Assembly (NCBI GenBank): GCA_902563305.1
Contig: CACEWP010000003.1
Location: forward strand, 35,951-99,950
DNA: 64,000 nucleotides
Direction: 5' to 3'
Origin: an uncultured Alphaproteobacteria bacterium
GTDB lineage: Bacteria > Pseudomonadota > Alphaproteobacteria > Methylaequorales > Methylaequoraceae
Shown here: one piece after another, positions 1 to 64,000 of the stretch
How the letters are laid out: every line of letters begins with the position of its first letter
Position numbering within the stretch: position 1 is the first letter of the stretch
Notes under the pieces: generated by a model
What the model was told of the DNA's origin: nothing
The model's database searches: none
The model's input: only the letters and a program-made list of their open reading frames with translations
Translations under genes and position numbers: made by a program

Positions 1-421
1 TATTTTTCCTATCTTCAACCAATTTATAGTTCCAATAACTTGTGGGTAAAATTTGGTAATTGATATCCTTTTTATTGTTTGTTCCGTTTAAAGACATGCC
101 ATTATTAGTTTTACTGACATTGCAATATAAATCTTCACCATTCTTGTCAGTTGTAGTTTTCAATTGGACTAAGGAATTGTTTATCCAGTTTTCTTTATTT
201 TTATGGAAGTAATCATAGACAGTAAAACCTAGAAAAGTTACCTCAAATTTTATTTCAACATAAGGGTTGACGAAATTAGTTTTATTGTCGAAATCGATCT
301 TATGATATCCAATTTTTGAGCCATTTCTATAAACATTGAAGTAAATATTGTTTAGATCTGAGCTTTTAACCTCAAAAAAGAATGCTAGTAAAAGAGTTAC
401 TGATAATAAATTTTTTTTCAA
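1..421 (-). CDS. Secreted hypothetical protein, N-terminal part; the gene runs off the left edge
   Basis: Not in the ORF track. The minus-strand frame is open from TTG at 421-419 down to position 1 (140 codons). It starts with a signal-like N-terminus, LKKNLLSVTLLLAFFFEVKS, followed by YFNVYRNGSKIGYHKIDFD...LPTSYWNYKLV. It resembles alphaproteobacterial DUF6134-type proteins, from memory only. Confidence 0.55.
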   Translation of the reverse strand, partial: MKKNLLSVTLLLAFFFEVKSSDLNNIYFNVYRNGSKIGYHKIDFDNKTNFVNPYVEIKFEVTFLGFTVYDYFHKNKENWINNSLVQLKTTTDKNGEDLYCNVSKTNNGMSLNGTNNKKDINYQILPTSYWNYKLVEDRKN

Positions 422-434
422 TTTAATTTAGATG

Positions 435-462
435 TTGAATGGTTACTAAAGTAACCATTCAA
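435..462 (-). terminator. Perfect 12-bp inverted repeat hairpin just downstream of the BI-1 family gene
   Basis: ttgaatggttac (435-446), taaa loop, gtaaccattcaa (451-462), starting 9 nt after the stop at 472-474. No clear U-tract follows on the minus strand, so terminator function is uncertain. Confidence 0.35.
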
Positions 463-471
463 CTAGAATAA

Positions 472-1203
472 TTAGCGACGTTGTCCAAACAACTGAATTA
501 ACATAATAAATAGATTAATGAAATCTAGATATAAAGTTAAAGCGCCCATTATTGCTTTTTTACCTTCTTGACCAGTCCCATCATAATACATAGCTTTAAT
601 TCTTTGAGTATCATAGGCAGTTAATCCAGCGAAAACTAGAACTCCAATTACTGAAATTCCAAATTGAAGGGCAGTACTAGCAACAAAAATATTTACTATT
701 GAAGCAATTAAGATTCCTATCAGACCAATAAATAGGAATGATCCCCATCCTGAAAGATCTTTTTTGGTTGTATATCCATACAAGCTTAAGGCTCCAAAAG
801 CTCCGGCTGAGATAAAGAACACTCTTGCAACCGATTCTCCAGTATACTGAATAAATATTGATGATAGAGAAAGTCCCATAACGGAGGCAAAAGCCCAAAA
901 TAATATTTGAACGGTGCTTTCTTTCATTCGTGAAATACCCATATTGAGTGCAATGATGAAACCTAGAGGGGCTAACATTATAATGAAAGCTAGCGGTGAT
1001 CCATAAATAGTTGCACCAAAAGATGTATATGTGTTAGTAGCGAAATTAAATGCCAACGTTGATGTCAGGTGGGCAATGACACCAGTAAGTGCCAAACCAA
1101 CTGCCATAAAAGAATAGACCTTGTTCATATAGGCTCTAAGTCCTAAATCAATGTCAATCGAGGTGGATTTAGACTTTAGATCTCTTTCATAGTCGTAAGC
1201 CAT
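472..1203 (-). CDS. Bax inhibitor-1/YccA family inner membrane protein
   Basis: 243 aa with 7 hydrophobic segments. The N-terminal RAYMNKVYSFMAVGLALTG and C-terminal LYLDFINLF... are typical of the BI-1/YccA (UPF0005) family. Confidence 0.9.
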   Translation of the reverse strand: MAYDYERDLKSKSTSIDIDLGLRAYMNKVYSFMAVGLALTGVIAHLTSTLAFNFATNTYTSFGATIYGSPLAFIIMLAPLGFIIALNMGISRMKESTVQILFWAFASVMGLSLSSIFIQYTGESVARVFFISAGAFGALSLYGYTTKKDLSGWGSFLFIGLIGILIASIVNIFVASTALQFGISVIGVLVFAGLTAYDTQRIKAMYYDGTGQEGKKAIMGALTLYLDFINLFIMLIQLFGQRR

Positions 1204-1233
1204 TTTTAAACTCCTTATTTTAAATGTTTACAT

Positions 1234-1250
1234 GTAGTATATTATACTAC
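1234..1250. promoter_or_regulatory. 17-bp palindrome in a divergent promoter region (possible operator)
   Basis: gtagtata-t-tatactac: a perfect 8-bp inverted repeat with a 1-nt spacer, lying between the divergent starts at 1203 and 1309. Function is purely inferred. Confidence 0.2.
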
Positions 1251-1308
1251 TATTATTTAATAGTTAAAATATGTTACAAATTTTTTAAATCAAGAATTTT
1301 ATTTAATT

Positions 1309-2349
1309 ATGGAATATAAAAAACTAGGAAATACAGATCTTGACGTCAGTCTAATTTGTTTGGGAACAATGACATGGGGAGAGCAAAACTCTGAAGAAGA
1401 GGGGTTTGAACAAATGGATCTTGCACTATCCGAGGGTGTAAATTTTTTTGATACAGCTGAACTATATTCTGTACCTCCAAGAAAAGAAACTTGGGGTATA
1501 ACTGAAAAAATCATAGGAAACTGGCTAAAAGCTCGAAAATGTAGAGACAAAGTAATTATCGCTACGAAAGTTGTTGGAAGGTCTGGAATGAAATGGTTTA
1601 GACATAAAGAAACTAGGCTTAATAAAGAGCAAATAAATCAGGCTATAGAAGGTAGTTTGAAAAGACTTAAGACAGATTACATTGATTTATATCAATTACA
1701 TTGGCCAGATAGAAAAGCTAATTTTTTTGGTAAACTAGGTTATAATTTTGAAGAGGAAGATGATTTTATTGAATTAAAATATCAATTAGAAGTGCTCTCA
1801 GAGAATATCAAAAAAGGAAAAATAAGATATATCGGTCTTTCTAATGAGACACCGTGGGGTTTGATGAAGTTTCTTTCATTATCAGAGCAATTCAACCTTC
1901 CAAGGGTTGTATCCGTACAGAATCCCTATTCATTATTAAATCGAAGTTATGAAGTTGGAATGGCAGAAATTTCAGTAAGAGAAAAATGTGGTCTATTAGC
2001 CTACTCTCCTTTAGCATTTGGAATGTTAACTGGAAAATACGATAATGGTGCAAAACCTGATGGAGCCAGGTTGACCTTATATTCAAATATGTATACTAGG
2101 TATACAAAACCTAAAGGACTAAAATATTCTGAGAGATTTAATGATCTTGCAAGGCAACATAATCTTAAGCCATCAGAAATGGCTCTTGGATATGTAAATT
2201 CAAAGGAATTTCTAACGAGCAACATAATTGGGGCTACTAATTTAGATCAACTTAAAGAAAATATAAATTCTTTTAAAATCAAGTTATCAGATGAGATAAT
2301 AACTGAAATTGAAAGTATACATGACGAGAATCCCTACCCCTGTCCGTAA
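1309..2349 (+). CDS. NADP(H)-dependent aldo/keto reductase (Tas-like)
   Basis: 346 aa. MEYKKLGNTDLDVSLICLGTMTWGEQNSEEE...GVNFFDTAELY and YIDLYQLHWPD are typical AKR signatures. Confidence 0.9.
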   Translation: MEYKKLGNTDLDVSLICLGTMTWGEQNSEEEGFEQMDLALSEGVNFFDTAELYSVPPRKETWGITEKIIGNWLKARKCRDKVIIATKVVGRSGMKWFRHKETRLNKEQINQAIEGSLKRLKTDYIDLYQLHWPDRKANFFGKLGYNFEEEDDFIELKYQLEVLSENIKKGKIRYIGLSNETPWGLMKFLSLSEQFNLPRVVSVQNPYSLLNRSYEVGMAEISVREKCGLLAYSPLAFGMLTGKYDNGAKPDGARLTLYSNMYTRYTKPKGLKYSERFNDLARQHNLKPSEMALGYVNSKEFLTSNIIGATNLDQLKENINSFKIKLSDEIITEIESIHDENPYPCP

Positions 2350-2350
2350 T

Positions 2351-3190
2351 TTATTTTTTTTGGATTATAAAACTTGTGATAATTATTACTAAGATTCCAA
2401 GTAAATTGGTTAAATTAATTTGTTCATTAAAAAATAAAAATCCAAAAATTGCTGAGAAAATTATTCTTGTATAACTTAAAATAACTACATCTTTACTCTC
2501 AGAATTTTTATATGATTCAGTATTGAAATATTGACCTAATAGTGCAGCCAATGTAATAAGTAAATAATCTAATAATAAAAAACTCCACTCTATTGAGATT
2601 TTATTTTTAAATATTACTAAAAAAATAATAGATGAAATTACTGAGTGATAAAAAAGTATTTTTGAGGTTTCTTCTCTCTTACTGAGATAAGATATCGATA
2701 TTATTCCTCCAGAAACACATATTGACGAAAATAAAGCCATATAAAGACCTTTTTGACTATCTATCTGATCGGGACTTGTGATTAGCATTATTCCTAAGAA
2801 ACCAGAAAAAATCAAAAAAAAGGTTTTCAGATTCAATTTCTCCGAAAAAAAGAATGATGAAGCTAAACAAGTAAAAAAAACTTTGGTAAATCCAATGGTA
2901 CTCGCTTGTGCTAATGTTAAATAAAGCAAAGATTTATACCCAAAATACATAGCAGAAACACCAAAAAGACATCTAAAAAAATGGACTTGTAGATTTTGTG
3001 TTGGCAGAAAAGTGGAAATTCTTTTTTTGCTACACAAAATAAAAAATAATAGAATCAGTGAACCAAAAAAAGATCTGAAGAAAACTATATTTTCAATACT
3101 ATGATCATCTAATGATTTTTTGATCATCAAGCCAAGTAAAGCAAAGAAAAAACAACTAATTATTTGATAATACGGTTGAAGTCTTATCAT
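2351..3190 (-). CDS. DMT superfamily (EamA-like) transporter
   Basis: 279 aa with about 10 hydrophobic helices, a tandem paralog of the upstream gene. The start is uncertain: it overlaps the upstream gene by 35 nt, and an alternative Met sits at 3127. Confidence 0.8.
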   Translation of the reverse strand: MIRLQPYYQIISCFFFALLGLMIKKSLDDHSIENIVFFRSFFGSLILLFFILCSKKRISTFLPTQNLQVHFFRCLFGVSAMYFGYKSLLYLTLAQASTIGFTKVFFTCLASSFFFSEKLNLKTFFLIFSGFLGIMLITSPDQIDSQKGLYMALFSSICVSGGIISISYLSKREETSKILFYHSVISSIIFLVIFKNKISIEWSFLLLDYLLITLAALLGQYFNTESYKNSESKDVVILSYTRIIFSAIFGFLFFNEQINLTNLLGILVIIITSFIIQKK

Positions 3191-4028
3191 TTTTTTTTAT
3201 ATTCAATGCGGTTAAATTTGAACAGATTATCAGCCCTACCCCACCAATCATAGTAATATGGTCTATTCTTTCATTAAAAAAAATAAGACCTAAGATTGTT
3301 GTGAAGATTAATTTTGAAAAATCAAAGGACATTAGATTGGTAAGTTTGGATAAACTTAATGCTTTAGTCCAACAAAAATTTCCAATTGTTGCAATCACTG
3401 CTATTAAAATCAATAGCAGGAAGGCTTTATAATCCTGAGGTGAAGTCCAAAAATGAAGAGAAGGTAGAAACGTTATAGGCGTCATTAATAAAACCATACT
3501 GAACATCAGTGTGATTACAGATTCTGTTTCTGATATTTTCTTAACTAATAATGCTGTAATTGCGTGAGTTATAGCAGCAATTAAAGCTAGAACCACCCCA
3601 AGTTTTATTTGAAGATCGGGTCTTATGATCACTATTGTTAAGATAAATCCTAAAACAATCATAAAATTATTAAATTTTGTTGTTTTTTCTTTGAAAAAAA
3701 TTACTCCACCAAGATATACGAATAATGGAGTGCTAAAAGTAACAGCAATTGCCTGAGAAAGAGGAATCATTGAATACGAACAAAATAGAAGTATCATGGT
3801 TAACCCTCCAAAGATTCCTCTAAGAACAAGAAGTTTAAAATTACTTTTTCTTTTTATTGATATTTTTGTTTTTAAAATAAACGGGAGTAGTAAAAAAATA
3901 CTTATGAAATTTCTAAAGAAAGCTTGTTCTACCGGATGAATAAATTCAGAATTAAATTTTATTATAGTAGCTAAAATCGAGAAAAGTAAACATGATGAAA
4001 TTAGGAGAAAGATTGGAAACATTTTCAA
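3156..4028 (-). CDS. DMT superfamily (EamA-like) transporter
   Basis: 290 aa polytopic membrane protein with the two-repeat EamA architecture. Confidence 0.8.
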   Translation of the reverse strand: MKMFPIFLLISSCLLFSILATIIKFNSEFIHPVEQAFFRNFISIFLLLPFILKTKISIKRKSNFKLLVLRGIFGGLTMILLFCSYSMIPLSQAIAVTFSTPLFVYLGGVIFFKEKTTKFNNFMIVLGFILTIVIIRPDLQIKLGVVLALIAAITHAITALLVKKISETESVITLMFSMVLLMTPITFLPSLHFWTSPQDYKAFLLLILIAVIATIGNFCWTKALSLSKLTNLMSFDFSKLIFTTILGLIFFNERIDHITMIGGVGLIICSNLTALNIKKNDKTSTVLSNN

Positions 4029-4063
4029 TTTGAATTATAGTCTCTTGCAATTTATTTACTAAT

Positions 4064-4588
4064 ATGTCAATAAAAATAATGAATTTAAAAAAGTCTAATA
4101 TTTTTCTTCTTTCATTTACACTTATTTTTTATTGTTGTTCACTAAAAGCAAAAGAACTTGGAAAATATAATGACTGGAGTGCTTATGCCGAAGGGGAAGG
4201 AAAAAACTTAGCGTGTTTGGCTGTTTCAAAACCAAAAAAAGCCGAAGGTAATTATAAAAGAAGGGGCGAAGTTTTTGCTGTAATTACGCATTTACCTGGC
4301 CAAAATAAATGGAACGAATTTAGTATTATCGCAGGATACAATTACAAGGCTGATAGTAACCCGGACGTAACTATTGGGGATGCAAAGTTTCAATTATTTA
4401 CATCAGGTTCACGAGCATGGAGTTTTAGTCCACCTGATGATGAAAAAATTATTAAATTTCTAAAATCGTCGATGAAAATGAAAGTTATTGGAACTTCTAC
4501 AAGAGGAACAATTACAACTGATACCTATTCCTTAATGGGCTTCAGTAAAGCTTATAAAAAGATTAATGAAGCCTGTCAAAAGAAATAA
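4064..4588 (+). CDS. Periplasmic hypothetical protein, possibly IalB (invasion-associated locus B)-like
   Basis: 174 aa with an N-terminal signal peptide and conserved Cys near the N- and C-termini (LACLAV ... DTYSLMGFSKAYKKINEAC). The family call is from memory of alphaproteobacterial IalB-like proteins. Confidence 0.6.
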   Translation: MSIKIMNLKKSNIFLLSFTLIFYCCSLKAKELGKYNDWSAYAEGEGKNLACLAVSKPKKAEGNYKRRGEVFAVITHLPGQNKWNEFSIIAGYNYKADSNPDVTIGDAKFQLFTSGSRAWSFSPPDDEKIIKFLKSSMKMKVIGTSTRGTITTDTYSLMGFSKAYKKINEACQKK

Positions 4589-4594
4589 AGACCT

Positions 4595-5797
4595 ATGAAA
4601 AAAAAAGATAAAGTTGTTCTTGCCTTCTCTGGAGGTTTAGACACCTCAATAATTCTTAAATGGCTTCAGAACGAAAAGAATTTAGATGTTGTAACTTTTA
4701 CAGCAGATATTGGACAGGGTTCAGAAATTGATGATGCGAAAGAGAAGGCAAAAAAATTAGGTGTAAAAGAAATTTTTGTTGAAGATTTGAAAGAAGAGTT
4801 TGTCAAAGATTTTGTATTCCCAATGTTTAGAGCTAATGCAGTTTATGAAGGATATTATTTATTAGGAACTTCAATTGCAAGACCATTGATTGCTAAAAAA
4901 CAACTTGAGATTGCAGAAAAGGTTGGAGCAAGTTTTGTGTCTCATGGTTCAACAGGTAAAGGTAATGATCAAATTAGATTTGAATTAGGTTACTATGCTA
5001 ATAATCCAAAAATAAAAGTGATAGCTCCTTGGAGAGAATGGAATTTAAAATCGAGGAAAGATTTAATTGAATATGCTAAAAAATCTCAGATTCCAGTTCC
5101 TCAATATAAAACTAATGAGCCTCCATACTCAATGGATGCCAATTTATTGCACACATCATATGAAGGTAAAGTTCTTGAGGATCCATGGAAAGAGCCAGAT
5201 GAGTCAATGTTTACAAGAACTAAGTCTCAAGAAGAATCCCCTGACAAGCCGACTTATTTAGAATTAGAATTTTCTAAAGGTGATCTAGTTGGAATAAATG
5301 GGAAAAAACAATCACCAGCAATGCTTCTTTCTATTTTGAACAAAATAGGAGGAGAAAATGGAGTAGGAAGAATTGATATAGTTGAAAATAGATTTATAGG
5401 TATGAAGTCAAGAGGAGTTTATGAAACACCTGGAGGCGAAATACTAATTGTTGCGAGAAGAGCTGTTGAAAGTATTACATTAGATAAAGCTGCAGGTCAT
5501 TTAAAAGATGAGCTGATGCCTAAATATGCTGAAATGATATATAATGGACTTTGGTTCTCTCCAGAGAGAGAGATGATTCAGTCATTGATTGACAAATCTC
5601 AGAAAAACGTAGACGGTCTCGTTAAATTAAAAATTTACAAAGGTAACGTCATAATCTTAGGAAGAAAATCTAAAAAAAGCCTATATTCAAGTGAAGTAGC
5701 AACTTTTGAGGAAGATGTAGTTTATGACCAAAAAGATGCTGAAGGATTTATAAAGTTAAATGCACTAAGACTAAAACTACTCAAGAATAGAAGATAG
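4595..5797 (+). CDS. argG: Argininosuccinate synthase
   Basis: 400 aa. It has the [12 protein letters not shown]-binding motif, [15 protein letters not shown] and [24 protein letters not shown]. Confidence 0.97.
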
Positions 5798-6676
5798 ATC
5801 AGGCGTTTGCTCTCCGAACTGTGGATAAGAAGCAAGAAGGGTATTCAAAAGTAAACAAGCTATTGTCATTGGACCTACTCCTCCTGGAACTGGAGTTATC
5901 TTAGAACATTTATCTAAGCATTCATTGTAATCAACGTCACCCACAAGAATTTTTTTTTCTTCTCTTTCAATCCTATTAATTCCAACATCAATTATAACAG
6001 CTCCATCTTTTATCCAACTTGATTTGACCATCTCTGGGATACCAACAGCTGCAACAAGAATATCTGCATCTTTACAAACGGTCTCAATATCCCTAGTGCG
6101 TGAATGACAAATTGTGACTGTGGCATTCATTTCTAAAAGAAGTGCAGCCATTGGTTTTCCGACAATATTAGATCTACCTATAATAACTGCATTTTTTCCT
6201 GATAAGTCTTTGGAAATCTTTTTTACAAGAATACTGCATCCTAGAGGAGTGCAGGGGACTAATGACGTTAAGCCAGACCATAGCTTTCCAACATTTTGAG
6301 CGTGAAACCCATCTACATCTTTTTCAGGTTTTATCCTATCAAGTATTTTATCTGAATTGATATGGTTAGGTAAAGGAAGTTGGACAAGTATACCCTGTAC
6401 ATTTAAATCTTCGTTAAGTTTATCGACTATCTTAATTAATTCTTTTTCAGTTACCTTTTCATCTAATTTATGCTCAATTGAATTAAATCCAACTTCTTTA
6501 GTTTTCTCAATTTTATTTTTTACGTAAACTCTACTGGCCGGATTATCACCAACCAAAACAACTGCTAGTCCAGGAGTTTTACCAGTATTTTTTATTAGCT
6601 CACCACCTAATTCTTTAACTTTTTTTCTGATTTCTGCCGAAACAATTTTTCCATCAATAATTTTATTTTCACTCAT
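5777..6676 (-). CDS. folD: Bifunctional methylenetetrahydrofolate dehydrogenase/cyclohydrolase
   Basis: 299 aa with [32 protein letters not shown] and [11 protein letters not shown]. Its 3' end overlaps the argG 3' end by 21 nt. Confidence 0.96.
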
Positions 6677-6677
6677 A

Positions 6678-6965
6678 TCAAAGTCCGTATTTTGTCATAA
6701 TATATTGAAACGCTTCAATAATTATTATTAGTATTACAGGTGAAATATCAATTGCACCAAAATTTGGGATAATGTTTCTTATAACTTTAAGTAATGGTTC
6801 TATCAACCTAAATAAAAAATCCATAATAATTGAGATTATTCTATTATTAATATTCACAACATTGAAAGAAACTAGCATGCTAATTATTACGTAGAATATT
6901 ACAGAGTATTTATAAATCTGCAAAATTTGAAAAATAATGTATGCAAAAAAGTCAATAAAATACAT
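6678..6965 (-). CDS. yggT: YggT family membrane protein
   Basis: 95 aa. LIEPLLKVIRNIIPNFGAIDISPVILIIII matches the YggT (Ycf19) pattern. Confidence 0.8.
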   Translation of the reverse strand: MYFIDFFAYIIFQILQIYKYSVIFYVIISMLVSFNVVNINNRIISIIMDFLFRLIEPLLKVIRNIIPNFGAIDISPVILIIIIEAFQYIMTKYGL

Positions 6966-6967
6966 AA

Positions 6968-8341
6968 TTGTTAGAATTTATTATGAAAAACATTACTGAT
7001 CAATTAGATTTTGATTTTAGTAGACCAATTGATTTACAAAGAAATATAGAATTAGATATTATAAATAAATTTATTGGAAGTATAGAAAATTTGGACAACA
7101 GTAAATTATTTATTAAACATCTGAGGCTACTAATCCTTGAATTATATTTTTGTTGGGCTGAATCTGATTTACAATTTTTGTCCGTTTCAATGTCAAAAAG
7201 AGGTTATAATTCTAGATCGAGATACAACCCAAATAATATTTCATCTTATTTAATTAGAACGATAAATTTTTTAAAAAAAAGAAACCTCATTGAACTTTAT
7301 CCAGGTTTTTATGATTCACGATCAAAAAGAAGCAGATTGACAAGAATTAAACCCTCTTATACTTTAAAAAACCATTTTAAAAAAATTAAATTTTTATATA
7401 GCCATAAAATTAATCACAGAAAAAAAGAGTTTTTATTAATATCTAAGAATGGCGGTTTAATTGAGTATGATGATAGTTATGAAACTCAGGAAAAAAAGGT
7501 TGTTATTGAGAATTATAATAGCTTAATTTCAAAAACTTTATTTGATATTCCAAATATCGAAGATAGTTATCTGATTAGAGGAGATAACAGAAAAATTGCA
7601 ATTTCACGTTTTATTTCTTGCTCTTTCTTAATCGATTTAGACAAATTTCCATCTGGGACTTTCGCGGGGTGTTGGTGGAATAAGCTAGATCTAAGTTTAT
7701 TCTTTAAGATAAAAAATAAATTGACTATAAATAATAAAAAAACAAATTATTTAGATTTAACCCAGTTTTTCAGCCATTTTTTGACGCTAGTGTCTAGCTC
7801 AAACGTAAAGATAGAATCGCAAAGAGAATCTAAATATCTGAATCATAATCAAATTTGTTACTTAATTATAAAAGGAAGTCGATCTAAAAGTCAGGAAAGT
7901 TTTTATAGATCAGTACTAAGTGAAAAAAAGAAATTATCTCTAGATGGTCTAACAAAGAAACAGATTTTAGATTCAATTTACAATAAAATTAATAATGTTA
8001 ATATTCTTAAAAGTTTGATGTTTAATGGAAAGGATATTGGTTGGGATTCAATAATATCACGAGTTTTTTATGATTTAGTGAGTAAGATAAATAGCGTTAA
8101 TATCCCAGTTTTTTTAGTTAGAGATAAAATATATTTTCCAGAGGAAAAGCAAGATAAAGTTTTAGAAAATTTAGAAGAAATTTTATTTAAAGAGTTTCAT
8201 CTAAGTTCAATCAAAATGAAATGTGAAAAAGCTTCGGACTTTGACTTTGAAAAAAAAACTTTTTTTGGTAAATTACTTAAATCAAAAAATGATTTCTCAA
8301 AAAGATATTTAGATAATAAGAATTATTTTGGTATAAGTTAA
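6968..8341 (+). CDS. Hypothetical protein (457 aa; probable ATG start at 6983)
   Basis: Long uninterrupted ORF, Lys/Asn-rich, with no family I can name confidently. The track start is TTG at 6968; ATG at 6983 (MKNITDQ) is more likely. Confidence 0.7.
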   Translation: MLEFIMKNITDQLDFDFSRPIDLQRNIELDIINKFIGSIENLDNSKLFIKHLRLLILELYFCWAESDLQFLSVSMSKRGYNSRSRYNPNNISSYLIRTINFLKKRNLIELYPGFYDSRSKRSRLTRIKPSYTLKNHFKKIKFLYSHKINHRKKEFLLISKNGGLIEYDDSYETQEKKVVIENYNSLISKTLFDIPNIEDSYLIRGDNRKIAISRFISCSFLIDLDKFPSGTFAGCWWNKLDLSLFFKIKNKLTINNKKTNYLDLTQFFSHFLTLVSSSNVKIESQRESKYLNHNQICYLIIKGSRSKSQESFYRSVLSEKKKLSLDGLTKKQILDSIYNKINNVNILKSLMFNGKDIGWDSIISRVFYDLVSKINSVNIPVFLVRDKIYFPEEKQDKVLENLEEILFKEFHLSSIKMKCEKASDFDFEKKTFFGKLLKSKNDFSKRYLDNKNYFGIS

Positions 8342-8346
8342 ATAAA

Positions 8347-8751
8347 ATGAGTCAAAAGAAGATAGGCATCAATCAACTTAAATTCAGTAGGGGTAAAAAA
8401 ATATATTCCAAAGGAGATGCCGCTCACTTTGCATATTATGTTCATTCTGGAAAAGTTAATATTTACAGTCCTGGTGGTTTGTTACTAGGAAAAATTGGGG
8501 AGGGAGAAATATTTGGTGAGCGTGGACCATCTTTAGACGAATCTAGATCTGTTACAGCTGAAGCAGAGACAAACTGTATCTTGTATCCAATTAATGAGAA
8601 AACTTTAAAACAAAAATTAAAAGAGGCTGATCCAGTAGTTAGAGCAATCGTAAGAAGTTTACTAATGCGTTTGAATGATATTAACTTGAAGAGTGAGGAT
8701 TTTTGGAGAAATTTAAATTTAGTAACTTCTTTAACCGAGAAAGATGATTAA
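8347..8751 (+). CDS. Stand-alone cyclic nucleotide-binding domain protein
   Basis: 134 aa. YSKGDAAHFAYYVHSGKVNIY...GEGEIFGE...RSVTAEA matches the cNMP-binding beta-roll. No output domain is present. Confidence 0.8.
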   Translation: MSQKKIGINQLKFSRGKKIYSKGDAAHFAYYVHSGKVNIYSPGGLLLGKIGEGEIFGERGPSLDESRSVTAEAETNCILYPINEKTLKQKLKEADPVVRAIVRSLLMRLNDINLKSEDFWRNLNLVTSLTEKDD

Positions 8752-10028
8752 AGTGTATTTTTACCTTGGCGATGGAGTGTGTTTTCCTCACCTTGTACAA
8801 GATTCCAAAAATCCTTCATATAGTCTTCACTAAATCTATTAATACTAAATTTTTTGTAATCAAACTTCTTTGTTATTATAGGTTCATTGAGAATCTCCTC
8901 AGCAATACTTTCGCCTAAAACAGGGCAGTATTTCATGGCTTGACCTGAACCTAAATTATGGAAGAGGTTTTTAAACTTACTATCTTTTCCAAGAATAAAT
9001 CTGAGATCTGGTGTTATATCAAAAAATGATCTGTAGCCAGATGCGTATACGGTTTTATCTATATTAGAAAATCTTTTTTTAGAAATGTCTTCGTAATTCT
9101 TTATTTGATTGTATGCAAGGGATTGATTCATTGGTTCATTTAAATACTCTCCACCGTTAACTGATGTTAAATCGTTAAGAAAGTTTTTTGCAATTTCATA
9201 AACTGATCTTTTTCTTGGTTGATGCGCATGCATTTTATTACCTCTCCAAGATCTAAAATAACAAAGGTTTGTATAATCTGCTACAATTGGATACTCATAT
9301 CTTATTTGCTTTGGACTTTCCATCCAATTCACTACAGAAACTGGTTCAATTGTAACTGGGATTTTTAGGCCAATTTTCGAAAAAAGTTGAGAGCTCCATG
9401 CCCCAGTTGCATTGACAAAATTCTTTGAATCTAGTTTTCCATTATTGGTGGTGACTCCAATGATTTCGTTACCTTTTGTTAATATCGTATCAACCTCGGT
9501 TTTTTCCATAAGATCTACGCCATTGTTGTCTAAAGCTTCATATAGAGTTGAACGCAAAATACTGGGATCTAATTGAAAGGCTTCGGGTTCATAAAAGTAA
9601 GATTCATCTTCGTCAGTTAAAAGTGTGGTACCACATTTTTCTACTGCTGATTTAGAATCTATCTCCTGAAAAACTAATTCTATTTTTTTCATTCGATGTG
9701 ATAATTCAGTCCAAGCGGGGTTTTCGCCGTCAGAATTCTTCTTGGCTATCCAAATTGCACCAAACTCGTCAAGCTCCATATCAATACCCCACACACTTGA
9801 CAAATTCTTCCACATTTTTGTACTCATTGAAGCCATCAGTGATGCGTCTGGATCAGCATTTGCTGATCTGACTATGCCAGAATGTCTTGAGGATTCAGCG
9901 GCACAAAGAACTGCTTTTTCAATTAAGCAAACTTTTTCATTTTTACCAAGTTTATTTAACTTTCTTTGAAGTGATATAGCAGCAGCAGCTCCTAAACAAC
10001 CCCCACCTATTACGATTGTGTGATACAT
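8748..10028 (-). CDS. FAD-dependent oxidoreductase (DAO family; glycine/D-amino-acid or sarcosine oxidase-like)
   Basis: 426 aa with the N-terminal Rossmann motif HTIVIGGGCLGAAAAISL and the domain layout of the DAO family. The substrate is not assignable from sequence. Confidence 0.85.
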   Translation of the reverse strand: MYHTIVIGGGCLGAAAAISLQRKLNKLGKNEKVCLIEKAVLCAAESSRHSGIVRSANADPDASLMASMSTKMWKNLSSVWGIDMELDEFGAIWIAKKNSDGENPAWTELSHRMKKIELVFQEIDSKSAVEKCGTTLLTDEDESYFYEPEAFQLDPSILRSTLYEALDNNGVDLMEKTEVDTILTKGNEIIGVTTNNGKLDSKNFVNATGAWSSQLFSKIGLKIPVTIEPVSVVNWMESPKQIRYEYPIVADYTNLCYFRSWRGNKMHAHQPRKRSVYEIAKNFLNDLTSVNGGEYLNEPMNQSLAYNQIKNYEDISKKRFSNIDKTVYASGYRSFFDITPDLRFILGKDSKFKNLFHNLGSGQAMKYCPVLGESIAEEILNEPIITKKFDYKKFSINRFSEDYMKDFWNLVQGEENTLHRQGKNTL

Positions 10029-10097
10029 ATTTTTCTATTAAAAAACTTATAATATTAGTATAAGACTGAGAATATAATAATTAAATAATTAATTACA

Positions 10098-11513
10098 ATG
10101 AATTTTATGAATAAAGATTTCTGGAATACAACAAAAATTAATGGCAAAGGTTGGAATGGTCTGGTAATTCAACAAAATAATGGTGAAGAAATTGATTTAT
10201 TGAATTTAGTCGAGAATAAACCTGAGAAGTATCCATTTTTCCTGGAAAGTTCATCCAGAGGGAATGTTCTTAACAGATATTCAATAATTTTTTATAAACC
10301 GAAAATTTTATTAGAAAAAGATAATTGTAAAATTAATTTCCTTAATGAATTTAATTATCTTTGGAATCAAAATAAAATTGAGCAAGAACAGATGATTTAT
10401 AAAAATCAATGTATTCCATTTTCTGGCGGTTGGTTTATTTACTTGGGTTATGAAATCGCAAGTGAAATAGAAAAAAAACTTGTAATTCCAAAATCTCCAT
10501 ATTTGCTTCCAGATGCTTTCGCAGCCAGAGTAAATACTTCGATAGTTTATGATCATATCGAAAAAATAGTTTTTTTAAGTAGTGATAAAAAAAAATTCTC
10601 ATCTGATTTTGATGACATACTAAATGATCTTTTTGGGCCAAAAATAGAAGATTCAAATTCTAGTCAAAAAGGATCAATCAAAATTTATTCAAAAGGAACT
10701 TCAGATGAACATCAATCGCAGGTTAGATCGTGTATTGATTATATATATCAAGGCGAAATTTTTCAGGCAAATCTTTCAAGATTATGGCAGTTCAAAGCTG
10801 ATAATAACTTGTCTGATATAGATATTTATAAACAATTAAGAAAAAAAAATCCTGCCCCTTATGCAGGAATAGTTAAATATAAAAATAGTTCAATTATTAG
10901 CTCTTCACCTGAAAGATTAGTTTCTATTAATGGTGATCATTTACAAACGCGACCTATTGCTGGTACAAGGCCGAGGGGTGGTTCGGGTCTCATTGATATA
11001 GAGCTGAAGAAAGAGTTGATAAGTTCTGATAAAGAGAAAGCTGAACATCTAATGCTTGTTGATTTAGAAAGAAATGATATTTCAAAAGTTTGCGAACCTG
11101 GAACTGTAAAGGTTGATGAAATGATGACTATTGAAACATATGCTCATGTTCATCACATAGTTTCAAACATTAGCGGAAAAAAGAAAAAAAATATTTTGCC
11201 AGGAGAAATTATTAAATCTGTTTTTCCTGGAGGAACTATAACAGGATGTCCAAAGGTTAGATGCATGGAAATACTTGGTGAGTTGGAAAAACAAGGTCGC
11301 GGTCCTTATACAGGATCATTTGGATATGTTAAACATAATGGAGATATGGATATAAATATACTTATTAGAACAATTCTAAAGGAAAAAAATGATCTTTTTT
11401 TTAGAGCTGGTGGAGGCATAGTTGCAGATTCAGTTCCACAAAATGAAACCTCAGAAACTGAGGCTAAGGCTAATGGTATGCTAAAGGCGGTAGGGTCCTT
11501 CAAAAATGAGTAA
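10098..11513 (+). CDS. pabB: Aminodeoxychorismate synthase component I (chorismate-binding enzyme)
   Basis: 471 aa with [29 protein letters not shown] and [17 protein letters not shown]. The adjacency to pabC supports PabB over TrpE. Confidence 0.85.
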
Positions 11514-12387
11514 GTATATATCAATGATTAATGGAAAATGGTCCAAATCTATTTCAGTTTTAGATAGAGGACTTTCATATGGCGATGGACTTTTTGAAAC
11601 AATGTCTTGGTGCTATTTAGATAATAAAAAAATCTTAGGAGTTGAGTTTTGGGATAGACATTTAAGAAGATTAAAGGATAGTTGTTCAGTTACAAAAATT
11701 AAGTTCCCATCTAAAGATCTGTTAACAAATTACAAAAGAAAAATTTTAAATAGATCTTATGATGAAGGTATGCGAGAAGGCGTATTGAAAATCATTATTA
11801 CACGAGGTGTTGGAGGTAGAGGATATAAATTTGAAAAAGATATTACCCCAACTGTTGTTTTTTTAACATTTCCAAATAATCAAATAGATAGAAAGTTATA
11901 CGAAAAAGGGGTTAAACTAAGATTTTGCAACTCATCAATCTTTTCAAATTCTCAGCTAGCCGGCTTAAAACATTTAAATAGGATGGATTCAGTTTTAGCT
12001 AGATCAGAGTGGGATAGAAAAAACTTTTTTGATGGTGTAATGGTTGATGATTCGAATAATATAATTGATGGAACAATGACGAATATTTTTTTTTCCAAGA
12101 ATAATATTCTTTATACTCCATTAATAAAAAAATCAGGACTTAATGGGATAATGCGACAGGTTGTTATAGAAAAATCAAAATTATTTTTTAAAAGAGTTAT
12201 AGAAGTTCAAATCAAAAAGGATTTATTTAAAACATTTGATGAAATGTTTATCACCAATTCAATTATAAAAATTCTTCCTGTAAAGAATTTGCAAGCAAAA
12301 AACTTTCAAATCTCAAATTCTACACGACAATTAATAGATTTTTTTTCTAATCAAAAAAAGAATGTTAAAAATCTTGAATTAATTTAG
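11506..12387 (+). CDS. pabC: Aminodeoxychorismate lyase (class IV aminotransferase fold)
   Basis: 293 aa with LSYGDGLFET, ITRGVGGRGY and GLNGIMRQ. It overlaps pabB by 8 nt. Confidence 0.75.
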   Translation: MSKYISMINGKWSKSISVLDRGLSYGDGLFETMSWCYLDNKKILGVEFWDRHLRRLKDSCSVTKIKFPSKDLLTNYKRKILNRSYDEGMREGVLKIIITRGVGGRGYKFEKDITPTVVFLTFPNNQIDRKLYEKGVKLRFCNSSIFSNSQLAGLKHLNRMDSVLARSEWDRKNFFDGVMVDDSNNIIDGTMTNIFFSKNNILYTPLIKKSGLNGIMRQVVIEKSKLFFKRVIEVQIKKDLFKTFDEMFITNSIIKILPVKNLQAKNFQISNSTRQLIDFFSNQKKNVKNLELI

Positions 12388-13014
12388 TTCAAATTTTTTT
12401 TTAATTTTTTTTATGTATTTTTCATCATCATACTTTAGGTTAAATAATTCATTTAGTTCTTTTTCAGCTTCATTATGTAGCAAATTATTTATTAAGATTT
12501 CTATTAAGATCTCTCTTGCCTTAAGGTTATTAGGTGAGATAGTTTTTAATTTATAAAGATAATCTTTAGCACTTTTTGTCTGATTAATGTTTTTCTTTAA
12601 AATTGCGTATTCAAGTAAAATATCTTCGTTTAGAGGAAAATTTTTCAATGCATTTTTATAATATTTATCGGCTTTCTGATAATAACCGCTAAATACACAA
12701 GTTCTTGCAAGAATTAACCATCCCTGAAGATCATTAGGGTTTTTTTTTAATTTTTCTTCAAGATATAGTACTAAAATTTCGGGACTTATTTCCTTAAACT
12801 TTTCTGGGTTACTAGATCCATCTTCTATGATTTGATTTACCTTATCCTTGAAAGAGTAGCTTTCAATATTTCCTTTTTTAAAATAAATAAGAGTTGTAGG
12901 AGTTACTATTATTAAAATCGTCAAGAAAAATCTTAAAGGTCTCTTTTTAAATTTATTTAGATATAAAGCACAGGTTATAATTATTATTGTAAAAAGTGTA
13001 AATACAATCACCAC
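12379..13014 (-). CDS. ccmI: Cytochrome c biogenesis protein CcmI/CycH (TM + TPR)
   Basis: 211 aa with an N-terminal TM segment then TPR-like repeats. It is the last gene of the ccm block, uses a GTG start and shares 1 nt with the ccmH stop. Confidence 0.6.
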   Translation of the reverse strand: MVIVFTLFTIIIITCALYLNKFKKRPLRFFLTILIIVTPTTLIYFKKGNIESYSFKDKVNQIIEDGSSNPEKFKEISPEILVLYLEEKLKKNPNDLQGWLILARTCVFSGYYQKADKYYKNALKNFPLNEDILLEYAILKKNINQTKSAKDYLYKLKTISPNNLKAREILIEILINNLLHNEAEKELNELFNLKYDDEKYIKKIKKKFELN

Positions 13015-13382
13015 TATCTTTTCCTAAAAAAGAAGAGACTAAGAAAGAAAAAAAATAATATTGGAAGCAACCATAACCCTAAAGTATCAAATCTTACTGG
13101 AGGCTTAAATAAGACAAAATCACCATATTTTGAATGAACAAAGTCAATTATTTGTTCTTTTGTTTCTCCTTCAGTAAGTTTTTTTCTAACTACTTTTCTT
13201 AGGTCTTTGGCAATATCAGCATTAGAATTTTGAATATCCTCGTTTTGGCAAACCAAACATCGTAATTCTTTACCAATCTCCCTAGCAATTTTTTCTAAAT
13301 TATAATCATCTAAAATTTCGTCCGGCTCGATTGCTTTTAAATCAGAGAAAATTAGATATGAAAATAATACAAGAAATTTCAT
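13014..13382 (-). CDS. ccmH: Cytochrome c-type biogenesis protein CcmH/CycL
   Basis: 122 aa with a signal peptide, the LRCLVCQNEDI (LRCxxCQ) motif and a C-terminal TM segment. Confidence 0.9.
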   Translation of the reverse strand: MKFLVLFSYLIFSDLKAIEPDEILDDYNLEKIAREIGKELRCLVCQNEDIQNSNADIAKDLRKVVRKKLTEGETKEQIIDFVHSKYGDFVLFKPPVRFDTLGLWLLPILFFFFLSLFFFRKR

Positions 13383-13879
13383 TGAAGATCCTTTGCAATA
13401 TTTTTTATAGTTTCAAGATCTCTTCGCATAACCGGACCAACATGCCTATATTTTACAACACCATCACCAACGATGAAAGTTTCAGGTATACCATAGACCC
13501 CCCATTCAATACTTAATAAACCAGTTTCATCCATTCCAATTTTTTTATAGGGATTCCCTAGTTCATTCAGCCATTTTGATAAATCTTGTTTTTTATTCTT
13601 CTTAGCAATACCATAAATTGGAATGTCATTACTTAGTTTAAGAAGTTGTTTATGTTCCACCCTACATGGAGGACACCATGATGCGAAAAAATTTATAATA
13701 GCAACATTATCATTTTTTAATTCAAAATCAGACAGATCAGAGTTGCTAAAGGTTTTAATTGAAAACTCTGGGATTTCTTTTGATATTAGATTAGAAGGTA
13801 TACTACGTGGGTCTTTTTTAAGACCTTCGTATAGTATGAAAGTAAAAAGCAGAAATATTAATGTAAAAAGATACTTCAT
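13379..13879 (-). CDS. ccmG: Thiol:disulfide interchange protein CcmG/DsbE
   Basis: 166 aa with the thioredoxin-fold motif WCPPC and GVYGIPETF. Confidence 0.9.
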   Translation of the reverse strand: MKYLFTLIFLLFTFILYEGLKKDPRSIPSNLISKEIPEFSIKTFSNSDLSDFELKNDNVAIINFFASWCPPCRVEHKQLLKLSNDIPIYGIAKKNKKQDLSKWLNELGNPYKKIGMDETGLLSIEWGVYGIPETFIVGDGVVKYRHVGPVMRRDLETIKNIAKDLQ

Positions 13880-15771
13880 CTTTTTCTTGATAAACTATTA
13901 ATGAAGGAAAAAGAACCCCCTACTGCAAGAAAAAAAACTCCAATCCAAATCCATATAGTAAATGGATTAAACCAAATTCTAGTTGTCCATTGACTTTTAT
14001 TCTCGTGAGCATCTCCAATAGCTATATATAAATCACCAAAAATAGTAGAGTGTATTGCTGCTTCTGTTGTAACTTGTTTACCAGTATTGTAAAAACGTTT
14101 CTCTGGTTTTAAAATTTTTAGTTTTTTACTATTTTCCGTTATTAAAAAGTTTCCAGTCTGGCTTATATAATTTGGTCCCTCTATCTTTGTTACTCCAAGA
14201 AATTGAATTTGAAAATTTTTAATTTTTATAGATTCGCCAATCTCTTGAAATTGGATTTTTTCCTGTTTAAGAATACTGCTACCTGTTGCTCCGATAATCA
14301 ATAATCCTATTCCTATATGAGCAAGTACTTGTGCAAAAATTTTTTTTGGAATTTTTTTCTTTAATTGAACAAATTGAAAAATTTCGTAAACAGAACTTAA
14401 GATAATCCAACAACCCAAAATGATAAATATTATAGATAAAACTGGATCTTTATAGGACAGATACCAAACAACTAGTGAAATTAGAACGAAAATTATTAAT
14501 AAAACTTTAATTCTATTTAATAATAAAATTAAATCATCTTTTCCCCATTTTATATAAGGTCCTAAAATCATTCCAATCACAAATGGGAACATAATGGGCA
14601 TTAGAATTGAGTTGAAAAATGGGGCTCCAACAGAAATTTTGGAGTTGAAAAGCACACTCGAGAATAATGGATAAATTGTTCCTATTAATATAGTAAAAGT
14701 TATTGATAACATAAAAATATTATTGAGGGATATCATCCCTTCTCTTGAAATAAGTGAAATATTAGGTCTATTAAATCTATGTGTATTATTAAAATATTTA
14801 AAAATCCCAAAAAAGCTGATTGAGGCTAATAAAGCTAAAATATAAATTCCTCTAGTTGGATCGTTCGCAAATGCATGTACTGAAACTAAAACCCCCGACC
14901 TTACCAAAAAAGTTCCCAACAAACTTAAGATAAAAGTAACAATTGAAAGTAGTATAGTCCAATTTACTAAAATATTTTTCTTATCTGCTATTACTATAGT
15001 ATGTAAAAGAGCAGATGCTGTAAGCCAGGGTAAAAGTGAAGCATTTTCTACAGGGTCCCAAAACCAAAACCCTCCCCATCCAAGTTCATAATAAGCCCAC
15101 CAACTACCAAGACCTATACCACACGTTAAAAATATCCAAGAAATGAAAACCCACGGCTTCAATATTGCTATAAAGTAGTTTTTTACACCTTCTGATAACG
15201 CAGCGACTGATATTGAATAGATAATGGAAAACCCTACATAACCAAGATAGAGAAAAGGTGGATGAATTGCTAGTCCTGGATCTTGTAAGAGTGGATTTAA
15301 GTCAGCCCCTTCAATTGGAGGAGGGAATGTTTTTTCAAATGGATTAGAAGTAAAAAGAATAAATGATGTAATTAAAAAGCAAAGAGTGTTTTGAATTCTT
15401 AAAACATTGTTTTTGAAATCAGCTGATGCAGAACTATTAATAGAGAATAAATATCCAAAAAATGTCATTACAAGTAACCAAAGAAGAATAGAGCCTTCAT
15501 GATTACCCCAGACACCAGTTAATTTGTAAATTAAGGGAAGTTGACTATTAGAGTTTTTTGATATTACGTTTAACGAAAAATCTGAAACTAGAAATGAATA
15601 TGAAAGGCATATGAAGGATGCTATCGTAAAAAAAAAAGCAAGCTTACTAAATTTTAATTCATCAAAGAAAGTATGATTGTTTTTTTTACTAACAAATAAA
15701 AGGTTAAAAAAGCTAAAACTTGATATAACAAATGTTAGAATTAAAAAGATAAGACCAATTTCAGATATCAT
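13876..15771 (-). CDS. ccmF: Cytochrome c heme lyase subunit CcmF
   Basis: 631 aa polytopic protein with the WWAYYELGWGGFWFWDPVEN tryptophan-rich (WWD) motif. Confidence 0.95.
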   Translation of the reverse strand: MISEIGLIFLILTFVISSFSFFNLLFVSKKNNHTFFDELKFSKLAFFFTIASFICLSYSFLVSDFSLNVISKNSNSQLPLIYKLTGVWGNHEGSILLWLLVMTFFGYLFSINSSASADFKNNVLRIQNTLCFLITSFILFTSNPFEKTFPPPIEGADLNPLLQDPGLAIHPPFLYLGYVGFSIIYSISVAALSEGVKNYFIAILKPWVFISWIFLTCGIGLGSWWAYYELGWGGFWFWDPVENASLLPWLTASALLHTIVIADKKNILVNWTILLSIVTFILSLLGTFLVRSGVLVSVHAFANDPTRGIYILALLASISFFGIFKYFNNTHRFNRPNISLISREGMISLNNIFMLSITFTILIGTIYPLFSSVLFNSKISVGAPFFNSILMPIMFPFVIGMILGPYIKWGKDDLILLLNRIKVLLIIFVLISLVVWYLSYKDPVLSIIFIILGCWIILSSVYEIFQFVQLKKKIPKKIFAQVLAHIGIGLLIIGATGSSILKQEKIQFQEIGESIKIKNFQIQFLGVTKIEGPNYISQTGNFLITENSKKLKILKPEKRFYNTGKQVTTEAAIHSTIFGDLYIAIGDAHENKSQWTTRIWFNPFTIWIWIGVFFLAVGGSFSFINSLSRKR

Positions 15772-16216
15772 TAGCTTTTTCCTTTATGGATTCTAAATCT
15801 TTGATTTCTGGTGGCATGTAATTTTCATCATGTTTAGCTAAAACAGTATTGGCATTAAAAAGTCCTTTATTAACTATAAAACCTTCAACAACCACTCCTT
15901 GACCTTCTCTAAATAAGTCAGGTAATATCCCTATATAGGAAATAATGATCTCTTTTTCAAAATCAGTAATTACAAAAGAAATTTCCTCCATATTTATCCC
16001 ATTTATTTCTTTTATTTTTCTATTTAAACTTTTTTCTTTTACCATACCACCGACCCTTATAGTTTTTTCGGAACTAATTTCTTTCTCAAAAATTTCTGAA
16101 GGGGAGTAAAAAAATATTAGGTTATCTCTCAGATTAATAAATATGATGAAGCAACCCATAGAGAAAAGTAGAAATGAAACAATTATTGTAATTAATCTTT
16201 TATTTTTTTTCTTCAT
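15761..16216 (-). CDS. ccmE: Heme chaperone CcmE
   Basis: 151 aa with an N-terminal anchor, RVGGMV and the LAKHDENYMPPE heme-binding His motif. Confidence 0.9.
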   Translation of the reverse strand: MKKKNKRLITIIVSFLLFSMGCFIIFINLRDNLIFFYSPSEIFEKEISSEKTIRVGGMVKEKSLNRKIKEINGINMEEISFVITDFEKEIIISYIGILPDLFREGQGVVVEGFIVNKGLFNANTVLAKHDENYMPPEIKDLESIKEKANDI

Positions 16217-16371
16217 TTTTTTGATAGATTTATAAGTTCTTTTTCAAGTCTTTTCGTTTTTATATTACTAAAGATGAAGATGAGAAATATAATTAAGAAT
16301 ACAATTAAATACGATGATAAAACGTAAGAGAAGTGGTCTTCTGATTTTATAAAGTTAATAAAATAATTCAT
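16213..16371 (-). CDS. ccmD: Heme exporter protein CcmD (small ORF missed by the track)
   Basis: My hand translation of the minus strand gives MNYFINFIKSEDHFSYVLSSYLIVFLIIFLIFIFSNIKTKRLEKELINLSKK (52 aa, one TM segment). Its ATG overlaps the ccmC stop (ATGA) and its TGA overlaps the ccmE start (ATGA). This is the expected ccmD position between ccmC and ccmE. Confidence 0.75.
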   Translation of the reverse strand: MNYFINFIKSEDHFSYVLSSYLIVFLIIFLIFIFSNIKTKRLEKELINLSKK

Positions 16372-17090
16372 TTTTCAACTCTATTATATTTTATTACATC
16401 AATTTTTCTCTGGATTATCTCACCTTTCAACCTAATTAAAAGAATTGAAATGAAGAAGAAGAAAAAAGAAAAAGTCATTATAAAAAGTGGAACAAGCATT
16501 GATGGATCAATAGATGGTGATGATAATTTCGAGATACTGGCGGGCTGATGAAGAGTACTCCACCAATTGACTGACCATTTTATGATGGGTAAATTAACAG
16601 CACCTACTACTGCAAGAATTGAAGCATATTTGTCGGCTTTAGATTTATCATCATAAGAATTATTAATAATTATTAGTCCTAAATAAATAATAAATAATAT
16701 TAGTACAGATGTCAGACGTGCATCCCATACCCACCATGTTCCCCAGGTTGGCTTGCCCCATATTGATCCAGTCACCAATGTAGCTATAGTAAAGCAAGCT
16801 CCGATCGGTGCACAGGACCTTGAAATTAAATCAGCTAGTGTATGCCTTAAAACTAACGAGGAGATGCTACAAATGACTATTATAGAATAAATCATTAATG
16901 AAAACCATGCACATGGGACATGAATATACATTATCCTAACTGTTTCACCTTGAAGATAATCTGGAGGGCTATTAAAGAAACTAAAAAATAATCCAATTAC
17001 TAACAAAAACAAAGCTAAATGAATGGTAACTGGTTGAAATTTTTCTGTAAACTTCTGAAATTTCAATGGATTAGCTAATTTAAAAATCAC
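16368..17090 (-). CDS. ccmC: Heme exporter protein CcmC
   Basis: 240 aa with the WGTWWVWDARLTS WWD motif. Confidence 0.95.
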   Translation of the reverse strand: MIFKLANPLKFQKFTEKFQPVTIHLALFLLVIGLFFSFFNSPPDYLQGETVRIMYIHVPCAWFSLMIYSIIVICSISSLVLRHTLADLISRSCAPIGACFTIATLVTGSIWGKPTWGTWWVWDARLTSVLILFIIYLGLIIINNSYDDKSKADKYASILAVVGAVNLPIIKWSVNWWSTLHQPASISKLSSPSIDPSMLVPLFIMTFSFFFFFISILLIRLKGEIIQRKIDVIKYNRVEK

Positions 17091-17755
17091 TTATTTATCT
17101 CCCTCATAATTAATTTACCAGCATATAAACATACTGGTAATGTAATAAAAAAAATTCCAATTAAAATCAATAATTGGTCTCCAAAATATTTTGACGGTTC
17201 AGCAAAATTTTCTGAAGTTGTTGTAAAGATAACTATGGGAATGAAAAAGGGAAGAATTATCACAAATTGTACTATTTTATTTCTTTTGAGTTGAATTGAA
17301 AATAAAGCAGATAGTAATGAAATTAAAGTTAAACTTGGAGTAGATATAAAAATATTCAAAAAAAGTTTTAGTACATCATTGTAAGACAATTTAAAGAAGA
17401 TTAAGATAATTGGCATTAAAAAAACTGCAGGAATCAATATAATTAACCACATTGCTAAACTTTTGCAGAGAAAAATTGTTTCCTCCGAGAAACCAAGAAA
17501 TTGTAATTCCTTCAGACTTCCATCGCTATAATCTTCATGAAGAAAATTTTCAGAAACCAGCATAATAGAAAAAATCAAGACAACCCAAACAACAGGTTTG
17601 TAAAAAACAATTATGTTAGTGAGATCATCAAGGGCAAAAACAAAAATTAGTGAGGATGTTATAAAAAAAGTAGAAAAAGAAAAGAAGATTGAAGAATTAT
17701 TCATACAAATTCTAATTTCTCTTTTTAATAACTTAAAAAAATCTTTCATTATCAA
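17087..17755 (-). CDS. ccmB: Heme exporter permease CcmB
   Basis: 222 aa with 6 TM segments, positioned between ccmA and ccmC with 4-nt overlaps on both sides. Confidence 0.85.
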   Translation of the reverse strand: MIMKDFFKLLKREIRICMNNSSIFFSFSTFFITSSLIFVFALDDLTNIIVFYKPVVWVVLIFSIMLVSENFLHEDYSDGSLKELQFLGFSEETIFLCKSLAMWLIILIPAVFLMPIILIFFKLSYNDVLKLFLNIFISTPSLTLISLLSALFSIQLKRNKIVQFVIILPFFIPIVIFTTTSENFAEPSKYFGDQLLILIGIFFITLPVCLYAGKLIMREINK

Positions 17756-18423
17756 ATATCATCCCAGGAATTAAACTTGAAACTTTTTTGCTTATCATTT
17801 TTTTTAGGTTTTTTTATAAAGATTTTTTTTGAAGCTTTTAATTCAAAATTAATATGACTTGATAAAATGATTGATCCGTTATTTTTAATATGATTGTGAA
17901 TTAAAGCTTTGCACTTGTTAGCAGAGGAAGAATCTAGTCCATTAAACGGTTCATCAAGAAGCCATAATTTTGTCTTACTCAAAAGAAGCTTAGTCAATGA
18001 AACTTTTTTCCTCTGTCCATGGGATAAATTTATTACTTGATTTTGACTTATTTTGTGTAAATTAAAAAATTTAAGAGATTCGTAAAATTCATTTTTGCTG
18101 ATGTCACTCTCTAAGAGAGAGAGCCAATTAGTTAAATTTTCTTCAACAGTTAAATAATCTTTTAGAGAATCTTTATGCGGAATATAAGTAAATTTTTCTT
18201 TTTTATGAGATCCTAACTCTTCAAGAGGTGTTTTATTTATTTTAATTGTTCCTTTTTCTGGTTTTAGTATACCAGCTGCAATGTCTAAAAGACTACTTTT
18301 TCCAACACCATTGTCTCCTATCAAAATGATTATTTGAGATTTTCTTAGTTTTAAATTAAAATTATCAAAGATTAACCTTTTATTTCTGCGAAAATAAACT
18401 GATATAAATTCTAATACCATCAA
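17752..18423 (-). CDS. ccmA: Heme exporter ATP-binding protein CcmA
   Basis: 223 aa with Walker A GDNGVGKSS, signature LSHGQRKK and Walker B LWLLDEP. Confidence 0.9.
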   Translation of the reverse strand: MMVLEFISVYFRRNKRLIFDNFNLKLRKSQIIILIGDNGVGKSSLLDIAAGILKPEKGTIKINKTPLEELGSHKKEKFTYIPHKDSLKDYLTVEENLTNWLSLLESDISKNEFYESLKFFNLHKISQNQVINLSHGQRKKVSLTKLLLSKTKLWLLDEPFNGLDSSSANKCKALIHNHIKNNGSIILSSHINFELKASKKIFIKKPKKNDKQKSFKFNSWDDI

Positions 18424-18453
18424 AAAACCTTATAATAAACATTAGAGAAGAAA

Positions 18454-21051
18454 ATGAATCTAACAACTACAAATTTTACAGACAACCTTAAAATTGAAAA
18501 AGATGAGTATACCTTTATTAGCTTAAAGAAAGCAGAATCAAAATTTAAATTTGTTATAGATAAAATACCTTTTACTTACAGAATACTTTTAGAAAATTTA
18601 ATTAGAAAAAAAGGTAAAACCAATACAAGCATAAAGGACTTAGACAATCTTATAAATCAAAAAACTGGAGAGGAAATTCTTTTCTGTCCAAGTAGAGTTT
18701 TAATGCAAGATTATACCGGTGTTCCTGCTATAGCAGACTTAGCAGCCATGAGAGATAAATTTAAGAATGATGGGAATGATCCTGAGAAAATAAATCCTTT
18801 AGTTCCAGTGAGTCTAATTATTGATCATTCAATAAACGTAGATAGTTATTCTAAGAAAGATTCCTTAAGCATAAATGTAAAAAAAGAATATGAACGAAAT
18901 AGTGAGAGATATAAATTATTGAAATGGGCCCAAAGTTCCTTGAAAAATTTCCTTCTATTTCCTCCTGGTTCTGGTATTTGTCATCAAATTAACCTTGAGT
19001 TTTTAGCTCAGGTTGTTCAAACCGAAAATAATTTTTTATTTATGGACTCTGTTGTTGGAACTGATAGTCATACAACAATGGTCAATGCTTTATCTGTTCT
19101 CGGGTGGGGTGTTGGTGGAATTGAAGCCGAGGCTGTGATGTTGGGTCAGCCAATATCTATGCAAATTCCTGAGGTGGTGGGAGTTAGGTTGTCAGGAAAT
19201 TTGAAAGATGGTTTAACAGCTACAGACTTAGTTTTGAATATAACTGAAAAACTTAGAAATATGAATGTTGTAGGGAAGTTTGTTGAATTTTACGGACCAG
19301 GACTTGAGTTCTTAAATTTATCAGAACGATCAACAATTTCAAACATGGCACCAGAATACGGAGCAACTTGTGGAATATTTCCCGTGGACAAAGAAACACT
19401 TTCCTATTTAAAAATAACTGGAAGAAAATCTAAGCAAATTGATATTGTAGAAAAATATTCTAAAGAACAGTGTCTATGGCATTACGGTTCGGAGAAAATA
19501 AACTATAATCAAAATCTTGATATTGACTTAAGCTTGATAGAGCCATGTATATCAGGTCCTAAAAGGCCTCAAGATAGGATCAATCTTATTGATGTTCCAA
19601 AAAAGTTTAAAGATCATTTGAACGGCGAAGAAAAATCTTTTAAAAATGTAAAAAATAAACTCTCGCACGGTAAAGTGTGTATTGCTGCAATAACCAGCTG
19701 TACGAATACATCGAACCCTACGGTATTAATTATGGCTGGTTTGATAGCAAAAAAAGCAGTTGAGATTGGATTAACTATTCCATGGTGGGTTAAAACGTCA
19801 CTTGCACCCGGAAGTAAAGTTGTTAGCAAATATTTGGATGAATCAAATCTTTTGCAATATCTCGAAAAGCTAGGTTTTAATATTATTGGTTATGGTTGTA
19901 CTACTTGTATAGGTAATTCAGGACCATTAGATGATAAAGTGAATAACGAAATTATTCAGAATAATTTAAATGTTTGTAGTGTAATATCAGGGAATAGAAA
20001 TTTTGAGGGAAGAATTCACCCGCACATCAAATCAAATTTTTTAGCATCACCTCCTCTTGTTATAATCTATGCAATTGCGGGAAGAATAGATATTGATCTT
20101 TCCAAAGATCCTATAACTATTCACAAAGGTAAGGAAGTGTTTCTAAAAGATTTATGGCCACCTAAATCTGAAGTAGAAAATATAATAAAAAAATGTGTTA
20201 AAAGAGATTTTTACGAAAAAAATTACGCAACAATCTTTAAAGGTGACAGTGAGTGGGAGAAATTAAATATTAAAAAATCTCCAACTTACGACTGGTCATT
20301 AAATTCAACTTATATTAAGAAACCACCATTCTTGGATAATAAAAAAAATGACCTTTATCATGAAATTAAAGCTAGGCCATTAATCATTCTTGGAGATTCT
20401 GTTACTACAGACCATATATCACCTGCTGGAGTTATAAAAGAGGATAGTTCTGCTGGAAAATATTTAAAAGAGAGACAAGTTCATTTAGACGATTTTAATT
20501 CTTATGGAGCAAGACGAGGTAACCACGAGATAATGGTAAGAGGAACTTTTGCTAATATAAGAATTAAAAATAAAATGATTGAGCACGCAGGTGGATATAC
20601 AAAACACCATGAATCGGAGATTGTAGAGGAAATTTATAAAGTTGCGAACAAATACAGAAAAAAAAATATACCATTAGTTGTGCTTGCTGGTAAAGAATAT
20701 GGAACAGGCTCATCTAGAGATTGGGCAGCAAAAGGAACCAAACTTCTTGGAGTAAAAGCAGTAATTGCTGAGAGTTTTGAGAGAATTCATAGATCTAATC
20801 TTGTGGGAATGGGTGTGTTGCCACTTCAAATCAAAGATACAGATAAAATTAATTTTGGTGGACAAGAAATTTTTCATATTGGGAAACTTTCAGACTATTT
20901 GATTAAACCAAATATTAGAAAAAGAATAAAAGTTATAAAAAAAAATGGTGAACAATTTCTAATTAATGTGATTTCAAGAATTGATACCAAGAATGAGATA
21001 AAATATTTTGAAAGTGATGGAATCCTTCCATATGTATTGAGTAATATTTAA
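18454..21051 (+). CDS. acnA: Aconitate hydratase A
   Basis: 865 aa with GTDSHTTM, ITSCTNTSNP, GCTTCIGNSG and the swivel-domain GSSRDWAAKG. Confidence 0.97.
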   Translation: MNLTTTNFTDNLKIEKDEYTFISLKKAESKFKFVIDKIPFTYRILLENLIRKKGKTNTSIKDLDNLINQKTGEEILFCPSRVLMQDYTGVPAIADLAAMRDKFKNDGNDPEKINPLVPVSLIIDHSINVDSYSKKDSLSINVKKEYERNSERYKLLKWAQSSLKNFLLFPPGSGICHQINLEFLAQVVQTENNFLFMDSVVGTDSHTTMVNALSVLGWGVGGIEAEAVMLGQPISMQIPEVVGVRLSGNLKDGLTATDLVLNITEKLRNMNVVGKFVEFYGPGLEFLNLSERSTISNMAPEYGATCGIFPVDKETLSYLKITGRKSKQIDIVEKYSKEQCLWHYGSEKINYNQNLDIDLSLIEPCISGPKRPQDRINLIDVPKKFKDHLNGEEKSFKNVKNKLSHGKVCIAAITSCTNTSNPTVLIMAGLIAKKAVEIGLTIPWWVKTSLAPGSKVVSKYLDESNLLQYLEKLGFNIIGYGCTTCIGNSGPLDDKVNNEIIQNNLNVCSVISGNRNFEGRIHPHIKSNFLASPPLVIIYAIAGRIDIDLSKDPITIHKGKEVFLKDLWPPKSEVENIIKKCVKRDFYEKNYATIFKGDSEWEKLNIKKSPTYDWSLNSTYIKKPPFLDNKKNDLYHEIKARPLIILGDSVTTDHISPAGVIKEDSSAGKYLKERQVHLDDFNSYGARRGNHEIMVRGTFANIRIKNKMIEHAGGYTKHHESEIVEEIYKVANKYRKKNIPLVVLAGKEYGTGSSRDWAAKGTKLLGVKAVIAESFERIHRSNLVGMGVLPLQIKDTDKINFGGQEIFHIGKLSDYLIKPNIRKRIKVIKKNGEQFLINVISRIDTKNEIKYFESDGILPYVLSNI

Positions 21052-21063
21052 AATCTTAATTTA

Positions 21064-22569
21064 ATGAAAAATGAAAAGAAAATTTCAGCTTTCTTAGGTC
21101 CGACTAATACTGGAAAAACCTATTCTGCAATCCAGCGGCTCTACAAGTATAGATCAGGTGTAGTTGGTTTCCCACTAAGACTTTTGGCTAGAGAAAATTA
21201 TGAGTTTGCTAAGAACTTCTTACCAATTAATAAAGTTGCACTGATTACTGGTGAAGAAAAAATAATACCAAAAAATGCTAAATATTTTTTTTGTACAGTT
21301 GAATCAATTCCAGAAAACCTTGATTTTGAATTTGTTGCAATAGATGAAGTTCAAATGGCAGCTGATTATGAAAGAGGATATATATTTACAGAAAAAATTT
21401 TTAATAAGCGTGGTACTAAAGAGACTTTATTCTTAGGTTCCAGAAGTATAGAAAATATACTTTTGAAAATACACCCAAAGATAATAATTAACAAAAAGCC
21501 CAGATTATCAAAACTATCTTATATCGGTTATAAAAATTTGACTCGTCTTCCAAAAAGATCTGCTGTAATTGCATTCTCTCAGATAGATGTCTATGAAATA
21601 GCTAATAAAATCAAACAATCGCATGGTGGGGTTTCTATAGTTTTGGGTGCTTTGTCACCGGAAGTAAGAAATGCTCAGGTCAAATTGTTTGAAGATGGAA
21701 AGGTAGATTATATTGTAGCGACAGATGCTATCGGTATGGGATTAAATTTAGATATTAAAAATATTTTTTTTTCAAGTATTAAAAAATTTGATGGATACCA
21801 TGAAAGATTCCTAACATTTGATGAAATTTCTCAAATCTCAGGAAGAGCTGGAAGATTTTCGAATGATGGTTTTTTTGGTACCACATGTAATTTAAAAAAA
21901 CTTGATAACGAGACAGTAAACTTTGTAGAAAATTATGAATATACTGAAGTGAAGAAAATTTATTGGAGAAATCATAAACTTAATTTTAGTGAACCAAAAG
22001 AACTTGTAAAATCTTTATCACTAAAGCCGAAGGAAAATTATTTGAAGCTTAAAAAAGATGGAAGTGATCAGAGATACTTAAAAATTTTTCTTGATGATAA
22101 TGAATGTAAAATTAGAACAATAAATAAAAAAATTTTAAACATATTGTGGGAGGTTTGCAGTGTTCCAGATTATTCGAAAAATCTAGATGAGTATCATACA
22201 AGATTTTTAAAGAAAATATTCTTTTACTTAATAAATGAAGGTGAATGTATCCCTGAATCATGGGTGAAAAGAAATTTACGTGACATCAGTAGATTTACAA
22301 AAAAAATTTCCGAATTAAATTATAAAATCTCTCAAATTAGAACATGGTCTTTTATTTCATTTAAGAATAGATGGATTGAAAATAATCACAAATTTCAAAA
22401 TAAGGTTAAAGAAATTGGTACAAAATTATCCACAAAGCTTCATGAAGAACTTATTTTAGAATTTATAGGTGAATATAAAAACTTTGAAATGAAAAAATCT
22501 AAAAACCTAATACAAGAAAATAACGTTGTGAGATTAGAGGAAAAAAAGTTTTTTTTGGAAAAGAAATAA
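21064..22569 (+). CDS. SUV3/MgpS-like ATP-dependent helicase, N-terminal 495 codons of a frameshifted gene
   Basis: Walker A LGPTNTGKTYSA, DEVQ box AIDEVQM, motif VATDAIGMGLN, and the SUV3_C-like ILWEVCSVPDYSKNLDEYHTRFLKKIF. The zero frame stops at 22567-22569, just after an A7/T8 run. Confidence 0.85.
   Translation: MKNEKKISAFLGPTNTGKTYSAIQRLYKYRSGVVGFPLRLLARENYEFAKNFLPINKVALITGEEKIIPKNAKYFFCTVESIPENLDFEFVAIDEVQMAADYERGYIFTEKIFNKRGTKETLFLGSRSIENILLKIHPKIIINKKPRLSKLSYIGYKNLTRLPKRSAVIAFSQIDVYEIANKIKQSHGGVSIVLGALSPEVRNAQVKLFEDGKVDYIVATDAIGMGLNLDIKNIFFSSIKKFDGYHERFLTFDEISQISGRAGRFSNDGFFGTTCNLKKLDNETVNFVENYEYTEVKKIYWRNHKLNFSEPKELVKSLSLKPKENYLKLKKDGSDQRYLKIFLDDNECKIRTINKKILNILWEVCSVPDYSKNLDEYHTRFLKKIFFYLINEGECIPESWVKRNLRDISRFTKKISELNYKISQIRTWSFISFKNRWIENNHKFQNKVKEIGTKLSTKLHEELILEFIGEYKNFEMKKSKNLIQENNVVRLEEKKFFLEKK
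22542..22548 (+). other. A_AAA_AAG heptamer in the zero frame of the helicase (candidate -1 frameshift site or indel site)
   Basis: The zero-frame codons read gaA AAA AAG ttt ttt ttg. This is the same heptamer as the E. coli dnaX -1 slippery site. It lies inside the only 46-nt window (22524-22569) where both frames are open. Confidence 0.4.
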
Positions 22570-23408
22570 TTGGAAACTTAGCAGGCTTAAAATTTATTAT
22601 TAATGCAAATTTTAAAAGAAGTAAAAATATTTTTAACAACAAAATTTTAGATAAAAGTCTGAATAGTTTAAGTATTCAAATTAAAGATTATTTTGTAAAG
22701 TCAAGTTTGAGTTCATTTCAAATATTAATTGATGGAAAGATTATTTGGGAAAAAAATGTCATTGGATGTTATATTAAAGGTAAAGACTTATTTGAACCAA
22801 AAATCACCATTTACTTAGATGGGTATTTCATACAATTCGAAAAACAAATAAGAAATAAATTAGAACAATTACTAGATTTCTTGAAAAAAAATGAACTTCC
22901 CTTCTTTTTAGCGTTTAAGGAAAACAGAAAAATTTCTTTAGCCTCGAGAGCTATTAATTTTTGTTTACTAGAAAACCTTGGTCATTGTGAAAAAAAAAAA
23001 ATAGATAATTTTTTAAAGCAACTGACAGTTGATGAGTTTAAAAGATATAAAAATCTCGGTTTTAGGGTTGGAACAAATTTTTTTTACTTCAAAACAAATA
23101 AATTAAGTAATTTTAAACAGATGTTAATAAATATTTTTTTTAAAGTTGATATGAAGCATTTTATTACGGAATCAATTTTTATTTTCGATTCTAATAGAAA
23201 TGCCAAGAAGAGACTTTTACTATTTAAAAAGCTAGGTTTTTATTTACTAAAAATAGATAAACAACATTTTCTTATTCATTATGAATACTATGAAAAACTT
23301 ATTAGCAAAGTTTTCTTTTTCAAAAAGAAGCAAAAATTAACTTTTCTACCAAAAAATAAATTTGAAAAAATTTTTTTTAATAACCCTAGAACAATCGCTC
23401 TAAATTAA
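22548..23408 (+). CDS. SUV3/MgpS-like helicase, C-terminal 286 codons in the -1 frame
   Basis: The frame is open from 22524. Read-through after a -1 shift gives ...VVRLEEKKVFFGKEIIGNLAGLKFII...ILIDGKIIWEKNVIGCYIKGKDLFEPKITIYLD. These are two repeats of the pattern I recall from the C-terminal region of long alphaproteobacterial helicases. The track's TTG start at 22707 is probably not a real start. Confidence 0.7.
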   Translation, partial: VFFGKEIIGNLAGLKFIINANFKRSKNIFNNKILDKSLNSLSIQIKDYFVKSSLSSFQILIDGKIIWEKNVIGCYIKGKDLFEPKITIYLDGYFIQFEKQIRNKLEQLLDFLKKNELPFFLAFKENRKISLASRAINFCLLENLGHCEKKKIDNFLKQLTVDEFKRYKNLGFRVGTNFFYFKTNKLSNFKQMLINIFFKVDMKHFITESIFIFDSNRNAKKRLLLFKKLGFYLLKIDKQHFLIHYEYYEKLISKVFFFKKKQKLTFLPKNKFEKIFFNNPRTIALN

Positions 23409-23460
23409 AATGTAATGTTATTCTCTTGAATAACTTTCTTATCTGTTCTATATAAACCAT

Positions 23461-23799
23461 ATGCCTTATATTGTGAAAGATGCTTGCGTCAAATGTAAAT
23501 ATATGGATTGTGTCGAGGTCTGCCCAGTCGATTGTTTTTATGAAGGCGAAAACTTTTTAGTTATTCATCCCGACGAATGTATAGATTGTGGTGTCTGTGA
23601 ACCTGAGTGCCCAACTGAAGCTATAAGCGATGATAGCTGTGATGACGCTCAGAAATGGCTTGATATTAATAGGGAATACGCCGAAAAGTGGCCTAATATA
23701 AATAAGATGGGAACGCCGCCAGAAGACAGAGAAGAATGGAAGGATGTAAAAAATAAATTTGAGAAACATTTTAGTCCTAATCCTGGAAAAGGTACCTGA
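23461..23799 (+). CDS. fdxA: 7Fe ferredoxin (3Fe-4S + 4Fe-4S)
   Basis: 112 aa. [22 protein letters not shown] and [12 protein letters not shown] are the FdxA-type cluster motifs. Confidence 0.95.
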
Positions 23800-23870
23800 T
23801 TTTTTATCTTTTAATTCTTACAATATTAATATATAGTTCACGATTAATTTAATTTTATTGGAGACATTTT

Positions 23871-24371
23871 TTGAAAAAAAAAGAATTGGAGCTAGTTATT
23901 GGGGATATGGTTGTCTACCCTACATATGGAGTGGGTGAAATAGAAAACTTTGATTCTTATGATATAGACGGCTCAAAACAAGACTTTATATTAATTAATT
24001 TCAAACAAGATAAAATGAAACTGAGAATTCCCAAGGATAAGGCTTCAAGTTCTGGTTTAAGAAAGCTGAGTAATAAAAACAGACTTTCTAGAGCTCTAGA
24101 TGTTTTAATAGAAAAACCTGCAATTAAAAAGGACATGTGGATTAAAAGGGCAAAAGAATATGAAAAAAATATTAATAGTGGTGATCCTGTCCTAATTGCC
24201 GAAGTCGTTCGAGATCTTCATAAAAAAGAAGATTCCTTAGAACAACAATCTTATTCAGAGAGGCAAATTTATCTAACTGCATTAAATAGGCTTAGCAACG
24301 AATATGCGGCAGTTCAAAATTTAGAGAAAAAGTCTGCAAAGAACAAGCTTGAGGACTTACTTAATCAGTAA
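23871..24371 (+). CDS. carD: CarD/CdnL family RNA polymerase-binding transcription factor
   Basis: 166 aa with GDMVVYPTYGVGEIENF and RIPKDKASSSGLRKL. It has a TTG start preceded by GGAGA. Confidence 0.9.
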   Translation: MKKKELELVIGDMVVYPTYGVGEIENFDSYDIDGSKQDFILINFKQDKMKLRIPKDKASSSGLRKLSNKNRLSRALDVLIEKPAIKKDMWIKRAKEYEKNINSGDPVLIAEVVRDLHKKEDSLEQQSYSERQIYLTALNRLSNEYAAVQNLEKKSAKNKLEDLLNQ

Positions 24372-25801
24372 ATAGTTTTAATTTTATTGTTTGTTTCAAC
24401 TTTTCTGTTTTTAAGATCGTTAAGAGTCCTAAATATTTCTTCAGAGAACATTGTTTGAAGTTTTGATTTTGCTAAAATATCTTCAAGGAAATTAGAATTT
24501 GATGTTGCGGATATAACTTTAATTTCTGGTGCAATATAAAGCTTTAATTCCTCATCAGATATTCTCTTAAAACTCAAAACAATTTTTTTAAATTCTTTCT
24601 CATATGTATTCATCTCTTCTTTTGAAGTCATTAATAAAAACCTGTAGATCATTTTTTCATTATCATTAAGGGTTGCAAAAACGAAATATTTTTTATTTTT
24701 AATAAACTTACCCATTGTAATTTTAAAATTATTATTGGTAAAATTCTTAATATCCAATATTTTTTTTTTAGATATATTAACCCAACTGCTGACATAATTA
24801 ATATTATTTTCTTTAGATGACTGATCAAGATTGAAAATTACCTTGGTTTTTTTATCTGTTGTTCCTATCAGGGCTTTAGGGGTGTTTAAAAAATAAAAAA
24901 TGTTTCCAAAAGAAAATTTTATTTTTAATGGTTTATGTATAAAGCTATTTTTTATGAAGAACCCTTCCTCTTCTTTATGACCATAATTAATACCGTCAAT
25001 CTTTTTTAGAAATACATCTTTTCCAATTATTGGGTTTAATTGAGTGTTTCCTTTATAACTTTCAATAACTTCTTGAACTCGCTTTGAGGAATTCGGGTGA
25101 GTTTGTAGAAGTTCTGAAACTTTATTTTCAATTTTGTAGATTCTTTTTTGAATATTTGAGAACTCTTCCATTAATTTTAGAAAGCTTGCCATTTCTTTGG
25201 CATCAAATCCTGCACGATTCATATATCTGACCGCCAATTGATCAGCTTGATATTCTTGTGATCGTGAATAAGATAAAAGGTACAGTTGAGCTGACTGTCC
25301 TAAAAAATTATTAAGGAAAGCATTCTTTGAGAATATGTTTAGAACTTGAAGAAATAATCCTGTACCAACTGTCTTTGTATATCTTCTAGCAGTGTGTCTT
25401 GCAGTAATATGGCCAATTTCGTGTGCTATAACCCCAGCTAATTGCGCTTCGTTTTGACATAAATATATTAGCCCTCTTGTTAGGTATACATAACCTCCGG
25501 GTAAAGCAAAAGCATTTATTATTGGAGTATCTAATATTGTGAATGTAAATTTTTTTTCAGACAATTCAGATGTGCTTACAAGAAAATTGCCCAAACTTTC
25601 TATATAGTTTTTTAATCTTTTATTTTGATACTCTCCACCAAACTGAGTGATTATTTTTTCATGCTCGCTTTTGCCTATTGAATCTTCTTCAGCTTCTGAC
25701 AATAAGTTAAATTCATTTTGACCTGTCGCAGGATTTTTTTGACATGAATAGCTTAAAAAAGATATCAAAAAAATAGAAAATATAAGTCTTAAATATTGCA
25801 T
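24365..25801 (-). CDS. M48 family zinc metalloprotease, lipoprotein
   Basis: 478 aa with the lipobox-like LSYSC, the HEIGH zinc motif (AHEIGHITARH) and QEYQADQLAV. Confidence 0.85.
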   Translation of the reverse strand: MQYLRLIFSIFLISFLSYSCQKNPATGQNEFNLLSEAEEDSIGKSEHEKIITQFGGEYQNKRLKNYIESLGNFLVSTSELSEKKFTFTILDTPIINAFALPGGYVYLTRGLIYLCQNEAQLAGVIAHEIGHITARHTARRYTKTVGTGLFLQVLNIFSKNAFLNNFLGQSAQLYLLSYSRSQEYQADQLAVRYMNRAGFDAKEMASFLKLMEEFSNIQKRIYKIENKVSELLQTHPNSSKRVQEVIESYKGNTQLNPIIGKDVFLKKIDGINYGHKEEEGFFIKNSFIHKPLKIKFSFGNIFYFLNTPKALIGTTDKKTKVIFNLDQSSKENNINYVSSWVNISKKKILDIKNFTNNNFKITMGKFIKNKKYFVFATLNDNEKMIYRFLLMTSKEEMNTYEKEFKKIVLSFKRISDEELKLYIAPEIKVISATSNSNFLEDILAKSKLQTMFSEEIFRTLNDLKNRKVETNNKIKTIY

Positions 25802-25855
25802 TGAAGGTATTTATTTTTATGTGGTATCATAATTCTTATGTAATTATAATGTTTT

Positions 25856-26428
25856 TTGAGAATGTTTAAAATTTTGTTTATTTTATTGTTTCTGTCTTCT
25901 TCGGAACTTTTAGCTAATAAAAAAACTGGAAGATTATCTTTTGGAGGAGGAATCCATAATTTTATGAAAAATGGTTACTCAGTTTGTGTTCAACCGGGAG
26001 CTGGCGGATGTGATCCAAATTCAAGCACGAATGCAGTGCTTCCAGTTCCCTTTAAGGATATTTCAACTGTATTTAGTTTTGAGTATTTTGCAAAAAGGAA
26101 TATCTTTAAAATACTTAAACCATTCATTGGTTATAACCATACTACAGATGATGCAAGTTACAGTTATTTTGGTCTAAGTGCTGACCTTTTCTTTGGTGAT
26201 TGTAAATGTTACATAGTAACCCCAACTTTAGCGGCTGGTTGGTATATAAATGGTGATGAAATTAGGTTGGGTCATAAAGTTGAGTTTAGGAGTGGAGGAG
26301 ATATCTACTACAGATTCAAGAATAACGTTAGAATAGGTGTAGGTTTTTATCATATTTCAAACGCAGGTTTAGGTGATTCTAATCCAGGAGCTGAACAGGC
26401 TATACTTAAATATCAGATACCATTTTAG
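25856..26428 (+). CDS. PagL-like lipid A 3-O-deacylase / acyloxyacyl hydrolase outer-membrane protein
   Basis: 190 aa with a signal peptide, beta-barrel-like alternation and the C-terminal HISNAGLGDSNPGAEQAILKYQIPF (HxSN...NPG.E motif). The probable ATG start is at 25862. Confidence 0.7.
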   Translation: MRMFKILFILLFLSSSELLANKKTGRLSFGGGIHNFMKNGYSVCVQPGAGGCDPNSSTNAVLPVPFKDISTVFSFEYFAKRNIFKILKPFIGYNHTTDDASYSYFGLSADLFFGDCKCYIVTPTLAAGWYINGDEIRLGHKVEFRSGGDIYYRFKNNVRIGVGFYHISNAGLGDSNPGAEQAILKYQIPF

Positions 26429-26443
26429 TTTTGTTAGAGAAAG

Positions 26444-26971
26444 ATGTATAACTACAATATGAAAGCTTTTTATTTGTCTGTTGCGCTATTGATATCTTCT
26501 ATTAGTGTTAGTGCAGACGCCAAAGATTCTTCAAGATTTTCAATAGGTCTCGGAATTTTTAATTACATGGAAGATGGTTCTCCTCCTCATAATGATCAAT
26601 CAGGTATGATGAATTTTGAAATACATAGTGGTAGAAAAATGTTTAATTTAATAAAACCTTTCGCAGGATTTTTAGGTACCAACGAAAATGCTTATTATGC
26701 TTATGGTGGATTTGGGATCGATGGATATTATGGAAGAAAGAAAAATTTTATCATGACACCAAGTTTGGCTTGTGGATACTACAAAGATGGGAATGAGATT
26801 AAGGCGGGAAACCCTCTTGAGTTTTATATTGGTATAGATATGTTTTATAGATTTAAAAATAACGCTAGAATTGGTGTTGGTATTTTTCATATTTCTAATG
26901 CAGATAGTGGGAAGAAAAACCCAGGATCCGAAACTTTAGTTTTGAAATATCAAATACCTATTGGAAAGTAA
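26444..26971 (+). CDS. PagL-like lipid A deacylase paralog
   Basis: 175 aa, a tandem paralog of the preceding gene. It shares YRFKNN.RIGVG..HISNA..G..NPG.E....KYQIP. Confidence 0.7.
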   Translation: MYNYNMKAFYLSVALLISSISVSADAKDSSRFSIGLGIFNYMEDGSPPHNDQSGMMNFEIHSGRKMFNLIKPFAGFLGTNENAYYAYGGFGIDGYYGRKKNFIMTPSLACGYYKDGNEIKAGNPLEFYIGIDMFYRFKNNARIGVGIFHISNADSGKKNPGSETLVLKYQIPIGK

Positions 26972-26975
26972 ATAA

Positions 26976-27051
26976 GGTCTTATAGTTAAATTGGATATAA
27001 CAAATCCCTCCTAAGGATTAATTTCTGGTTCGAATCCAGATAAGATCGCCA
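26976..27051 (+). tRNA. tRNA-Arg (anticodon CCT)
   Basis: Hand-folded cloverleaf. The acceptor is GGTCTTA/TAAGATC and the D arm is GTTA-AATTGGATA-TAAC. The anticodon arm is AATCC-CTCCTAA-GGATT and the T arm is TCTGG-TTCGAAT-CCAGA. The discriminator is G and CCA is encoded; total 76 nt. Confidence 0.9.
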
Positions 27052-27061
27052 AGATAATGAA

Positions 27062-27667
27062 ATGAATGATGAGTTAAAAAATTTCTTCGAATCCCAAATT
27101 AGTGAACATTTACAAGTAATTAATAGAACAAAAACAACTGTTGAAAAAAACTTTCTGAATGTTTTGGAAATATGCCATGATTCAATTAAAAATGGAAATA
27201 AGATTATTTTTTTCGGTAATGGAGGAAGTGCAGCAGACGCTCAACATCTCTCTACTGAATTGACCGTTCGATTTTCTAAAAATAGGAAGTCAATACCCGC
27301 ATTGTCTCTAGTAACAGACACATCCACATTATCAGCAATTGGAAATGACTTTGGCTTTGAATCTATTTTTTCAAGACAGCTTGAAGCATTAGGGAAAGAA
27401 GGAGATGTTGTTATAGGTATTTCAACCTCTGGAAAGAGCCTTAATGTTATTAAGGGATTAAAGTATGCTAAACAGAATGGAATGAAATCAATTGCTTTAA
27501 CTGGAAGACACACAAAAGATGTTGAAAAAATAACAAATGAAATTATATCTATACCTGCTATTAATACATCAAGAATTCAAGAAGCACACATACTTATTGG
27601 TCAAATGCTATGTAATGCTCTTGAGTTTAAACTAGGATTATCACCTTTAGTAGACGAAGAACCTTAA
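27062..27667 (+). CDS. gmhA: Phosphoheptose isomerase (SIS domain)
   Basis: 201 aa with FFGNGGSAADAQHLSTEL and GISTSGKS. A DiaA-like function cannot be excluded. Confidence 0.85.
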   Translation: MNDELKNFFESQISEHLQVINRTKTTVEKNFLNVLEICHDSIKNGNKIIFFGNGGSAADAQHLSTELTVRFSKNRKSIPALSLVTDTSTLSAIGNDFGFESIFSRQLEALGKEGDVVIGISTSGKSLNVIKGLKYAKQNGMKSIALTGRHTKDVEKITNEIISIPAINTSRIQEAHILIGQMLCNALEFKLGLSPLVDEEP

Positions 27668-27673
27668 ACTACA

Positions 27674-28372
27674 ATGATTTTAAAAAAAATTTGCACAAAC
27701 TGCTTTATCATAATTTTTTTTTGTTTAATAACATCATGTAAGTTAGATAAAAACTACTTTCCTTACAACGAGGGTAGAAAAGTTTTCTATGATGTTTTTT
27801 TTCAAGATAAAGAAAAAAAAAAAAAATATTATAGACAAAGTTTTTTTTTCCTTCCTAGGATTGATAACGCTGTACCCGTACTAAAAAACGACGGAGAAAT
27901 CACTTTTTATGTTTTCGAGTCAAAAGGTATCTTAAAAATTAATAGAGAAGAATTTTTTTCATCTGAAAATACTTATGATTCAGAAAATGATAATAGTCAA
28001 TTATTAATAGCTTATCCGATCCATAAAAATACAGAATGGGAAACAAATGATAAAACTACTATTCAAATGAAGTTAGGATACGATAGATTTTACAACACAA
28101 ATTTACCATTCAAATTAAAGAATAAAATTGTGAGTATAGACGAGACTATATCAATTAAAGGAAAGAAAATAAAAAACTGCATCAAAGTTTCTGGATATGG
28201 AAAAACAAGCTACTACCCAGATCCAACTTTAGGTAACATAAATATTGAAATTTTCTCAACAACCTGGTTTGCAAAAGGTCTAGGGATGGTAAAATATAAA
28301 AGAGAGGAAAAATCGGACTCAGAAACTATGGGGAATATAATTTACGAAAAAACTATGTTAATAAATGACTAA
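27674..28372 (+). CDS. Hypothetical lipoprotein
   Basis: 232 aa with the lipobox LITSC after a hydrophobic N-terminus. It contains an in-frame A14 tract (KEKKKKYY). No family was recognised. Confidence 0.65.
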   Translation: MILKKICTNCFIIIFFCLITSCKLDKNYFPYNEGRKVFYDVFFQDKEKKKKYYRQSFFFLPRIDNAVPVLKNDGEITFYVFESKGILKINREEFFSSENTYDSENDNSQLLIAYPIHKNTEWETNDKTTIQMKLGYDRFYNTNLPFKLKNKIVSIDETISIKGKKIKNCIKVSGYGKTSYYPDPTLGNINIEIFSTTWFAKGLGMVKYKREEKSDSETMGNIIYEKTMLIND

Positions 28373-28397
28373 TTAACTATATAATATTTAGGGAAGT

Positions 28398-31300
28398 TTG
28401 ATTAATTTGATGAGAATGAATAAAAAAGTTAAATCAGGTCTATATGATCCTAAGAATGAAAAAGATTCGTGTGGAATTGGATTTGTTGCGAATATCTATG
28501 ACATACCATCCAGAACTATTGTGGAAAATGGGTTAAAAATACTTAGCAATTTAACTCACAGAGGAGCAGTTAGTGCAGATCCAAAAGCTGGAGACGGTGT
28601 TGGATTGTTGACTCAGATTCCACATCAATTTTTTCAAAAAGAATTATCAAAATACGATATCATTCTTCCCAGACCCGACGACTATGCTATAGGAATGCTC
28701 TTTTTACCAAGAGATGAAGAGGAAAAAGCGCATTGTATTAAGACAATAGATAAGCATTTAAATAATTTAAAACTTGAAAATCTGTATGTTAGAGATGTTC
28801 CTAGAAATGTTTCAGTTTTAGGTGACTCAATTAAAGGAAATGAACCATCTATTATACAAATATTTATAAAACAAAGATTTCAAGCAAGTAAAATTAATGA
28901 ATTTGAACAAAGACTTTTTATTGCTAGAAGAAGAATTGAAATAGAACTTAAATCTTTTGACTTTTATATTTCCTCTTTATCAAGCAAAACTTTAATTTAT
29001 AAAGGCATGATTATGTCTGATAGTCTCAAAGAATATTACGATGATCTTAAAGATGAAATGTTTATTTCGTCAATAGCTATTGTTCATCAAAGATTTTCAA
29101 CGAATACATTTCCCAGCTGGGAGTTAGCACAACCTTTCAGATTCTTGTGTCATAACGGCGAAATCAATACTTTAAGAGGAAATGCAAATTGGATGAACGC
29201 GAGAGCATGTGTATCAAATTCAGAGATTTTTCTAAAAGAATTCCAAAATCTTAATCCTTTGATTTTTGATGGCTTATCAGATTCAGCAGCTTTCGACAAT
29301 GCTTTAGAGTATTTGATGATGGGTGGATATGATATTGAGCATGCCATGATGCTTTTAATACCTGAGGCTTGGGAAAAAAATGAACAGAACCTTTTAATGA
29401 AAGATTATTACGAATATTATTCAAATTATATTGAACCATGGGACGGTCCAGCAGCAATGTGTTTTTCAAATGGTAAGAAGATTGGTGCAATTTTAGATAG
29501 GAATGGTTTAAGACCTTCAAGATATATTCAAACCGAAGACGGTATGATAATGCTTTCTTCTGAAATGGGAGTATTAGATATAGATCCAAAAAAAGTTGTA
29601 AAAAGATGGCGACTAGAACCAGGAAAGATATTTTTAATAGATCTTATGGAAAAAAGAGTTATCACAAATGATGAAATAAAACTCAAATTAGCAAAGAAAT
29701 TTGACTATAGAAAATCTTTAGACAGAAATCAGATTTTCTTGAATGAATTAAAAACCAAAAACAATGTTAAAGAAATTAATCAAGATGAGTTGGTTAAATT
29801 TCAAATTGCTTATGGTTATAATAAAGAGGACATAAATTTTTTTATTGAACCAATAGTCAAATTAGGTGTTGAGCCTATAGGATCGATGGGAACCGATACG
29901 CCAATCTCCCTCCTATCTGATCAATCAAAACTTTTATTTTCTTATTTTAAACAATGCTTTGCACAGGTTACGAACCCCCCAATTGATCCAATCAGAGAAG
30001 AGCTGGTGATGTCATTGGATATGACATTGGGAGAAAAACCCAATATCTTTGACACACCAGAGGAAAATATGAAATCCAGACTGGAAATCAGTCAGCCAAT
30101 TCTTACTAACAGTGAAACTCAAATAATTAAAGATCTTGAAAAGTTAACTAGAGGCAAAGTCAGAGCAGCAACAATAGATATTCTTTTCAAAAATTCTAAT
30201 AATTCAGATGAACTTAAAGACGGATTAGAAAGGATTTGCTTTGAGGCGAAATCTTTAATATCCGACGGGTTTAACGTATTAATTTTGTCAGATAGGAATA
30301 TTTCAAAAGTAAATGCTCCTATACCTTCGTTATTAGCAGTATCAGCTGTGCATCATTACTTGATTGAGCAGGGGTTGAGAATGAAAACAAGTTTAATTGT
30401 AGAAACTGGCGAGGCAAGAGAATTGCATCATTTTGCTGTTTTAGCTGGGTACGGAGCTGAAGCAATTAATCCTTACGTGGTATTCGAAACAATTTCAAGT
30501 CTAGTTCAAGAGAAAGATTATAAAATTTCAGAAAATAATTTTATCAAGGCTTCAGGTAAAGCCATCCAAAAAATTATGTCAAAAATGGGTATTTCAACTC
30601 TTAAGTCATATTGCGGTGCCCAGATATTTGATGCAATTGGAATATCTGAAGATGTGATAAATCAATATTTCCCTGGAACAGCTTCGCTTATTGGAGGATT
30701 AACTCTTAAACAAATTCAAGAAGAGACCATATCAAGATATTCAAAATGTTTTGTCTCTGAAGATAACAATCAATCACTCGATGAAGGTGGAGAATTTGCA
30801 TTCAGAATAAAAGGTGAAAAACATTCTTGGTCACCATCCAGCATAACAAATCTGCAAAAGGCAGTAAGAATTAATTCCAAAGAACACTTTAATAAGTTTT
30901 CAGAAAAAATTAATAATCATAATAGATCTATGTATACTATTAGAAGCCTTTTTGAATTCAATAAAACAAAAAAAATTCCTGTAGAAAAAGTTGAACCAGC
31001 TTCAGAGATTGTAAAAAGATTTTCAACTGGAGCAATGTCCTACGGCTCAATATCCAGAGAAGCACATACAACTCTTGCTCTTGCAATGAATAGAATAGGT
31101 GGTAAGTCAAATACTGGTGAAGGTGGAGAAGAGCCTGAGAGATTTATAAAATTAAAAAACGGTGATTCTATGAAAAGTGCTATAAAACAGGTCGCTTCAG
31201 GAAGATTTGGTGTAACAACTGAATATTTAATAAATGCTAAAGATATTCAAATAAAAATTAGTCAAGGAGCAAAACCTGGGGAAGGTGGACAGCTTCCTGG

Positions 31301-32975
31301 ACATAAAGTAGATGATAAAATTGCAAGTGTAAGACATTCAACACCTGGTGTAGGATTGATATCTCCGCCGCCTCATCATGATATTTACTCAATTGAAGAT
31401 CTTGCACAGTTAATATTCGATTTGAAGAATGTTAACCCAGATGCAAGAATAAGTGTGAAATTAGTATCAGAATTTGGTGTAGGAGTCGTAGCAGCAGGAG
31501 TAACCAAGTGTAAAGCAGATCATATAACTATAGCTGGATACGATGGAGGTACTGGAGCGTCCCCATTGACTTCAATTAAAAATGCAGGAACTCCATGGGA
31601 ACTTGGACTTGCAGAAACCCATCAAACTTTAGTTATGAACAAACTTAGAAGTAGAATATCATTACAAGTGGATGGAGGATTAAAAACTGGAAGAGATGTT
31701 ATAATTGGCGCTTTGTTGGGTGCAGATGAATTTGGCTTTTCTACTGCTCCATTAGTATCAGTTGGATGTATAATGATGAGAAAATGCCATCTTAATACTT
31801 GTCCAGTAGGAATTGCTACTCAAAATGAAATCTTGAGAAAAAAATTTAAGGGAACACCTGAGAACGTTATAAATTATTTCTTTATGGTTGCTGAAGAGGT
31901 AAGAGAAATTATGGCTCAATTAGGCATAAGAAAATTTCAGGAATTAATCGGAAAATCAGAACTATTAGAGAAAAATAAAGCAATATCGCATTGGAAAGCA
32001 AAGAATATAGATTTATCTAAAATACTATTCAAACCTAAAAATCAAAACCTAAAAGATGTTTTTAATTCCTCGTCTCAAGATCATGCATTGAGCTATGTCC
32101 TAGATAAAGAGGTTATAAAGAAAGTTTTACCTGTACTTGAGAGGAAAATTTCGACCATAGATATATTTAAAACTATCAAAAATACAGATAGGAGTTTTGG
32201 TGCAATGTTATCCGGAGATATTGCTCGAAGATTTGGTCATAAAGGTTTAAGGGAAGATTCAATAGTAATTAATCTTGAAGGAACTGCTGGCCAAAGTTTT
32301 GGTACTTTTCTGTCTGCTGGTATAACTTTATCTTTGTCTGGAGAGGCAAATGATTATGTTGGAAAAGGTTTATCAGGGGGAAAAATAATCATCAAACCAT
32401 TTAGGGATGCCAAATATAAATCAGACGAAAATATAATAGTTGGTAACACTGTCTTATATGGCGCTATCTCAGGACAATGTTTTTTCTCAGGAGTTGCTGG
32501 AGAAAGATTTGGGGTTAGAAACTCTGGAGCAATTGCTGTTGTTGAAGGTACAGGTGATCATTGTTGTGAATATATGACCGGTGGAGTTGTTATGGTTCTT
32601 GGTAAGACAGGAGTTAATTTTGGCGCTGGTATGAGCGGAGGAATATCATACGTCTATCAAAATAAAGATGAGTTTAAGAAAAAATGTAATTTATCTATGA
32701 TTAATATCTTGAGAGTAAAAAAAACCAAGCATATTTTTCCCGAAAAACTTTTTGATAAATATAATTATCTTTTTAACGATGAATTGCGAATTAAAGAATT
32801 GTTAAAAAGACATCTAAACTTTACTGGCTCACTAGTCGCAAAAAGAATTTTAGAAAATTTTGATGAAGAAATTAATAATTTTGTTAAGATTCTACCAATA
32901 GATTTTGAAAATGTTTTATCAAAGAGGATAGAGAAAGAAAAAAATTTAAAGGTTGTAAATTTATGGCAAAAGTAA
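28398..32975 (+). CDS. gltB: Glutamate synthase (NADPH) large subunit
   Basis: About 1520 aa. It has the Ntn-amidotransferase Cys in DSCGIGFVA, the FMN/Fe-S central domain and the GXGXG C-terminal domain. The likely ATG start is at 28410 or 28416 rather than TTG at 28398. Confidence 0.97.
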
Positions 32976-34411
32976 CTGGATTTCTTGAACATGATAGAGC
33001 TGATAATGAATCATTAGCACCCAAGAAAAGACTTAAAAATTTTGAAGAATTCGTTTTGCCTTTTCCAGATAAAACGTTAAATGAGCAAGCTTCGAGATGT
33101 ATGGACTGTGGAATTCCTTATTGTCATGATTCATGTCCAATAAATAATATTATACCAGAGTGGAATAATTTAGTTTATGAAAGAGACTGGAAAGTTGCTC
33201 TGGACGTTCTTCATTCCACTAATAACTTTCCTGAATTTACTAGTAGGATTTGCCCTGCTCCATGCGAAGCGGCTTGTACTTTAAATATTGATGATAGTCC
33301 GGTAACAATTAAAAGCATCGAAAGATCTATTATAGATAAAGCATACAAAAAGGGTTGGTTGTTACCACAAATTAATAATAAAAAAACTAATAAAAGAGTA
33401 GTTGTTATTGGTTCAGGCCCTGCTGGTTTGGCATGTTCGCAGCAGTTAGCCAGAGCCGGACACGATGTTACACTGTACGAAAAAAATGATCGAATTGGTG
33501 GATTACTAAGGTATGGAATACCAAATTTTAAGATGGAAAAACATCTAATTGACAAGAGAATTGAACAAATGAGTAAAGAAGGTGTTAGATTTAAATGTAA
33601 TACAAAAATAGGTGAAGATGTATCATTTAAAGAAATATTAAATGATTTCGATGCAGTTGTTTTAGCATGTGGTTCTGAACAACCAAGAGATTTAGATATT
33701 CCAGGAAGAGATCTAAAAGGTATTCACTTTGCTATGGATTTCTTAACACTGCAGAATAAGATATGTGAAGGGGATAATATTAAATTAGAAAACGAGTTTA
33801 ATGCAAGAGATAAAAACGTGGTTGTAATTGGAGGTGGAGACACAGGGTCTGACTGTATTGGAACTTCAAATCGTCAAGGTGCAAGTTCGATTACACAACT
33901 AGAGATTTTAGACAAACCGCCAGTAAAAGAGGATAAAATGTTAACATGGCCTAACTGGCCGCTCAAATTAAGAACTTCATCTTCACATGAGGAAGGAGCA
34001 AATAGGAATTGGAGCGTATCAACAAAACTTTTTAAAGGCGATGGAAATAAAGTAAAAAGCTTAACATTAAAAAAAATTGAATGGGAAAAAAATGCTGAAG
34101 GTAAAATGCAAATTAAAGATAGTTCTGATGAAAACTCAGAGATGACAATTAAAGCAGATCTAGTTTTATTAGCTATGGGCTTTGTTCACCCAGTAAAAGA
34201 TAGATTGATACAAGATTCTGGTATTGAGCTAGATTCGAGAGGTAACGTCAAAGCTAATGATATAGATTATAAAACTAATATTAAGAAAGTCTTTGTCTCT
34301 GGTGACATGAGAAGAGGTCAATCACTAGTTGTTTGGGCAATAAGAGAGGGCAGACAGGTAGCCCACAATGTTGATAAATTTTTGATGGGAAGTACAAAAC
34401 TTCCTTTGTAA
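32963..34411 (+). CDS. gltD: Glutamate synthase small subunit
   Basis: 482 aa with [39 protein letters not shown] and [11 protein letters not shown]. It overlaps gltB by 13 nt. Confidence 0.96.
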
Positions 34412-34485
34412 AGATTCTGAATGTTCAAACTTCGCAATAAGTTTTTAATTAGAAAATTATGTTTTTTTGTCAAGTCAGATTATAA

Positions 34486-35220
34486 ATGAGTGAAAGAATC
34501 TCATTTGTTTTAACAAGTTGCGGACGAACTGATCTGCTCGATAGAACTCTTGAAAGCTTCTTCAATTTTAATAACTTCCCAATAGAAGAATTTTATCTCA
34601 CAGAGGATTCTGTGGATGACAAGACATATTCTCATATTAAAAAAAAATGGGAAAAAAAAATACATCTGCTCTTTAATGATAAAAAAAAGGGTCAGATACA
34701 ATCTATTGTTGACGCATATAAATTAATAAAGACACCTTATATCTTCCATTGTGAGGATGATTGGATTTACACGAGAAAAAATTTTATTCAAGATTCATTC
34801 AAGATTCTTGATTATGATTCAAAAATAATACAGGTATGGTTGGAAAGTAAAAAAAGCGCCAGTAGATTAGATATTTTCAATTATGGTCCATTGATAGAAC
34901 ATAAAGGAATTGGATTTAGAAAGGTTTTCTGTAAAGAAGGATGGGAATGGGGTTATTTTTCGTTTAGACCAGGTGTGAAAAGAATGAAAGATTATAATTT
35001 AATAGGCGGTTATGAAAATTATAAAAATGAGTTGGATATTGGTGTATCATATAAAAAATTGGGTTTTTACTCTGTGATCATAGAAGAACCTGCTGTTAAG
35101 GATATAGGTTTGGATCAAACAATATTTGATCCAACTAGAAAGTGGCCAAAAAGAAGAAAGACTAATGCACCAAGAGGTCTAAAAAGACTTTGGAAGCATC
35201 TAAAAAATCTTAAATTTTAA
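34486..35220 (+). CDS. Putative GT-A fold glycosyltransferase
   Basis: 244 aa. ISFVLTSCGRTDLLDRTLESF and HCEDDW (a DxD-like motif) are typical of family-2-like glycosyltransferases. This is the first gene after gltD and I take it as the start of the accessory island. Confidence 0.6.
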   Translation: MSERISFVLTSCGRTDLLDRTLESFFNFNNFPIEEFYLTEDSVDDKTYSHIKKKWEKKIHLLFNDKKKGQIQSIVDAYKLIKTPYIFHCEDDWIYTRKNFIQDSFKILDYDSKIIQVWLESKKSASRLDIFNYGPLIEHKGIGFRKVFCKEGWEWGYFSFRPGVKRMKDYNLIGGYENYKNELDIGVSYKKLGFYSVIIEEPAVKDIGLDQTIFDPTRKWPKRRKTNAPRGLKRLWKHLKNLKF

Positions 35221-35222
35221 AT

Positions 35223-35363
35223 TTAAACATCATTATTTTTTGTGTTTTTGCGCTCTTCGTACTTAGCTAACTTAGCTTTATAATCTGACTCTGAAAGATC
35301 ATGCCATCCTACGCAAAAACCTGTAGGGGATCTACCACACCCACATTCAGTTTTATTATTCAT
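35223..35363 (-). CDS. 46-aa Cys-rich protein with a CDGSH-like 3Cys-1His signature (not in the ORF track)
   Basis: Hand translation gives MNNKTECGCGRSPTGFCVGWHDLSESDYKAKLAKYEERKNTKNNDV. The ATG at 35363 is preceded by AGGAG with a 6-nt spacer, which is rare in this window. The segment is locally GC-richer than its flanks. Confidence 0.5.
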   Translation of the reverse strand: MNNKTECGCGRSPTGFCVGWHDLSESDYKAKLAKYEERKNTKNNDV

Positions 35364-35411
35364 ACAATTCTCCTAATTATAATATAGTTAAAAATATAAA
35401 AAAAAGAAGAA

Positions 35412-36053
35412 TTATTTTTTATAAAAATAATTTTGAAATTTAATTTTTATTATAAAAATGAAAACTAGAAAAAAAACTATTAAAAGGATTGGTGTTAATA
35501 ATTCATTATATAAAATGGTGAGATCAAAGTTTGAAATTAAAATTTCCGATGATTGAATTAATCTATTCAAAACGAATACAAATAAAATTATCTGAGGTGA
35601 CTCAGATAAAATTGTAGCTATTGTAAATTGTTTTATATTTAAATTAAAAAAAACTCCAGAGAAATTCTTAATCATGAATGGAATACCAGGAATAAATCGA
35701 AAAATTATGAATAAGAAAAATGCATTGTTTTTTACATTAAATTTTTTTAACTCAAAATCAATAGACCCTTTAAGGCTTTTAGCAAAAATAAAGGAAATAC
35801 TAGAACCAATAGTGAATGATACAATTGAAATAATACAACTAGTATATCCAAAAAATAAAGTTGAAATAACTAAAATTGGACTCACAATGCCAACTAAACA
35901 GATCCAAAGAATCGAAATAATAAAGTAAGCTGACATATATAATAATCTATTTTGATCTACTTTAAATTTAAGATCTTCGTAGTATCTAAATAAAAGTTCA
36001 AAGTTATTTTGTTCAAATTTCTCACTAGTAAAAATTAATAAAATTAAAATCAA
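35412..36053 (-). CDS. TVP38/TMEM64 (DedA-related) family membrane protein
   Basis: 213 aa polytopic protein. FRFIPGIPFMIKNFSGVFFNLNIKQF resembles the TVP38 core. There is no ATG start; the frame stays open upstream to about 36130, so the start is uncertain. Confidence 0.55.
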   Translation of the reverse strand: MILILLIFTSEKFEQNNFELLFRYYEDLKFKVDQNRLLYMSAYFIISILWICLVGIVSPILVISTLFFGYTSCIISIVSFTIGSSISFIFAKSLKGSIDFELKKFNVKNNAFFLFIIFRFIPGIPFMIKNFSGVFFNLNIKQFTIATILSESPQIILFVFVLNRLIQSSEILISNFDLTILYNELLTPILLIVFFLVFIFIIKIKFQNYFYKK

Positions 36054-36537
36054 GCAAATTAATAACGAGAATCCGAATAGATAGAATTTTTGTATTTTAA
36101 AGATCTCCCATTTTTTTGTCAGGTTTAATCTGAATTACTTCTATAACAATCCAAGGGTTAATCTAAGGATCAATAATACAATATTAAAAAAGATCATTTA
36201 TTTCAATTTAATTTTAATACTTAAAGCTTAACTAAAATAATTAAGACAATTTGAAAGAAGTTTTTGTGAAGTTGAAAACTCATAAGTAATTTATCAAGTT
36301 CATTCAAAAGCTCTAATTTATAATCTTTTTTTTTAAAACTGAGAGTAAAATCGATAATTCAATTTTTTTTATCACCGCAACTTTGTAAACTTTTACCGAT
36401 ATAAATTCCAGAATAAAAGAAATTAAAATTCCCATTTTTAGAAATACTTTTTTTAATGTCTACTGTAAGCATATTCTTTTAAATCTATAAAAGTACAGCG
36501 CGAATATTTTATCAGAAAGTTGTAAAAATCAATAAAA

Positions 36538-37170
36538 CTATATTAGCTTAGTTTTTTTTATTTCTTTTAAAACATCGTACCTAAAGTCTTTTTGTGCTTT
36601 GCTTACAGAAAAAATGAGTACGGAGAGATTTTTTTTAATTATTGTTTTATTACTAATTCCTAATTCAAAGCTTTTATATAATAAAAAAATTAAATCTATT
36701 CTAGATTCATAAGTTCTTGATAAAATGAGTTTACTATGTTCAGACCAAAGTTTATTTATAGTTTGTAAACGCTTAGGGTAATTTTTATCAACCTTATCTA
36801 TAAAGGACCAATGACAAATACTGTCTTGGATAATCTGATTCGCGTAGGCTTTTAACCTTTCTTCTTCTTCAAACAGTTTTTGTAATATTAAAAATAAACT
36901 AAAGGCAAAAGAATGCATTTCTATTCTCTCTAATTTTTGAAATTTAGATTTAAAAATTTTTTGATAAAAATTATTATGAAAAATTTTTATTTTTTTTTTA
37001 AAAGGTTGATTAAATAATATTTCAATTGTCATAATGACTAAAAAAAAACTCAAGGAAAATAAAATTTCTTTTTTTGAATCTATATTACTAAAAATTAATT
37101 TAGGATTATAATCTATTGGTTTGAATTGTGTTTGCCATAACTTAGCTGAATCTGTATATTTTTTTTGCAT
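36538..37170 (-). CDS. Hypothetical protein
   Basis: 210-aa ORF with one hydrophobic segment and no recognisable family. Coding status rests on ORF length only. Confidence 0.5.
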   Translation of the reverse strand: MQKKYTDSAKLWQTQFKPIDYNPKLIFSNIDSKKEILFSLSFFLVIMTIEILFNQPFKKKIKIFHNNFYQKIFKSKFQKLERIEMHSFAFSLFLILQKLFEEEERLKAYANQIIQDSICHWSFIDKVDKNYPKRLQTINKLWSEHSKLILSRTYESRIDLIFLLYKSFELGISNKTIIKKNLSVLIFSVSKAQKDFRYDVLKEIKKTKLI

Positions 37171-37258
37171 GTTAAACTAACAATATTTTTTAAATTAATA
37201 ATCAAAAGTGACTCATAAATATTTTAAAAGATAAGTATATAAATGTTATAGTAAATAT

Positions 37259-37837
37259 GTGAAAAATAAAATTGATATCTTTTATGATCATTTACTTCTT
37301 ATTTGTAGAAAGAAAAAAGCGAAAAAGTTTTTATATTTAATTTCTTTTCTTGAATCAATAATTTTTCCACTCCCAACAGACCCTTTTTTAATTCCGTTTA
37401 TCATCGCAGAAAAGAGATTTTTCTATCTTGCTGGAATTGTCACAATTTTTTCTGTTCTAGGTGGGGTGTTTGCATATGTAATAGGAAGCTTTGCTTGGTT
37501 TAAAATTCAACCATTCTTTGAGGTTCACTATACTGATATCAATTTACTTATTAGCGAATTTGAGAATAATTATAATGATCTTGGAATTTTATTGATTTTG
37601 ATGGGAGGATTTTCTCCATTTCCTTACAAAATAACATGCTTGGCGTCAGGTATTTTGGGGATAAATATTTTACTTTTTATTTTACTATCTATTTTGTCTA
37701 GAGGGCTTAGATTTTTAATTGTTTCATTTCTAATTTTTAAATATGGAGAGTTGTCTCTTAATATTATAAAAAAAAATATTCTGCTATTAAGCTTTATTTT
37801 GTTAGTACTTTCAGTTTTTGTCTATTTTATTTTTTAG
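37259..37837 (+). CDS. YqaA/DedA-like membrane protein
   Basis: 192 aa with a GTG start. LESIIFPLPTDPFLIPFII is typical of YqaA-type DedA proteins. Confidence 0.65.
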   Translation: MKNKIDIFYDHLLLICRKKKAKKFLYLISFLESIIFPLPTDPFLIPFIIAEKRFFYLAGIVTIFSVLGGVFAYVIGSFAWFKIQPFFEVHYTDINLLISEFENNYNDLGILLILMGGFSPFPYKITCLASGILGINILLFILLSILSRGLRFLIVSFLIFKYGELSLNIIKKNILLLSFILLVLSVFVYFIF

Positions 37838-39227
37838 TCCTTTTGTATGGATCATCTAAACGAATTATATCTGATTCTTTAAGTATTTTTCCCATTTGGA
37901 CTTCAATTATTTCAAGATCTGAATTTCCAATATTTTTAATACAATGAACTACACCTTTAGGAATATATGTTGATTCATTTTTTTTTAAAGTTTTCTTTGA
38001 CTTTCCTTTTCTTATTTCTGCTACACCATCTACAATTACCCAATGCTCCGAACGAAATTTATGAAACTGAAGAGATAATCTATGCTTAGGTTTAATGGTT
38101 AGTTTTTTTACCAAATAATTTGGTGAATCAATAAATGTTTCATAGTGACCCCATGGTCTGTAGAATAAATTTTGAAAATTACAAATATCCTTATTTCCTT
38201 TTTCTTGTAAAATGTCTTTAACTTTATTTATATTTTTCTTAGAGCTAATTAAAAGAGAATCTTTTTTTGCAACTACTACAACGTTTGGAATATCGTTTAA
38301 AATAGTGTTTCTTTTATCACTTATGACATTAGAATTCTTTGAGTTGTTAATAATTCTGACTTTTTTATCAAGTTTTACATTCTTATCTGACAATTCAGTT
38401 AATGTATTCCAAGAGCCCAAATCTCTCCATGATTGACGGAACTTTACCATGGTCAATGAATTATTTTTTTCTAATATCGCTTTATCAAATGATAAGTTAG
38501 GCAAATTTTTCATTTTTGTCTGGTCTGTCTCCAAAAAATTTAAATCTCTTTTTAATTCTGATACTATTTGGCTACAAAGTGAAAACATTTTTGGACTGTA
38601 ATTTTTGAATTCAGATAATATGGTTTTGTTGTTAAGTAAAAAGATACCTGAATTCCAGAAGAATCCCTTATTTATAAAACCCTTAGCTCTTCCCTTACTT
38701 GGTTTTTCATAGAATTTTGTAACTTCCGATATCTGTTGTTTTTCATTTTTTATAGATATATAACCATAATCAGTTGAAGGAAATTCCGGTTTAATACCAT
38801 AAATTATATGCCTTTTATTTTTTTTTAAATTTTTTGGAATTAATTTAGCGTAATTTCTATTTGGAATGAAATGGTCAGAAGGAAGAACTAAGGATTTTTC
38901 TGATTTTATTTTTCTTATTGAATATAAAACACCTAAAAGAACCGAAGTTGCTGTATTTTTTGAAATCTTTTCTACAATGATATCCGAGTATGATATTTTA
39001 AATTTAGTTAAACTTTCTAAAATTAAAAATTTATGTTCTTCTGAACAAATTATTAGAGGCTTATTAAATTTTTTAGGATCCTTTAATCCAAATAATGTCT
39101 GTTCAAAAATATTATATTTAGAGTCGAATGGTAATTTTAAAAATTGTTTTGGTTTGCTTTTAGTCGAAAGTGGCCACAACCTTGATCCAATTCCTCCAGA
39201 TAAAATTATAGGTGTAACTTTATTCAC
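37827..39227 (-). CDS. manC: Mannose-1-phosphate guanylyltransferase / mannose-6-phosphate isomerase (type II PMI)
   Basis: 466 aa with the N-terminal [14 protein letters not shown] and a C-terminal cupin (RPWGHYE...[11 protein letters not shown]). It overlaps gmd by 8 nt. Confidence 0.92.
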
Positions 39228-40269
39228 AGTCCGATTTTATTTTTTTTAGATCACTTGTCATCATTTCTTTAACAAGTTCTCGGAACGAGATTTTACTTCT
39301 CCAATTAAGCTTTTTCCTTGCTTTTGAGGCATTTCCGCAAAGATAGTTTACTTCAAGTGGTCTATAATATTGTTTATCTATTTCAACTAGTATTTTACCA
39401 CTTTTTTTATCTATACCTTTTTCGTTAATACCTTTTCCCCTCCAAATTATATTTATATTTACAAAAGCAAATGCCGTTTCAACAAAATTTCTTACCGAAT
39501 ATGTTTTTCCTGTAGCTAATACGAAGTCATCGGGTTTTTTGTACTGAAGTATTTTCCACATACCATTAACATAATCTTTTACATGCCCCCAATCTCTTTT
39601 TGAATCAAGATTTCCCAAATAGATTTTTTTTCTTTTTTTTGCTAATATTTCACAAATCCCCATGGTGATTTTTCTTGTTACAAAGGTTTCCCCCCTCTTA
39701 GGACCTTCATGATTAAATAAAATTCCGTTCGACGCAAAAATACCATAGGCTTCGCGATAGTTTTTTGTAATCCAATAAGAGTATAATTTGGCAACCGCAT
39801 ATGGACTTTGAGGAGAAAAGGGAGTTGATTCGCTCTGCATTTTACTGCTTGAATTTCCAAAAAGTTCAGATGTAGAAGCTTGATAAAATTTTGTTTTATT
39901 TTCAAGCCTTAAAATTTTTATTGCCTCTAAAATTCTTAAAGTTCCTAATGAATCAGCATTTGCTGTATATTCAGGTGTCTCAAAACTTACCTTTACATGG
40001 CTTTGCGCTGCAAGATTGTAGATTTCATCAGGCCTCACATCAGAAATTAATCTAATCAGATTGGTTGCATCAGTTAAGTCTCCATAATGCAAAAGAAAGT
40101 CAGTTTTCCTTTCTAAGGGATCAACGTAAAGATGATCAACTCTTTCTGTATTAATTATCGATGATCTTCTTTTAATACCATGAACTACATAATTTTTTTT
40201 TAATAGAAATTCTGCAAGATAAGAACCATCTTGACCAGTCACACCTGTAACCAAAGCTATTTTTTTCAT
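39220..40269 (-). CDS. gmd: GDP-mannose 4,6-dehydratase
   Basis: [40 protein letters not shown] and NHEGPKRG. I place the start at ATG 40269 rather than the track's GTG at 40299. Confidence 0.95.
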
Positions 40270-40632
40270 AATTTTTATATTTACTATAATTAATAACACA
40301 TGAAATGGATTAAAAAATTAAAAATCTTATAAAATATTTATGCAGTCGAAATAATAAAAAAAAAAAAAGAAAATATTTGTTCATTGATAGAGCAATAATG
40401 CTCTAATCAGCTATCAGCAAAGCTTCCAACACCCCCTTAATTAAGTGTAGCTACACCTATCATGCTAAAATCTTTTATAAAGAAAAATTGATAGTGCTAT
40501 GATATTAATTATAAATTACAAAATATGTTATTTAAAAATTAAAACAAATTAATAAAGTCTAAAAAATTAGAAGATAAAATTTTTATTACCAAATAAATTT
40601 TTTAGTTAAATAGTTTTATTTTGTTTGATTAA

Positions 40633-41523
40633 TTGTTATGGATACATATTATGAATCAACTTATTAAAAAATATATCTATAAAAATAGAATTTCGATTCT
40701 TTTTGCAACATTAGTGTTGAGTGTTTTGTTATATTCATTTTTTTTTAAATCACATCCAAAAGTTGATTCAAATAAAGAAACTTTACATGAAGAAAATAAT
40801 AAAAGTTTGAATGCAGAATTGAAAATAAAGAAAAGTGAAACAGATAGTGAAATTCTTCAAAAAGATCATAATTCAAAAGAATTAAAATCAGAAATTGAAG
40901 ATAATAAAATTATTTCCAAAAAAAAAAAATTAACAGAAGATAAAAAGCAAAAAATAGAACAAAAAAAAATAGTTTCGAAGTCCAAACATAATGAAGATAT
41001 TTTTAAAAAAAATCCAAATGAAATAGTTTATATTTTACATAGTGGGTTAGAAAAGATTAGTCATAAAAAATCATTTGAAAGAAAAGAGATCATAGATTTA
41101 ATTAATAAAACTTTCGATATAGAAAAAATGGTCTCAATTATAATTGGAAAAAAATGGAAAGATTTGAAACCAAATATTAAAAAAGATTTAATATTAGTAT
41201 TTGAAGAGTACGTTGCAAAAAATTACTTTAAAAGATTTTCAAAAATCAGTAAACCAAAGTTTTTAATTGAGGATCAAAATAAAGTTTCACAATATCTTTT
41301 AATTAAAACAGTTCTAATCATAAAGAATTCAGAAGAGGTAAGAATTGATTATTTATTATCTAATGAAAAAAAAAGTTGGAAAATATTTGATGTTTTAATA
41401 GATGGTGCAATAAGTGAGATCGCAACAAAAAAGTCGGAGTTCAGTATCTATATAAAAAACGATAATATTGATTCCTTGATAAATGCGCTTAGGGAAATTA
41501 ATACTAAACTAATAAAGAACTGA
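40633..41523 (+). CDS. MlaC/Ttg2D-like lipid-binding periplasmic protein with a Lys/Glu-rich N-terminal extension
   Basis: The C-terminal 170 aa (FDIEKMVSIIIGKKWKDL...VFEEYVAKNYFKRF...WKIFDVLIDGAISEIATKKSEF...IDSLINAL) follow the MlaC pattern. The probable ATG start is at 40651, followed by a TM/signal segment. Confidence 0.65.
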   Translation: MLWIHIMNQLIKKYIYKNRISILFATLVLSVLLYSFFFKSHPKVDSNKETLHEENNKSLNAELKIKKSETDSEILQKDHNSKELKSEIEDNKIISKKKKLTEDKKQKIEQKKIVSKSKHNEDIFKKNPNEIVYILHSGLEKISHKKSFERKEIIDLINKTFDIEKMVSIIIGKKWKDLKPNIKKDLILVFEEYVAKNYFKRFSKISKPKFLIEDQNKVSQYLLIKTVLIIKNSEEVRIDYLLSNEKKSWKIFDVLIDGAISEIATKKSEFSIYIKNDNIDSLINALREINTKLIKN

Positions 41524-41715
41524 TCAAAGAATATTTATTCTCAAATAAAACCATGCAGTATTTTCTTGTAAAATCTCTGTAAGTACTGTAATTCCAGGAA
41601 AAAATAGAATAAAATAATTTAAATGTTTTTATAAAATATTATTAAATTCTTAAAAAATATTAACAAACAACTTAATTTAATTTAATAAACGAAAGTTATT
41701 TAAAATATAATTGAA

Positions 41716-42117
41716 TTAATTTTTCCAGCAAACTAAATCGCTAAATTGAGAATTAAAAGTCTGGATTAATAGATGAGACGGGGGATAAAATTCAAAATTA
41801 ATTTCAAAATAATCATTTGTTTTTTTAACTGAATGAGCTTTATAGTAAAAATATGAAGTATCAATTGGACTTGACAGTTTTTTAATATTTCCTTTTTTAA
41901 CAATATACGTTTTTCTATTTTTTGATTCGTAAACTTTAAATGTAATTTTTTTTTCTAATTCATTACCTTCAAAACCTGGAATACTAAACTTTAACCGTGG
42001 ACCAATTTCATCTGCACATGTGAATGTTTGGAAATCATAATTTTTTGCGTATATTTTTTGAGATATTGTTAATAAAACCAGAAGTAAAATTCCAATCTTA
42101 TTTTTAATTTTTAACAT
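41716..42117 (-). CDS. Small secreted hypothetical protein
   Basis: 133 aa with a signal peptide (ILLLVLLTISQKIYA). No family was recognised. Confidence 0.55.
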   Translation of the reverse strand: MLKIKNKIGILLLVLLTISQKIYAKNYDFQTFTCADEIGPRLKFSIPGFEGNELEKKITFKVYESKNRKTYIVKKGNIKKLSSPIDTSYFYYKAHSVKKTNDYFEINFEFYPPSHLLIQTFNSQFSDLVCWKN

Positions 42118-42141
42118 AAATGATATTTATTAAAAATTATT

Positions 42142-42873
42142 CTACCAAGGAATAATATCATCTTCATGAAAAAGACCTCCGCTTGGACCATCTTCGGGAA
42201 GTGTGGCTAATCTAATAGATGTTTTATAACTGTCCTCCACTTCTACTGGAGCATTTGGTCCACCTAATTCTGTTTTAACCCAACCCGGATGACCAGAGTT
42301 TACTTTAATTTTTGTGTCTTTAAGTTCAAGTGCAAGATGAATTGTGAATGCATTTAATGCAGTTTTAGAAGCATTATAGGCAAATTCTTTCGCTGGACTA
42401 ATTGGTGAATCTTTAGAGGAATGAAGCGTGAGTGAACTTAAAATTGTTGAAACATTAACTATTCTCCCAGCATCTGATTTTTTAATTAACGGGAGTAATT
42501 TTTGAGTCAAAGAAATTACAGAAAAAAAATTAGTTTGGAATGTATCTTTTATATCCTTATCACTCACAGTAGAACAGTTTGTTACAAATAAATTTCCTGT
42601 CAAAAGAACTCCTGCATTGTTAATTAAAATATCTAGTTTTTTATATTTTTCTGAAATGAAGTCATAAACCTTTTGCGGTGCATCTTGGTCAAATGCATCA
42701 TATTTAACTAAATCTACGTTAATACCATTAGATGATAATTCATTTAAAGCTTTTTTGCCTTTGTCTAAATCTCTAGAACCAAGAATTACCTGTATACCAG
42801 TTTCTGCTAATCTTTTTGCAGTTTCAAAACCTATGCCCCTGTTTGCTCCAGTAATAAACGCTATTTTTTCCAT
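42142..42873 (-). CDS. Classical short-chain dehydrogenase/reductase
   Basis: 243 aa with TGANRGIGFE, NNAG and the catalytic YNASK. Confidence 0.9.
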   Translation of the reverse strand: MEKIAFITGANRGIGFETAKRLAETGIQVILGSRDLDKGKKALNELSSNGINVDLVKYDAFDQDAPQKVYDFISEKYKKLDILINNAGVLLTGNLFVTNCSTVSDKDIKDTFQTNFFSVISLTQKLLPLIKKSDAGRIVNVSTILSSLTLHSSKDSPISPAKEFAYNASKTALNAFTIHLALELKDTKIKVNSGHPGWVKTELGGPNAPVEVEDSYKTSIRLATLPEDGPSGGLFHEDDIIPW

Positions 42874-42926
42874 ATTTACTCCTTAATAATGTAACTTTGA
42901 TTGTTTTAAATTTAATATTGTAACTT

Positions 42927-43805
42927 TTACATAGAGTTACTTAATACCATTATAATTGAATCAGTATTTTGAGATTTTTCCAAATCTTTTATGTAATTTT
43001 TATTTGCATCTTTATAAAGAGAATTTAGCTTTTTATCTCCTCCTGGTTTTTTTTTAATAAGCCATGATAAATGATTATCAATTCCATACCTCTGGAAATA
43101 AATAGTATTTTCAACAACAAAGTTTTGCTTTAATATTCTCTTTAAGGAATTACTCGAATAAGTGTAAGGATGTTGTGATTGAAAGAAAAAGTCATTGTAT
43201 TCTTTTACTTGGTACAAATTCATAATCGGATCAAATAGAGATGGAACTTCGAAAATTATCTTCGCATTGGGAGACATAAGTTTTTTAACTTTTATTAAGA
43301 AGTCTTGTGGTTTCAATATATGCTCAAAGACGTGAAAGAAACATATTACATCAAATTTTTTTTTTATCTGACTAAAATCATTGTATGTATTGAGCCATTT
43401 CAATTTTTTATAATTATTATTTGATAGTTTGTCTTTTTCTAGAGATGAGAGATTGAGTTTTTTTTTAGAATTTATTAGTTTTAAAAATTTTCCTTCACCA
43501 CTTCCAATTTCTAATAAATCTTTACAATTATTAATATAGTTTGAAATTTTCAAATATCTTCTTTCATTTTCCTCTTTCATTATTGTGTTTTTATATGAAA
43601 CCAAACCTATTTTTTTTTTTCTTGGTGTATATTTATTATAGTCTATTTCTGGCTGAGGAAATAAAAAAGTAAAGTCTCTTTTTTGATTTATAAAGACTTC
43701 TATTTTATCATCATCCCAGATTCCTTTTTTCAATAAGAAAAATTTTTCTTTATTCAAAGGTGAAGGTAGTTCTTTAATAAAATCTTTCAAAGAATCCCGA
43801 ATCAT
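42927..43805 (-). CDS. Class I SAM-dependent methyltransferase
   Basis: 292 aa with LLEIGSGEGKF (motif I) and VICFFHVFEHI. It contains an in-frame 11-nt homopolymer (43610-43620). Confidence 0.75.
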   Translation of the reverse strand: MIRDSLKDFIKELPSPLNKEKFFLLKKGIWDDDKIEVFINQKRDFTFLFPQPEIDYNKYTPRKKKIGLVSYKNTIMKEENERRYLKISNYINNCKDLLEIGSGEGKFLKLINSKKKLNLSSLEKDKLSNNNYKKLKWLNTYNDFSQIKKKFDVICFFHVFEHILKPQDFLIKVKKLMSPNAKIIFEVPSLFDPIMNLYQVKEYNDFFFQSQHPYTYSSNSLKRILKQNFVVENTIYFQRYGIDNHLSWLIKKKPGGDKKLNSLYKDANKNYIKDLEKSQNTDSIIMVLSNSM

Positions 43806-43991
43806 AGACGAAGTATAGTGTTAATATTTTTTATTGTCCACTAGAGATAAATAGCTGAAGCCTCAAATATGCAATTAAAAACTATAGTTAAATACTTTTT
43901 AATATTTGATTTCAAAAAAAGAACATTTTTTTAATTTTTTTTTTTAGTAAGAATGTTAGTTTTATAATCCTTAAGATTTAAATTTAATGAA

Positions 43992-44948
43992 ATGTCTAAA
44001 AAAAAAAAAAATTATTTGATTTACGCTTTTTATGATCGCATGGGTATTATTGACTTTCATGTTATAGAATCATTAAAAAACTACAATTTATTTTTTTCAA
44101 TTATTTTTGTTAGTAATATTAAAATCAACGAAAAAGAAATTATGAAAATTAACTTTGTAGAAAAAATAATTATAAGCGATCACAAGGAAATGGACTTTGG
44201 TAGTTGGAAATTGGGTCTAAATTTTTTAAAAAGAAAGAGATTTGAAAATATTTTATTAGTAAATGATTCAATAATTGGTCCTGGAAAAGGAATTAAAAAT
44301 ATTCTCGACACAATGAAAAATAAAAAATGTGATTTTTGGGGAATTACATCTGCAGGTGTTGGGAAAAATTATCATCTCCAAAGTTATTTTTTGTTTTTTA
44401 AAAAAAAATGCATTCGGAGTATATTCTTTAAAAAGTTTTTTTCTCAAGTAAAAAGATTAGAATCAAAAAGTGAATTAGTAAAACAATATGAAATCGGTTT
44501 AACACAGGGTTTACTTTCAAATGGAATGCATTGTAGGGCATTGTTATCTAATTTTAAAAGAGATATTCACTCTCAAGAAGAATGTATAAACCTATTCTTA
44601 AAAAAAAAATTACCGTTTTTTAAGGTAAAAAATATCGTTTCTAATCCCTATAGAATTAGAGGAATTAATAGAATATTTAAGTTATTAAAGCCTAGAGATA
44701 AATATCTTGAATATGTTAAAAGAATTAATGATAGTAATAGCCTAATCCATCTAAATTTTTTAATACCTCAATTTAAGAAGTTTTTCTTTTCTAGAAGGGT
44801 CTTATTAATAAGATCTAAAATTGTTTTTAACAATCGGATTTGGAGATTTTATATAAAGGTTTTTGGTATTTATATTTTTTTTTTAATGCTTCCAATAACT
44901 AAAAATTTTAATAAATTGTATAAATCGGATTCAAATTATAAAGATTAA
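43992..44948 (+). CDS. RgpF (rhamnan synthesis protein F)-like polysaccharide biosynthesis protein
   Basis: 318 aa. LIYAFYDRMGIIDFHVIESL, LVNDSIIGP and CDFWGITS...HLQSYFLFF match the RgpF pattern as I remember it. An A14 run follows codon 2. Confidence 0.5.
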   Translation: MSKKKKNYLIYAFYDRMGIIDFHVIESLKNYNLFFSIIFVSNIKINEKEIMKINFVEKIIISDHKEMDFGSWKLGLNFLKRKRFENILLVNDSIIGPGKGIKNILDTMKNKKCDFWGITSAGVGKNYHLQSYFLFFKKKCIRSIFFKKFFSQVKRLESKSELVKQYEIGLTQGLLSNGMHCRALLSNFKRDIHSQEECINLFLKKKLPFFKVKNIVSNPYRIRGINRIFKLLKPRDKYLEYVKRINDSNSLIHLNFLIPQFKKFFFSRRVLLIRSKIVFNNRIWRFYIKVFGIYIFFLMLPITKNFNKLYKSDSNYKD

Positions 44949-44967
44949 TGAATTAAAAAAAATTAAA

Positions 44968-45549
44968 ATGATAAAACTTGAAAGCCTAAAAAAATCTAAA
45001 TTATTTTGGTATTTTAAAAAGAAGCTTAGGATGAAAAGTCCAGACAAAATTTTGTTTGAGAAATCAAATTTTAATAGAATTAGTTTTATTCACAGAGCTT
45101 TAAGAAAATTTCCACAAAATAGTGCAAAGTACCTAGAGATTGGAGTTTTTCAAAATGCTGTCTTTGACACAATATATTTATCAGAAAAAAATAAATATGG
45201 TGTTGATCCGTCAACCGGAGGCAATTTAAGAATGACAAGTGACGAGTTTTTCTCAAACAATAAAACTTTTTTTGATGTAATTTTTATTGACGGACTTCAT
45301 CACTATGAACAATGTCAAAAAGATTGTATAAATGCTTTAAAATTCTTAAAGACTGATGGAATAATTCTCTTACATGACTTGTTGCCACAAAATGCTGATG
45401 AGGAGTATGTACCTCAGATGAATAAAACATGGACAGGTGACGTTTGGAAAGTGGCAGTAGAACTCAGCATGTCAAAAAATTTGGATTTTAGAATAGTTAA
45501 TATTGATCATGGTGTTGGTATTCTAAAAAAAAAAAAACAAAAAATATGA
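44968..45549 (+). CDS. Class I SAM-dependent methyltransferase (Methyltransf_24-like), apparently truncated by a frameshift in an A13 tract
   Basis: 193 aa with YLEIGVF and FDVIFIDGLHHYEQCQKD...ILLHD. The +1 frame is open from 45527 to 45664 and encodes KKKNKKYEYKVLNELRTKRFNTFFEIYYNKLPIVSSNEAMLFIDS. Confidence 0.7.
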   Translation: MIKLESLKKSKLFWYFKKKLRMKSPDKILFEKSNFNRISFIHRALRKFPQNSAKYLEIGVFQNAVFDTIYLSEKNKYGVDPSTGGNLRMTSDEFFSNNKTFFDVIFIDGLHHYEQCQKDCINALKFLKTDGIILLHDLLPQNADEEYVPQMNKTWTGDVWKVAVELSMSKNLDFRIVNIDHGVGILKKKKQKI

Positions 45550-45865
45550 ATATAAAGTTTTAAATGAACTTCGTACTAAAAGATTCAATACTTTTTTTGA
45601 AATTTATTATAATAAATTACCAATAGTTTCTTCAAATGAAGCTATGCTTTTTATTGATTCTTGATGGATGGCACATTTTATTTAGATTGATTAACTTAAA
45701 AGTTTTAAAAAACAAAAAAGATATTTATTAAAAAAAAAATTACACAAATTACAATAAGTAAAAACCAAAATATTTTATTAATCAAATCAAATTCGTTCAT
45801 AAATTATCAAAAAAAACGATAATGTATAATAACATAATATTTTTTTTTATATTTAACATTACAAA

Positions 45866-46507
45866 TTAATTAAAAAGAAGTTTAATTAACTTTTCTTCTA
45901 AATTTTTACTTATAAGATGCACACCCCTGGGGTTAGGATGCTTTCCGTCTTTTAAATTTAATTCCGGGTTAAGTGCCACACCATCTAGTAAAAAAGGTAA
46001 AAAAGAAACTCTGAATTTTTCAGCAAGATCAGGATATATTTTGTCGAATTCTTTCTTATATTTTTTTCCAAATGCCTCCTGAGATATCATACCTGCAAAT
46101 AGAACAGTAATATTTTTTTCTGTTAGAATTTCAAGAATCTTTTCTAGATTTTGTCTTACAAGACTGGGATCTATTCCTCTTAGCATATCGTTAGCTCCTA
46201 GACATAAAATCACAATATCTACGTCTTTTCCTTCAAGCAACCAATTCAACCTATTTAGTCCACCAGATGTTGTGTCTCCAGATACACTTGCATTAATTAC
46301 TTTTACATTGAACCCTTTAACTTTGAGACTTCTTTCTAAGACCGAAGACAAATGAAACTCCTCATCCAAACCATAACCAGACATTAAACTATCACCAAAG
46401 AGTACAATTTCTTGGTTACAATAAACTTTTACTGGTATAAAGTTTACTCCGATCATAGATATGAATAAAAGACTAGAAATGAAAAATTTGTATAAATTAG
46501 ATAACAT
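45866..46507 (-). CDS. tesA: SGNH/GDSL arylesterase (TesA-like acyl-CoA thioesterase I / lysophospholipase L1)
   Basis: 213 aa with a signal peptide, VLFGDSLMSGYG, GANDMLRG and DGKHPNPRG. It is divergent from a ybbA-like gene, as in E. coli. Confidence 0.85.
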   Translation of the reverse strand: MLSNLYKFFISSLLFISMIGVNFIPVKVYCNQEIVLFGDSLMSGYGLDEEFHLSSVLERSLKVKGFNVKVINASVSGDTTSGGLNRLNWLLEGKDVDIVILCLGANDMLRGIDPSLVRQNLEKILEILTEKNITVLFAGMISQEAFGKKYKKEFDKIYPDLAEKFRVSFLPFLLDGVALNPELNLKDGKHPNPRGVHLISKNLEEKLIKLLFN

Positions 46508-47147
46508 TCATCTTAACTATCATGTAAACGGAAATGATATCAAGGTTTTAAAAAATATAAATTTTGTAATAAACAAAAATGAAAGGGTAGCTATCATCGG
46601 TGAAAGCGGCTCTGGCAAAACAAGCTTATTAATGCTTATGTCTGGATTAGAAAAACCAACAACAGGTTCAATATTTTTTAATAATGAGAATTTATCAAAG
46701 ATTAGTGAGGAAAAAGTGACTCAGATAAGAAGAAAAAAAATTGGATTAATTTTCCAGCAATTTTATCTCTTACCAAATTATACTTCTCTTGAAAACGTTA
46801 TGTTTCCCATGCAAATAAATAACATCAAAAATGAAAAAAAAAAAGCTAATTTAATTCTTTCAGATATAGGTCTCGCTCATCGAAAAAATAATTTGCCCTC
46901 AGAATTATCAGGGGGTGAACAACAAAGAGTGGCGATTGCAAGAGCAATCTCATTTAATCCAGAGGTCATTTTAGCAGATGAACCTACTGGTAATTTAGAT
47001 GAAAAAAATACAGAACTCGTTTCTGATTTATTAATAAATTACTCTTTCAAAAAGAAAATAAGCTTAATTTTAGTAACTCACAATATGGGCCTTGTAAAAA
47101 AGTGTGACAGAGTCATAAAGTTATTTGACGGTAGCATAAAAGTTTAA
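46461..47147 (+). CDS. ybbA: ABC transporter ATP-binding protein (YbbA/LolD-like)
   Basis: 228 aa with Walker A GESGSGKTS, signature LSGGEQQR and Walker B ILADEPTGNLD. The start is uncertain; an alternative ATG sits at 46479. Confidence 0.9.
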   Translation: MNKRLEMKNLYKLDNIHLNYHVNGNDIKVLKNINFVINKNERVAIIGESGSGKTSLLMLMSGLEKPTTGSIFFNNENLSKISEEKVTQIRRKKIGLIFQQFYLLPNYTSLENVMFPMQINNIKNEKKKANLILSDIGLAHRKNNLPSELSGGEQQRVAIARAISFNPEVILADEPTGNLDEKNTELVSDLLINYSFKKKISLILVTHNMGLVKKCDRVIKLFDGSIKV

Positions 47148-47149
47148 AA

Positions 47150-49639
47150 ATGAATTTTCCAAAATATTTTCAGTTTTTTATAAAGGAACTTAATAAAAAC
47201 AGATCAAAGATTACAAAAGTTTTTTTTACAATATTTGTAAGTCTGTTAATTTTTTCTTCCGTTGTAATTTTAGAAAACAATATTGAAGGTGAAATTAAAA
47301 ATAATTCAAGAGTTCTCCTTGGCGGTGATTTAGAACTATCAACAAAAAATGAAGCTTTAGATTTGAATTTTTTAAATGAATTAAAAGAAAATTTCTTAAT
47401 TACAGAAGTTATTGAATTTTCTTCTATCATAAGAGCAGAAAATGAGAAAAACAAAGCCACTAGAATTAAAGTAATTGATAATTTCTATCCACTTGTCGGT
47501 AGAGCGATTGTAGAGCCTCCTGGTTCATTAAAAACACTAAAAACTAAACCCAATACTATTTTGATTGATAAAACGAGTCAAAAAAATCTTGGTTTAAAAC
47601 TCGGTGAAATAATAAAATTACAAAACACCCCATTTGAAGTCATTGGGGTTATAAAGAGTTTACCAGATATTGGCGGGTTCTTCGTTTTTGGAGATCAAGC
47701 TTTAATACACAAATCTAGCTTCAGGGATTTGAAAATTAATAATTTGGGTAGTTTTGTAGGGTTTAAATACAAACTTGTAAAAGCGGATAATAATAAAAAA
47801 TTACCTAGTAGTATAAGTAAATATAAAAATCTTGAAATTAAATACCCTGAAGATGTGAGTCAGAATTTAAAAAAAGCCATTGAAAATTTCATTTATTTTC
47901 TATCTATTATTTCAGCATCAGCTATTATTATTTCCGGTATAGGATTAAAAAATGCATTATTTTCTTTTTTAAGTAACAATCAATTAAAGATTGCAATTTT
48001 AAAATCACTAGGATTAAGCTCGCAAAATATTAAAGCATTATACTACTCACAAACATTATTGGTTCTAATATTTTGTTCACTTTGTGCGTATATATCAAGT
48101 CTGGTTTTAATTTCTTTTATAGATCAAAGTCTTTTAAATTTTCTGAAAATTGAACTAAAGGTCAAATTTAGAATATATGAATACTTAATAATTCAGTTTT
48201 TTAGCATTTTAATCTTCTTTATGTTTTCTAAACCAGTGTTAGATGTTATTGATCAAATTAAAGTAGCGGATTTATTTAGAAATTTTGATACACACTTGAA
48301 TTTAAATTATAGTCGAAGGTCGATTCTAGAAATTAGTACGTTAGTTTTAATTTTTATTTTCTCTTTTTGTATTTTAAATGTTAAACCTCAGCAAACAGCA
48401 ATATTTTTTCTCTTTTTTATAGTTATTAGTTTTTTTTACTTTTTTTTGTCTAAGTTCTACATTGTAATTTTAAATAAAATTAAAAATGTTAAAAATATAT
48501 TTTTTAAAATTGGAATCAAGAATTTAAGGGTATACAGCAGTCTTAATTCAACAATAATAATGACTATGGGAGTGGGGATGACAGTATTGTTTTTTCTCGG
48601 GATTTTGTCCTCAAATATTAACAAGGAGCTAAATAGCTCAATTCCAGAAAACGCACCTCATTATTTTTTTCTAGGAATTCAAAAAAATGAGATAAATTTA
48701 TTCTCACAACAAATTCGTCAAATCGATTTTCAAGCTAAGCAGATCATCGTACCCATGATATCAGCAAGAATAGAGACAATTAATAATAAAAAACCGAAGG
48801 AGATAATTGATGAAAAAAATAAAAGCTTTTGGTTTATTAACGGTGAAAGAAGAATATCTTGGTCCAAAGAGCCACCTAGTAATAATCCACTTGTAAAAGG
48901 GAATTGGTGGAATTCAGATCAAAGTAACACCTTGGAACTTTCATTAGATCACAAAGTTGCAAATGATCTGAAACTAGAAATAGGTGATTCTATTACATTT
49001 AATATTTATGGTAATTCAGTCTCAGGAATTATTAAGAATTTCAGAAAAGTTGATTATAGAGATCTAAACATTAATTTTGCGATATTATTTAATCCTGAGT
49101 ATGCGTCAAAAATTCCTCACGAATTTATGTCTACTGTGAAATTTAAAAATGATGATGCAGTGAATCTAGGTAATTTATTAAAAAAATTACCAGCAATTAA
49201 TTACATTAAATTATCAGATTACATAAAAAAAACAAAAAATTTTTTAAATAAATTATTAATCGTGAGTATTTTAATATCAGGCTTAGTTATCTTAATTGGT
49301 TTTATTGTAATATCTAATGCTGTTAGCGTAATAGGAAATCTCAAAGTTTATCAAAATCTAGTTTTAAGAATTTTAGGATTTGAGAAATCAAATATTATGA
49401 AGTTAATAATTTTTGAATCCTTGATACTGTTTCTCCCTGTTATCATATCATCGTTATTAATTTCTATAACATTTTCGTATTTTTTTATATCAAGTTTTTT
49501 TAATATTGATTGGTATTTTAATTTTTCAGTACCTTTGATTATTTCAATTTTTTTCTTATTTGTATTAGTCGTAACATTATTACTTTCGAATAGAAAGTAT
49601 ATTAATTTTAATGCTTACTCTTTATTAAAGAATGGATAA
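47150..49639 (+). CDS. ybbP: FtsX-family ABC transporter permease (YbbP-like, two FtsX modules)
   Basis: 829 aa with two blocks of 4 TM helices separated by large soluble loops. It lies immediately after the ybbA-like gene. Confidence 0.85.
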   Translation: MNFPKYFQFFIKELNKNRSKITKVFFTIFVSLLIFSSVVILENNIEGEIKNNSRVLLGGDLELSTKNEALDLNFLNELKENFLITEVIEFSSIIRAENEKNKATRIKVIDNFYPLVGRAIVEPPGSLKTLKTKPNTILIDKTSQKNLGLKLGEIIKLQNTPFEVIGVIKSLPDIGGFFVFGDQALIHKSSFRDLKINNLGSFVGFKYKLVKADNNKKLPSSISKYKNLEIKYPEDVSQNLKKAIENFIYFLSIISASAIIISGIGLKNALFSFLSNNQLKIAILKSLGLSSQNIKALYYSQTLLVLIFCSLCAYISSLVLISFIDQSLLNFLKIELKVKFRIYEYLIIQFFSILIFFMFSKPVLDVIDQIKVADLFRNFDTHLNLNYSRRSILEISTLVLIFIFSFCILNVKPQQTAIFFLFFIVISFFYFFLSKFYIVILNKIKNVKNIFFKIGIKNLRVYSSLNSTIIMTMGVGMTVLFFLGILSSNINKELNSSIPENAPHYFFLGIQKNEINLFSQQIRQIDFQAKQIIVPMISARIETINNKKPKEIIDEKNKSFWFINGERRISWSKEPPSNNPLVKGNWWNSDQSNTLELSLDHKVANDLKLEIGDSITFNIYGNSVSGIIKNFRKVDYRDLNINFAILFNPEYASKIPHEFMSTVKFKNDDAVNLGNLLKKLPAINYIKLSDYIKKTKNFLNKLLIVSILISGLVILIGFIVISNAVSVIGNLKVYQNLVLRILGFEKSNIMKLIIFESLILFLPVIISSLLISITFSYFFISSFFNIDWYFNFSVPLIISIFFLFVLVVTLLLSNRKYINFNAYSLLKNG

Positions 49640-49880
49640 ATCTCATAATAATCATTCTTCAACCCATAAAACTTCTTAATGTCTTCATATTTTTAAACTA
49701 GTAAAATTTTGTCCTTCAAATTTTTAGATGGATGAAATTTATAAGCTCTTTTAATATTTTCAAAAGACTTGTATTCCTGATCAGGCAGAAGTTATATATA
49801 TTACGAGGATATATAAAAATTAATATGGAAAGTTATAAGGTAAATTATCTTTTATAAACTATGCTTTTATAATATAATAA

Positions 49881-50306
49881 TTGTTAGGATTTTTTTATAA
49901 TATGAATCATCAGTATATAACAATTTTTTTTGACGGGAAGTGTAAATTATGTAACTTCTGGGTAAAATTTGTTATTAAGAATGATCAAAAAGATATCTTT
50001 AGGTTTTGTACATTACAAACAAAAGGAGTAAAAAAATTTCTCAAAATTGATGAAATTACCCTAGATACAATTTACGTCTTGGATAATAAAAAAATCTATA
50101 CAAAATATTTCGCTTCAACTTTTGTAATGTCTAAACTCAATAAATTTTTTTTGATTCCTTTCTCTTTAAACTTTATTTTTCCTAAGTTAATACTAAATTT
50201 TTTTTATGATCTTGTTGGCAGAAATAGATATAAACTTTTTGGCCAACATAATGAATGTATGGTGCCATCAGACTTTATAGAAGAAAAATTTATTAAAGAA
50301 TTATGA
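49881..50306 (+). CDS. DCC-family thiol-disulfide oxidoreductase (DUF393)
   Basis: The ITIFFDGKCKLCNFWVKFV (DG.C.LC) motif and the C-terminal GRNRYKLFG are present. The probable ATG start is at 49902. Confidence 0.75.
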   Translation: MLGFFYNMNHQYITIFFDGKCKLCNFWVKFVIKNDQKDIFRFCTLQTKGVKKFLKIDEITLDTIYVLDNKKIYTKYFASTFVMSKLNKFFLIPFSLNFIFPKLILNFFYDLVGRNRYKLFGQHNECMVPSDFIEEKFIKEL

Positions 50307-51718
50307 CTCAAGAAATAGTTGATTTTTCTTTTTATTTATTTATCTATTGTTTTTCATTAAAAATTTATTTCTCTGCAGAAGCAATTGATTTTCATTGGGC
50401 GCATGTAGGTAGAAAAAATAAGCAAGTAATCTTGTTTATTTTATATACAATTCTAGTGCTTAATTTTTGTTTATTATTCGGTAACTATGTAAATATAATA
50501 TTTCTTATAATTTATTTTTTATATATGTATGCATATTCTAAATCATCCTTTTATGGGCTTTGTGATATCTACATAACACCATTACTTTTATTTTTTATTT
50601 TTTATCAGCCAAACTTTTTTTATTTTTCAAATTTAGATTCTATGATTTTTAGTGGAACTTATTTACCTCAGGTTTTCTTATCTGTACTAGGTGGATTAAT
50701 TTTCTTTTCAGCTGGTTTTGAAAAAGGCAAGTCTGATATTTGGAAGAAGAATAAAGCTGTATTACTCTTCTTTTTAAATCCAAAATTTAAAAAAATATCA
50801 ATCCCCCTAACTGAAATTTCTAAGAAAATTTTAATTTTCTTAAATCCAGTTATTGTTTATTCTCAGCTCTCTTTAATTTTTTTTTTATTATTCCTACCAT
50901 TAAAACTCTCTATTATTCCAATTTTTGTTATTTTTCTTTTTTTAATTACACTATCTATTTTTTTTCATTATAGTGACTTAACACTTCCATCACTAATTCT
51001 TATTTTAGTGACATTTCATTCAGTGATGATTATTGAAAACACTTTTTTACTTGGATATATTTATGAATCATATGGTTATATGAGTCTCATGGAAAAGGTA
51101 TTACTTTTTTCATTTAGTTTGTTAGTAATAGGGTCATTTATTGTAACTACGACTCCAGATAATTTATTAAAAAAAAATAAATTTTTAATTTATATAAAAA
51201 GAATCGTAAGATTTTCAACAGGACTAATCAATGTTTCGGTCTATAACGAAGATCATTTAGACAAGCCAGTGGTACAGAAATTTTTTATTAAAGATAAAAA
51301 TAAAAAAAGGGAATTATTTCAACTTTATAATAATGATGGAACTCCATATTTAAAAAATACGTTTTTTCTTCCGTCCGTTTATCTTTGTATTTCATTTAAA
51401 ATTTTAGATATTTTAAGGCAAATAGATAACAAGGGTAAACTTGATAGAGATAACTATAAACTTTTGCAAGGAATTATTTTTTTTATGATAAAAAAATATA
51501 AACTTAAAAAAAATGCGATCATCTTTTTTCTTAGTATCTATCAATTTGATGCGGAAGATTTATTTACTAATACCAAAACCAAAAATAAAAATTTTGAAGA
51601 TGTTTTAAAGATATCTTTTAAAAAAGATAAAGAACTTAAAATTGATAAACTATATCCAAAAACATTGACGTATGCTTCAAAGAGATCAGTTGATTATAAA
51701 AGATATACATTTAATTAA
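50303..51718 (+). CDS. Polytopic membrane protein with a C-terminal soluble domain (function unknown; HTTM-like is only a guess)
   Basis: 471 aa with about 8 hydrophobic helices in the first 290 aa. Its start overlaps the DCC gene stop (ATGA). Confidence 0.6.
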   Translation: MTQEIVDFSFYLFIYCFSLKIYFSAEAIDFHWAHVGRKNKQVILFILYTILVLNFCLLFGNYVNIIFLIIYFLYMYAYSKSSFYGLCDIYITPLLLFFIFYQPNFFYFSNLDSMIFSGTYLPQVFLSVLGGLIFFSAGFEKGKSDIWKKNKAVLLFFLNPKFKKISIPLTEISKKILIFLNPVIVYSQLSLIFFLLFLPLKLSIIPIFVIFLFLITLSIFFHYSDLTLPSLILILVTFHSVMIIENTFLLGYIYESYGYMSLMEKVLLFSFSLLVIGSFIVTTTPDNLLKKNKFLIYIKRIVRFSTGLINVSVYNEDHLDKPVVQKFFIKDKNKKRELFQLYNNDGTPYLKNTFFLPSVYLCISFKILDILRQIDNKGKLDRDNYKLLQGIIFFMIKKYKLKKNAIIFFLSIYQFDAEDLFTNTKTKNKNFEDVLKISFKKDKELKIDKLYPKTLTYASKRSVDYKRYTFN

Positions 51719-51885
51719 GTCTTCATTATGCTTTTAAATTTTACAACTAATTGCCTATAGTTTTTAAAAACCTCTAAAGTTATTAAAAAAAATTATGAAG
51801 GTTAAGAATAAAAAAATTTAAAAAATTCAAAAAACTTGTTAAGTTGTATAAATTTAATTAATACAACTTAGTTAAAATTATTTTT

Positions 51886-52611
51886 ATGATCCAAAAAATT
51901 TTTAGATTTTTAAAAAACCCTAGACCGTATATAGAAAACATACATTCTAGATACACTAAAAAAAAAAAACCAGAGCTATTATACAAGGCTAAAAGTTTTT
52001 TTATTGAAAAGGGATATATAAAATATTTTTCATCTGGCTCTAAAACTGAATTCAAACCTGACTATTTAGATCTGATAAATTTATTTAAAATAATCATCTC
52101 AAGAAAACCAAAAGTTGTTCTTGAATTTGGAGTTGGCTTTTCAACTATCGCTATTCTTCTTGCTCTTAATGAAAATTCTAAAACTGGAGTAAATGGAAAG
52201 TTATATGTTGTGGATCCAGAAAAAAAATGGATTGAAAATACAAAAAAAAAAATTCCAGAATTTTTGAAAAATTATGTATCCTTTAATTACTCTCAAGTAA
52301 GAATTAACATTTTAAACGGGCAAATTGTAAGTTTATTTGATCAATTACCTGATATTTCTCCTGATATTATTTTACTGGACGGTCCCAATCCAGAATCAGT
52401 AAAAGGAAGTTATAAAGGTTTAAAATTTTCATCTGGTAGATCAATTGTAGCAGCTGATATTCTTCTTTATGAAAGTTCATTTCCTAGTAAATTTTTTATG
52501 ATTATAGATGGAAGACATAAAAATGCTGATTTTTTAAAAAATAATCTTAAATATAATTATAACATAAAAAAAAATACTGCATTAAAAAGATTTACTTTTG
52601 AAAAACTGTGA
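51886..52611 (+). CDS. Hypothetical protein with a methyltransferase-like Rossmann motif
   Basis: 241 aa with VVLEFGVGFSTIAIL and IILLDGPNP. It contains an in-frame A11 run (51958-51968). Confidence 0.5.
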   Translation: MIQKIFRFLKNPRPYIENIHSRYTKKKKPELLYKAKSFFIEKGYIKYFSSGSKTEFKPDYLDLINLFKIIISRKPKVVLEFGVGFSTIAILLALNENSKTGVNGKLYVVDPEKKWIENTKKKIPEFLKNYVSFNYSQVRINILNGQIVSLFDQLPDISPDIILLDGPNPESVKGSYKGLKFSSGRSIVAADILLYESSFPSKFFMIIDGRHKNADFLKNNLKYNYNIKKNTALKRFTFEKL

Positions 52612-52739
52612 GTAATAAAACTAAATTAGACCATAAAATTTAAAAAATTTCCCATAATATTTCTCAATAATAAATAACAAGATAGATAGAAGAGAAGAAA
52701 TAGTTTATAAATTTTTATAAAACTAAAATGCTCTTAATA

Positions 52740-54665
52740 TTATTTAAATTGTAGAATTAAATTTGATAAATATTTTGCTAAATAAAGAGAGCCATATTTA
52801 GATAAATGGTCAGGATCTTTGTATATTCTTTTATTATTTAGAATTCCTTTACATTTATTTTCGTTGCAAATCAAAAGTGATGGTTCAAAAACCTTGATCT
52901 TTGGATAATTTTTTGCAATCTTTTTAACTAATTCGTTATACCGCTTACTCCTTATAAAATATTCCTTTTTACTAACAAAGCATTCTTTAATTTGTGGTTT
53001 TTTTAGCCAAAAATTTTTCCCGAGAAATTTAATCTTTTTTCCCTCTAAGTCACATAATCGTTCCGATACTCCGAGCTCTGGAATATCGATTATGTATAGT
53101 ATATTTTTATTTTTTCCCAACTGTGAAAGTCTTTGAAATGTTTCATTCATAGCAACTTCAAAGATTTTCCATGCATCTTTGATATCTTTTTGAAGATCAT
53201 GTGTTATTTTCAGATCTTTTATTCTATTTTCTCCCTTATTTTTGAAAGTCTTCTTGTCAAGGTAGACAGGACCCATGTTTGATAAAATTAAAGTATTATA
53301 TTTTGAATCTTCAATAAATAGATTAAGAGAGTTGCTCATTTTTTTCTTGCAAAAACCCTCTCTTCTCTTGGAGTCCACTTTGTTAAGATTGAAAAGTGGG
53401 ATACATCCATTTACGGAATGATCTTCAACTCTATTTTTTCCAAAAAACTCTTTTAACCCCCAGTAATATTGTGAGGCATGTGAATCTCCTAAAATCATTA
53501 TTGATTTATCAATTACGAATTTTGGAGAGATGAAATCCTTGTTTACAAAACTATCTGTTTTATCTTTAACATAAAAATGTCCTAATAAACCAATTGCTAA
53601 TAAAAGAAATGATGAAGAAAAATAATAGATAAAAATTTTTTTTGAAGATATTTTTTCTCTATCACGAAATGGTTTTTCAACATAATTCCAACTTAAAAAG
53701 GAAAAAAACACAATAGTTAGCAAAGTGAGTTCTAAGTTTATTTTTATACCATTGTAGTTCAGAATTGCTAAAACCGGGAAATGAATTATATATAAGCTGT
53801 AACTTATTAAACCAAAATAGTTTATAACCCTATTTTCCAATATTTTTTTTGTAAAGAAAGTATTTTGAGAATAAGAGATTAATATCATCGTTGATATAAT
53901 AGGAATCAAAGTAAAATAACCAGGGTGTCTAGTCTCTTTATTAAATAAAAAGAAAGAAATGAGTATTAAAAAAATAGCCAATAGAGAGAGAGACTCGCAA
54001 TAATTTTTATTAATACTCTTTCTTCTCTTTTGCATTAAGTAAAAGCAAATTGCTCCTGCCATAATCTCCCAGATTCGAGAGGTAATTAGATAAAAATTTG
54101 CATCCTTGTTTGTTTTTGATATCCAAAAAGATAAAAACATAGAAATTAGAGCAACAGCGACAATTATATTTAATTTTGGTTTTTTTAGTTTTTCGAGAAA
54201 TAATAAAAGAATAGGAAAGAATAAATAAAATTGCATTTCAACTGAAAGACTCCAGGTATGAAGTAATGGTTTGATACTATTGTCCCTCGCGAAATATTCA
54301 CCTTCTTCCAACCAAAATAAAAAGTTTGAGGATAAAGCTGTTATTGCAAATACACTTTCAAAGAAATTTCGTCCATCAGCAGGAATAAAGTTGATAATAA
54401 CGAAGGGAATAACTAATAATATTACTAAATAAAGAATTGGGATGATTCTTCTAATCCTTCTTTCATAAAAATGAATCAAGTTAAATTTTTTCTTTTTTAA
54501 TTCTTCATTGACTATGAGAGATATTAGATAACCGCTTATCACAAAAAAGATATCTACGCCTAAATATCCTCCAGAAAAAAATTTTACATTAGCATGGTAA
54601 AGGACAACAGCTAATACAGCGATTCCTCGTATGCCATCTATATCTTTCCTATGATTTGATTTCAC
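52740..54665 (-). CDS. Acyltransferase-3 family O-acyltransferase with a C-terminal SGNH domain (OafA/YrhL type)
   Basis: 641 aa with RKDIDGIRGIAVLAVVLYHA, about 10 TM helices, then a soluble domain containing MILGDSHA. Confidence 0.85.
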   Translation of the reverse strand: MKSNHRKDIDGIRGIAVLAVVLYHANVKFFSGGYLGVDIFFVISGYLISLIVNEELKKKKFNLIHFYERRIRRIIPILYLVILLVIPFVIINFIPADGRNFFESVFAITALSSNFLFWLEEGEYFARDNSIKPLLHTWSLSVEMQFYLFFPILLLFLEKLKKPKLNIIVAVALISMFLSFWISKTNKDANFYLITSRIWEIMAGAICFYLMQKRRKSINKNYCESLSLLAIFLILISFFLFNKETRHPGYFTLIPIISTMILISYSQNTFFTKKILENRVINYFGLISYSLYIIHFPVLAILNYNGIKINLELTLLTIVFFSFLSWNYVEKPFRDREKISSKKIFIYYFSSSFLLLAIGLLGHFYVKDKTDSFVNKDFISPKFVIDKSIMILGDSHASQYYWGLKEFFGKNRVEDHSVNGCIPLFNLNKVDSKRREGFCKKKMSNSLNLFIEDSKYNTLILSNMGPVYLDKKTFKNKGENRIKDLKITHDLQKDIKDAWKIFEVAMNETFQRLSQLGKNKNILYIIDIPELGVSERLCDLEGKKIKFLGKNFWLKKPQIKECFVSKKEYFIRSKRYNELVKKIAKNYPKIKVFEPSLLICNENKCKGILNNKRIYKDPDHLSKYGSLYLAKYLSNLILQFK

Positions 54666-54861
54666 ATGCTTATTTTAATAACAAGTAAAAGAATAAACTA
54701 GATTTTTTTCAATATTCATAATACGAAGCATTGGAAATAATGACTATTCAAAGTAAAAAAATTATATCGATAGTCTATAATTTTGTATGTTATTAATTAT
54801 TGATAAGAATAATAAAACTTATGAGATTGAGTGCTAATTAAAGAAGTGGCAAATATTTTTT

Positions 54862-54929
54862 TGATACCCCTAGTCCAACTTGAACGGACAAGAAACGAAG
54901 TTCAATTGATTTTGAATTAGTTGCGTTGC
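54862..54929 (-). pseudogene. Decayed copy of the 3' ~68 nt of tRNA-Leu(CAA)
   Basis: The plus-strand text tgatacccctagtccaacttgaacggacaagaaacgaagttcaattgattttgaattagttgcgttg aligns to 58621-58688 of the intact tRNA-Leu at roughly 83% identity in the same orientation. The T arm still folds, but the anticodon stem is broken and the 5' acceptor and D arm are absent. Confidence 0.7.
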
Positions 54930-55031
54930 TGTATAAGTCATTGATTTAAAAACAGATAAATTTTACTACCACACTTTTTTTTCAAAATCTGTGATGATAC
55001 CCTTATACACGTTAAAGCATTACTTAAAATA

Positions 55032-55108
55032 GTGGTTGTTGCTCAGTTGGTTTAAACGCAGGTTTGTGGTGCCGGATGTTGGGAGTTCAAATCCACTCAG
55101 CCAACCCA
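55032..55108 (+). pseudogene. tRNA-His(GTG)-like sequence, probably degenerate
   Basis: It has the D-loop GCTCAGTTGG, the anticodon loop TTGTGGT, the T-loop GTTCAAATC and a 3' CCA. My hand fold leaves mismatches in the acceptor (G1-A72), D stem (2), anticodon stem (1) and T stem (2). Confidence 0.35.
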
Positions 55109-55130
55109 TTCAACTAAATTGATAAAATTT

Positions 55131-55940
55131 TTACTGACAATTTTCTATATCTACTTTTGTGTCTAAAAATTCATCTCCATTATAATTATTTTTAACACCT
55201 TTTATTGTAGAAGCATCTTCGAAATCAAAGCCAGAACTAATTCTTATGTATTTATCATCAATACATTTTTTATGAGATGGATCAAATGCTACCCAACCTA
55301 GATTATTTATAAAAATTTCAACCCAAGCATGAGTGGTATTTTCACCTGAAACTGTATCTTCTAACAAAAAACCATTAATATATCTGGCTGGGAGTTGATT
55401 AAACCTTGCTGCGCTAATAAGAATATGAGCAAAATCCTGACAGACACCTTTTTTCTGCATCAAAGCATCCTTTGAACTAGTATATGTTGTTGTTGACCCA
55501 CTAACGTATTTAATAGAATTTGAAACTATTAAGTTAAGCGTATGGGCAAATTCTATTTGGTTTTTATTATTTTTTTTTGCATTTTCTGAAATTTTCTCAA
55601 TATTTTTACATGGTTTTGTTAAATCTGTTTCTCTAAGAAAACAAAGCGGATTAACCTTTTCTCTCAAACCTTTTACTACACCAGATAAATCTTTTGTTTT
55701 TAATATTCCTTTAGAAGTAATTTTAAGTTGACCATGAAAATTATTAATAAAAATATTTTGTATTCTATGTCCTAAGGCATCAGTGTGTGATTCTAATATT
55801 TTTCCATTATTTGAAAATGTTTCCCATTTTATAATTTCCTGATTTTCACAGACCGAGGGATATAGTTTTAAACATTGAATAAGCCTTGGCACTGTTAAAT
55901 TATATTTATAAGTTGTAGAGTGAGTAATTTTAATTTTCAT
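55131..55940 (-). CDS. Transglutaminase-like cysteine protease/ligase (Bact_transglu_N + transglutaminase core)
   Basis: 269 aa with MKIKITHSTTYKYNLTV...LKLYP, the catalytic-Cys context KGVCQDFAH, and HAWVE...FDPS. Confidence 0.9.
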   Translation of the reverse strand: MKIKITHSTTYKYNLTVPRLIQCLKLYPSVCENQEIIKWETFSNNGKILESHTDALGHRIQNIFINNFHGQLKITSKGILKTKDLSGVVKGLREKVNPLCFLRETDLTKPCKNIEKISENAKKNNKNQIEFAHTLNLIVSNSIKYVSGSTTTYTSSKDALMQKKGVCQDFAHILISAARFNQLPARYINGFLLEDTVSGENTTHAWVEIFINNLGWVAFDPSHKKCIDDKYIRISSGFDFEDASTIKGVKNNYNGDEFLDTKVDIENCQ

Positions 55941-56896
55941 GTTTCTGATCCAAAAAAGTATTTTTGCTCAAATTTTTTATAAATAAAATTTATTTCTTCA
56001 ATAAAGGATTTTAAAAATTCATGCAAACCAATTTCTGTAATTTTATTAGCATTTAGATTTTTTATTCTTTTATACATAAGTCGCATTTTTTTATTTGAAG
56101 AAGAGGTTTGTTTATAAAATTTTGATAACCTTCCTAAATGATGATTTATTTTTTCTATTGAAAAAATTAAAGATCTTGGGCAAGTCATATTCATAATTAA
56201 AAAATCTATAATTTTAGTGTATGTAATTTCTTGTCCTCCATAAGCCCATTTAAATGCTCTGAATGATGAAATTGATCTTAACATTAAACTCCATTGAAAA
56301 TTGTCAATATCACTTCCGACATAGTTTATACTTGGAAGTAAAATAAAATATTTAACGTTAATAATTCTTGCAGTAAAATCTGCTCTTTCAAAATAAGTTC
56401 CTAATATTAAAAAATCATAACCATCATTAATTAGCTGGGTGTTAAGTATTGTGCCTCTAATTAAATTTACTTGTTTTTTTATCCATTCAATAATTTCAGG
56501 CAATTCTTTTAAGATATTCTTTGTATCTTTTAAATTCTTATCAAGTTCATGATAAGAGGAATTTATTGCATTCCAAACCTCTAAAGTAACAGCAGTTCTG
56601 ACCATTCTTATATTTTCCCTTGCTGTCTTTATACAGTTTTTAACTGAAGAAAAGTTTTCTGGGTCAAAAAGAAGAAAGAAAATAATTTTCTCTTTAGAAA
56701 TTGTTTTATATTTTTTTAGGTATTCATTTTTAATTCCCGAAGTTTCTAGAATTGATTCCCATTCATTTGTATAACCTCTTTCCGTGTTAGGGATCAAAGA
56801 AATTCTGTATCCAACCTCTAAAAGTCTAGCTAAAGAATCGGCTCGTTCTATATATCTTGCTGACCAAAATAAATTTTCTGCAGTTCTACTTAACAT
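55937..56896 (-). CDS. Alpha-E domain protein (DUF403)
   Basis: 319 aa. The N-terminal MLSRTAENLFWSARYIERADSLARLLEV is the hallmark alpha-E opening. It overlaps the downstream gene by 4 nt. Confidence 0.9.
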   Translation of the reverse strand: MLSRTAENLFWSARYIERADSLARLLEVGYRISLIPNTERGYTNEWESILETSGIKNEYLKKYKTISKEKIIFFLLFDPENFSSVKNCIKTARENIRMVRTAVTLEVWNAINSSYHELDKNLKDTKNILKELPEIIEWIKKQVNLIRGTILNTQLINDGYDFLILGTYFERADFTARIINVKYFILLPSINYVGSDIDNFQWSLMLRSISSFRAFKWAYGGQEITYTKIIDFLIMNMTCPRSLIFSIEKINHHLGRLSKFYKQTSSSNKKMRLMYKRIKNLNANKITEIGLHEFLKSFIEEINFIYKKFEQKYFFGSET

Positions 56897-56901
56897 ATTA
56901 A

Positions 56902-58308
56902 CTATTCATTGAGTATCCATGTATCCTTAACTCCTCCACCTTGAGACGAATTAACCACCAACGAACCCTGATTTAAAGCAACCCTTGTTAATCCACCATC
57001 AACTAATTTTGTTTTATTGGCTCCAACCAAACAAAATGGTCTAAGATCAACGTGTCTTGGAGATAATTTTTTTTTATCAAAGATTGGTACTGAGGACAAT
57101 TCAAGTATTGGTTGTGCTATATAGTTTGATGGATTTAAAAGGATTTTTTTTCGAAAAATTTCTATTTCTTTTTTTGATGATTTACTTCCAATTAATAAAC
57201 CATAACCTCCAGAGCCATGGACTTCTTTAACAACTAATTTATTTAGATTTTTAAGAACATATTTTTTTGCATCTTCTTCACAGCATCGCCAGGTTTTTAC
57301 ATTTTCTAATATTGGCTCTTCTCCTAGGTAAAATTTAATTATTTCAGGTATGTAAGAATAAATAGCTTTATCGTCAGCGATACCTGAACCTGGAGCGGAA
57401 CAAATATTTACATTACCAGACTTATATGAATCAAATAAGCCAGGAATTCCAATAAGTGAGGAACTATCAAAAGTAATTGGATCAATAAATTTATCATCAA
57501 TTCTTCTATAAATTATATCAACTTTTTCTGGTCCCCTAGTGGTTTTCATATAGGTTATAGATTCGTCAACGAAAAGATCATTTCCTTGGACCAATTCAAC
57601 CCCCATAAGGTCAGCAAGAAAGCTATGCTCATAATATGCGCTATTTAAAGAGCCAGGGGTAAGTATTACAACTTTTGGTTCTTTATTGCATTTTTTTGGG
57701 GCTAGACTTTTTAGAACTTCTAACAAATAATTTGGATAGTTTTCTACAGTTTCGATTTTTAATTTTTCAAATAATTCGGGAAACATTCTCATCATTATTT
57801 CTCTATTTTCAATCATATATGAAACTCCAGACGGAGTTCGACAATTATCCTCTAGAACTTTAAAAGTTTTTTCGTTAATTCGCACTATATCAGATCCAAT
57901 AATTGGACTGTAAATTCTTTTAGGAACCTTAAAACCTATCATTTTTATTTCATATGCAGGGTTTTTATAAATTAAATTTTCAGGTATTAATTTTGCTTTT
58001 ATAATTTCACCAGAATTATAGATATCATTCAGAAAGGCATTAACGGCTAATGCTCTTTGGATAACTCCTTTTTTAATTTTTTTCCATTCTGTTGAAGAGA
58101 TTATTCTTGGAAACATATCAAATGGAATTAGACGCTCAGTAGAATCAAAGTTATTATATACAGAAAATGTAATACCTATCTTTTTAAAAAGATTTTCAGC
58201 TTCATTTTTTTTTTTAACAATTACATTTTCAGGCAAAGATTTAGCCCAATCATATATTTGATTATAAAATTTTCTTACTTTAGAGTTTTTGTAAACTTCG
58301 TTATACAT
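56902..58308 (-). CDS. Circularly permuted type-2 ATP-grasp protein (DUF404/DUF407)
   Basis: 468 aa. This is the conserved first gene of the ATP-grasp / alpha-E / transglutaminase triad described by comparative genomics (Iyer et al. 2009). Size and gene context match. Confidence 0.85.
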   Translation of the reverse strand: MYNEVYKNSKVRKFYNQIYDWAKSLPENVIVKKKNEAENLFKKIGITFSVYNNFDSTERLIPFDMFPRIISSTEWKKIKKGVIQRALAVNAFLNDIYNSGEIIKAKLIPENLIYKNPAYEIKMIGFKVPKRIYSPIIGSDIVRINEKTFKVLEDNCRTPSGVSYMIENREIMMRMFPELFEKLKIETVENYPNYLLEVLKSLAPKKCNKEPKVVILTPGSLNSAYYEHSFLADLMGVELVQGNDLFVDESITYMKTTRGPEKVDIIYRRIDDKFIDPITFDSSSLIGIPGLFDSYKSGNVNICSAPGSGIADDKAIYSYIPEIIKFYLGEEPILENVKTWRCCEEDAKKYVLKNLNKLVVKEVHGSGGYGLLIGSKSSKKEIEIFRKKILLNPSNYIAQPILELSSVPIFDKKKLSPRHVDLRPFCLVGANKTKLVDGGLTRVALNQGSLVVNSSQGGGVKDTWILNE

Positions 58309-58349
58309 CTTTCTTCACTTTTAATCGGAGTGGAAAGAGACAAACGGAT

Positions 58350-58395
58350 GCGTTCCTTCGGTTTCAAACCTACTTCCGACCACAATGGTTGAACG
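58350..58395 (-). promoter_or_regulatory. Candidate glutamine riboswitch aptamer (glnA RNA motif-like)
   Basis: The minus strand reads CGUUC-AACCAUUGUGGU-CGGAAGUAGG-UUUGAAA-CCGAAGGAACGC. It has P1 CGUUC/GAACG, two mini-hairpins, and the conserved CGGAAGUAGG and CCGAAGGAACGC blocks as I recall them for Rfam glnA RNA. It sits 41 nt upstream of the ATG at 58308. Confidence 0.7.
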
Positions 58396-58620
58396 TTTAT
58401 TAAAGATTATAACTAATCAATTTCTAAAGCAAGAGTTATTTGGTTTGTGGTAACGAAGGACGGGTGACAAATTCTCTCAATTAATAATAACAATAAATCT
58501 TTTTTACTGAGTTAATTTGTAAAAAACAAGGTTCACAATGTAAATGTCTATAACAATAATAAATCTTATTGAATATAATTTTTAATAAATTCTTAAACTT
58601 CTACTCGCATTGATTTTAGA

Positions 58621-58707
58621 TGGTACCCCTAGTCCGACTCGAACGGACATGAACCGAAGTTCAACGGATTTTGAATCCGTCGCGTCTACCAATTCCGCCA
58701 TAGGGGC
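58621..58707 (-). tRNA. tRNA-Leu (anticodon CAA)
   Basis: The reverse complement is GCCCCTATGGCGGAATTGGTAGACGCGACGGATTCAAAATCCGTTGAACTTCGGTTCATGTCCGTTCGAGTCGGACTAGGGGTACCA. It folds with the anticodon arm ACGGA-TTCAAAA-TCCGT and a long variable arm GAAC-TTCG-GTTC. The T arm is GTCCG-TTCGAGT-CGGAC and CCA is encoded. Confidence 0.95.
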
Positions 58708-58786
58708 TTTATTTTCGATATATAAATTTCTTTAAATCTTCAATACTATAGAATATTTAAGTTTAAAAAACATTTTTTTAAATATA

Positions 58787-59503
58787 CTAAAGACTTGAAA
58801 TTTTGAACTCTCGAGCTTTGAAAAAAGACGTGTGGTAATAATGAGAAATTAAATCATATTTATTTTTTTGAAGAATTTTAAAAGTTTTTGTTTTGAAAAT
58901 ATCTTCTGTTTTTTCTACGTGAACTTCTACAGTTATAATTTTAGGTCTTAATAATTCAAAATTAATTCCTTGCAATACACTTAACTCATGACCTTCAACA
59001 TCAATATTAAGAAGCTCAATGTTTTTTTTAATTTTTAGATTCCTAACAATATCAGATAATTTGCTTTTCTTTAACTTTTGAATTTTATATTTTCCAATAG
59101 ATCTAGACCATTTATCTGCCCAACTTTTTTCTAGTGTATTAAGCCCAGATCCTGAACTAAAGATATATGATTTTACAGATCCAGAATTAGATGAAATTGC
59201 GATTCTTTGGGAATGATCTCTTTTCCGAAAGAGTTTAAATAATCTTATATTTTTCTCAACAATGTCAAAGTTTAAACCGTTCCAACCCCTCTTATAAAGG
59301 TGATAGGTTAGTGAGCCATTCACTGGATGTAAAGCTCCAACATCAATATAGAATCCTCTTTTATTTTTAAAAATTTTGTTAAGGAGTACATCTTCTCCTG
59401 TCGCACCAAAAGCTTTAAAATAACGAAATTGATATTTGAAATATCTATAAATATGATAAAAAAATAGATTTTTAATATACTTGCTTTTAAAATTTTCTAT
59501 CAT
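58787..59503 (-). CDS. FkbM family methyltransferase
   Basis: 238 aa. FYIDVGALHPVNGSLTYHLYKRGWNGLNFDIVEKNIRLF and LLNIDVEGHELSVLQG are FkbM-type motifs. Confidence 0.7.
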   Translation of the reverse strand: MIENFKSKYIKNLFFYHIYRYFKYQFRYFKAFGATGEDVLLNKIFKNKRGFYIDVGALHPVNGSLTYHLYKRGWNGLNFDIVEKNIRLFKLFRKRDHSQRIAISSNSGSVKSYIFSSGSGLNTLEKSWADKWSRSIGKYKIQKLKKSKLSDIVRNLKIKKNIELLNIDVEGHELSVLQGINFELLRPKIITVEVHVEKTEDIFKTKTFKILQKNKYDLISHYYHTSFFKAREFKISSL

Positions 59504-59556
59504 GCTCAGAGTTTACAATTTAAAATTAAAATTAATCAACTAAATATTAAAAAGTC

Positions 59557-60075
59557 ATGCCTCATATCTTTAACAATAATTCTAAAGTTAAGAATAGTCT
59601 TTTTTCAGAAAAGATATATTTTTTGTTAATTTTGATTATTTCTATTTTTGTCTTAATATCAGCTTATGTTTTGGAATATTTCTTTAACTATCCACCATGC
59701 AAGTTGTGTTTGTATCAACGTATTCCATATTTTATTTTAATTTTTTTAGCAATATCATCTTTTTTAACTGATAAATTATTTATACTTAAATTTTGTTGTT
59801 TTACCTGTTTTTTAACAATTCTTTTAATTTCAGGTTTTCATTCTCTTGTTGAAAGAAAACTTGTGAGCTTTGATATTGGATGTACTGCGTCAAATTCTGA
59901 ATTTGAAAATATTGAAGATCTCAGAAACTTCCTAGAGAAGGTTCCACTCACAAAATGTGATGAAGTGGCATTATCCATTTTTGGTTTATCACTAGCAAAT
60001 CTAAACTTGATCATTTCAATCATTTTAATATTATTAAGTATCGCAATGTTAAAGAATTATGAAAAAAGAAAATAA
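59557..60075 (+). CDS. dsbB: Disulfide bond formation protein B
   Basis: 172 aa with 4 TM helices, the first Cys pair in PPCKLCLYQRIPY and a second pair in the periplasmic loop (GCTAS...TKCDE). Confidence 0.8.
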   Translation: MPHIFNNNSKVKNSLFSEKIYFLLILIISIFVLISAYVLEYFFNYPPCKLCLYQRIPYFILIFLAISSFLTDKLFILKFCCFTCFLTILLISGFHSLVERKLVSFDIGCTASNSEFENIEDLRNFLEKVPLTKCDEVALSIFGLSLANLNLIISIILILLSIAMLKNYEKRK

Positions 60076-60583
60076 AAATAAAATTGATGAAATTATTCGT
60101 GTAAATCACGCAGGAGAATATGGTGCACAGAGAATTTATTCTGGGCAAATCAAGTTTTGTAAAACGGTTAAACTTAAAAAAGAATTAGAAAAAATTATTA
60201 AAGAAGAATACGAACATTATGATTATTTTGATAAAATGATGTTAAAAAAAAGAGCGAGACCAACCTTCTTTAGCCCTTTGTGGCATAATGGTGGTTATTT
60301 ATTAGGTGCCATAACTGCTATACTTGGGGAAAAGTATGTTCATGCCTGTACAGAGGCAGTTGAAGAGGTAATTGTTGAACATTACAACGAACAAGTAAAA
60401 TATTTAGAGAATGCTGGAATTGAAAAAGAAATGCTAAAAAAAATTAAAAAATTTTGTGCAGATGAGGATAATCACAGAAGTTTTGCTGAGGAGTCAAATA
60501 AACAATATTCTGATGTCAATATGTTTAAGCTTCTAACGAAAGGTCTAACAAGGCTGGCGATAAAGGTTTCTAAGAAAATTTAA
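60059..60583 (+). CDS. coq7: Demethoxyubiquinone hydroxylase (Coq7 family di-iron protein)
   Basis: 174 aa with RVNHAGEYGAQRIYSGQ, EEYEHY and DEDNHR. It overlaps dsbB by 17 nt. Confidence 0.9.
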   Translation: MKKENKNKIDEIIRVNHAGEYGAQRIYSGQIKFCKTVKLKKELEKIIKEEYEHYDYFDKMMLKKRARPTFFSPLWHNGGYLLGAITAILGEKYVHACTEAVEEVIVEHYNEQVKYLENAGIEKEMLKKIKKFCADEDNHRSFAEESNKQYSDVNMFKLLTKGLTRLAIKVSKKI

Positions 60584-60594
60584 AAAACTTTGAT

Positions 60595-61155
60595 TTATGG
60601 TTCCAGTTCTGAATCCCAGTATAAAAAGTCATTCCAACTTTGATGAAGAAAATTTGGAGGAAACATTCTTCCTATTTCCTTTAGTTGAAAATTATTAGGC
60701 GTAATGGGTGAGGACTTGAGTTTGACTCCAATTTTTTTTAACGATTTATTTCCCTTCAAAGTATTACATCTTCGGCATGCAGTTACAACGTTCTCCCAAG
60801 TAGTTTTTCCACCTCTAGATTTTGGTATCACATGATCAAAAGTAAGTTCTTCAACTTTGAAACTTTTTGAACAGTATTGACAGACAAATTTATCTCTTAA
60901 AAAAACATTAAATCTCGTAAATGCCGCCCTTTCTGGAAGAGGAATATAATCTTTCAAAGAGACTACACTAGGAAGTTTTAATTCTATTGACGGCGATCTA
61001 ACAACTTGATTGTATTCTGAAACAACGTTGACTCTTTCTAAGAAAACAGCCTTTAGGGCATCTTTCCATGACCACGTTGATAGAGGAAAGTAACTTAGCG
61101 GCTGATAGTCAGCGTTAAGAACCAGAGCTGGACAATTATTTGAAGCTAAAACCAT
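60595..61155 (-). CDS. HNH endonuclease domain protein
   Basis: 186 aa with CQYCSKSF...LTFDHVIPKSRGGKTTWENVVTACRRCNTLKGN. Confidence 0.9.
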   Translation of the reverse strand: MVLASNNCPALVLNADYQPLSYFPLSTWSWKDALKAVFLERVNVVSEYNQVVRSPSIELKLPSVVSLKDYIPLPERAAFTRFNVFLRDKFVCQYCSKSFKVEELTFDHVIPKSRGGKTTWENVVTACRRCNTLKGNKSLKKIGVKLKSSPITPNNFQLKEIGRMFPPNFLHQSWNDFLYWDSELEP

Positions 61156-61194
61156 ATTTCACCATAACATATATATTGGCAGTTAATAACAATT

Positions 61195-61848
61195 TTAAAT
61201 ACCTAAAATTTTTTGAATAAAATTTTCACCAAACTCTAGACCTTCATTATCGATACCATGACCAAGATTCTCCTGAATACGATAATCCACTACAAAACCT
61301 AAGCTTTTTAATTTCTCATAAGATTTTACTGAATTATCTGAATCAATAACTTCGTCATTTTTTCCGTGATAGAGTCTAATTGGAAATTTAGAGGATATTG
61401 AACTGTCAAAATCATTATCTAAGAAAAGAAGACCAGAATATGCTAGTAAACCGGCACATGGATTTTTTCTTTTACAAAGATGATATAATCCCATCATGGC
61501 TCCTTGTGAGAAACCAAAAAAAAGTATTTGTGAATCATTCAAAGCAAATTTAATTTTAATTTTATCAACTAATTCATTAAAAAATGGTCCTGCTTTAATA
61601 AGCCCCTCACTAATTTTATCGGGAGCAATTGAAGTTAAATCAAACCATTGGAATGCGCCATCACTCCAATCACACTTAAATGGTGCGTTTGGAGAAATAA
61701 ATATAGTATTTCTTAATTTATCCTTCCATTTTAGCCCAATATTAATTAAGTCGTCAGCATTAGCTCCATATCCGTGAAGAAATATTAATGCGTTTTTTAT
61801 AGAATCTCTTTTTTCTGGATAAACAATTTGTCCATTAAAATCATTCAT
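61195..61848 (-). CDS. Alpha/beta hydrolase (phospholipase/carboxylesterase family)
   Basis: FLHGYGAN, the nucleophile elbow GFSQGAMM and GHGID are present. I place the start at ATG 61848 (MNDFNGQ), which overlaps the NUDIX gene by 8 nt, rather than at 61911. Confidence 0.85.
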   Translation of the reverse strand: MNDFNGQIVYPEKRDSIKNALIFLHGYGANADDLINIGLKWKDKLRNTIFISPNAPFKCDWSDGAFQWFDLTSIAPDKISEGLIKAGPFFNELVDKIKIKFALNDSQILFFGFSQGAMMGLYHLCKRKNPCAGLLAYSGLLFLDNDFDSSISSKFPIRLYHGKNDEVIDSDNSVKSYEKLKSLGFVVDYRIQENLGHGIDNEGLEFGENFIQKILGI

Positions 61849-62602
61849 AATTATACCCGTAATTAAATATTTTTTTAATTTCAACCATAGCTTTTTTTGA
61901 TATGAAGTCACCTTCTTTTAAAATCAGAAAGTCAAGAAAAGGGATTATACAATTTGCTTTAAGTTCTTTACTCTCTAAAATTTTATAAATCTTATCAATT
62001 TCAATAGATATAAACTCATCCACCTCGCCGTCTTGATTTTTAAATTTCATATCACTTGTTTTTTCTAGATGATAGTTAAATATAATTGAAGAATTAAATT
62101 TTTTTTCTTCGTTGTGCATATAATGAACTGTAGAACCTTTTTTTGCTAAATAAATCTGATTAAAATTCAAACCCGCTTCTTCATAAGCTTCCTTTTGTAA
62201 ATTTTCTTTAATTGACAGATTTATTGGCTGGCCCCCTGCAACCGGGTTATCATAAAATCCTGGGAATTTCTCTAGTTTACTCGATCTTTTTGCAAAATGA
62301 ATAATTGTTGAGTTTTTATATTTACTCCAAATATTGCAATGCACCCCATATGCTGGAAAGCCAAATAAAGATAAATCTTTTCTATTAATTTTGAATTTCT
62401 TACCTCTACAAAATTTTTGTTTGTGATCGAATCTAATTTTTGGTTTTAAAGAGTTAAAGTCAAAAATTGGACAGTATTCAATTGGTTTAATCTTTGAAGA
62501 AGATTCTAGTGAATAACCTATTACATGTTCAATATTTATTTCAGAATTAGAATTTTGAAAATATTTTGAAATTCCCAAATTATCTCTATTTAACCAACCC
62601 AC
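61841..62602 (-). CDS. NUDIX hydrolase
   Basis: 253 aa with the Nudix box GGQPINLSIKENLQKEAYEEAGL. Confidence 0.85.
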   Translation of the reverse strand: MGWLNRDNLGISKYFQNSNSEINIEHVIGYSLESSSKIKPIEYCPIFDFNSLKPKIRFDHKQKFCRGKKFKINRKDLSLFGFPAYGVHCNIWSKYKNSTIIHFAKRSSKLEKFPGFYDNPVAGGQPINLSIKENLQKEAYEEAGLNFNQIYLAKKGSTVHYMHNEEKKFNSSIIFNYHLEKTSDMKFKNQDGEVDEFISIEIDKIYKILESKELKANCIIPFLDFLILKEGDFISKKAMVEIKKIFNYGYNYE

Positions 62603-62702
62603 AATTTTATCATTAAATTTGATTGGTTTAAAATTTTTTAAATCAAATAAAAATAACTGTTTTAGTAGATGTATGGCTAAATCTAGAGTTTTTTTTTACC
62701 CA

Positions 62703-64000
62703 TCAATAAGCTCTATTTATAATTTTTGTTATTTGTTTCATTATTTCTTCGATTTTAAAATCTTTTGGTGTGAAAACTTCCTTAACACCAAAGGATTTCA
62801 ATTTTTTTTCATCTTTAGGAGGAATAATGCCACCAACTATTACTGGTATTTTTGAAAATTTATTTTTTTTCAGAAGATCCATTATTACTTTTACCAAATG
62901 AATATGTGAGCCCGAGAGGATTGAAAGGCCTATTATGTGAACTCCTTCTTCTATTGCAGCAACAACTAATTGTTCTGGTGTTGATCTGATACCATCATAA
63001 ACTACTTCCAAACCAATATCACGAGCTCTAACTGCTATTTGTTCTGCGCCATTGGAATGGCCGTCTAGCCCTGGTTTACCTACAAGCATTTTGGGACGCC
63101 TTTTCAATTTTTTAGTAATTAAATTAATTTCTCTTTGAACCTCCTCCAAATCTGAACCATTAGATTTTTTATGCGAAATATGAGAAGATACTATTCCAGT
63201 TGGCGCCCTGTACTCTCCATAAACTTCTCGCATGATATTCGACCATTCACCTGTTGTTACTCCATTATGAGCGCATTCTATTGACGCACTCATAATATTT
63301 TTACCCTCATTAGCAGTTTCTTTAAGTTTTTTAAGAGATAATAATGCTTTCTTGTTATTTCTTTTCTCTTTCCATTCTTTTACATTTTGAATCTGAAGTT
63401 TTTCTGCTTTATCATCGACTTTCATAAAACCACCATCTTTTTCACTTACGAGTGGTGAGTGTTCACCTTCCGAAAAACAATTAACTCCAACTACCATTTG
63501 TTCACCATTTTCAATTTTTTTTTGTCTGTCAGTTTGTGACTCAACAAGTTGACTCTTTAGATATCCGCTTTCAATTGCTTGGATCAAACCTCCAATCTTG
63601 TCAATTTTTTTCAACTGATTATGTGAAGAATCTTTAAGAGATTTTATTTTTTGTTTTAAAACTTTGGAACCTTCAAAAATATCTGAAAATTCAAGTAAAT
63701 CAGTTTCATAGGCCATTATTTGTTGAAGTCTTAAGCTCCATTGTTGATCCCAGGGTCTAGGCAATCCTAATGCTTCATTCCATGCAGGAAGTTGTACAGC
63801 TCTTGCTCTAGAGTTTTTTGCAATAACCACTGGAAGCATTTGGATTAAGATTCTGTAAACATTGTTTTCAGGTTGAAGTTCAGTTAAACCAAGAGAGTTC
63901 ACTTGCATACCATATCTAAAGCGTCTGTATGTTGGATCTGAAATTTTAAACCTTTTCATGCATATATCATCCCAAAGCTCTGTGAAGGCCGCCATTTTTG
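62703..64000 (-). CDS. B12-dependent acyl-CoA mutase (methylmalonyl-/ethylmalonyl-CoA mutase family), C-terminal part; the gene continues beyond the right edge
   Basis: QVNSLGLTELQPENNVYRI, QLPAWNEALGLPRPWDQQWSLR and the B12-binding motif GKPGLDGHSNGAEQIA are present. The frame stays open to position 64000, so the Met at 63995 is internal. Confidence 0.9.
   Translation of the reverse strand, partial: KMAAFTELWDDICMKRFKISDPTYRRFRYGMQVNSLGLTELQPENNVYRILIQMLPVVIAKNSRARAVQLPAWNEALGLPRPWDQQWSLRLQQIMAYETDLLEFSDIFEGSKVLKQKIKSLKDSSHNQLKKIDKIGGLIQAIESGYLKSQLVESQTDRQKKIENGEQMVVGVNCFSEGEHSPLVSEKDGGFMKVDDKAEKLQIQNVKEWKEKRNNKKALLSLKKLKETANEGKNIMSASIECAHNGVTTGEWSNIMREVYGEYRAPTGIVSSHISHKKSNGSDLEEVQREINLITKKLKRRPKMLVGKPGLDGHSNGAEQIAVRARDIGLEVVYDGIRSTPEQLVVAAIEEGVHIIGLSILSGSHIHLVKVIMDLLKKNKFSKIPVIVGGIIPPKDEKKLKSFGVKEVFTPKDFKIEEIMKQITKIINRAY

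Follow-up and report, generated by a model that had tools for sequence, protein, structure and literature searches.

Is a helicase gene that breaks off exactly at a textbook frameshifting heptamer a case of programmed recoding, or an ordinary gene that has lost a single base? The question is raised by a locus in the genome of an uncultured alphaproteobacterium. The window, by which we mean the whole stretch of 64,000 nucleotides that was analysed, holds a Suv3-like helicase frame that stops early and a second frame, shifted by -1, that takes over where the first one ends. An earlier note on this DNA proposed four explanations for the break: programmed -1 ribosomal frameshifting, transcriptional slippage, a recent inactivating deletion of 1 nt, or a homopolymer sequencing error. 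Our results disfavour the first two and favour the last two, given the orthologues, the environmental contigs with an A8 tract and the lack of stimulatory elements. We put at about 90% the probability that an A8 tract lacks one base in this record only, through an unprogrammed event that was either a miscalled homopolymer length or a private mutation of very recent date. The finding is thus an ordinary one.

One helicase gene in two reading frames

The features on which the argument turns are all on the forward strand of the window:

21064..22569, + strand: upstream frame with the helicase core and middle region; 501 codons, stop TAA at 22567-22569
21064..23408, + strand: whole Suv3-like (DExQ-box, SF2) helicase gene, as predicted from its sequence; a single gene of 781 codons after restoring one A
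22541..22547, + strand: A7 tract, where one base was probably lost; all matching environmental contigs have A8 here
22542..22548, + strand: A_AAA_AAG heptamer in the zero frame, in the X_XXY_YYZ phase; probably a by-product of the deletion
22549..22556, + strand: T8 tract, encoding Phe-Phe in what would be the true frame (G TTT TTT TTG G becoming GTT TTT TTT GG)
22548..23408, + strand: C-terminal 286 helicase codons, in the -1 frame; intact, with no second lesion

The -1 frame stays open for 295 codons (22524-23408), and its overlap with the 501-codon frame amounts to 46 nt, which contain GA A_AAA_AAG TTTTTTTT. Read in the zero frame, the codons at the junction are GAG GAA AAA AAG TTT TTT TTG GAA AAG AAA TAA, and the G between the A7 and T8 runs is nucleotide 22548. 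A -1 shift on AAG yields ...RLEEKKVFFGKEIIGNLAGLKFII..., for a total product of 781 aa; the transframe product is continuous, and the zero-frame stop lies 7 codons 3' of the heptamer. All the coordinates given by the earlier note (the end of the first frame, the -1 frame, the 46-nt overlap, the heptamer and the T8 run) were recovered from the sequence, and the two frames, once joined, gave the continuous protein of about 781 aa that it had proposed.

The window is AT-rich (28.4% GC), densely coded and contains many homopolymers. Off-frame stops occur in it at 0.108 per codon, and at this rate 295 open codons are expected by chance with P ~2.5e-15, so that the -1 frame must be regarded as real coding sequence. 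Its first start codon is a TTG at 22707, which is 183 nt into the frame, and its first ATG comes 597 nt in. Lacking an early start codon, the -1 frame is therefore not an independent gene.

Judging from its domains and motifs, the fused product is a Suv3-like DExQ-box helicase of the SF2 group. Pfam finds DEXQc_Suv3 (PF22527, E 4e-26, residues 4-133) and Helicase_C (PF00271, E 1e-9), and the translation contains a Walker A motif, GPTNTGKT, and a DExQ box, IDEVQ. Among PDB entries, Suv3 (6f4a) matches residues 6-267 with E 2.6e-40, and human SUPV3L1 (3rc3 and 7w1r) matches with E ~3e-34, the solved Suv3/SUPV3L1 cores aligning within residues 4-272. The C-terminal 500 residues matched no Pfam family, and the NCBIfam models gave weak, sub-threshold helicase matches for the fused protein, none of them from a specific or equivalog model. 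The earlier note had likened the downstream codons to the C-terminal repeats of long alphaproteobacterial helicases. This likeness found no support in a profile self-comparison of the C-terminal 292 residues, which revealed no internal repeats (best off-diagonal probability 0.3%).

The order of genes around the helicase is kept in relatives and comprises an ABC ATPase, aconitase, the helicase, ferredoxin, CarD and an M48 peptidase. Among GTDB representatives, which are uncultured marine alphaproteobacterial single-cell genomes, helicase identity is at most 75% and 69%, and that of ferredoxin 89%. The relatives overall are such single-cell genomes together with metagenome contigs.

Orthologues read through the junction

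Searched against 5.8 billion proteins, the fused 781-aa sequence retrieves full-length proteins by the dozen, 770-800 aa long and covering 95-100% of the query. The best matches have 781 aa (P0001, 86% identity, 100% coverage) and 779 aa (P0002, 81% identity). The earlier note had suggested this end-to-end search and had regarded the two frames as one helicase broken at the A/T runs; single-ORF orthologues of 777-781 aa, covered over 99-100%, agree with it on both counts. It had also described an arrangement that would speak against a single gene, namely orthologues ending naturally at about 500 aa and followed by a separate downstream gene. Full-length single ORFs were found instead.

Aligned with 65 full-length orthologues, the fused protein is colinear across the junction; the two closest ones, which both read RLEEKK[VI]FFGKE at this position, show no indel against it. 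The residues that correspond to the A run vary across the family (EKK, KKK, GDT, DKK, EKN, KRT and others). The run is therefore best seen as what Glu and Lys codons incidentally produce where the genome is AT-rich, and not as a conserved element.

The same picture emerges from the DNA. When the whole gene (2.3 kb) is aligned with the two closest orthologous loci, L001 (85% nucleotide identity) and L002 (82%), the window shows a single gap, of one base, within the A run. The length of this run among orthologues, which the earlier note had proposed to compare, is A6, A9 or A7, or there is no run at all, and every one of these sequences is in frame:

L001: GAA GAG AAA AAA GTT TTT TTT GGC; A6, in frame
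L002: GAA GAA AAA AAA ATA TTT TTT GGG; A9, in frame
L004: GAA GAA AAA AAT ATT TTT TTT GGT; A7, in frame
L003: GAA GGT AAG GAA ATT TTT TTT GGG; no A run, in frame

The T8 run is present also in L001, which is in frame, and its length in the window agrees with that in the metagenome contigs.

Environmental copies carry one more A

Contigs from nine marine metagenome runs, belonging to six studies (P3, P5, P9, P12, P16 and P17), have an A8 tract, with the extra A behind 22540. Eight of the nine (X3, X14, X17, X5, X25, X27, X28 and X12) show zero other differences over 129-293 nt, the contig of X3 across the tract spanning 22335-22627, and the ninth (X26) has the same extra A plus two substitutions. 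A tenth run, X20, provided an ungapped contig with 2 mismatches that ends at 22556, a pattern that an A8 tract would give when aligned without a gap. The A7 tract was seen in none of these ten runs, whose contigs have a depth of 2-3.3x each; since Logan contigs drop rare variants, a rare natural A7 could have been missed.

Over the 20 kb from 12001 to 32000, this A is the only indel when the window is compared with 661 contig pieces from four runs, each with an identity of at least 98%. Of the 4 sampled 31-mers around the site, no indexed public run contains more than 1, which would fit A7-spanning words existing nowhere else, the result being given without the list of words sampled. The whole window is in no public run (best word share 0.43 for 1.1 kb and 0.55 for a 10-kb stretch), and among the public runs searched there were no RNA runs with the helicase locus. 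Searches for exact copies of the helicase and aconitase proteins gave no match.

By these matches, the helicase gene is intact in the natural population, and the window differs from it by a single homopolymer unit. The matching contigs represent the same population, but not provably the same strain as the sequenced genome. The earlier note had argued that reads with a run one base longer would reduce the break to a simple assembly error. This is nearly what we observed, the A8 tract being that of matching metagenome contigs and not of the genome's own reads.

A coding homopolymer that alternates between in-frame and out-of-frame lengths can act as a switch, and reversible changes in the A tract might be thought to turn the helicase on and off, as in phase-variable (contingency) genes. 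Yet all ten environmental runs have the ON length and no other, at a depth of 2-3x and in Logan contigs, which drop rare variants. The A tract is also unconserved in the orthologues. Finally, the gene encodes a conserved helicase of the housekeeping type and keeps its aconitase, ferredoxin and CarD neighbours, and it is not a surface or restriction-modification gene. We consider phase variation highly improbable at this locus.

The slippery heptamer and its surroundings

It is the heptamer that gives the locus the look of a recoding site. A perfect A_AAA_AAG in the zero frame, placed in the short overlap of the two frames, with a stop shortly after and a continuous transframe product, is what one would expect of dnaX-type programmed -1 frameshifting that makes a 501-aa core and a 781-aa form in a set ratio. 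This heptamer is the most shift-prone of those tested in E. coli, in part because this species has a single tRNA-Lys, as do about half of the known bacteria (PMC5009743). The only tRNA genes in the window are those for tRNA-Arg(CCT) and tRNA-Leu(CAA).

The motif is nevertheless expected at this junction for a more trivial reason. With one A restored, the window reads GAG GAA AAA AAA GTT TTT TTT GGA, and removing one A from GAA AAA AAA GTT necessarily gives GA A_AAA_AAG TTT. The heptamer would thus be an automatic product of the deletion, and it carries no evidential weight for programmed frameshifting. It is also common in this genome: A_AAA_AAG occurs in frame 15 times in 60.9 kb of the window's open frames, and none of the checked genes bearing the 14 copies besides the junction one is split.

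The surroundings of the heptamer point in the same direction. The 92 nt downstream of it (22549-22640) fold with -4.1 kcal/mol, against a mean of -9.3 in 200 dinucleotide shuffles (z = +2.17), all of which fold at least as well as the native sequence. A fold weaker than that of shuffled sequences implies that there is no 3' stimulator, whether stem-loop or pseudoknot. The sole sequence resembling a Shine-Dalgarno (SD) element is a GAGG at 22537-22540, which ends 1 nt before the heptamer. In dnaX-type sites this element lies about 10-14 nt upstream of the heptamer, and a GAGG abutting it is therefore too close to stimulate a -1 shift. To this must be added that the gene is one ORF in the orthologues and in the natural population, and that neither the heptamer nor the A run is conserved. 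Programmed frameshifting appears exceedingly unlikely under these circumstances.

The frame could also be restored in the mRNA. In a selected rescue by transcriptional slippage, in the style of Buchnera and Blochmannia, the frameshift would be kept in the genome, and stuttering of the RNA polymerase on the A/T runs would put a fraction of the mRNAs back in frame. The AT-rich composition and the many homopolymers of the window would suit such a process, and the break falls exactly in an A7-G-T8 context. Yet bacterial transcriptional slippage has been described for runs of 9 or more A/T (PMC5009743), and the A7 and T8 tracts, being shorter, are short for efficient slippage. The frameshift is moreover not maintained, the population and the relatives being in frame. 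A rescue of this kind is in our view extremely improbable.

Miscall or recent deletion

We are left with the loss of one base from an A8 tract as the preferred reading. The gene would be an ordinary single-ORF Suv3-like helicase of ~781 aa, in which the A8 tract encodes Glu-Lys-Lys (GAG GAA AAA AAA GTT), and with the A missing, the last 286 codons would be read in the -1 frame. The loss may be due to a miscall, during sequencing, amplification or assembly, or else to a deletion by replication slippage in the cell or strain that was sequenced. Since there is no second lesion downstream, the event should be very recent or unreal. Between a homopolymer length miscall and a recent real deletion we see roughly even odds.

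The quality of the record bears on this choice. A scan of the window for long open frames revealed one other late-start frame (61841..62695), and Pfam gave no sign that it had been broken off a neighbour. With no other split gene, and no other indel against the metagenome contigs, the window is clean on the whole, and a sequencing error becomes somewhat less likely a priori. Database copies of the helicase gene do split, but elsewhere along the gene and in visibly error-prone assemblies (L003 and L006).

Two shorter proteins were considered as recurrences of the split and rejected. P0086 (502 aa) is encoded on L003, a contig from a metagenome assembly where the gene splits elsewhere, into 235 and 502 aa. 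P0054 (583 aa) is encoded on L006, a 1.2-Mb long-read contig polished with pilon, where the split is at another position and the aconitase gene is split too, which points to assembly errors. Further split copies, members of the helicase cluster with 417, 248 and 589 aa, were located on long contigs.

If the strain or cell that was sequenced truly has A7, this would be a fresh deletion and a leaky frameshift allele. The 501-aa truncated helicase would be the main product, and a small full-length fraction might be made by unassisted -1 slippage of the ribosome or by stuttering of the RNA polymerase on A7/T8. No further indel discrepancies or split genes were found in the window, so its assembly is not generally prone to homopolymer errors, which favours a real deletion. 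Tracts of A8 are also mutational hot spots, and sense-strand runs of at least eight A number 84 in the window's ORFs. As for leakiness, the junction has the heptamer most prone to shifting among those tested in E. coli (PMC5009743). On the other hand, A7 is in no public run, there are no stimulators to raise the level of frameshifting, and the tract does not reach the 9 or more A/T at which slippage has been described (PMC5009743). We regard a real and leaky A7 as quite possible, if somewhat short of an even chance. The more ambitious proposal, that A7 persists in a sub-lineage in which slippage or stuttering provides a functional mix of 501-aa core and full-length helicase, seems to us very unlikely.

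Implications

For annotation, our preferred reading, a one-base loss specific to this record, means that 21064..22569 and the piece from the TTG at 22707 to 23408 would be best described as a single helicase gene in which a homopolymer is off by one base, and neither as a short helicase followed by a hypothetical protein nor as a recoding event. The locus also illustrates a more general trap in genomes with less than 30% GC. In these genomes, strings of Lys-Lys and Glu-Lys codons form runs of A7-A9, and any one-base deletion in such a run before a G creates a textbook A_AAA_AAG exactly at the junction of the two frames. Should A7 prove real and leaky, the gene would illustrate, in a minor way, how a frameshift can be compensated adventitiously. 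Should A7 turn out to persist and to provide a functional mix of products, the locus would show a recoding site just as it is born, in a streamlined marine alphaproteobacterium.

Comparison with known systems

As a protein, the window helicase has its domains, the GPTNTGKT motif and the DEVQ box in common with Suv3/SUPV3L1 and with the alphaproteobacterial 'helicase-related protein' (MgpS-like). With its marine alphaproteobacterial orthologues it also shares a long conserved C-terminal extension. It differs from the Suv3/SUPV3L1 families in these C-terminal 500 residues, which have neither a Pfam family nor detectable repeats, and its function as a helicase is predicted from the sequence.

As a frameshift site, the junction recalls dnaX of E. 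coli, which has the identical heptamer in the same phase, also with a zero-frame stop shortly after. In dnaX the shift yields the shorter product and is conserved, and it has two stimulators, an SD-like element ~10 nt upstream and a 3' hairpin. In contrast, the window site has no hairpin and a misplaced GAGG, its motif is unconserved, and its relatives and the natural population are unshifted.

The likeness to the endosymbionts Buchnera and Blochmannia lies in the organism, AT-rich and in the style of small genomes, and in an A-tract frameshift within a conserved gene; the same rescue would be conceivable here. Endosymbiont poly(A) frameshifts are retained across lineages. Their tracts are longer than the A7 of the window, whose frameshift is absent from all the related and matching sequences. 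In Buchnera and Blochmannia, frameshifts in poly(A) tracts are rescued by transcriptional slippage, according to work cited in PMC5009743.

The closest parallel is with the homopolymer-length frameshifts of sequence records. As in the window, these consist of a one-base change in a mononucleotide run of at least 7, which is the sole lesion and leaves the downstream frame intact, and the matching sequences found elsewhere are in frame. Between such cases and the split helicase of the window we see no difference in kind.

Frame breaks and homopolymers

The window is extremely dense in homopolymers, with 268 runs of at least seven A/T or at least six G/C (the longest an A14), and its open frames hold 84 sense-strand runs of at least eight A. 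The Suv3-like helicase is the sole broken frame within these 64 kb. Its orthologue is also split in two other assemblies, at different positions and elsewhere than in the window.

Split orthologous frames in other assemblies
L006 (pilon-polished long-read contig), 368-2979 and 3001-5318: helicase in pieces of 583 and 178 aa, beside a broken aconitase
L003 (metagenome assembly), 3154-5509: helicase in pieces of 235 and 502 aa

In L006, the aconitase adjoining the helicase is broken as well, into 79 and 790 aa. Frameshift artefacts are common in these AT-rich genomes.

Genes matched in part and a possible deletion

Contigs of three metagenome runs join position 13031 of the window to 16006, and thereby lack 2974 nt that comprise ccmH, ccmG (thioredoxin-like), ccmF and some of ccmE. 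Since the shorter side of the join matches by 20 letters only, it may be a chance low-complexity match and not a true deletion variant.

Partial profile matches
43992-45546, +: 318-aa RgpF-like protein and Methyltransf_24 protein
62706-63995, -: methylmalonyl-CoA mutase-like ORF (MM_CoA_mutase profile positions 269-512 and B12-binding domain)

The RgpF-like protein, which may be a natural short form or a truncated one, matches only positions 1-201 of the 503 in the RgpF (rhamnan synthesis) profile; the Methyltransf_24 protein comes next, and their stop-to-stop frames share 50 nt. The mutase-like ORF extends past the right end of the window, and its partial state is an edge cut, not a true truncation.

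A glutamine riboswitch

Riboswitch and downstream genes
58347-58397, -: aptamer of a glutamine riboswitch (RF01739, score 58.3 bits, E 2.8e-10)
56902-58314, -: ATP-grasp protein, circularly permuted (profile CP_ATPgrasp_2, E 3e-153)
55937-56905, -: second gene
55131-55967, -: third gene

The gene immediately 3' of the aptamer encodes CP_ATPgrasp_2 and is not glnA. The aptamer and the three genes, which share its strand, may form a glutamine-regulated operon.

Follow-up and report, generated by a model that had tools for sequence, protein, structure and literature searches.

Two probable nested fossil integrations, into a tRNA-Leu(CAA) gene and a tRNA-His copy, at a SAR11 locus

No marine bacterium is more abundant than SAR11, whose genomes are commonly portrayed as almost devoid of mobile elements. 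With so few of these to be recognised, the movement of its flexible genes is poorly understood. The locus analysed here poses this question in concrete form: how did a glutamine-riboswitch operon come to lie between an intact tRNA-Leu(CAA) gene and a decayed copy of the 3' part of that gene? The window, i.e. the whole stretch of 64,000 nucleotides that was analysed, contains the following features:

47150-49639, plus strand: FtsX/MacB-like permease, which closes the variable region elsewhere (context, outside the element)
54862-54926, minus strand: 3' fragment of tRNA-Leu(CAA), tRNA positions 23-87, core of attR (the relic)
54927-55031, minus strand: P arm of a tRNA-Leu-targeting element, 105 nt, beside the relic
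55032-55108, plus strand: full-length tRNA-His(GTG) pseudogene, putative proximal att of the operon cassette
55131-55940, minus strand: transglutaminase-like protein, 269 aa (Transglut_core, E 5e-22; Bact_transglu_N)
55937-56896, minus strand: Alpha-E domain protein, 319 aa (Pfam Alpha-E, E 9e-80)
56902-58308, minus strand: circularly permuted ATP-grasp protein, 468 aa (Pfam CP_ATPgrasp_2, E 3e-153)
58347-58397, minus strand: glutamine riboswitch aptamer leading the operon (RF01739, 58.3 bits; gathering score 35)
~58436-58481, plus strand: decayed tRNA-His 3' fragment, positions ~31-77, 46 nt, putative distal att scar
58482-58620, minus strand: what is left of the P' arm of the element that targets tRNA-Leu, after the tRNA, 139 nt
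58621-58707, minus strand: intact tRNA-Leu(CAA), attL side (ARAGORN; Rfam tRNA, 29.1 bits)

A preliminary description of this DNA had reported the intact tRNA gene and a decayed copy of its 3' end, about 83% identical and in the same orientation. Both were borne out. ARAGORN and Rfam agreed on the tRNA gene, which was 100% identical in 27 of 29 other SAR11 loci, and the alignment of 54862-54929 with the tRNA 3' end was gapless and in the same orientation, with 55/68 identical positions overall and 55/65 (84.6%) over tRNA positions 23-87. The repeat is far beyond chance: the runner-up 68-mer within the window matched at 32/68 and the best match in 50 shuffled controls was 35/68. By blastn the relic matched tRNA-Leu(CAA) with E values of 2e-11 to 2e-15, and a profile of the fragments found in other genomes scored it at 58 bits (E 4e-17).

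The arrangement is that of site-specific integration on the 3' side of tRNA-Leu(CAA), as had been proposed: the tRNA stands on one side and its 3' part recurs, as a direct repeat, on the other. The repeat had been called unusually long; in an 87-nt class II tRNA it covers everything from the anticodon stem to the 3' terminus, a length that is not unusual, because integration at the anticodon loop of a long-arm tRNA predicts it. Williams reportedly distinguished, in 2002, sublocation classes of tRNA-gene integration that include an anticodon-loop class.

Sequences flanking the tRNA and the relic were compared with those of other SAR11 loci and metagenome contigs (designated L and a number). The first 30 nt of the P' arm match a motif that follows the tRNA and the fragments in other arrays and is also found in attP. 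Over its 139 nt this arm was 82.7% identical to L095 3067-3216 (E 2e-30), and 82 nt of it resembled, at 68% identity (E 3e-7), the sequence that precedes the integrase in L114/L115. Along 86 nt the P arm and the attP arm of L110 were 82.6% identical (E 1e-19), and the P arm also matched L098, L107, L112, L101 and L105. Both window arms thus match the attP arms of integrase-bearing contigs, which lends substance to the proposed integration.

No integrase was found between or near the repeats among the window ORFs (Pfam domain and integrase searches), and none remains behind the P' arm; an integrase gene does stand beside the att site in related copies. The segment was otherwise as first described, with a riboswitch, three genes and a tRNA-His-like relic. 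Since the window lacks an integrase, no activity can be claimed for its copy. The absence of an integrase or other mobility gene would also agree with a local partial duplication of tRNA-Leu, or chance similarity, without any mobile element. This explanation is hardly credible: the shuffled controls exclude chance, the sequence beside the relic, which is not tRNA, corresponds to an attP arm of an integrase-bearing element, and the relic carries element-specific bases at tRNA positions 27 and 29.

The changes at positions 27 and 29 are common to every fragment of the same class elsewhere; because all such fragments share them, they derive from the attP of the element and not from decay. This qualifies the earlier observation that the differences are mostly G/C to A/T, which holds for 10 of 11 substitutions in the first 65 nt. 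All A- and B-type fragments, including that of the window, have ACGCAACTG in place of the ACGCGACGG of the tRNA; therefore their 5' end is element-derived and the exchange took place 3' of position 29. The relic is a hybrid attR, a worn-out right-hand attachment site: it does contain the displaced tRNA end, as had been suggested, but this end is fused to the P arm of the element. The attL at 58621-58707 is composed of the host 5' part and the reconstituted 3' part. The anticodon stem-loop of the relic core differs at three positions and, judged from these changes, the core is probably dead.

The integrase-bearing element was found as metagenome contigs. Its units of ~8.3 kb encode a 396-aa tyrosine integrase, a resolvase and a clamp-loader-like ATPase. 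In Illumina contigs L113 and L114, and likewise in nanopore contig L110, the attP is laid out as P arm, core, P' arm and then integrase. Both arms surround one core in L113 (3788-3962), L114 (400-640), L112 and the 27-kb nanopore contig L110, and the integrase is intact in all four. Each arm carries direct repeats of GTTTGATACTAA or ACATTGACAC, twice per arm, which look like arm-type binding sites. Like anticodon-loop integrative elements, the donor element has its integrase gene adjoining attP and repeats in its arms; unlike them, the window copy has lost integrase and backbone, and its exact crossover point is an inference.

The integrase matched PHROG phrog_1 'integrase' (E 2e-23) and Pfam Phage_int_SAM_5. 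Its catalytic domain had no Pfam match and its sequence no PDB match; several homologues have a precomputed PF00589 match. Truncated starts of integrase genes are found directly 3' of tRNA-Leu in L088, L085, L101 and L081 and show decay of the backbone in place. Among the array cargo ORFs, 20 integrase candidates were inspected and yielded only the truncated L088 remnant, which was also all that was found when species-representative genomes were searched for a full-length integrase.

In contig L110 the units follow one another in tandem every 8263 nt (16.3 kb of its 27 kb were examined); nanopore contigs with such units are error-rich, and a chromosomal array and a circular or packaged concatemer look alike on them. 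[quoted passage not shown] 2022, PMC9618062). The ~8.3-kb unit resembles them in being small, integrase-bearing and tandem on a 27-kb nanopore contig. It differs in being known as contigs whose link to virions would be conjecture, and its concatemer may reflect the assembly or a tandem array in the chromosome. The VEIME-related features observed were limited to the tandem-repeat contig, the clamp-loader-like ATPase and the resolvase; genes for a capsid, for packaging or for interference could not be recognised on contigs with ~8.3-kb units.

A pelagiphage attP was considered as the source of the repeats and rejected. Blastn of the relic region against a phage collection gave no match. When the intact tRNA-Leu and tRNA-His were used as queries, the matches listed were phage tRNA genes and unrelated sequences, with no Pelagibacter phage among them. 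The exact att patterns and the integrase found no match in a viral contig collection, nor did either att sequence (tRNA-Leu or tRNA-His) in viral contigs or deposited phages. Published pelagiphages use tRNA-Cys, tRNA-Arg and tRNA-Leu genes, tRNA-His being unmentioned, and the phage-encoded tRNA genes named for them are tRNA-Leu(TAG) and tRNA-Leu(TAA) (10.1101/410191).

Among the 29 other SAR11 loci or genomes carrying tRNA-Leu(CAA) that formed the comparison set, 13 had direct tRNA-Leu fragments of 60-65 nt 3' of the tRNA, with 1-5 copies each; of the ~16 loci with at least 2 kb of downstream sequence, 11 had them. The fragments begin at tRNA position 23 or 28, and across dozens of copies their boundaries are sharply set, always in the anticodon stem-loop. 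In L095, five fragments showed identities, going outward, of 96.9, 96.9, 92.3, 81.5 and 83.1%. Copy identity tends to be lower the farther a fragment lies from the tRNA, in line with tandem accretion; several array fragments are followed by no recognisable P' arm, so not every unit fits a simple serial model.

The cargo at tRNA-Leu(CAA) varies among strains and the arrays hold 0-5 units, in keeping with the recurrent hotspot with tandem accretion that had been predicted. The locus is framed by COQ7, DsbB and, in most loci, FkbM, followed by tRNA-Leu, the array and the FtsX-like gene. This permease lies downstream of the arrays in L087, L105 and L092, and the one in the window is 71% identical in amino-acid sequence to that encoded by L007 17548-20037. 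Occupancy differs: the FtsX-like gene comes ~325 nt after the tRNA in L092, and gltD comes 18 nt after it in L104.

Shared position, varied cassettes and recurring partial-tRNA repeats are the marks of an additive flexible genomic island, and this locus shows all three. Such islands with partial tRNA repeats have been described in SAR11 (Molina-Pardines et al. 2025, PMC11796062), in the same organism group and partly in the same single-cell genomes (AG- series), and are characterised there as having no canonical mobile elements and one integrase only. The sentence of that report devoted to the repeats covers four islands and names no tRNA, attP arms, donor or nesting. As such repeats are already published, the window locus is a well-resolved new example, that is, a known kind of island in unusually clear nested form.

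The riboswitch operon had been taken for cargo of the tRNA-Leu cassette and the tRNA-His-like piece for an incidental relic. Neither assignment held. The piece at 55032-55108 shares 84% identity with intact tRNA-His genes in relatives; it received no ARAGORN call, and its Rfam score of 15.3 bits lies below the gathering score of 29. On inspection of the alignment by eye, it has mismatches in each of the four stems (acceptor, D, anticodon, T), with A at both G-1 and C72, and it does not form the paired cloverleaf of a functional tRNA-His. At the other end of the operon, the 46-nt tRNA-His fragment aligns in synteny with clear fragments in L002, L004, L003 and L007, and a profile matched it at 58443-58479 (12.8 bits, E 0.006).

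In 10 of 13 carrier genomes (L001-L006, L008-L011) the operon is located at the array of a real tRNA-His; in L002 and L004 it lies exactly between the intact tRNA-His and a 47-nt tRNA-His fragment. Arrays of tRNA-His fragments were found in L003, L011, L007 and L010. At third codon positions the operon showed an identity of 0.75-0.89 between genomes, and the core genes on its flanks 0.40-0.59. By this low synonymous divergence the operon moved horizontally, and it appears much younger than its surroundings. Its own tRNA-His repeats and its usual place at a real tRNA-His indicate that it is not cargo of the tRNA-Leu element; by sequence comparison it would be a second, separately mobile cassette, with the tRNA-His copy as its attachment site.

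A single tRNA-Leu(CAA) element carrying the three-gene operon, with the tRNA-His piece incidental, fits the geometry of the window, the relic being oriented like the tRNA and located on its 3' side, with the operon in between. It is nonetheless very improbable, given the tRNA-His repeats around the operon, its position away from tRNA-Leu in the ten genomes, its young age and the presence in L095 and L105 of a mini-cassette without the operon. Pseudo-tRNA-His copies inside tRNA-Leu arrays have differing cargo (window, L007, L095, L105, L090).

Another alternative is that homologous recombination drives both the spread and the replacement of the cassettes, with the tRNA, the 47-65-nt repeats and the arms as anchors and integration as only the distant origin of the repeats. 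In its favour, SAR11 genomes as described in PMC11796062 are nearly without integrases, none of the loci examined yielded an integrase specific for tRNA-His, and array cassettes are reordered, sometimes inverted, between genomes. The operon identity of ~91% between genomes ends at the tRNA-His-derived repeats, as either mechanism would give. Against recombination stand the fixed fragment ends, the integrase-bearing attP form of the tRNA-Leu system and the same mini-cassette at differing array positions across genomes; we regard it as rather unlikely.

The locus probably records two nested fossil integrations, the outer into tRNA-Leu(CAA) and the inner into a tRNA-His copy. In the outer event, a tyrosine-integrase element of the ~8.3-kb-unit family would have entered tRNA-Leu(CAA), with strand exchange at the anticodon loop or immediately 3' of it. 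Since attP itself includes a duplicate of tRNA positions ~23-87, the tRNA gene would have been rebuilt at 58621-58707, and the old 3' part, joined to the P arm, displaced to 54862-55031. Integrase and backbone would later have been lost, presumably by deletion, leaving a mini-cassette of ~320 nt made of P' arm, tRNA-His copy and P arm.

In the inner event, a tRNA-His-targeting cassette with the glutamine-riboswitch operon (ATP-grasp, Alpha-E, transglutaminase) as cargo may have entered this tRNA-His copy, again at the anticodon loop, leaving the pseudo-tRNA-His at 55032-55108 and the 46-nt fragment at ~58436-58481. The pseudo-tRNA-His would be a secondary landing site within the tRNA-Leu array, for a cassette that travels among SAR11 lineages usually at genuine tRNA-His. 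All non-functional tRNA copies would then have decayed under the AT-biased mutation of the genome. The order of the two integrations is inferred.

The locus links integrase-less cassettes to a concrete donor element, attP and integrase, and indicates that a nitrogen-linked operon moves as a discrete unit between divergent SAR11 lineages. The mechanism becomes testable by an ordinary integrase/att assay and by long-read surveys.

Tycheposon islands also contain remnants and partial tRNAs. These Prochlorococcus islands are described as tRNA-anchored, with cargo elements bearing tyrosine recombinases (Hackl et al. 2023, as summarised in PMC10872708), and are likewise found in a streamlined marine bacterium; the host is different, and presumably the integrase lineage as well. 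Integron cassette arrays are similar in their tandem, promoter-poor or single-operon cassettes, each with a terminal recombination site and mostly without a recombinase. In SAR11, however, the sites are tRNA 3' halves and not attC hairpins, there is no IntI/attI platform, the recombinase of the tRNA-Leu element belongs to a phage-type integrase family, and no integrase ORF was detected in the window.

A bolder reading, less likely than not, is that two tRNA genes of SAR11 host an integron-like economy of cassettes that lack integrases, with attP arms conserved and movement in trans by the integrases of rare small elements, maybe phage satellites. The tRNA-His copy of the ~320-nt miniature element would be a second landing site; as the element plants this site in the tRNA-Leu array, cassettes of the tRNA-His system, the operon included, could nest there. 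Recombination between both tRNA loci would then be possible and may explain rearrangements between genomes.

The glycan region to the left had also been attributed to accretion at tRNA-Leu. Searches with nhmmer profiles (E up to 100) and blastn-short found no further tRNA-Leu or tRNA-Arg fragment bounding it, so accretion through the tRNA-Leu att is unsupported, although tRNA-Leu directly adjoins gltD in one distant genome.

The window contains two tRNA genes according to ARAGORN: tRNA-Arg(CCT) (26976-27051) and, on the minus strand, tRNA-Leu(CAA) (58621-58707). The 3' end of tRNA-Leu(CAA) was matched by a decayed copy at 55 of 68 positions (54862-54929), or at 55 of 65 over tRNA positions 23-87 (54862-54926); the runner-up 68-mer within the window reached 32/68, and the maximum of 50 shuffles was 35/68. 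A profile built solely from fragments of other genomes scored the decayed copy at 58 bits (E 4e-17). Ten of its 11 substitutions were G/C to A/T, in a window with a G+C content of 28%. The preliminary description of the tRNA gene, its decayed copy and the features between them thus holds as written, and the comparison with shuffled controls, which it had proposed as a test, was in its favor. No integrase was found between the two repeats in the window. The length of the repeat, which had been considered unusual for an att core, is not anomalous: counting from the anticodon stem through the CCA end gives 60-65 nt for a tRNA of 87 nt whose variable arm is long, and 47 nt for the 77-nt tRNA-His. 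tRNA-Arg(CCT), located just upstream of gltB, is not an accretion site in the window, because no convincing partial repeats of it were found there (best E 0.028).

The main features of the region are:

47150-49639, FtsX/MacB-like permease, closing the conserved frame of the tRNA-Leu loci

49640-54861, AT3-SGNH acyltransferase, methyltransferase and two unknowns, between the FtsX-like permease and the decayed copy

55131-58308, minus strand, genes between the repeats, for circularly permuted ATP-grasp, Alpha-E and transglutaminase-like proteins (the operon)

58347-58397, glutamine riboswitch (RF01739, 58.3 bits)

Exact matches to the first 44 nt of tRNA-Leu(CAA) were obtained in 29 SAR11 loci from single-cell and metagenome-assembled genomes (comparison loci and contigs carry L numbers). 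Direct copies of tRNA positions 23-87 or 28-87, one to five each, were located downstream of the gene in 13 of the 29, and in 11 of the approximately 16 whose sequence extends 2 kb or more beyond the gene. In L095, which has five, the identities to tRNA-Leu were, from inner to outer copy, 96.9, 96.9, 92.3, 81.5 and 83.1%; such an order, with older units more distant from the tRNA, is the mark of tandem accretion. The conserved frame consists of COQ7, DsbB, FkbM (in most loci), tRNA-Leu, the array and the permease. Array cargo included an MFS transporter, methyltransferases, amine oxidase-like proteins, cytosine and adenine DNA methylases, GDSL lipases and an acetyltransferase. The proposal that insertion at tRNA-Leu(CAA) is recurrent and serial was borne out, and the cargo differed widely between strains. 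Only three genomes hosted the operon itself in a tRNA-Leu array: that of the window, L103 and L007, the last of which overlaps L094.

At L092, from a nanopore-derived MAG, the permease gene lay approximately 325 nt after tRNA-Leu; this tRNA-Leu(CAA) (oriented 325-411) matched positions 1-79 only, its 3' acceptor strand being replaced, which points to a tRNA disrupted at a near-empty site or else to a fault of the assembly. Two arrays carried methylase pairs, C-5 cytosine methylases in L090 (oriented 3781-7530) and D12-class adenine methylases in L083 (oriented 3633-5521), which suggests restriction-modification or other defence cassettes at the hotspot.

Among the array fragments, shared sequence extended past the tRNA homology, with at least three families of upstream arm, and a common motif followed tRNA-Leu or the fragments. 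All A- and B-type fragments, including that of the window, read ACGCAACTG where the tRNA reads ACGCGACGG; because of this replacement, the 5' end of the fragment is attributed to an incoming element and not to displaced host tRNA. On this alignment, the strands must be exchanged beyond position 29 on the 3' side, no earlier than the anticodon loop.

A source for such an element was found in contigs with an integrase next to tRNA-Leu sequence. In L088, the ORF directly after tRNA-Leu fused an integrase N-terminal SAM-like domain to an unrelated C-terminus, and its relatives in the protein database were short fragments from error-rich nanopore assemblies. The full arrangement was present in L112, a nanopore contig of 8547 nt, and in a 16.3-kb stretch of a 27-kb nanopore contig (L110) as tandem units that repeat every 8263 nt. 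The order in both contigs was P arm, tRNA-Leu core, P' arm and integrase, together with a resolvase and a clamp-loader-like ATPase. Two clean Illumina contigs confirmed the arrangement. In L113 an A-type attP led straight into an intact 396-aa integrase gene; in L114 a B-type attP preceded the gene of a 393-aa integrase, 90% identical to that of L113, and then came four small ORFs and the ATPase. The integrase matched PHROG phrog_1 'integrase' with E 2e-23, and its family comprised over 500 proteins of marine origin, several of them with precomputed PF00589 matches. Three paralogues (P0022, P0034 and P0058; approximately 49% identity) were located on long chromosomal contigs shortly after hemY-type genes, with a resolvase within a few genes in all three, the same pairing as in the 8.3-kb element.

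Each attP arm contained two direct copies of a short repeat that differed between element subfamilies, being GTTTGATACTAA in the A-type and ACATTGACAC in the B-type (L112 5960-6010 and 6190-6215; L114 415-440 and 590-615). These repeats are candidate arm-type integrase binding sites; the P arm of the window retains one degenerate copy, GTGTGGTAGTAAA. The tRNA segment of the L113 attP carried paired changes relative to the host tRNA, TCTC/GAGA for GAAC/GTTC and CAG/CTG for CCG/CGG, which keep the variable-arm and T-stem helices (L113 3880-3935; L091, oriented 6183-6247) and agree with selection for restoring a functional tRNA upon integration. The array fragments are accordingly attR sites of the integrase element.

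In the window, the segments adjoining the decayed copy and the tRNA-Leu gene are arms of this element. When searched on its own, without neighbouring sequence, the 105-nt segment 54927-55031 matched the P arm of L110 with 82.6% identity over 86 nt (E 1e-19), as well as the arms of L098, L107, L112, L101 and L105. The 139 nt following the tRNA (58482-58620) matched the integrase-upstream P' arm of L114 and L115 (68% over 82 nt, E 3e-7) and, over the full length, L095 3067-3216 (82.7%, E 2e-30). Locus L101 is in an intermediate state, with, in this order, tRNA-Leu, P' arm, the first 28 integrase codons, an unrelated 410-aa gene, 200 nt of P arm and the fragment; integrase starts also persist in L085 and L081. 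These loci thus document that the backbone was lost while both arms stayed in place.

The operon was found with 80-92% nucleotide identity in 11 SAR11-type genomes (L001-L011). An intact tRNA-His(GTG) adjoined it, 3' end to 3' end, in L001, L002 and L004; in L003, L005, L006, L009 and L010 the two were separated by 1-6 kb of other genes. The window has a full-length counterpart of this tRNA at 55032-55108, 84% identical, which was rejected as a tRNA by ARAGORN and by Rfam; in an alignment read by eye, all four stems were mismatched and G-1 and C72 were gone. This stretch is a tRNA-His pseudogene.

A sensitive search with intact tRNA-His found that cassettes are separated by numerous 46-47-nt copies of the tRNA 3' part, which begin in the anticodon loop, run through the CCA end and invariably share the direction of the tRNA. 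L003 contained the gene and four fragments, and L011 three fragments and the gene start at the cut end of the locus. In L002 and L004 a single fragment lay exactly upstream of the riboswitch promoter; syntenic alignment placed the same fragment, decayed, at approximately 58436-58481 of the window, and a profile match independent of the alignment recovered it at 58443-58479 (E 0.006). As tRNA-His sequence occurs at both operon ends, the operon is a cassette with its own direct-repeat pair, nested within the tRNA-Leu pair. The earlier reading of the operon as cargo of the tRNA-Leu event did not survive this result: the operon has its own repeats, and in most relatives it occupies a tRNA-His array site. 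In the other carriers it lay at tRNA-His, with tRNA-Leu elsewhere wherever the assemblies were comparable.

Third-codon-position identities were calculated between the window and L007, L103 or L001. They were 0.75-0.89 for the three operon genes and 0.40-0.59 for the flanking core genes (FkbM, COQ7 and three more), and 0.49-0.59 for the most conserved core gene (81-89% amino-acid identity). The operon is thus horizontally mobile. The tRNA-Leu fragment and its arm were 73.5% identical between the window and L007, roughly as divergent as the core. This makes the outer scar old and its inheritance probable, and the operon would have arrived or been exchanged after it.

Without the operon cassette, the outer unit of the window consists of the P' arm (139 nt), the tRNA-His copy (77 nt) and the P arm (105 nt). 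Pseudo-tRNA-His joined to P arm and tRNA-Leu fragment recurred in L007, L010, L095, L105 and L090, where the sequence 5' of the pseudo-tRNA was conserved as well; the position of this junction differs among arrays and, in L010, falls within a tRNA-His array. The cargo at the pseudo-tRNA-His was as follows:

Window, the operon

L007, the operon with binding protein, hydrolase and MarR

L095, a 204-aa ORF

L105, a 168-aa ORF

L090, two cytosine methylases

We infer that the tRNA-His copy has acted as a secondary landing site. Its 3' 47 nt in the window were less decayed (42/47) than its 5' 30 nt (23/30), small numbers counted by eye, which fits later renewal by an incoming cassette.

Nested integration is, in our judgment, a highly probable explanation of the locus. 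Partial repeats of a neighbouring tRNA have been read as cassette insertions in four islands of gMED-genomospecies SAR11, and integrases described as nearly absent from SAR11 (PMC11796062). In Methylophilaceae, additive islands are defined by repeats of tRNA ends that recur (PMC10872708), small Pelagibacter integrative elements are packaged in virions as concatemers (PMC9618062), and pelagiphages, whose cores measure 11-46 bp, use tRNA-Cys, tRNA-Arg and other tRNA-Leu genes as integration sites (10.1101/410191). Partial-tRNA cassette scars are hence already known, and the window is a well-resolved new example. As far as these papers were checked, they contain neither the tie between integrase-less cassettes and a specific attP and integrase, nor a miniature cassette carrying a tRNA-His copy, nor the nesting of two tRNA-specific systems. 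Of the preliminary description, the observation and the tRNA-Leu integration stand, the operon as cargo and the odd repeat length do not, and the glycan boundary is not supported.

That boundary had been drawn at the tRNA-Leu repeat, and no further tRNA-Leu fragment was found left of 54862 in the window. The genes at 49640-54861 are variable and are not bounded by the tRNA-Leu att site. At 34.4-47 kb, glycan genes (GDP-mannose pathway, RgpF, methyltransferases) were intermixed with conserved MlaC and an ABC transporter. In L104, a more distant SAR11 MAG, gltD followed tRNA-Leu(CAA) by 18 nt and was followed by gltB (oriented 1414-2960). In the window gltBD (28398-34411) lies 24 kb from tRNA-Leu, so that 34.4-58.6 kb is extra relative to L104; accretion of the glycan region at tRNA-Leu is therefore possible, with no bounding fragment that ties it to this integrase.

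The glutamine-riboswitch aptamer was also kept upstream of the homologous operon in L022, a distant Rhizobiales-type MAG (9894-9959, 81.8% over 66 nt), which suggests that expression of this little understood amidoligase-type system is under glutamine control. A tRNA-His (18921-18997) was located approximately 6 kb downstream of that operon. In L013 (TMED62, an unrelated alphaproteobacterial MAG; 72% amino-acid identity) the operon (10001-13128) lay directly 3' of tRNA-His (9654-9730), in the orientation opposite to that of SAR11. The association of operon and tRNA-His may reach outside SAR11.

A glycosyltransferase and a VTT-domain gene, found on the 5' side of tRNA-Leu in L007 (6132-7532), adjoin gltD in the window (34486-35220 and 37259-37837), and L011 has homologues of window 31.5-42.9 kb relative to which its operon is inverted; rearrangements between the tRNA-Leu locus and the tRNA-His locus seem to link the two.

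Follow-up and report, generated by a model that had tools for sequence, protein, structure and literature searches.

A glnA-type glutamine riboswitch in the leader of an Anbu-type operon of a SAR11-type genome, with a predicted glutamine-OFF expression platform

The glnA RNA family (RF01739) became known through cyanobacterial sequences and marine metagenomes (PMC2864571), and the genes associated with it in published work encode PII, GS, GOGAT, ammonium transporters, PMT1479 and gifB. Among its published members (Weinberg 2010, Ames & Breaker 2011, Ren 2015), the downstream genes do not include an operon of ATP-grasp, Alpha-E and transglutaminase genes. The two glutamine riboswitches that have been characterised experimentally are both ON switches (PMC6212724, PMC6698751).

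Such a set of genes is known from the Anbu operon, in which a homologue of the ancestral proteasome beta-subunit is combined with transglutaminase, ATP-grasp and Alpha-E proteins, and which has been proposed to be a peptide synthesis or modification system (PMC3235984, PMC5666114, citing Iyer 2009). In P. putida, PP_2686-2688 are upregulated 11-37-fold under nitrogen limitation (PMC7801951) and PP_2685-2687 6.6-11.1-fold (PMC3325844), and PP_2685 and PP_2688 are more highly expressed on nitrate than on ammonium, with log2 differences of 4.4 and 4.0 (PMC8050072). The PP_2685-2688 operon has been attributed to NtrB/NtrC control (PMC7801951, PMC8050072, PMC3325844), and PP_2688 is a CP_ATPgrasp_2 protein. 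The B. cenocepacia genes I35_5080-83, a cluster of transglutaminase-domain proteins and possibly a counterpart of this operon, are NtrC/sigma54-dependent (PMC5491218). In marine metagenomes, the abundance of the three domains of the operon covaries with that of domains for urea metabolism (PMC3597751). SAR11 bacteria lack GlnB, GlnD, GlnK and NtrBC (PMC3870248).

Here we describe a locus at which the glnA RNA and an Anbu-type operon occur together. It lies on a 64,000-nt stretch of DNA from an uncultured alphaproteobacterium (CACEWP010000003.1:35951-99950), hereafter the window.

The aptamer and the operon that follows it

An initial annotation of the window had proposed a glnA RNA, the glutamine riboswitch, in the leader of the operon. 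The 46-nt element lies exactly at 58395..58350 of the minus strand (CGUUCAACCAUUGUGGUCGGAAGUAGGUUUGAAACCGAAGGAACGC). When the whole 64-kb window was scanned with 4,227 Rfam families, three matches were obtained, two tRNAs and one RF01739 element (glutamine-I riboswitch, glnA leader) at 58397..58347 (-). The cmscan alignment spans the complete model (positions 1-53 of 53), all of its pairs are canonical, and its score of 58.3 bits (E = 2.8e-10) far exceeds the gathering score of 35, which confirms the proposed identity. The aptamer has a GC content of 47% against 28.4% for the window.

The alignment contains the three-helix junction of P1 (58395-58391/58355-58351), P2 (58389-58386/58382-58379) and P3 (58370-58368/58362-58360), with the joining strands CGGAAGUA and GAAGGAACG; the core CGGAAGUA occupies 58378-58371 and the GAAG joining strand 58359-58356. 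P1 and P2 are the helices drawn initially, but P3, drawn as GG/CC, is GGU/ACC (3-4 bp) in the model. RNAalifold on the leaders of the operon returned the same P1, P2 and P3 with 11 pairs. The window matches the consensus at all positions that RF01739 treats as conserved. These include the terminal P1 pair, here C58395:G58351, which contacts glutamine in characterised aptamers, and the C directly 3' of P1, here C58350, which forms the long-range pair G23-C60 in Synechococcus numbering (PMC6698751, PMC6212724). In its junction, core, 5'-leader location and marine host, the element resembles the published members of the family; the aptamer by itself is an ordinary RF01739 member and as such already known. 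Judged from its sequence, it probably binds L-glutamine, and we consider it almost certain that the element functions as a glutamine aptamer and acts on the operon in cis.

The gap between the aptamer and the ATG of the first gene, at 58308, is 38 nt, and Pfam matches agree with the ATP-grasp, Alpha-E and transglutaminase genes stated initially. Gene 1 (56902..58308, -; 468 aa) encodes a circularly permuted ATP-grasp amide ligase (PF14403 CP_ATPgrasp_2, E = 3.2e-153), very similar to the uncharacterised 'putative glutathionylspermidine synthase' of PDB 3n6x (E = 1.7e-166). Gene 2 (55937..56896, -; 319 aa) encodes an Alpha-E protein (PF04168, E = 9.1e-80), for which a sequence search of the PDB returned no relative with a solved structure. 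Gene 3 (55131..55940, -; 269 aa) encodes a transglutaminase-like cysteine peptidase/amidase (PF01841 and PF08379) related to PDB 3isr (E = 8.2e-14). Its motifs GVCQDF (residue 165), THAWVE (203) and AFDPS (218) presumably supply the Cys-His-Asp triad. The three genes are co-oriented, with 5 nt between genes 1 and 2 and a 4-nt overlap of genes 2 and 3.

The operon had been called uncharacterised. It is not entirely so, being of the Anbu type (Iyer 2009, Valas & Bourne 2008) without Anbu. As in the described operons (Valas & Bourne 2008, Iyer 2009, Fuchs 2017), the three non-protease genes are adjacent and co-oriented, whereas the 465-nt spacer after gene 3 (55130..54666) contains no ORF and no Anbu gene. 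Other marine streamlined lineages share this difference, and the Anbu gene is missing at loci L001, L009, L013, L016, L017, L021 and L022. At the orthologous locus of Tabrizicola (L025), all four genes are present, one of them encoding a proteasome-family PF00227 protein.

Orthologues were collected with the ATP-grasp protein as the query, using one genome per GTDB species and keeping the best 80 loci. Among these, the closest ATP-grasp relatives are 88-98% identical and belong to genomes from single cells and to MAGs that carry the labels Pelagibacteraceae, Rickettsiales or 'uncultured Alphaproteobacteria'; the window therefore derives from a SAR11-type genome. The neighbours of the operon are polysaccharide and methyltransferase genes. 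The window also carries gltB/gltD (GOGAT) at 28398-34411, 25 kb from the riboswitch. Though GOGAT is a published associate of the glnA RNA, the window-wide Rfam scan found no aptamer of their own at gltBD.

Conservation of the leader and its expression platform

In 11 of the 11 Pelagibacterales loci among the best 80, the aptamer is located just upstream of the ATP-grasp gene. The same arrangement is found in L022, a marine alphaproteobacterial MAG with 69% ATP-grasp identity, where the aptamer scores 61.8 bits. No aptamer was detected upstream of the Rfam-scanned gammaproteobacterial, Rhodospirillaceae-like, Rhodobiaceae and Rhodobacterales orthologues, or, with a strict core regular expression, upstream of the gene at the remaining loci of the best 80. 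A metagenome scan for the 3' core of the aptamer, 30-60 free nucleotides and an M-[YF]-N-E-V start yielded a further 28 genuine leaders on contigs, and all 16 leaders that were rescanned pass RF01739 with 55-61 bits. The resulting 37 distinct leaders come from Pelagibacterales genomes, L022 and metagenome contigs. In all of them, ~40-50 nt separate the aptamer from the ATG of the orthologous ATP-grasp gene downstream, and the aptamer core and GAACG-C are invariant with divergent flanks. They represent at least two alphaproteobacterial lineages and, being related, roughly 2-3 independent lineages, not 37 independent tests.

Of the two signatures that the initial annotation had proposed to look for in orthologous leaders, conservation is clear across the 11 Pelagibacterales genomes, L022 and the 28 contigs, and covariation is minimal, since the stems within the operon leaders are nearly invariant. 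RNAalifold recorded two both-sided stem changes, seen only after the leader of the L013 glnA gene was added. This near lack of covariation, together with the sequence-based assignment of the ligand, would also fit a non-functional relic, a chance resemblance, or an aptamer for a ligand other than glutamine. We nevertheless regard these readings as very improbable. The E-value of 2.8e-10 in the window argues against them, as do the consensus identities of the glutamine-contacting C:G pair and of the C 3' of P1, and a core that does not vary among the 37 distinct leaders, even though their flanks have diverged and the host ATP-grasp proteins are only 69% identical.

A promoter-like block (58406..58432, -) precedes the aptamer and consists of TTGCTT (58432-58427), a 15-nt spacer and TATAAT (58411-58406). 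The CTTGmTTTA...TATAAT block is kept in 13 of 13 genome-derived leaders, including that of the distant L022, and in every one of them it ends 8-14 nt before P1. Transcription thus probably starts ~2-8 nt before P1, as the position of the block suggests, and this position fits the SAR11 riboswitch transcripts that begin at P1 or at most 15 nt away (PMC5069720). The block in the window and its equivalents in L001-L011 and L022 have a perfect TATAAT and a TTG-containing -35 element at a spacing of only ~14-15 nt, and a consensus promoter scan with spacers of 16-18 nt did not report the block in the window. The conserved CTTGmTTTA could instead, or in addition, be a protein-binding site.

Downstream of the aptamer, constrained folds and their pair lists delimit a pyrimidine-rich switching sequence, AUCCGUUUGUCUCUUUCCACUCCGAUUA (58322..58349, -). 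In these folds, its segment CCACUCCGAUUA (58333-58322) is able to pair with the aptamer core at 58382-58369, and its segment CUCUUUCCACU (58339-58329) with the start region at 58319-58306, AUG included. The start region (58306..58319, -) is a purine-rich initiation region composed of AGUGAAGAAAG and the AUG, with a weak Shine-Dalgarno (SD) sequence and the start codon at 58308-58306. The platforms of the leaders form two main groups and a few intermediates, a SAR11-like group 1 with GCAUCCnUCUGUCUCUUUCCACUCCGAU...GUGAAAGAG-AUG and an L022-like group 2 with ...GUCUCUACCUCUAU..AUAGAGGCA-AUG. Both lineages have a pyrimidine-rich segment 3' of the aptamer with two possible partners. Within the coding region, codons 3-5 (58302-58296, AACGAAG, in the start AUGUAYAACGAAG) contain an AACG that mimics the 3' strand of P1, and in the minimum free energy (MFE) folds of L005 and L006 the P1 5' strand pairs with this coding-start AACG. 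The mimicry may be a coincidence arising from the conserved M-Y-N-E-V N-terminus.

The comparison set consisted of 105 distinct glnA platforms, taken from viral contigs among the matches listed. Their design is compact, like that postulated for gifB (PMC6212724). The first 30 nt after the aptamer have a pyrimidine fraction of 0.71±0.04 in the 37 operon leaders and 0.42±0.07 in the viral-contig platforms. The tail following P1 is CAUCC in most operon leaders and CACC/CACU in most viral-contig platforms, and the tail-to-downstream duplex amounts to -1.9 kcal/mol in the former versus -4.9 in the latter. A strong SD (GGAG/GAGG/AGGA) is present in 8 of the 37 operon leaders, within 15 nt before the AUG, and in 99 of the 105 viral-contig platforms, within 45 nt and at a median of 16 nt from the aptamer. 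The distance from the aptamer end to the start codon is 40-50 nt (median 42) in the operon leaders, against a median of 26 nt in the viral-contig platforms. From these differences in tail, SD, distance and pyrimidine content, the platform anatomy of the operon leaders is demonstrably distinct from that of the other glnA platforms.

The Synechocystis gifB leader (Klahn 2018) and the compact viral platforms share the aptamer class with the window and, probably, control at the level of translation. In the gifB type, the tail that directly follows P1 is paired to a strong SD at a distance of ~16 nt, and expression is switched ON by glutamine (PMC6212724). The window platform differs in belonging to the type of 40-50 nt and 71% pyrimidine, in which the SD is weak and does not pair with the tail, and in its predicted OFF polarity. 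The gifB-type P1-tail/SD mechanism was rejected for the window leader, which lacks tail-SD complementarity and a strong SD. At least 120 viral contigs (L081-L200, IMG/VR) carry glnA-type aptamers, most of them in the compact form CACC/CACU...GGAG(G)GUG ~26 nt before the start codon, and L094, L100, L113, L118, L141, L156 and L157 carry tandem glnA-type aptamers. The operon itself was found on none of the viral contigs with glnA aptamers among the matches listed.

Folding and predicted switch polarity

We propose that the aptamer would sense L-glutamine inside the cell, the usual measure of nitrogen sufficiency, and that the platform, 40-50 nt long and rich in pyrimidines, would act as a switching sequence able to pair with either of two partners but not with both at once. 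In the absence of glutamine, the switching sequence would pair with the purine-rich core GUCGGAAGUAGG and P3 and unfold the binding pocket, leaving the weak SD and the AUG open, and the operon would be translated. With glutamine, the aptamer would be locked and the freed switching sequence would pair with the SD/AUG region, blocking translation. Glutamine-OFF translational switching of this kind would lead to expression of the operon under nitrogen limitation.

In the window, the state in which 58333-58322 pairs with the aptamer core (state B) has a predicted energy of -19.6 kcal/mol, and the state in which 58339-58329 pairs with the start region next to the aptamer secondary structure (state A) has -17.5 kcal/mol; according to the pair lists, nucleotides 58329-58333 are used in both. 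Among the folded leaders, the anti-aptamer state ranges from -15 to -24 kcal/mol versus -8 to -16 kcal/mol for the aptamer plus sequestor secondary structure, the latter being -13 to -16 kcal/mol in all of them but L011. In the alignment, 79.5% of the cells of the sequestor helix are paired, versus 40-51% when the helix is slid. Four of its pairs show both-sided changes, and 15 of 500 shuffles attain its covariation score. RNAalifold on the platform alone gave no consensus structure. The platform-to-core duplex energy has a mean z of -0.64 against dinucleotide shuffles, so that this complementarity is largely compositional and by itself no evidence.

The predicted effect of locking the aptamer on the accessibility of the start region is local. 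Over the wide interval of -14..+4, the effect is negligible (0.06 vs 0.01), because regions of opposite sign are averaged. With the aptamer locked, the accessibility loss of 0.2-0.45 is confined to -8..-1 in group 1 and to -10..-2 in group 2. Over -9..-2, the loss averages 0.284, compared with 0.070±0.019 for shuffled platforms (maximum 0.120 in 60 rounds), and is positive in 35 of the 37 leaders, a significance that is overstated since the interval was chosen after the profile had been seen and the leaders are related. The leader of the window itself shows a loss of 0.41, against 0.13±0.14 in the shuffles, a value attained by 1 of 60. No accessibility effect is predicted for some leaders, namely L006, L009, L022, L212 and L219. 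L022 is the single member of group 2 among the leaders folded under both constraints; its local SD hairpin is present in either state, with a difference of only about one G-C pair.

We regard the full model of a glutamine-I riboswitch with translational switching and OFF polarity as probable, with considerable room for doubt. The OFF polarity is suggested by secondary-structure thermodynamics together with regulatory analogy, and the translational mechanism is the one to which the predicted folds point. The same aptamer might instead act as a glutamine-ON switch as in Synechocystis gifB, with the start occluded in the absence of the ligand and the operon made when nitrogen is plentiful, for example if the operon were a glutamine-consuming ligase system. 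Both characterised glutamine riboswitches are of this polarity, the GAUG at the start codon of the window offers a possible partner for the tail CAUC, and several MFE folds contain a weak helix (5 bp, 2 of them G-U) between the AUG region and the freed 5' strand of P1. However, a G precedes the AUG in only about half of the leaders, the 5-bp closing helix is worth less than 1 kcal/mol, and the tail-to-downstream duplex is the weak one given above, in comparison with gifB-like platforms. Locking of the aptamer also lowers the predicted SD accessibility, and it is a shortage of nitrogen, not its sufficiency, that induces the homologous operons (PMC7801951, PMC5491218). We therefore consider the ON polarity unlikely, although it deserves to be kept in view.

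An intrinsic-terminator mechanism was rejected, as the leader strand contains no terminator-like site. Rho-coupled riboswitches are known in other bacteria. In the window, the bound state would expose a C/U-rich, G-poor tract, and Rho-dependent termination or RNase access might replace the sequestration of the SD. The platform is 71% pyrimidine and poor in G, and the missing intrinsic terminator also agrees with this possibility. On the other hand, a tract of only ~26 nt would make a short rut site, the predicted sequestor helix includes the AUG, and some of the sequestor pairing shows both-sided changes. We judge this alternative to be improbable; its polarity is the same as that of the preferred translational OFF switch, with which it could operate together.

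Mobility and nitrogen control of the operon

An intact tRNA-Leu(CAA) is encoded upstream of the promoter-like block (58621..58707, -; ARAGORN). A repeat search revealed that its 3' 65 nt (58621-58685, -) recur as a partial copy downstream of the operon (54862..54926, -; 85% identical). The two 65-nt copies, whose starts are 3,759 bp apart, bracket exactly the promoter, the riboswitch and the three-gene operon. No integrase is found inside the bracketed cassette. Such a bracketing repeat is, as read from the sequence, a signature of a tRNA-integrated island. tRNA-His-like remnants are found inside both ends of the cassette. One is a degenerate tRNA-His(GTG)-like sequence just past the transglutaminase gene (~55040-55116, +), uncalled by ARAGORN and Rfam, and the other is a 23-nt remnant upstream of the promoter (58442-58464).

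Related loci also show tRNA contexts. An intact tRNA-His (7204-7283, -) lies 26-29 nt after the operon in L001, L002 and L004, and an intact tRNA-His (3654-3730, +) precedes the operon in L013. In the marine gammaproteobacterial SAGs L016 (2125-9257) and L019 (2263-8532), the operon is located within an rRNA operon, between 16S-tRNA-Ile and tRNA-Ala-23S, and has the sigma54-type motif TGGTA[CT]-N5-TTGCA upstream; protein-coding genes in a 16S-23S spacer are unusual. Only 11 of the best 80 loci, taken from one genome per species, are of the Pelagibacterales type. Because of the tRNA repeats, the varied tRNA contexts and this small number of loci, the unit of promoter, riboswitch and operon may belong to the flexible genome as a small cassette that carries its own regulation.

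The nearest riboswitch-less orthologues among the best 80 loci carry near-consensus sigma54-type motifs at conserved positions. Four gammaproteobacterial loci have TGGTA[CT]-N5-TTGCA at -27/-28, two Rhodobiaceae loci have TGGCAT-N5-TTGCA at -118/-119, and the density of such motifs is 0.44 per kb upstream versus 0.06 per kb in the background. The marine alphaproteobacterial MAG L013 (TMED62) carries the operon in divergent orientation to glnB, a glutamine riboswitch and glnA. There, glnB(PII), an RF01739 aptamer of 43.8 bits and glnA lie on one strand (1643-3730). The glnA platform of L013 is ~100 nt long, with a CGGUAU...AUACCG hairpin immediately after P1 and a strong AGGAG SD, and is unlike both the gifB-type and the operon-type platforms.

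The control of the operon by nitrogen status, as put forward in the initial annotation, thus gains independent support by analogy from P. putida, from B. cenocepacia and from the sigma54-type promoters of riboswitch-less orthologues. The P. putida PP_2685-2688 operon is of the same type and would follow the same logic, being on when nitrogen is scarce. The simplest reading of this regulatory analogy is that the operon is part of a nitrogen-stress response across Proteobacteria, and that a glutamine-sensing RNA would have taken over the job of NtrC in SAR11-like genomes. Since SAR11 lacks PII and NtrBC, the riboswitch plausibly supplies NtrC-like logic; in a lineage without PII, GlnD and NtrBC, it would reproduce the NtrC/sigma54 control of the operon in other Proteobacteria. 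In P. putida and B. cenocepacia, a protein two-component cascade reads PII/glutamine, whereas direct sensing by RNA is predicted in the window, where the putative RNA sensor stands in place of the NtrC/sigma54 control of described Anbu operons.

A link of RF01739 to the ATP-grasp/Alpha-E/transglutaminase operon was not found in the searchable literature, and the part of the Weinberg 2010 supplements that was covered (200 of 438 files) does not mention the domains of the operon. Descriptions of the gene association, of the platform class and of the likely OFF polarity were likewise not found in the searchable literature. The broadest interpretation would be the first glutamine-OFF riboswitch, an RNA replacement for NtrC over an Anbu-type system where PII, NtrBC and sigma54 have been lost, in a cassette mobile between tRNA-linked sites. 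We offer it tentatively, as a reading that may well hold but that we stop short of calling probable.

If true, the Anbu-type amidoligase/peptidase system would be a core nitrogen-starvation function, and its substrate would be sought in nitrogen recycling, among protein or peptide tagging and turnover and among amide or polyamine conjugates. The function of this system has been open since 2008-2009; the riboswitch would tie its expression to glutamine and the search for its substrate to the nitrogen economy, and the glutamine link agrees with the NtrC control in Pseudomonas. If the switch is OFF, it would widen the repertoire of glutamine riboswitches and answer the question, raised by Klahn et al., of how glutamine acts on the non-cyanobacterial representatives (PMC6212724). 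For SAR11, the most abundant marine heterotroph, the riboswitch represents a concrete, testable element of an alternative mode of nitrogen sensing.
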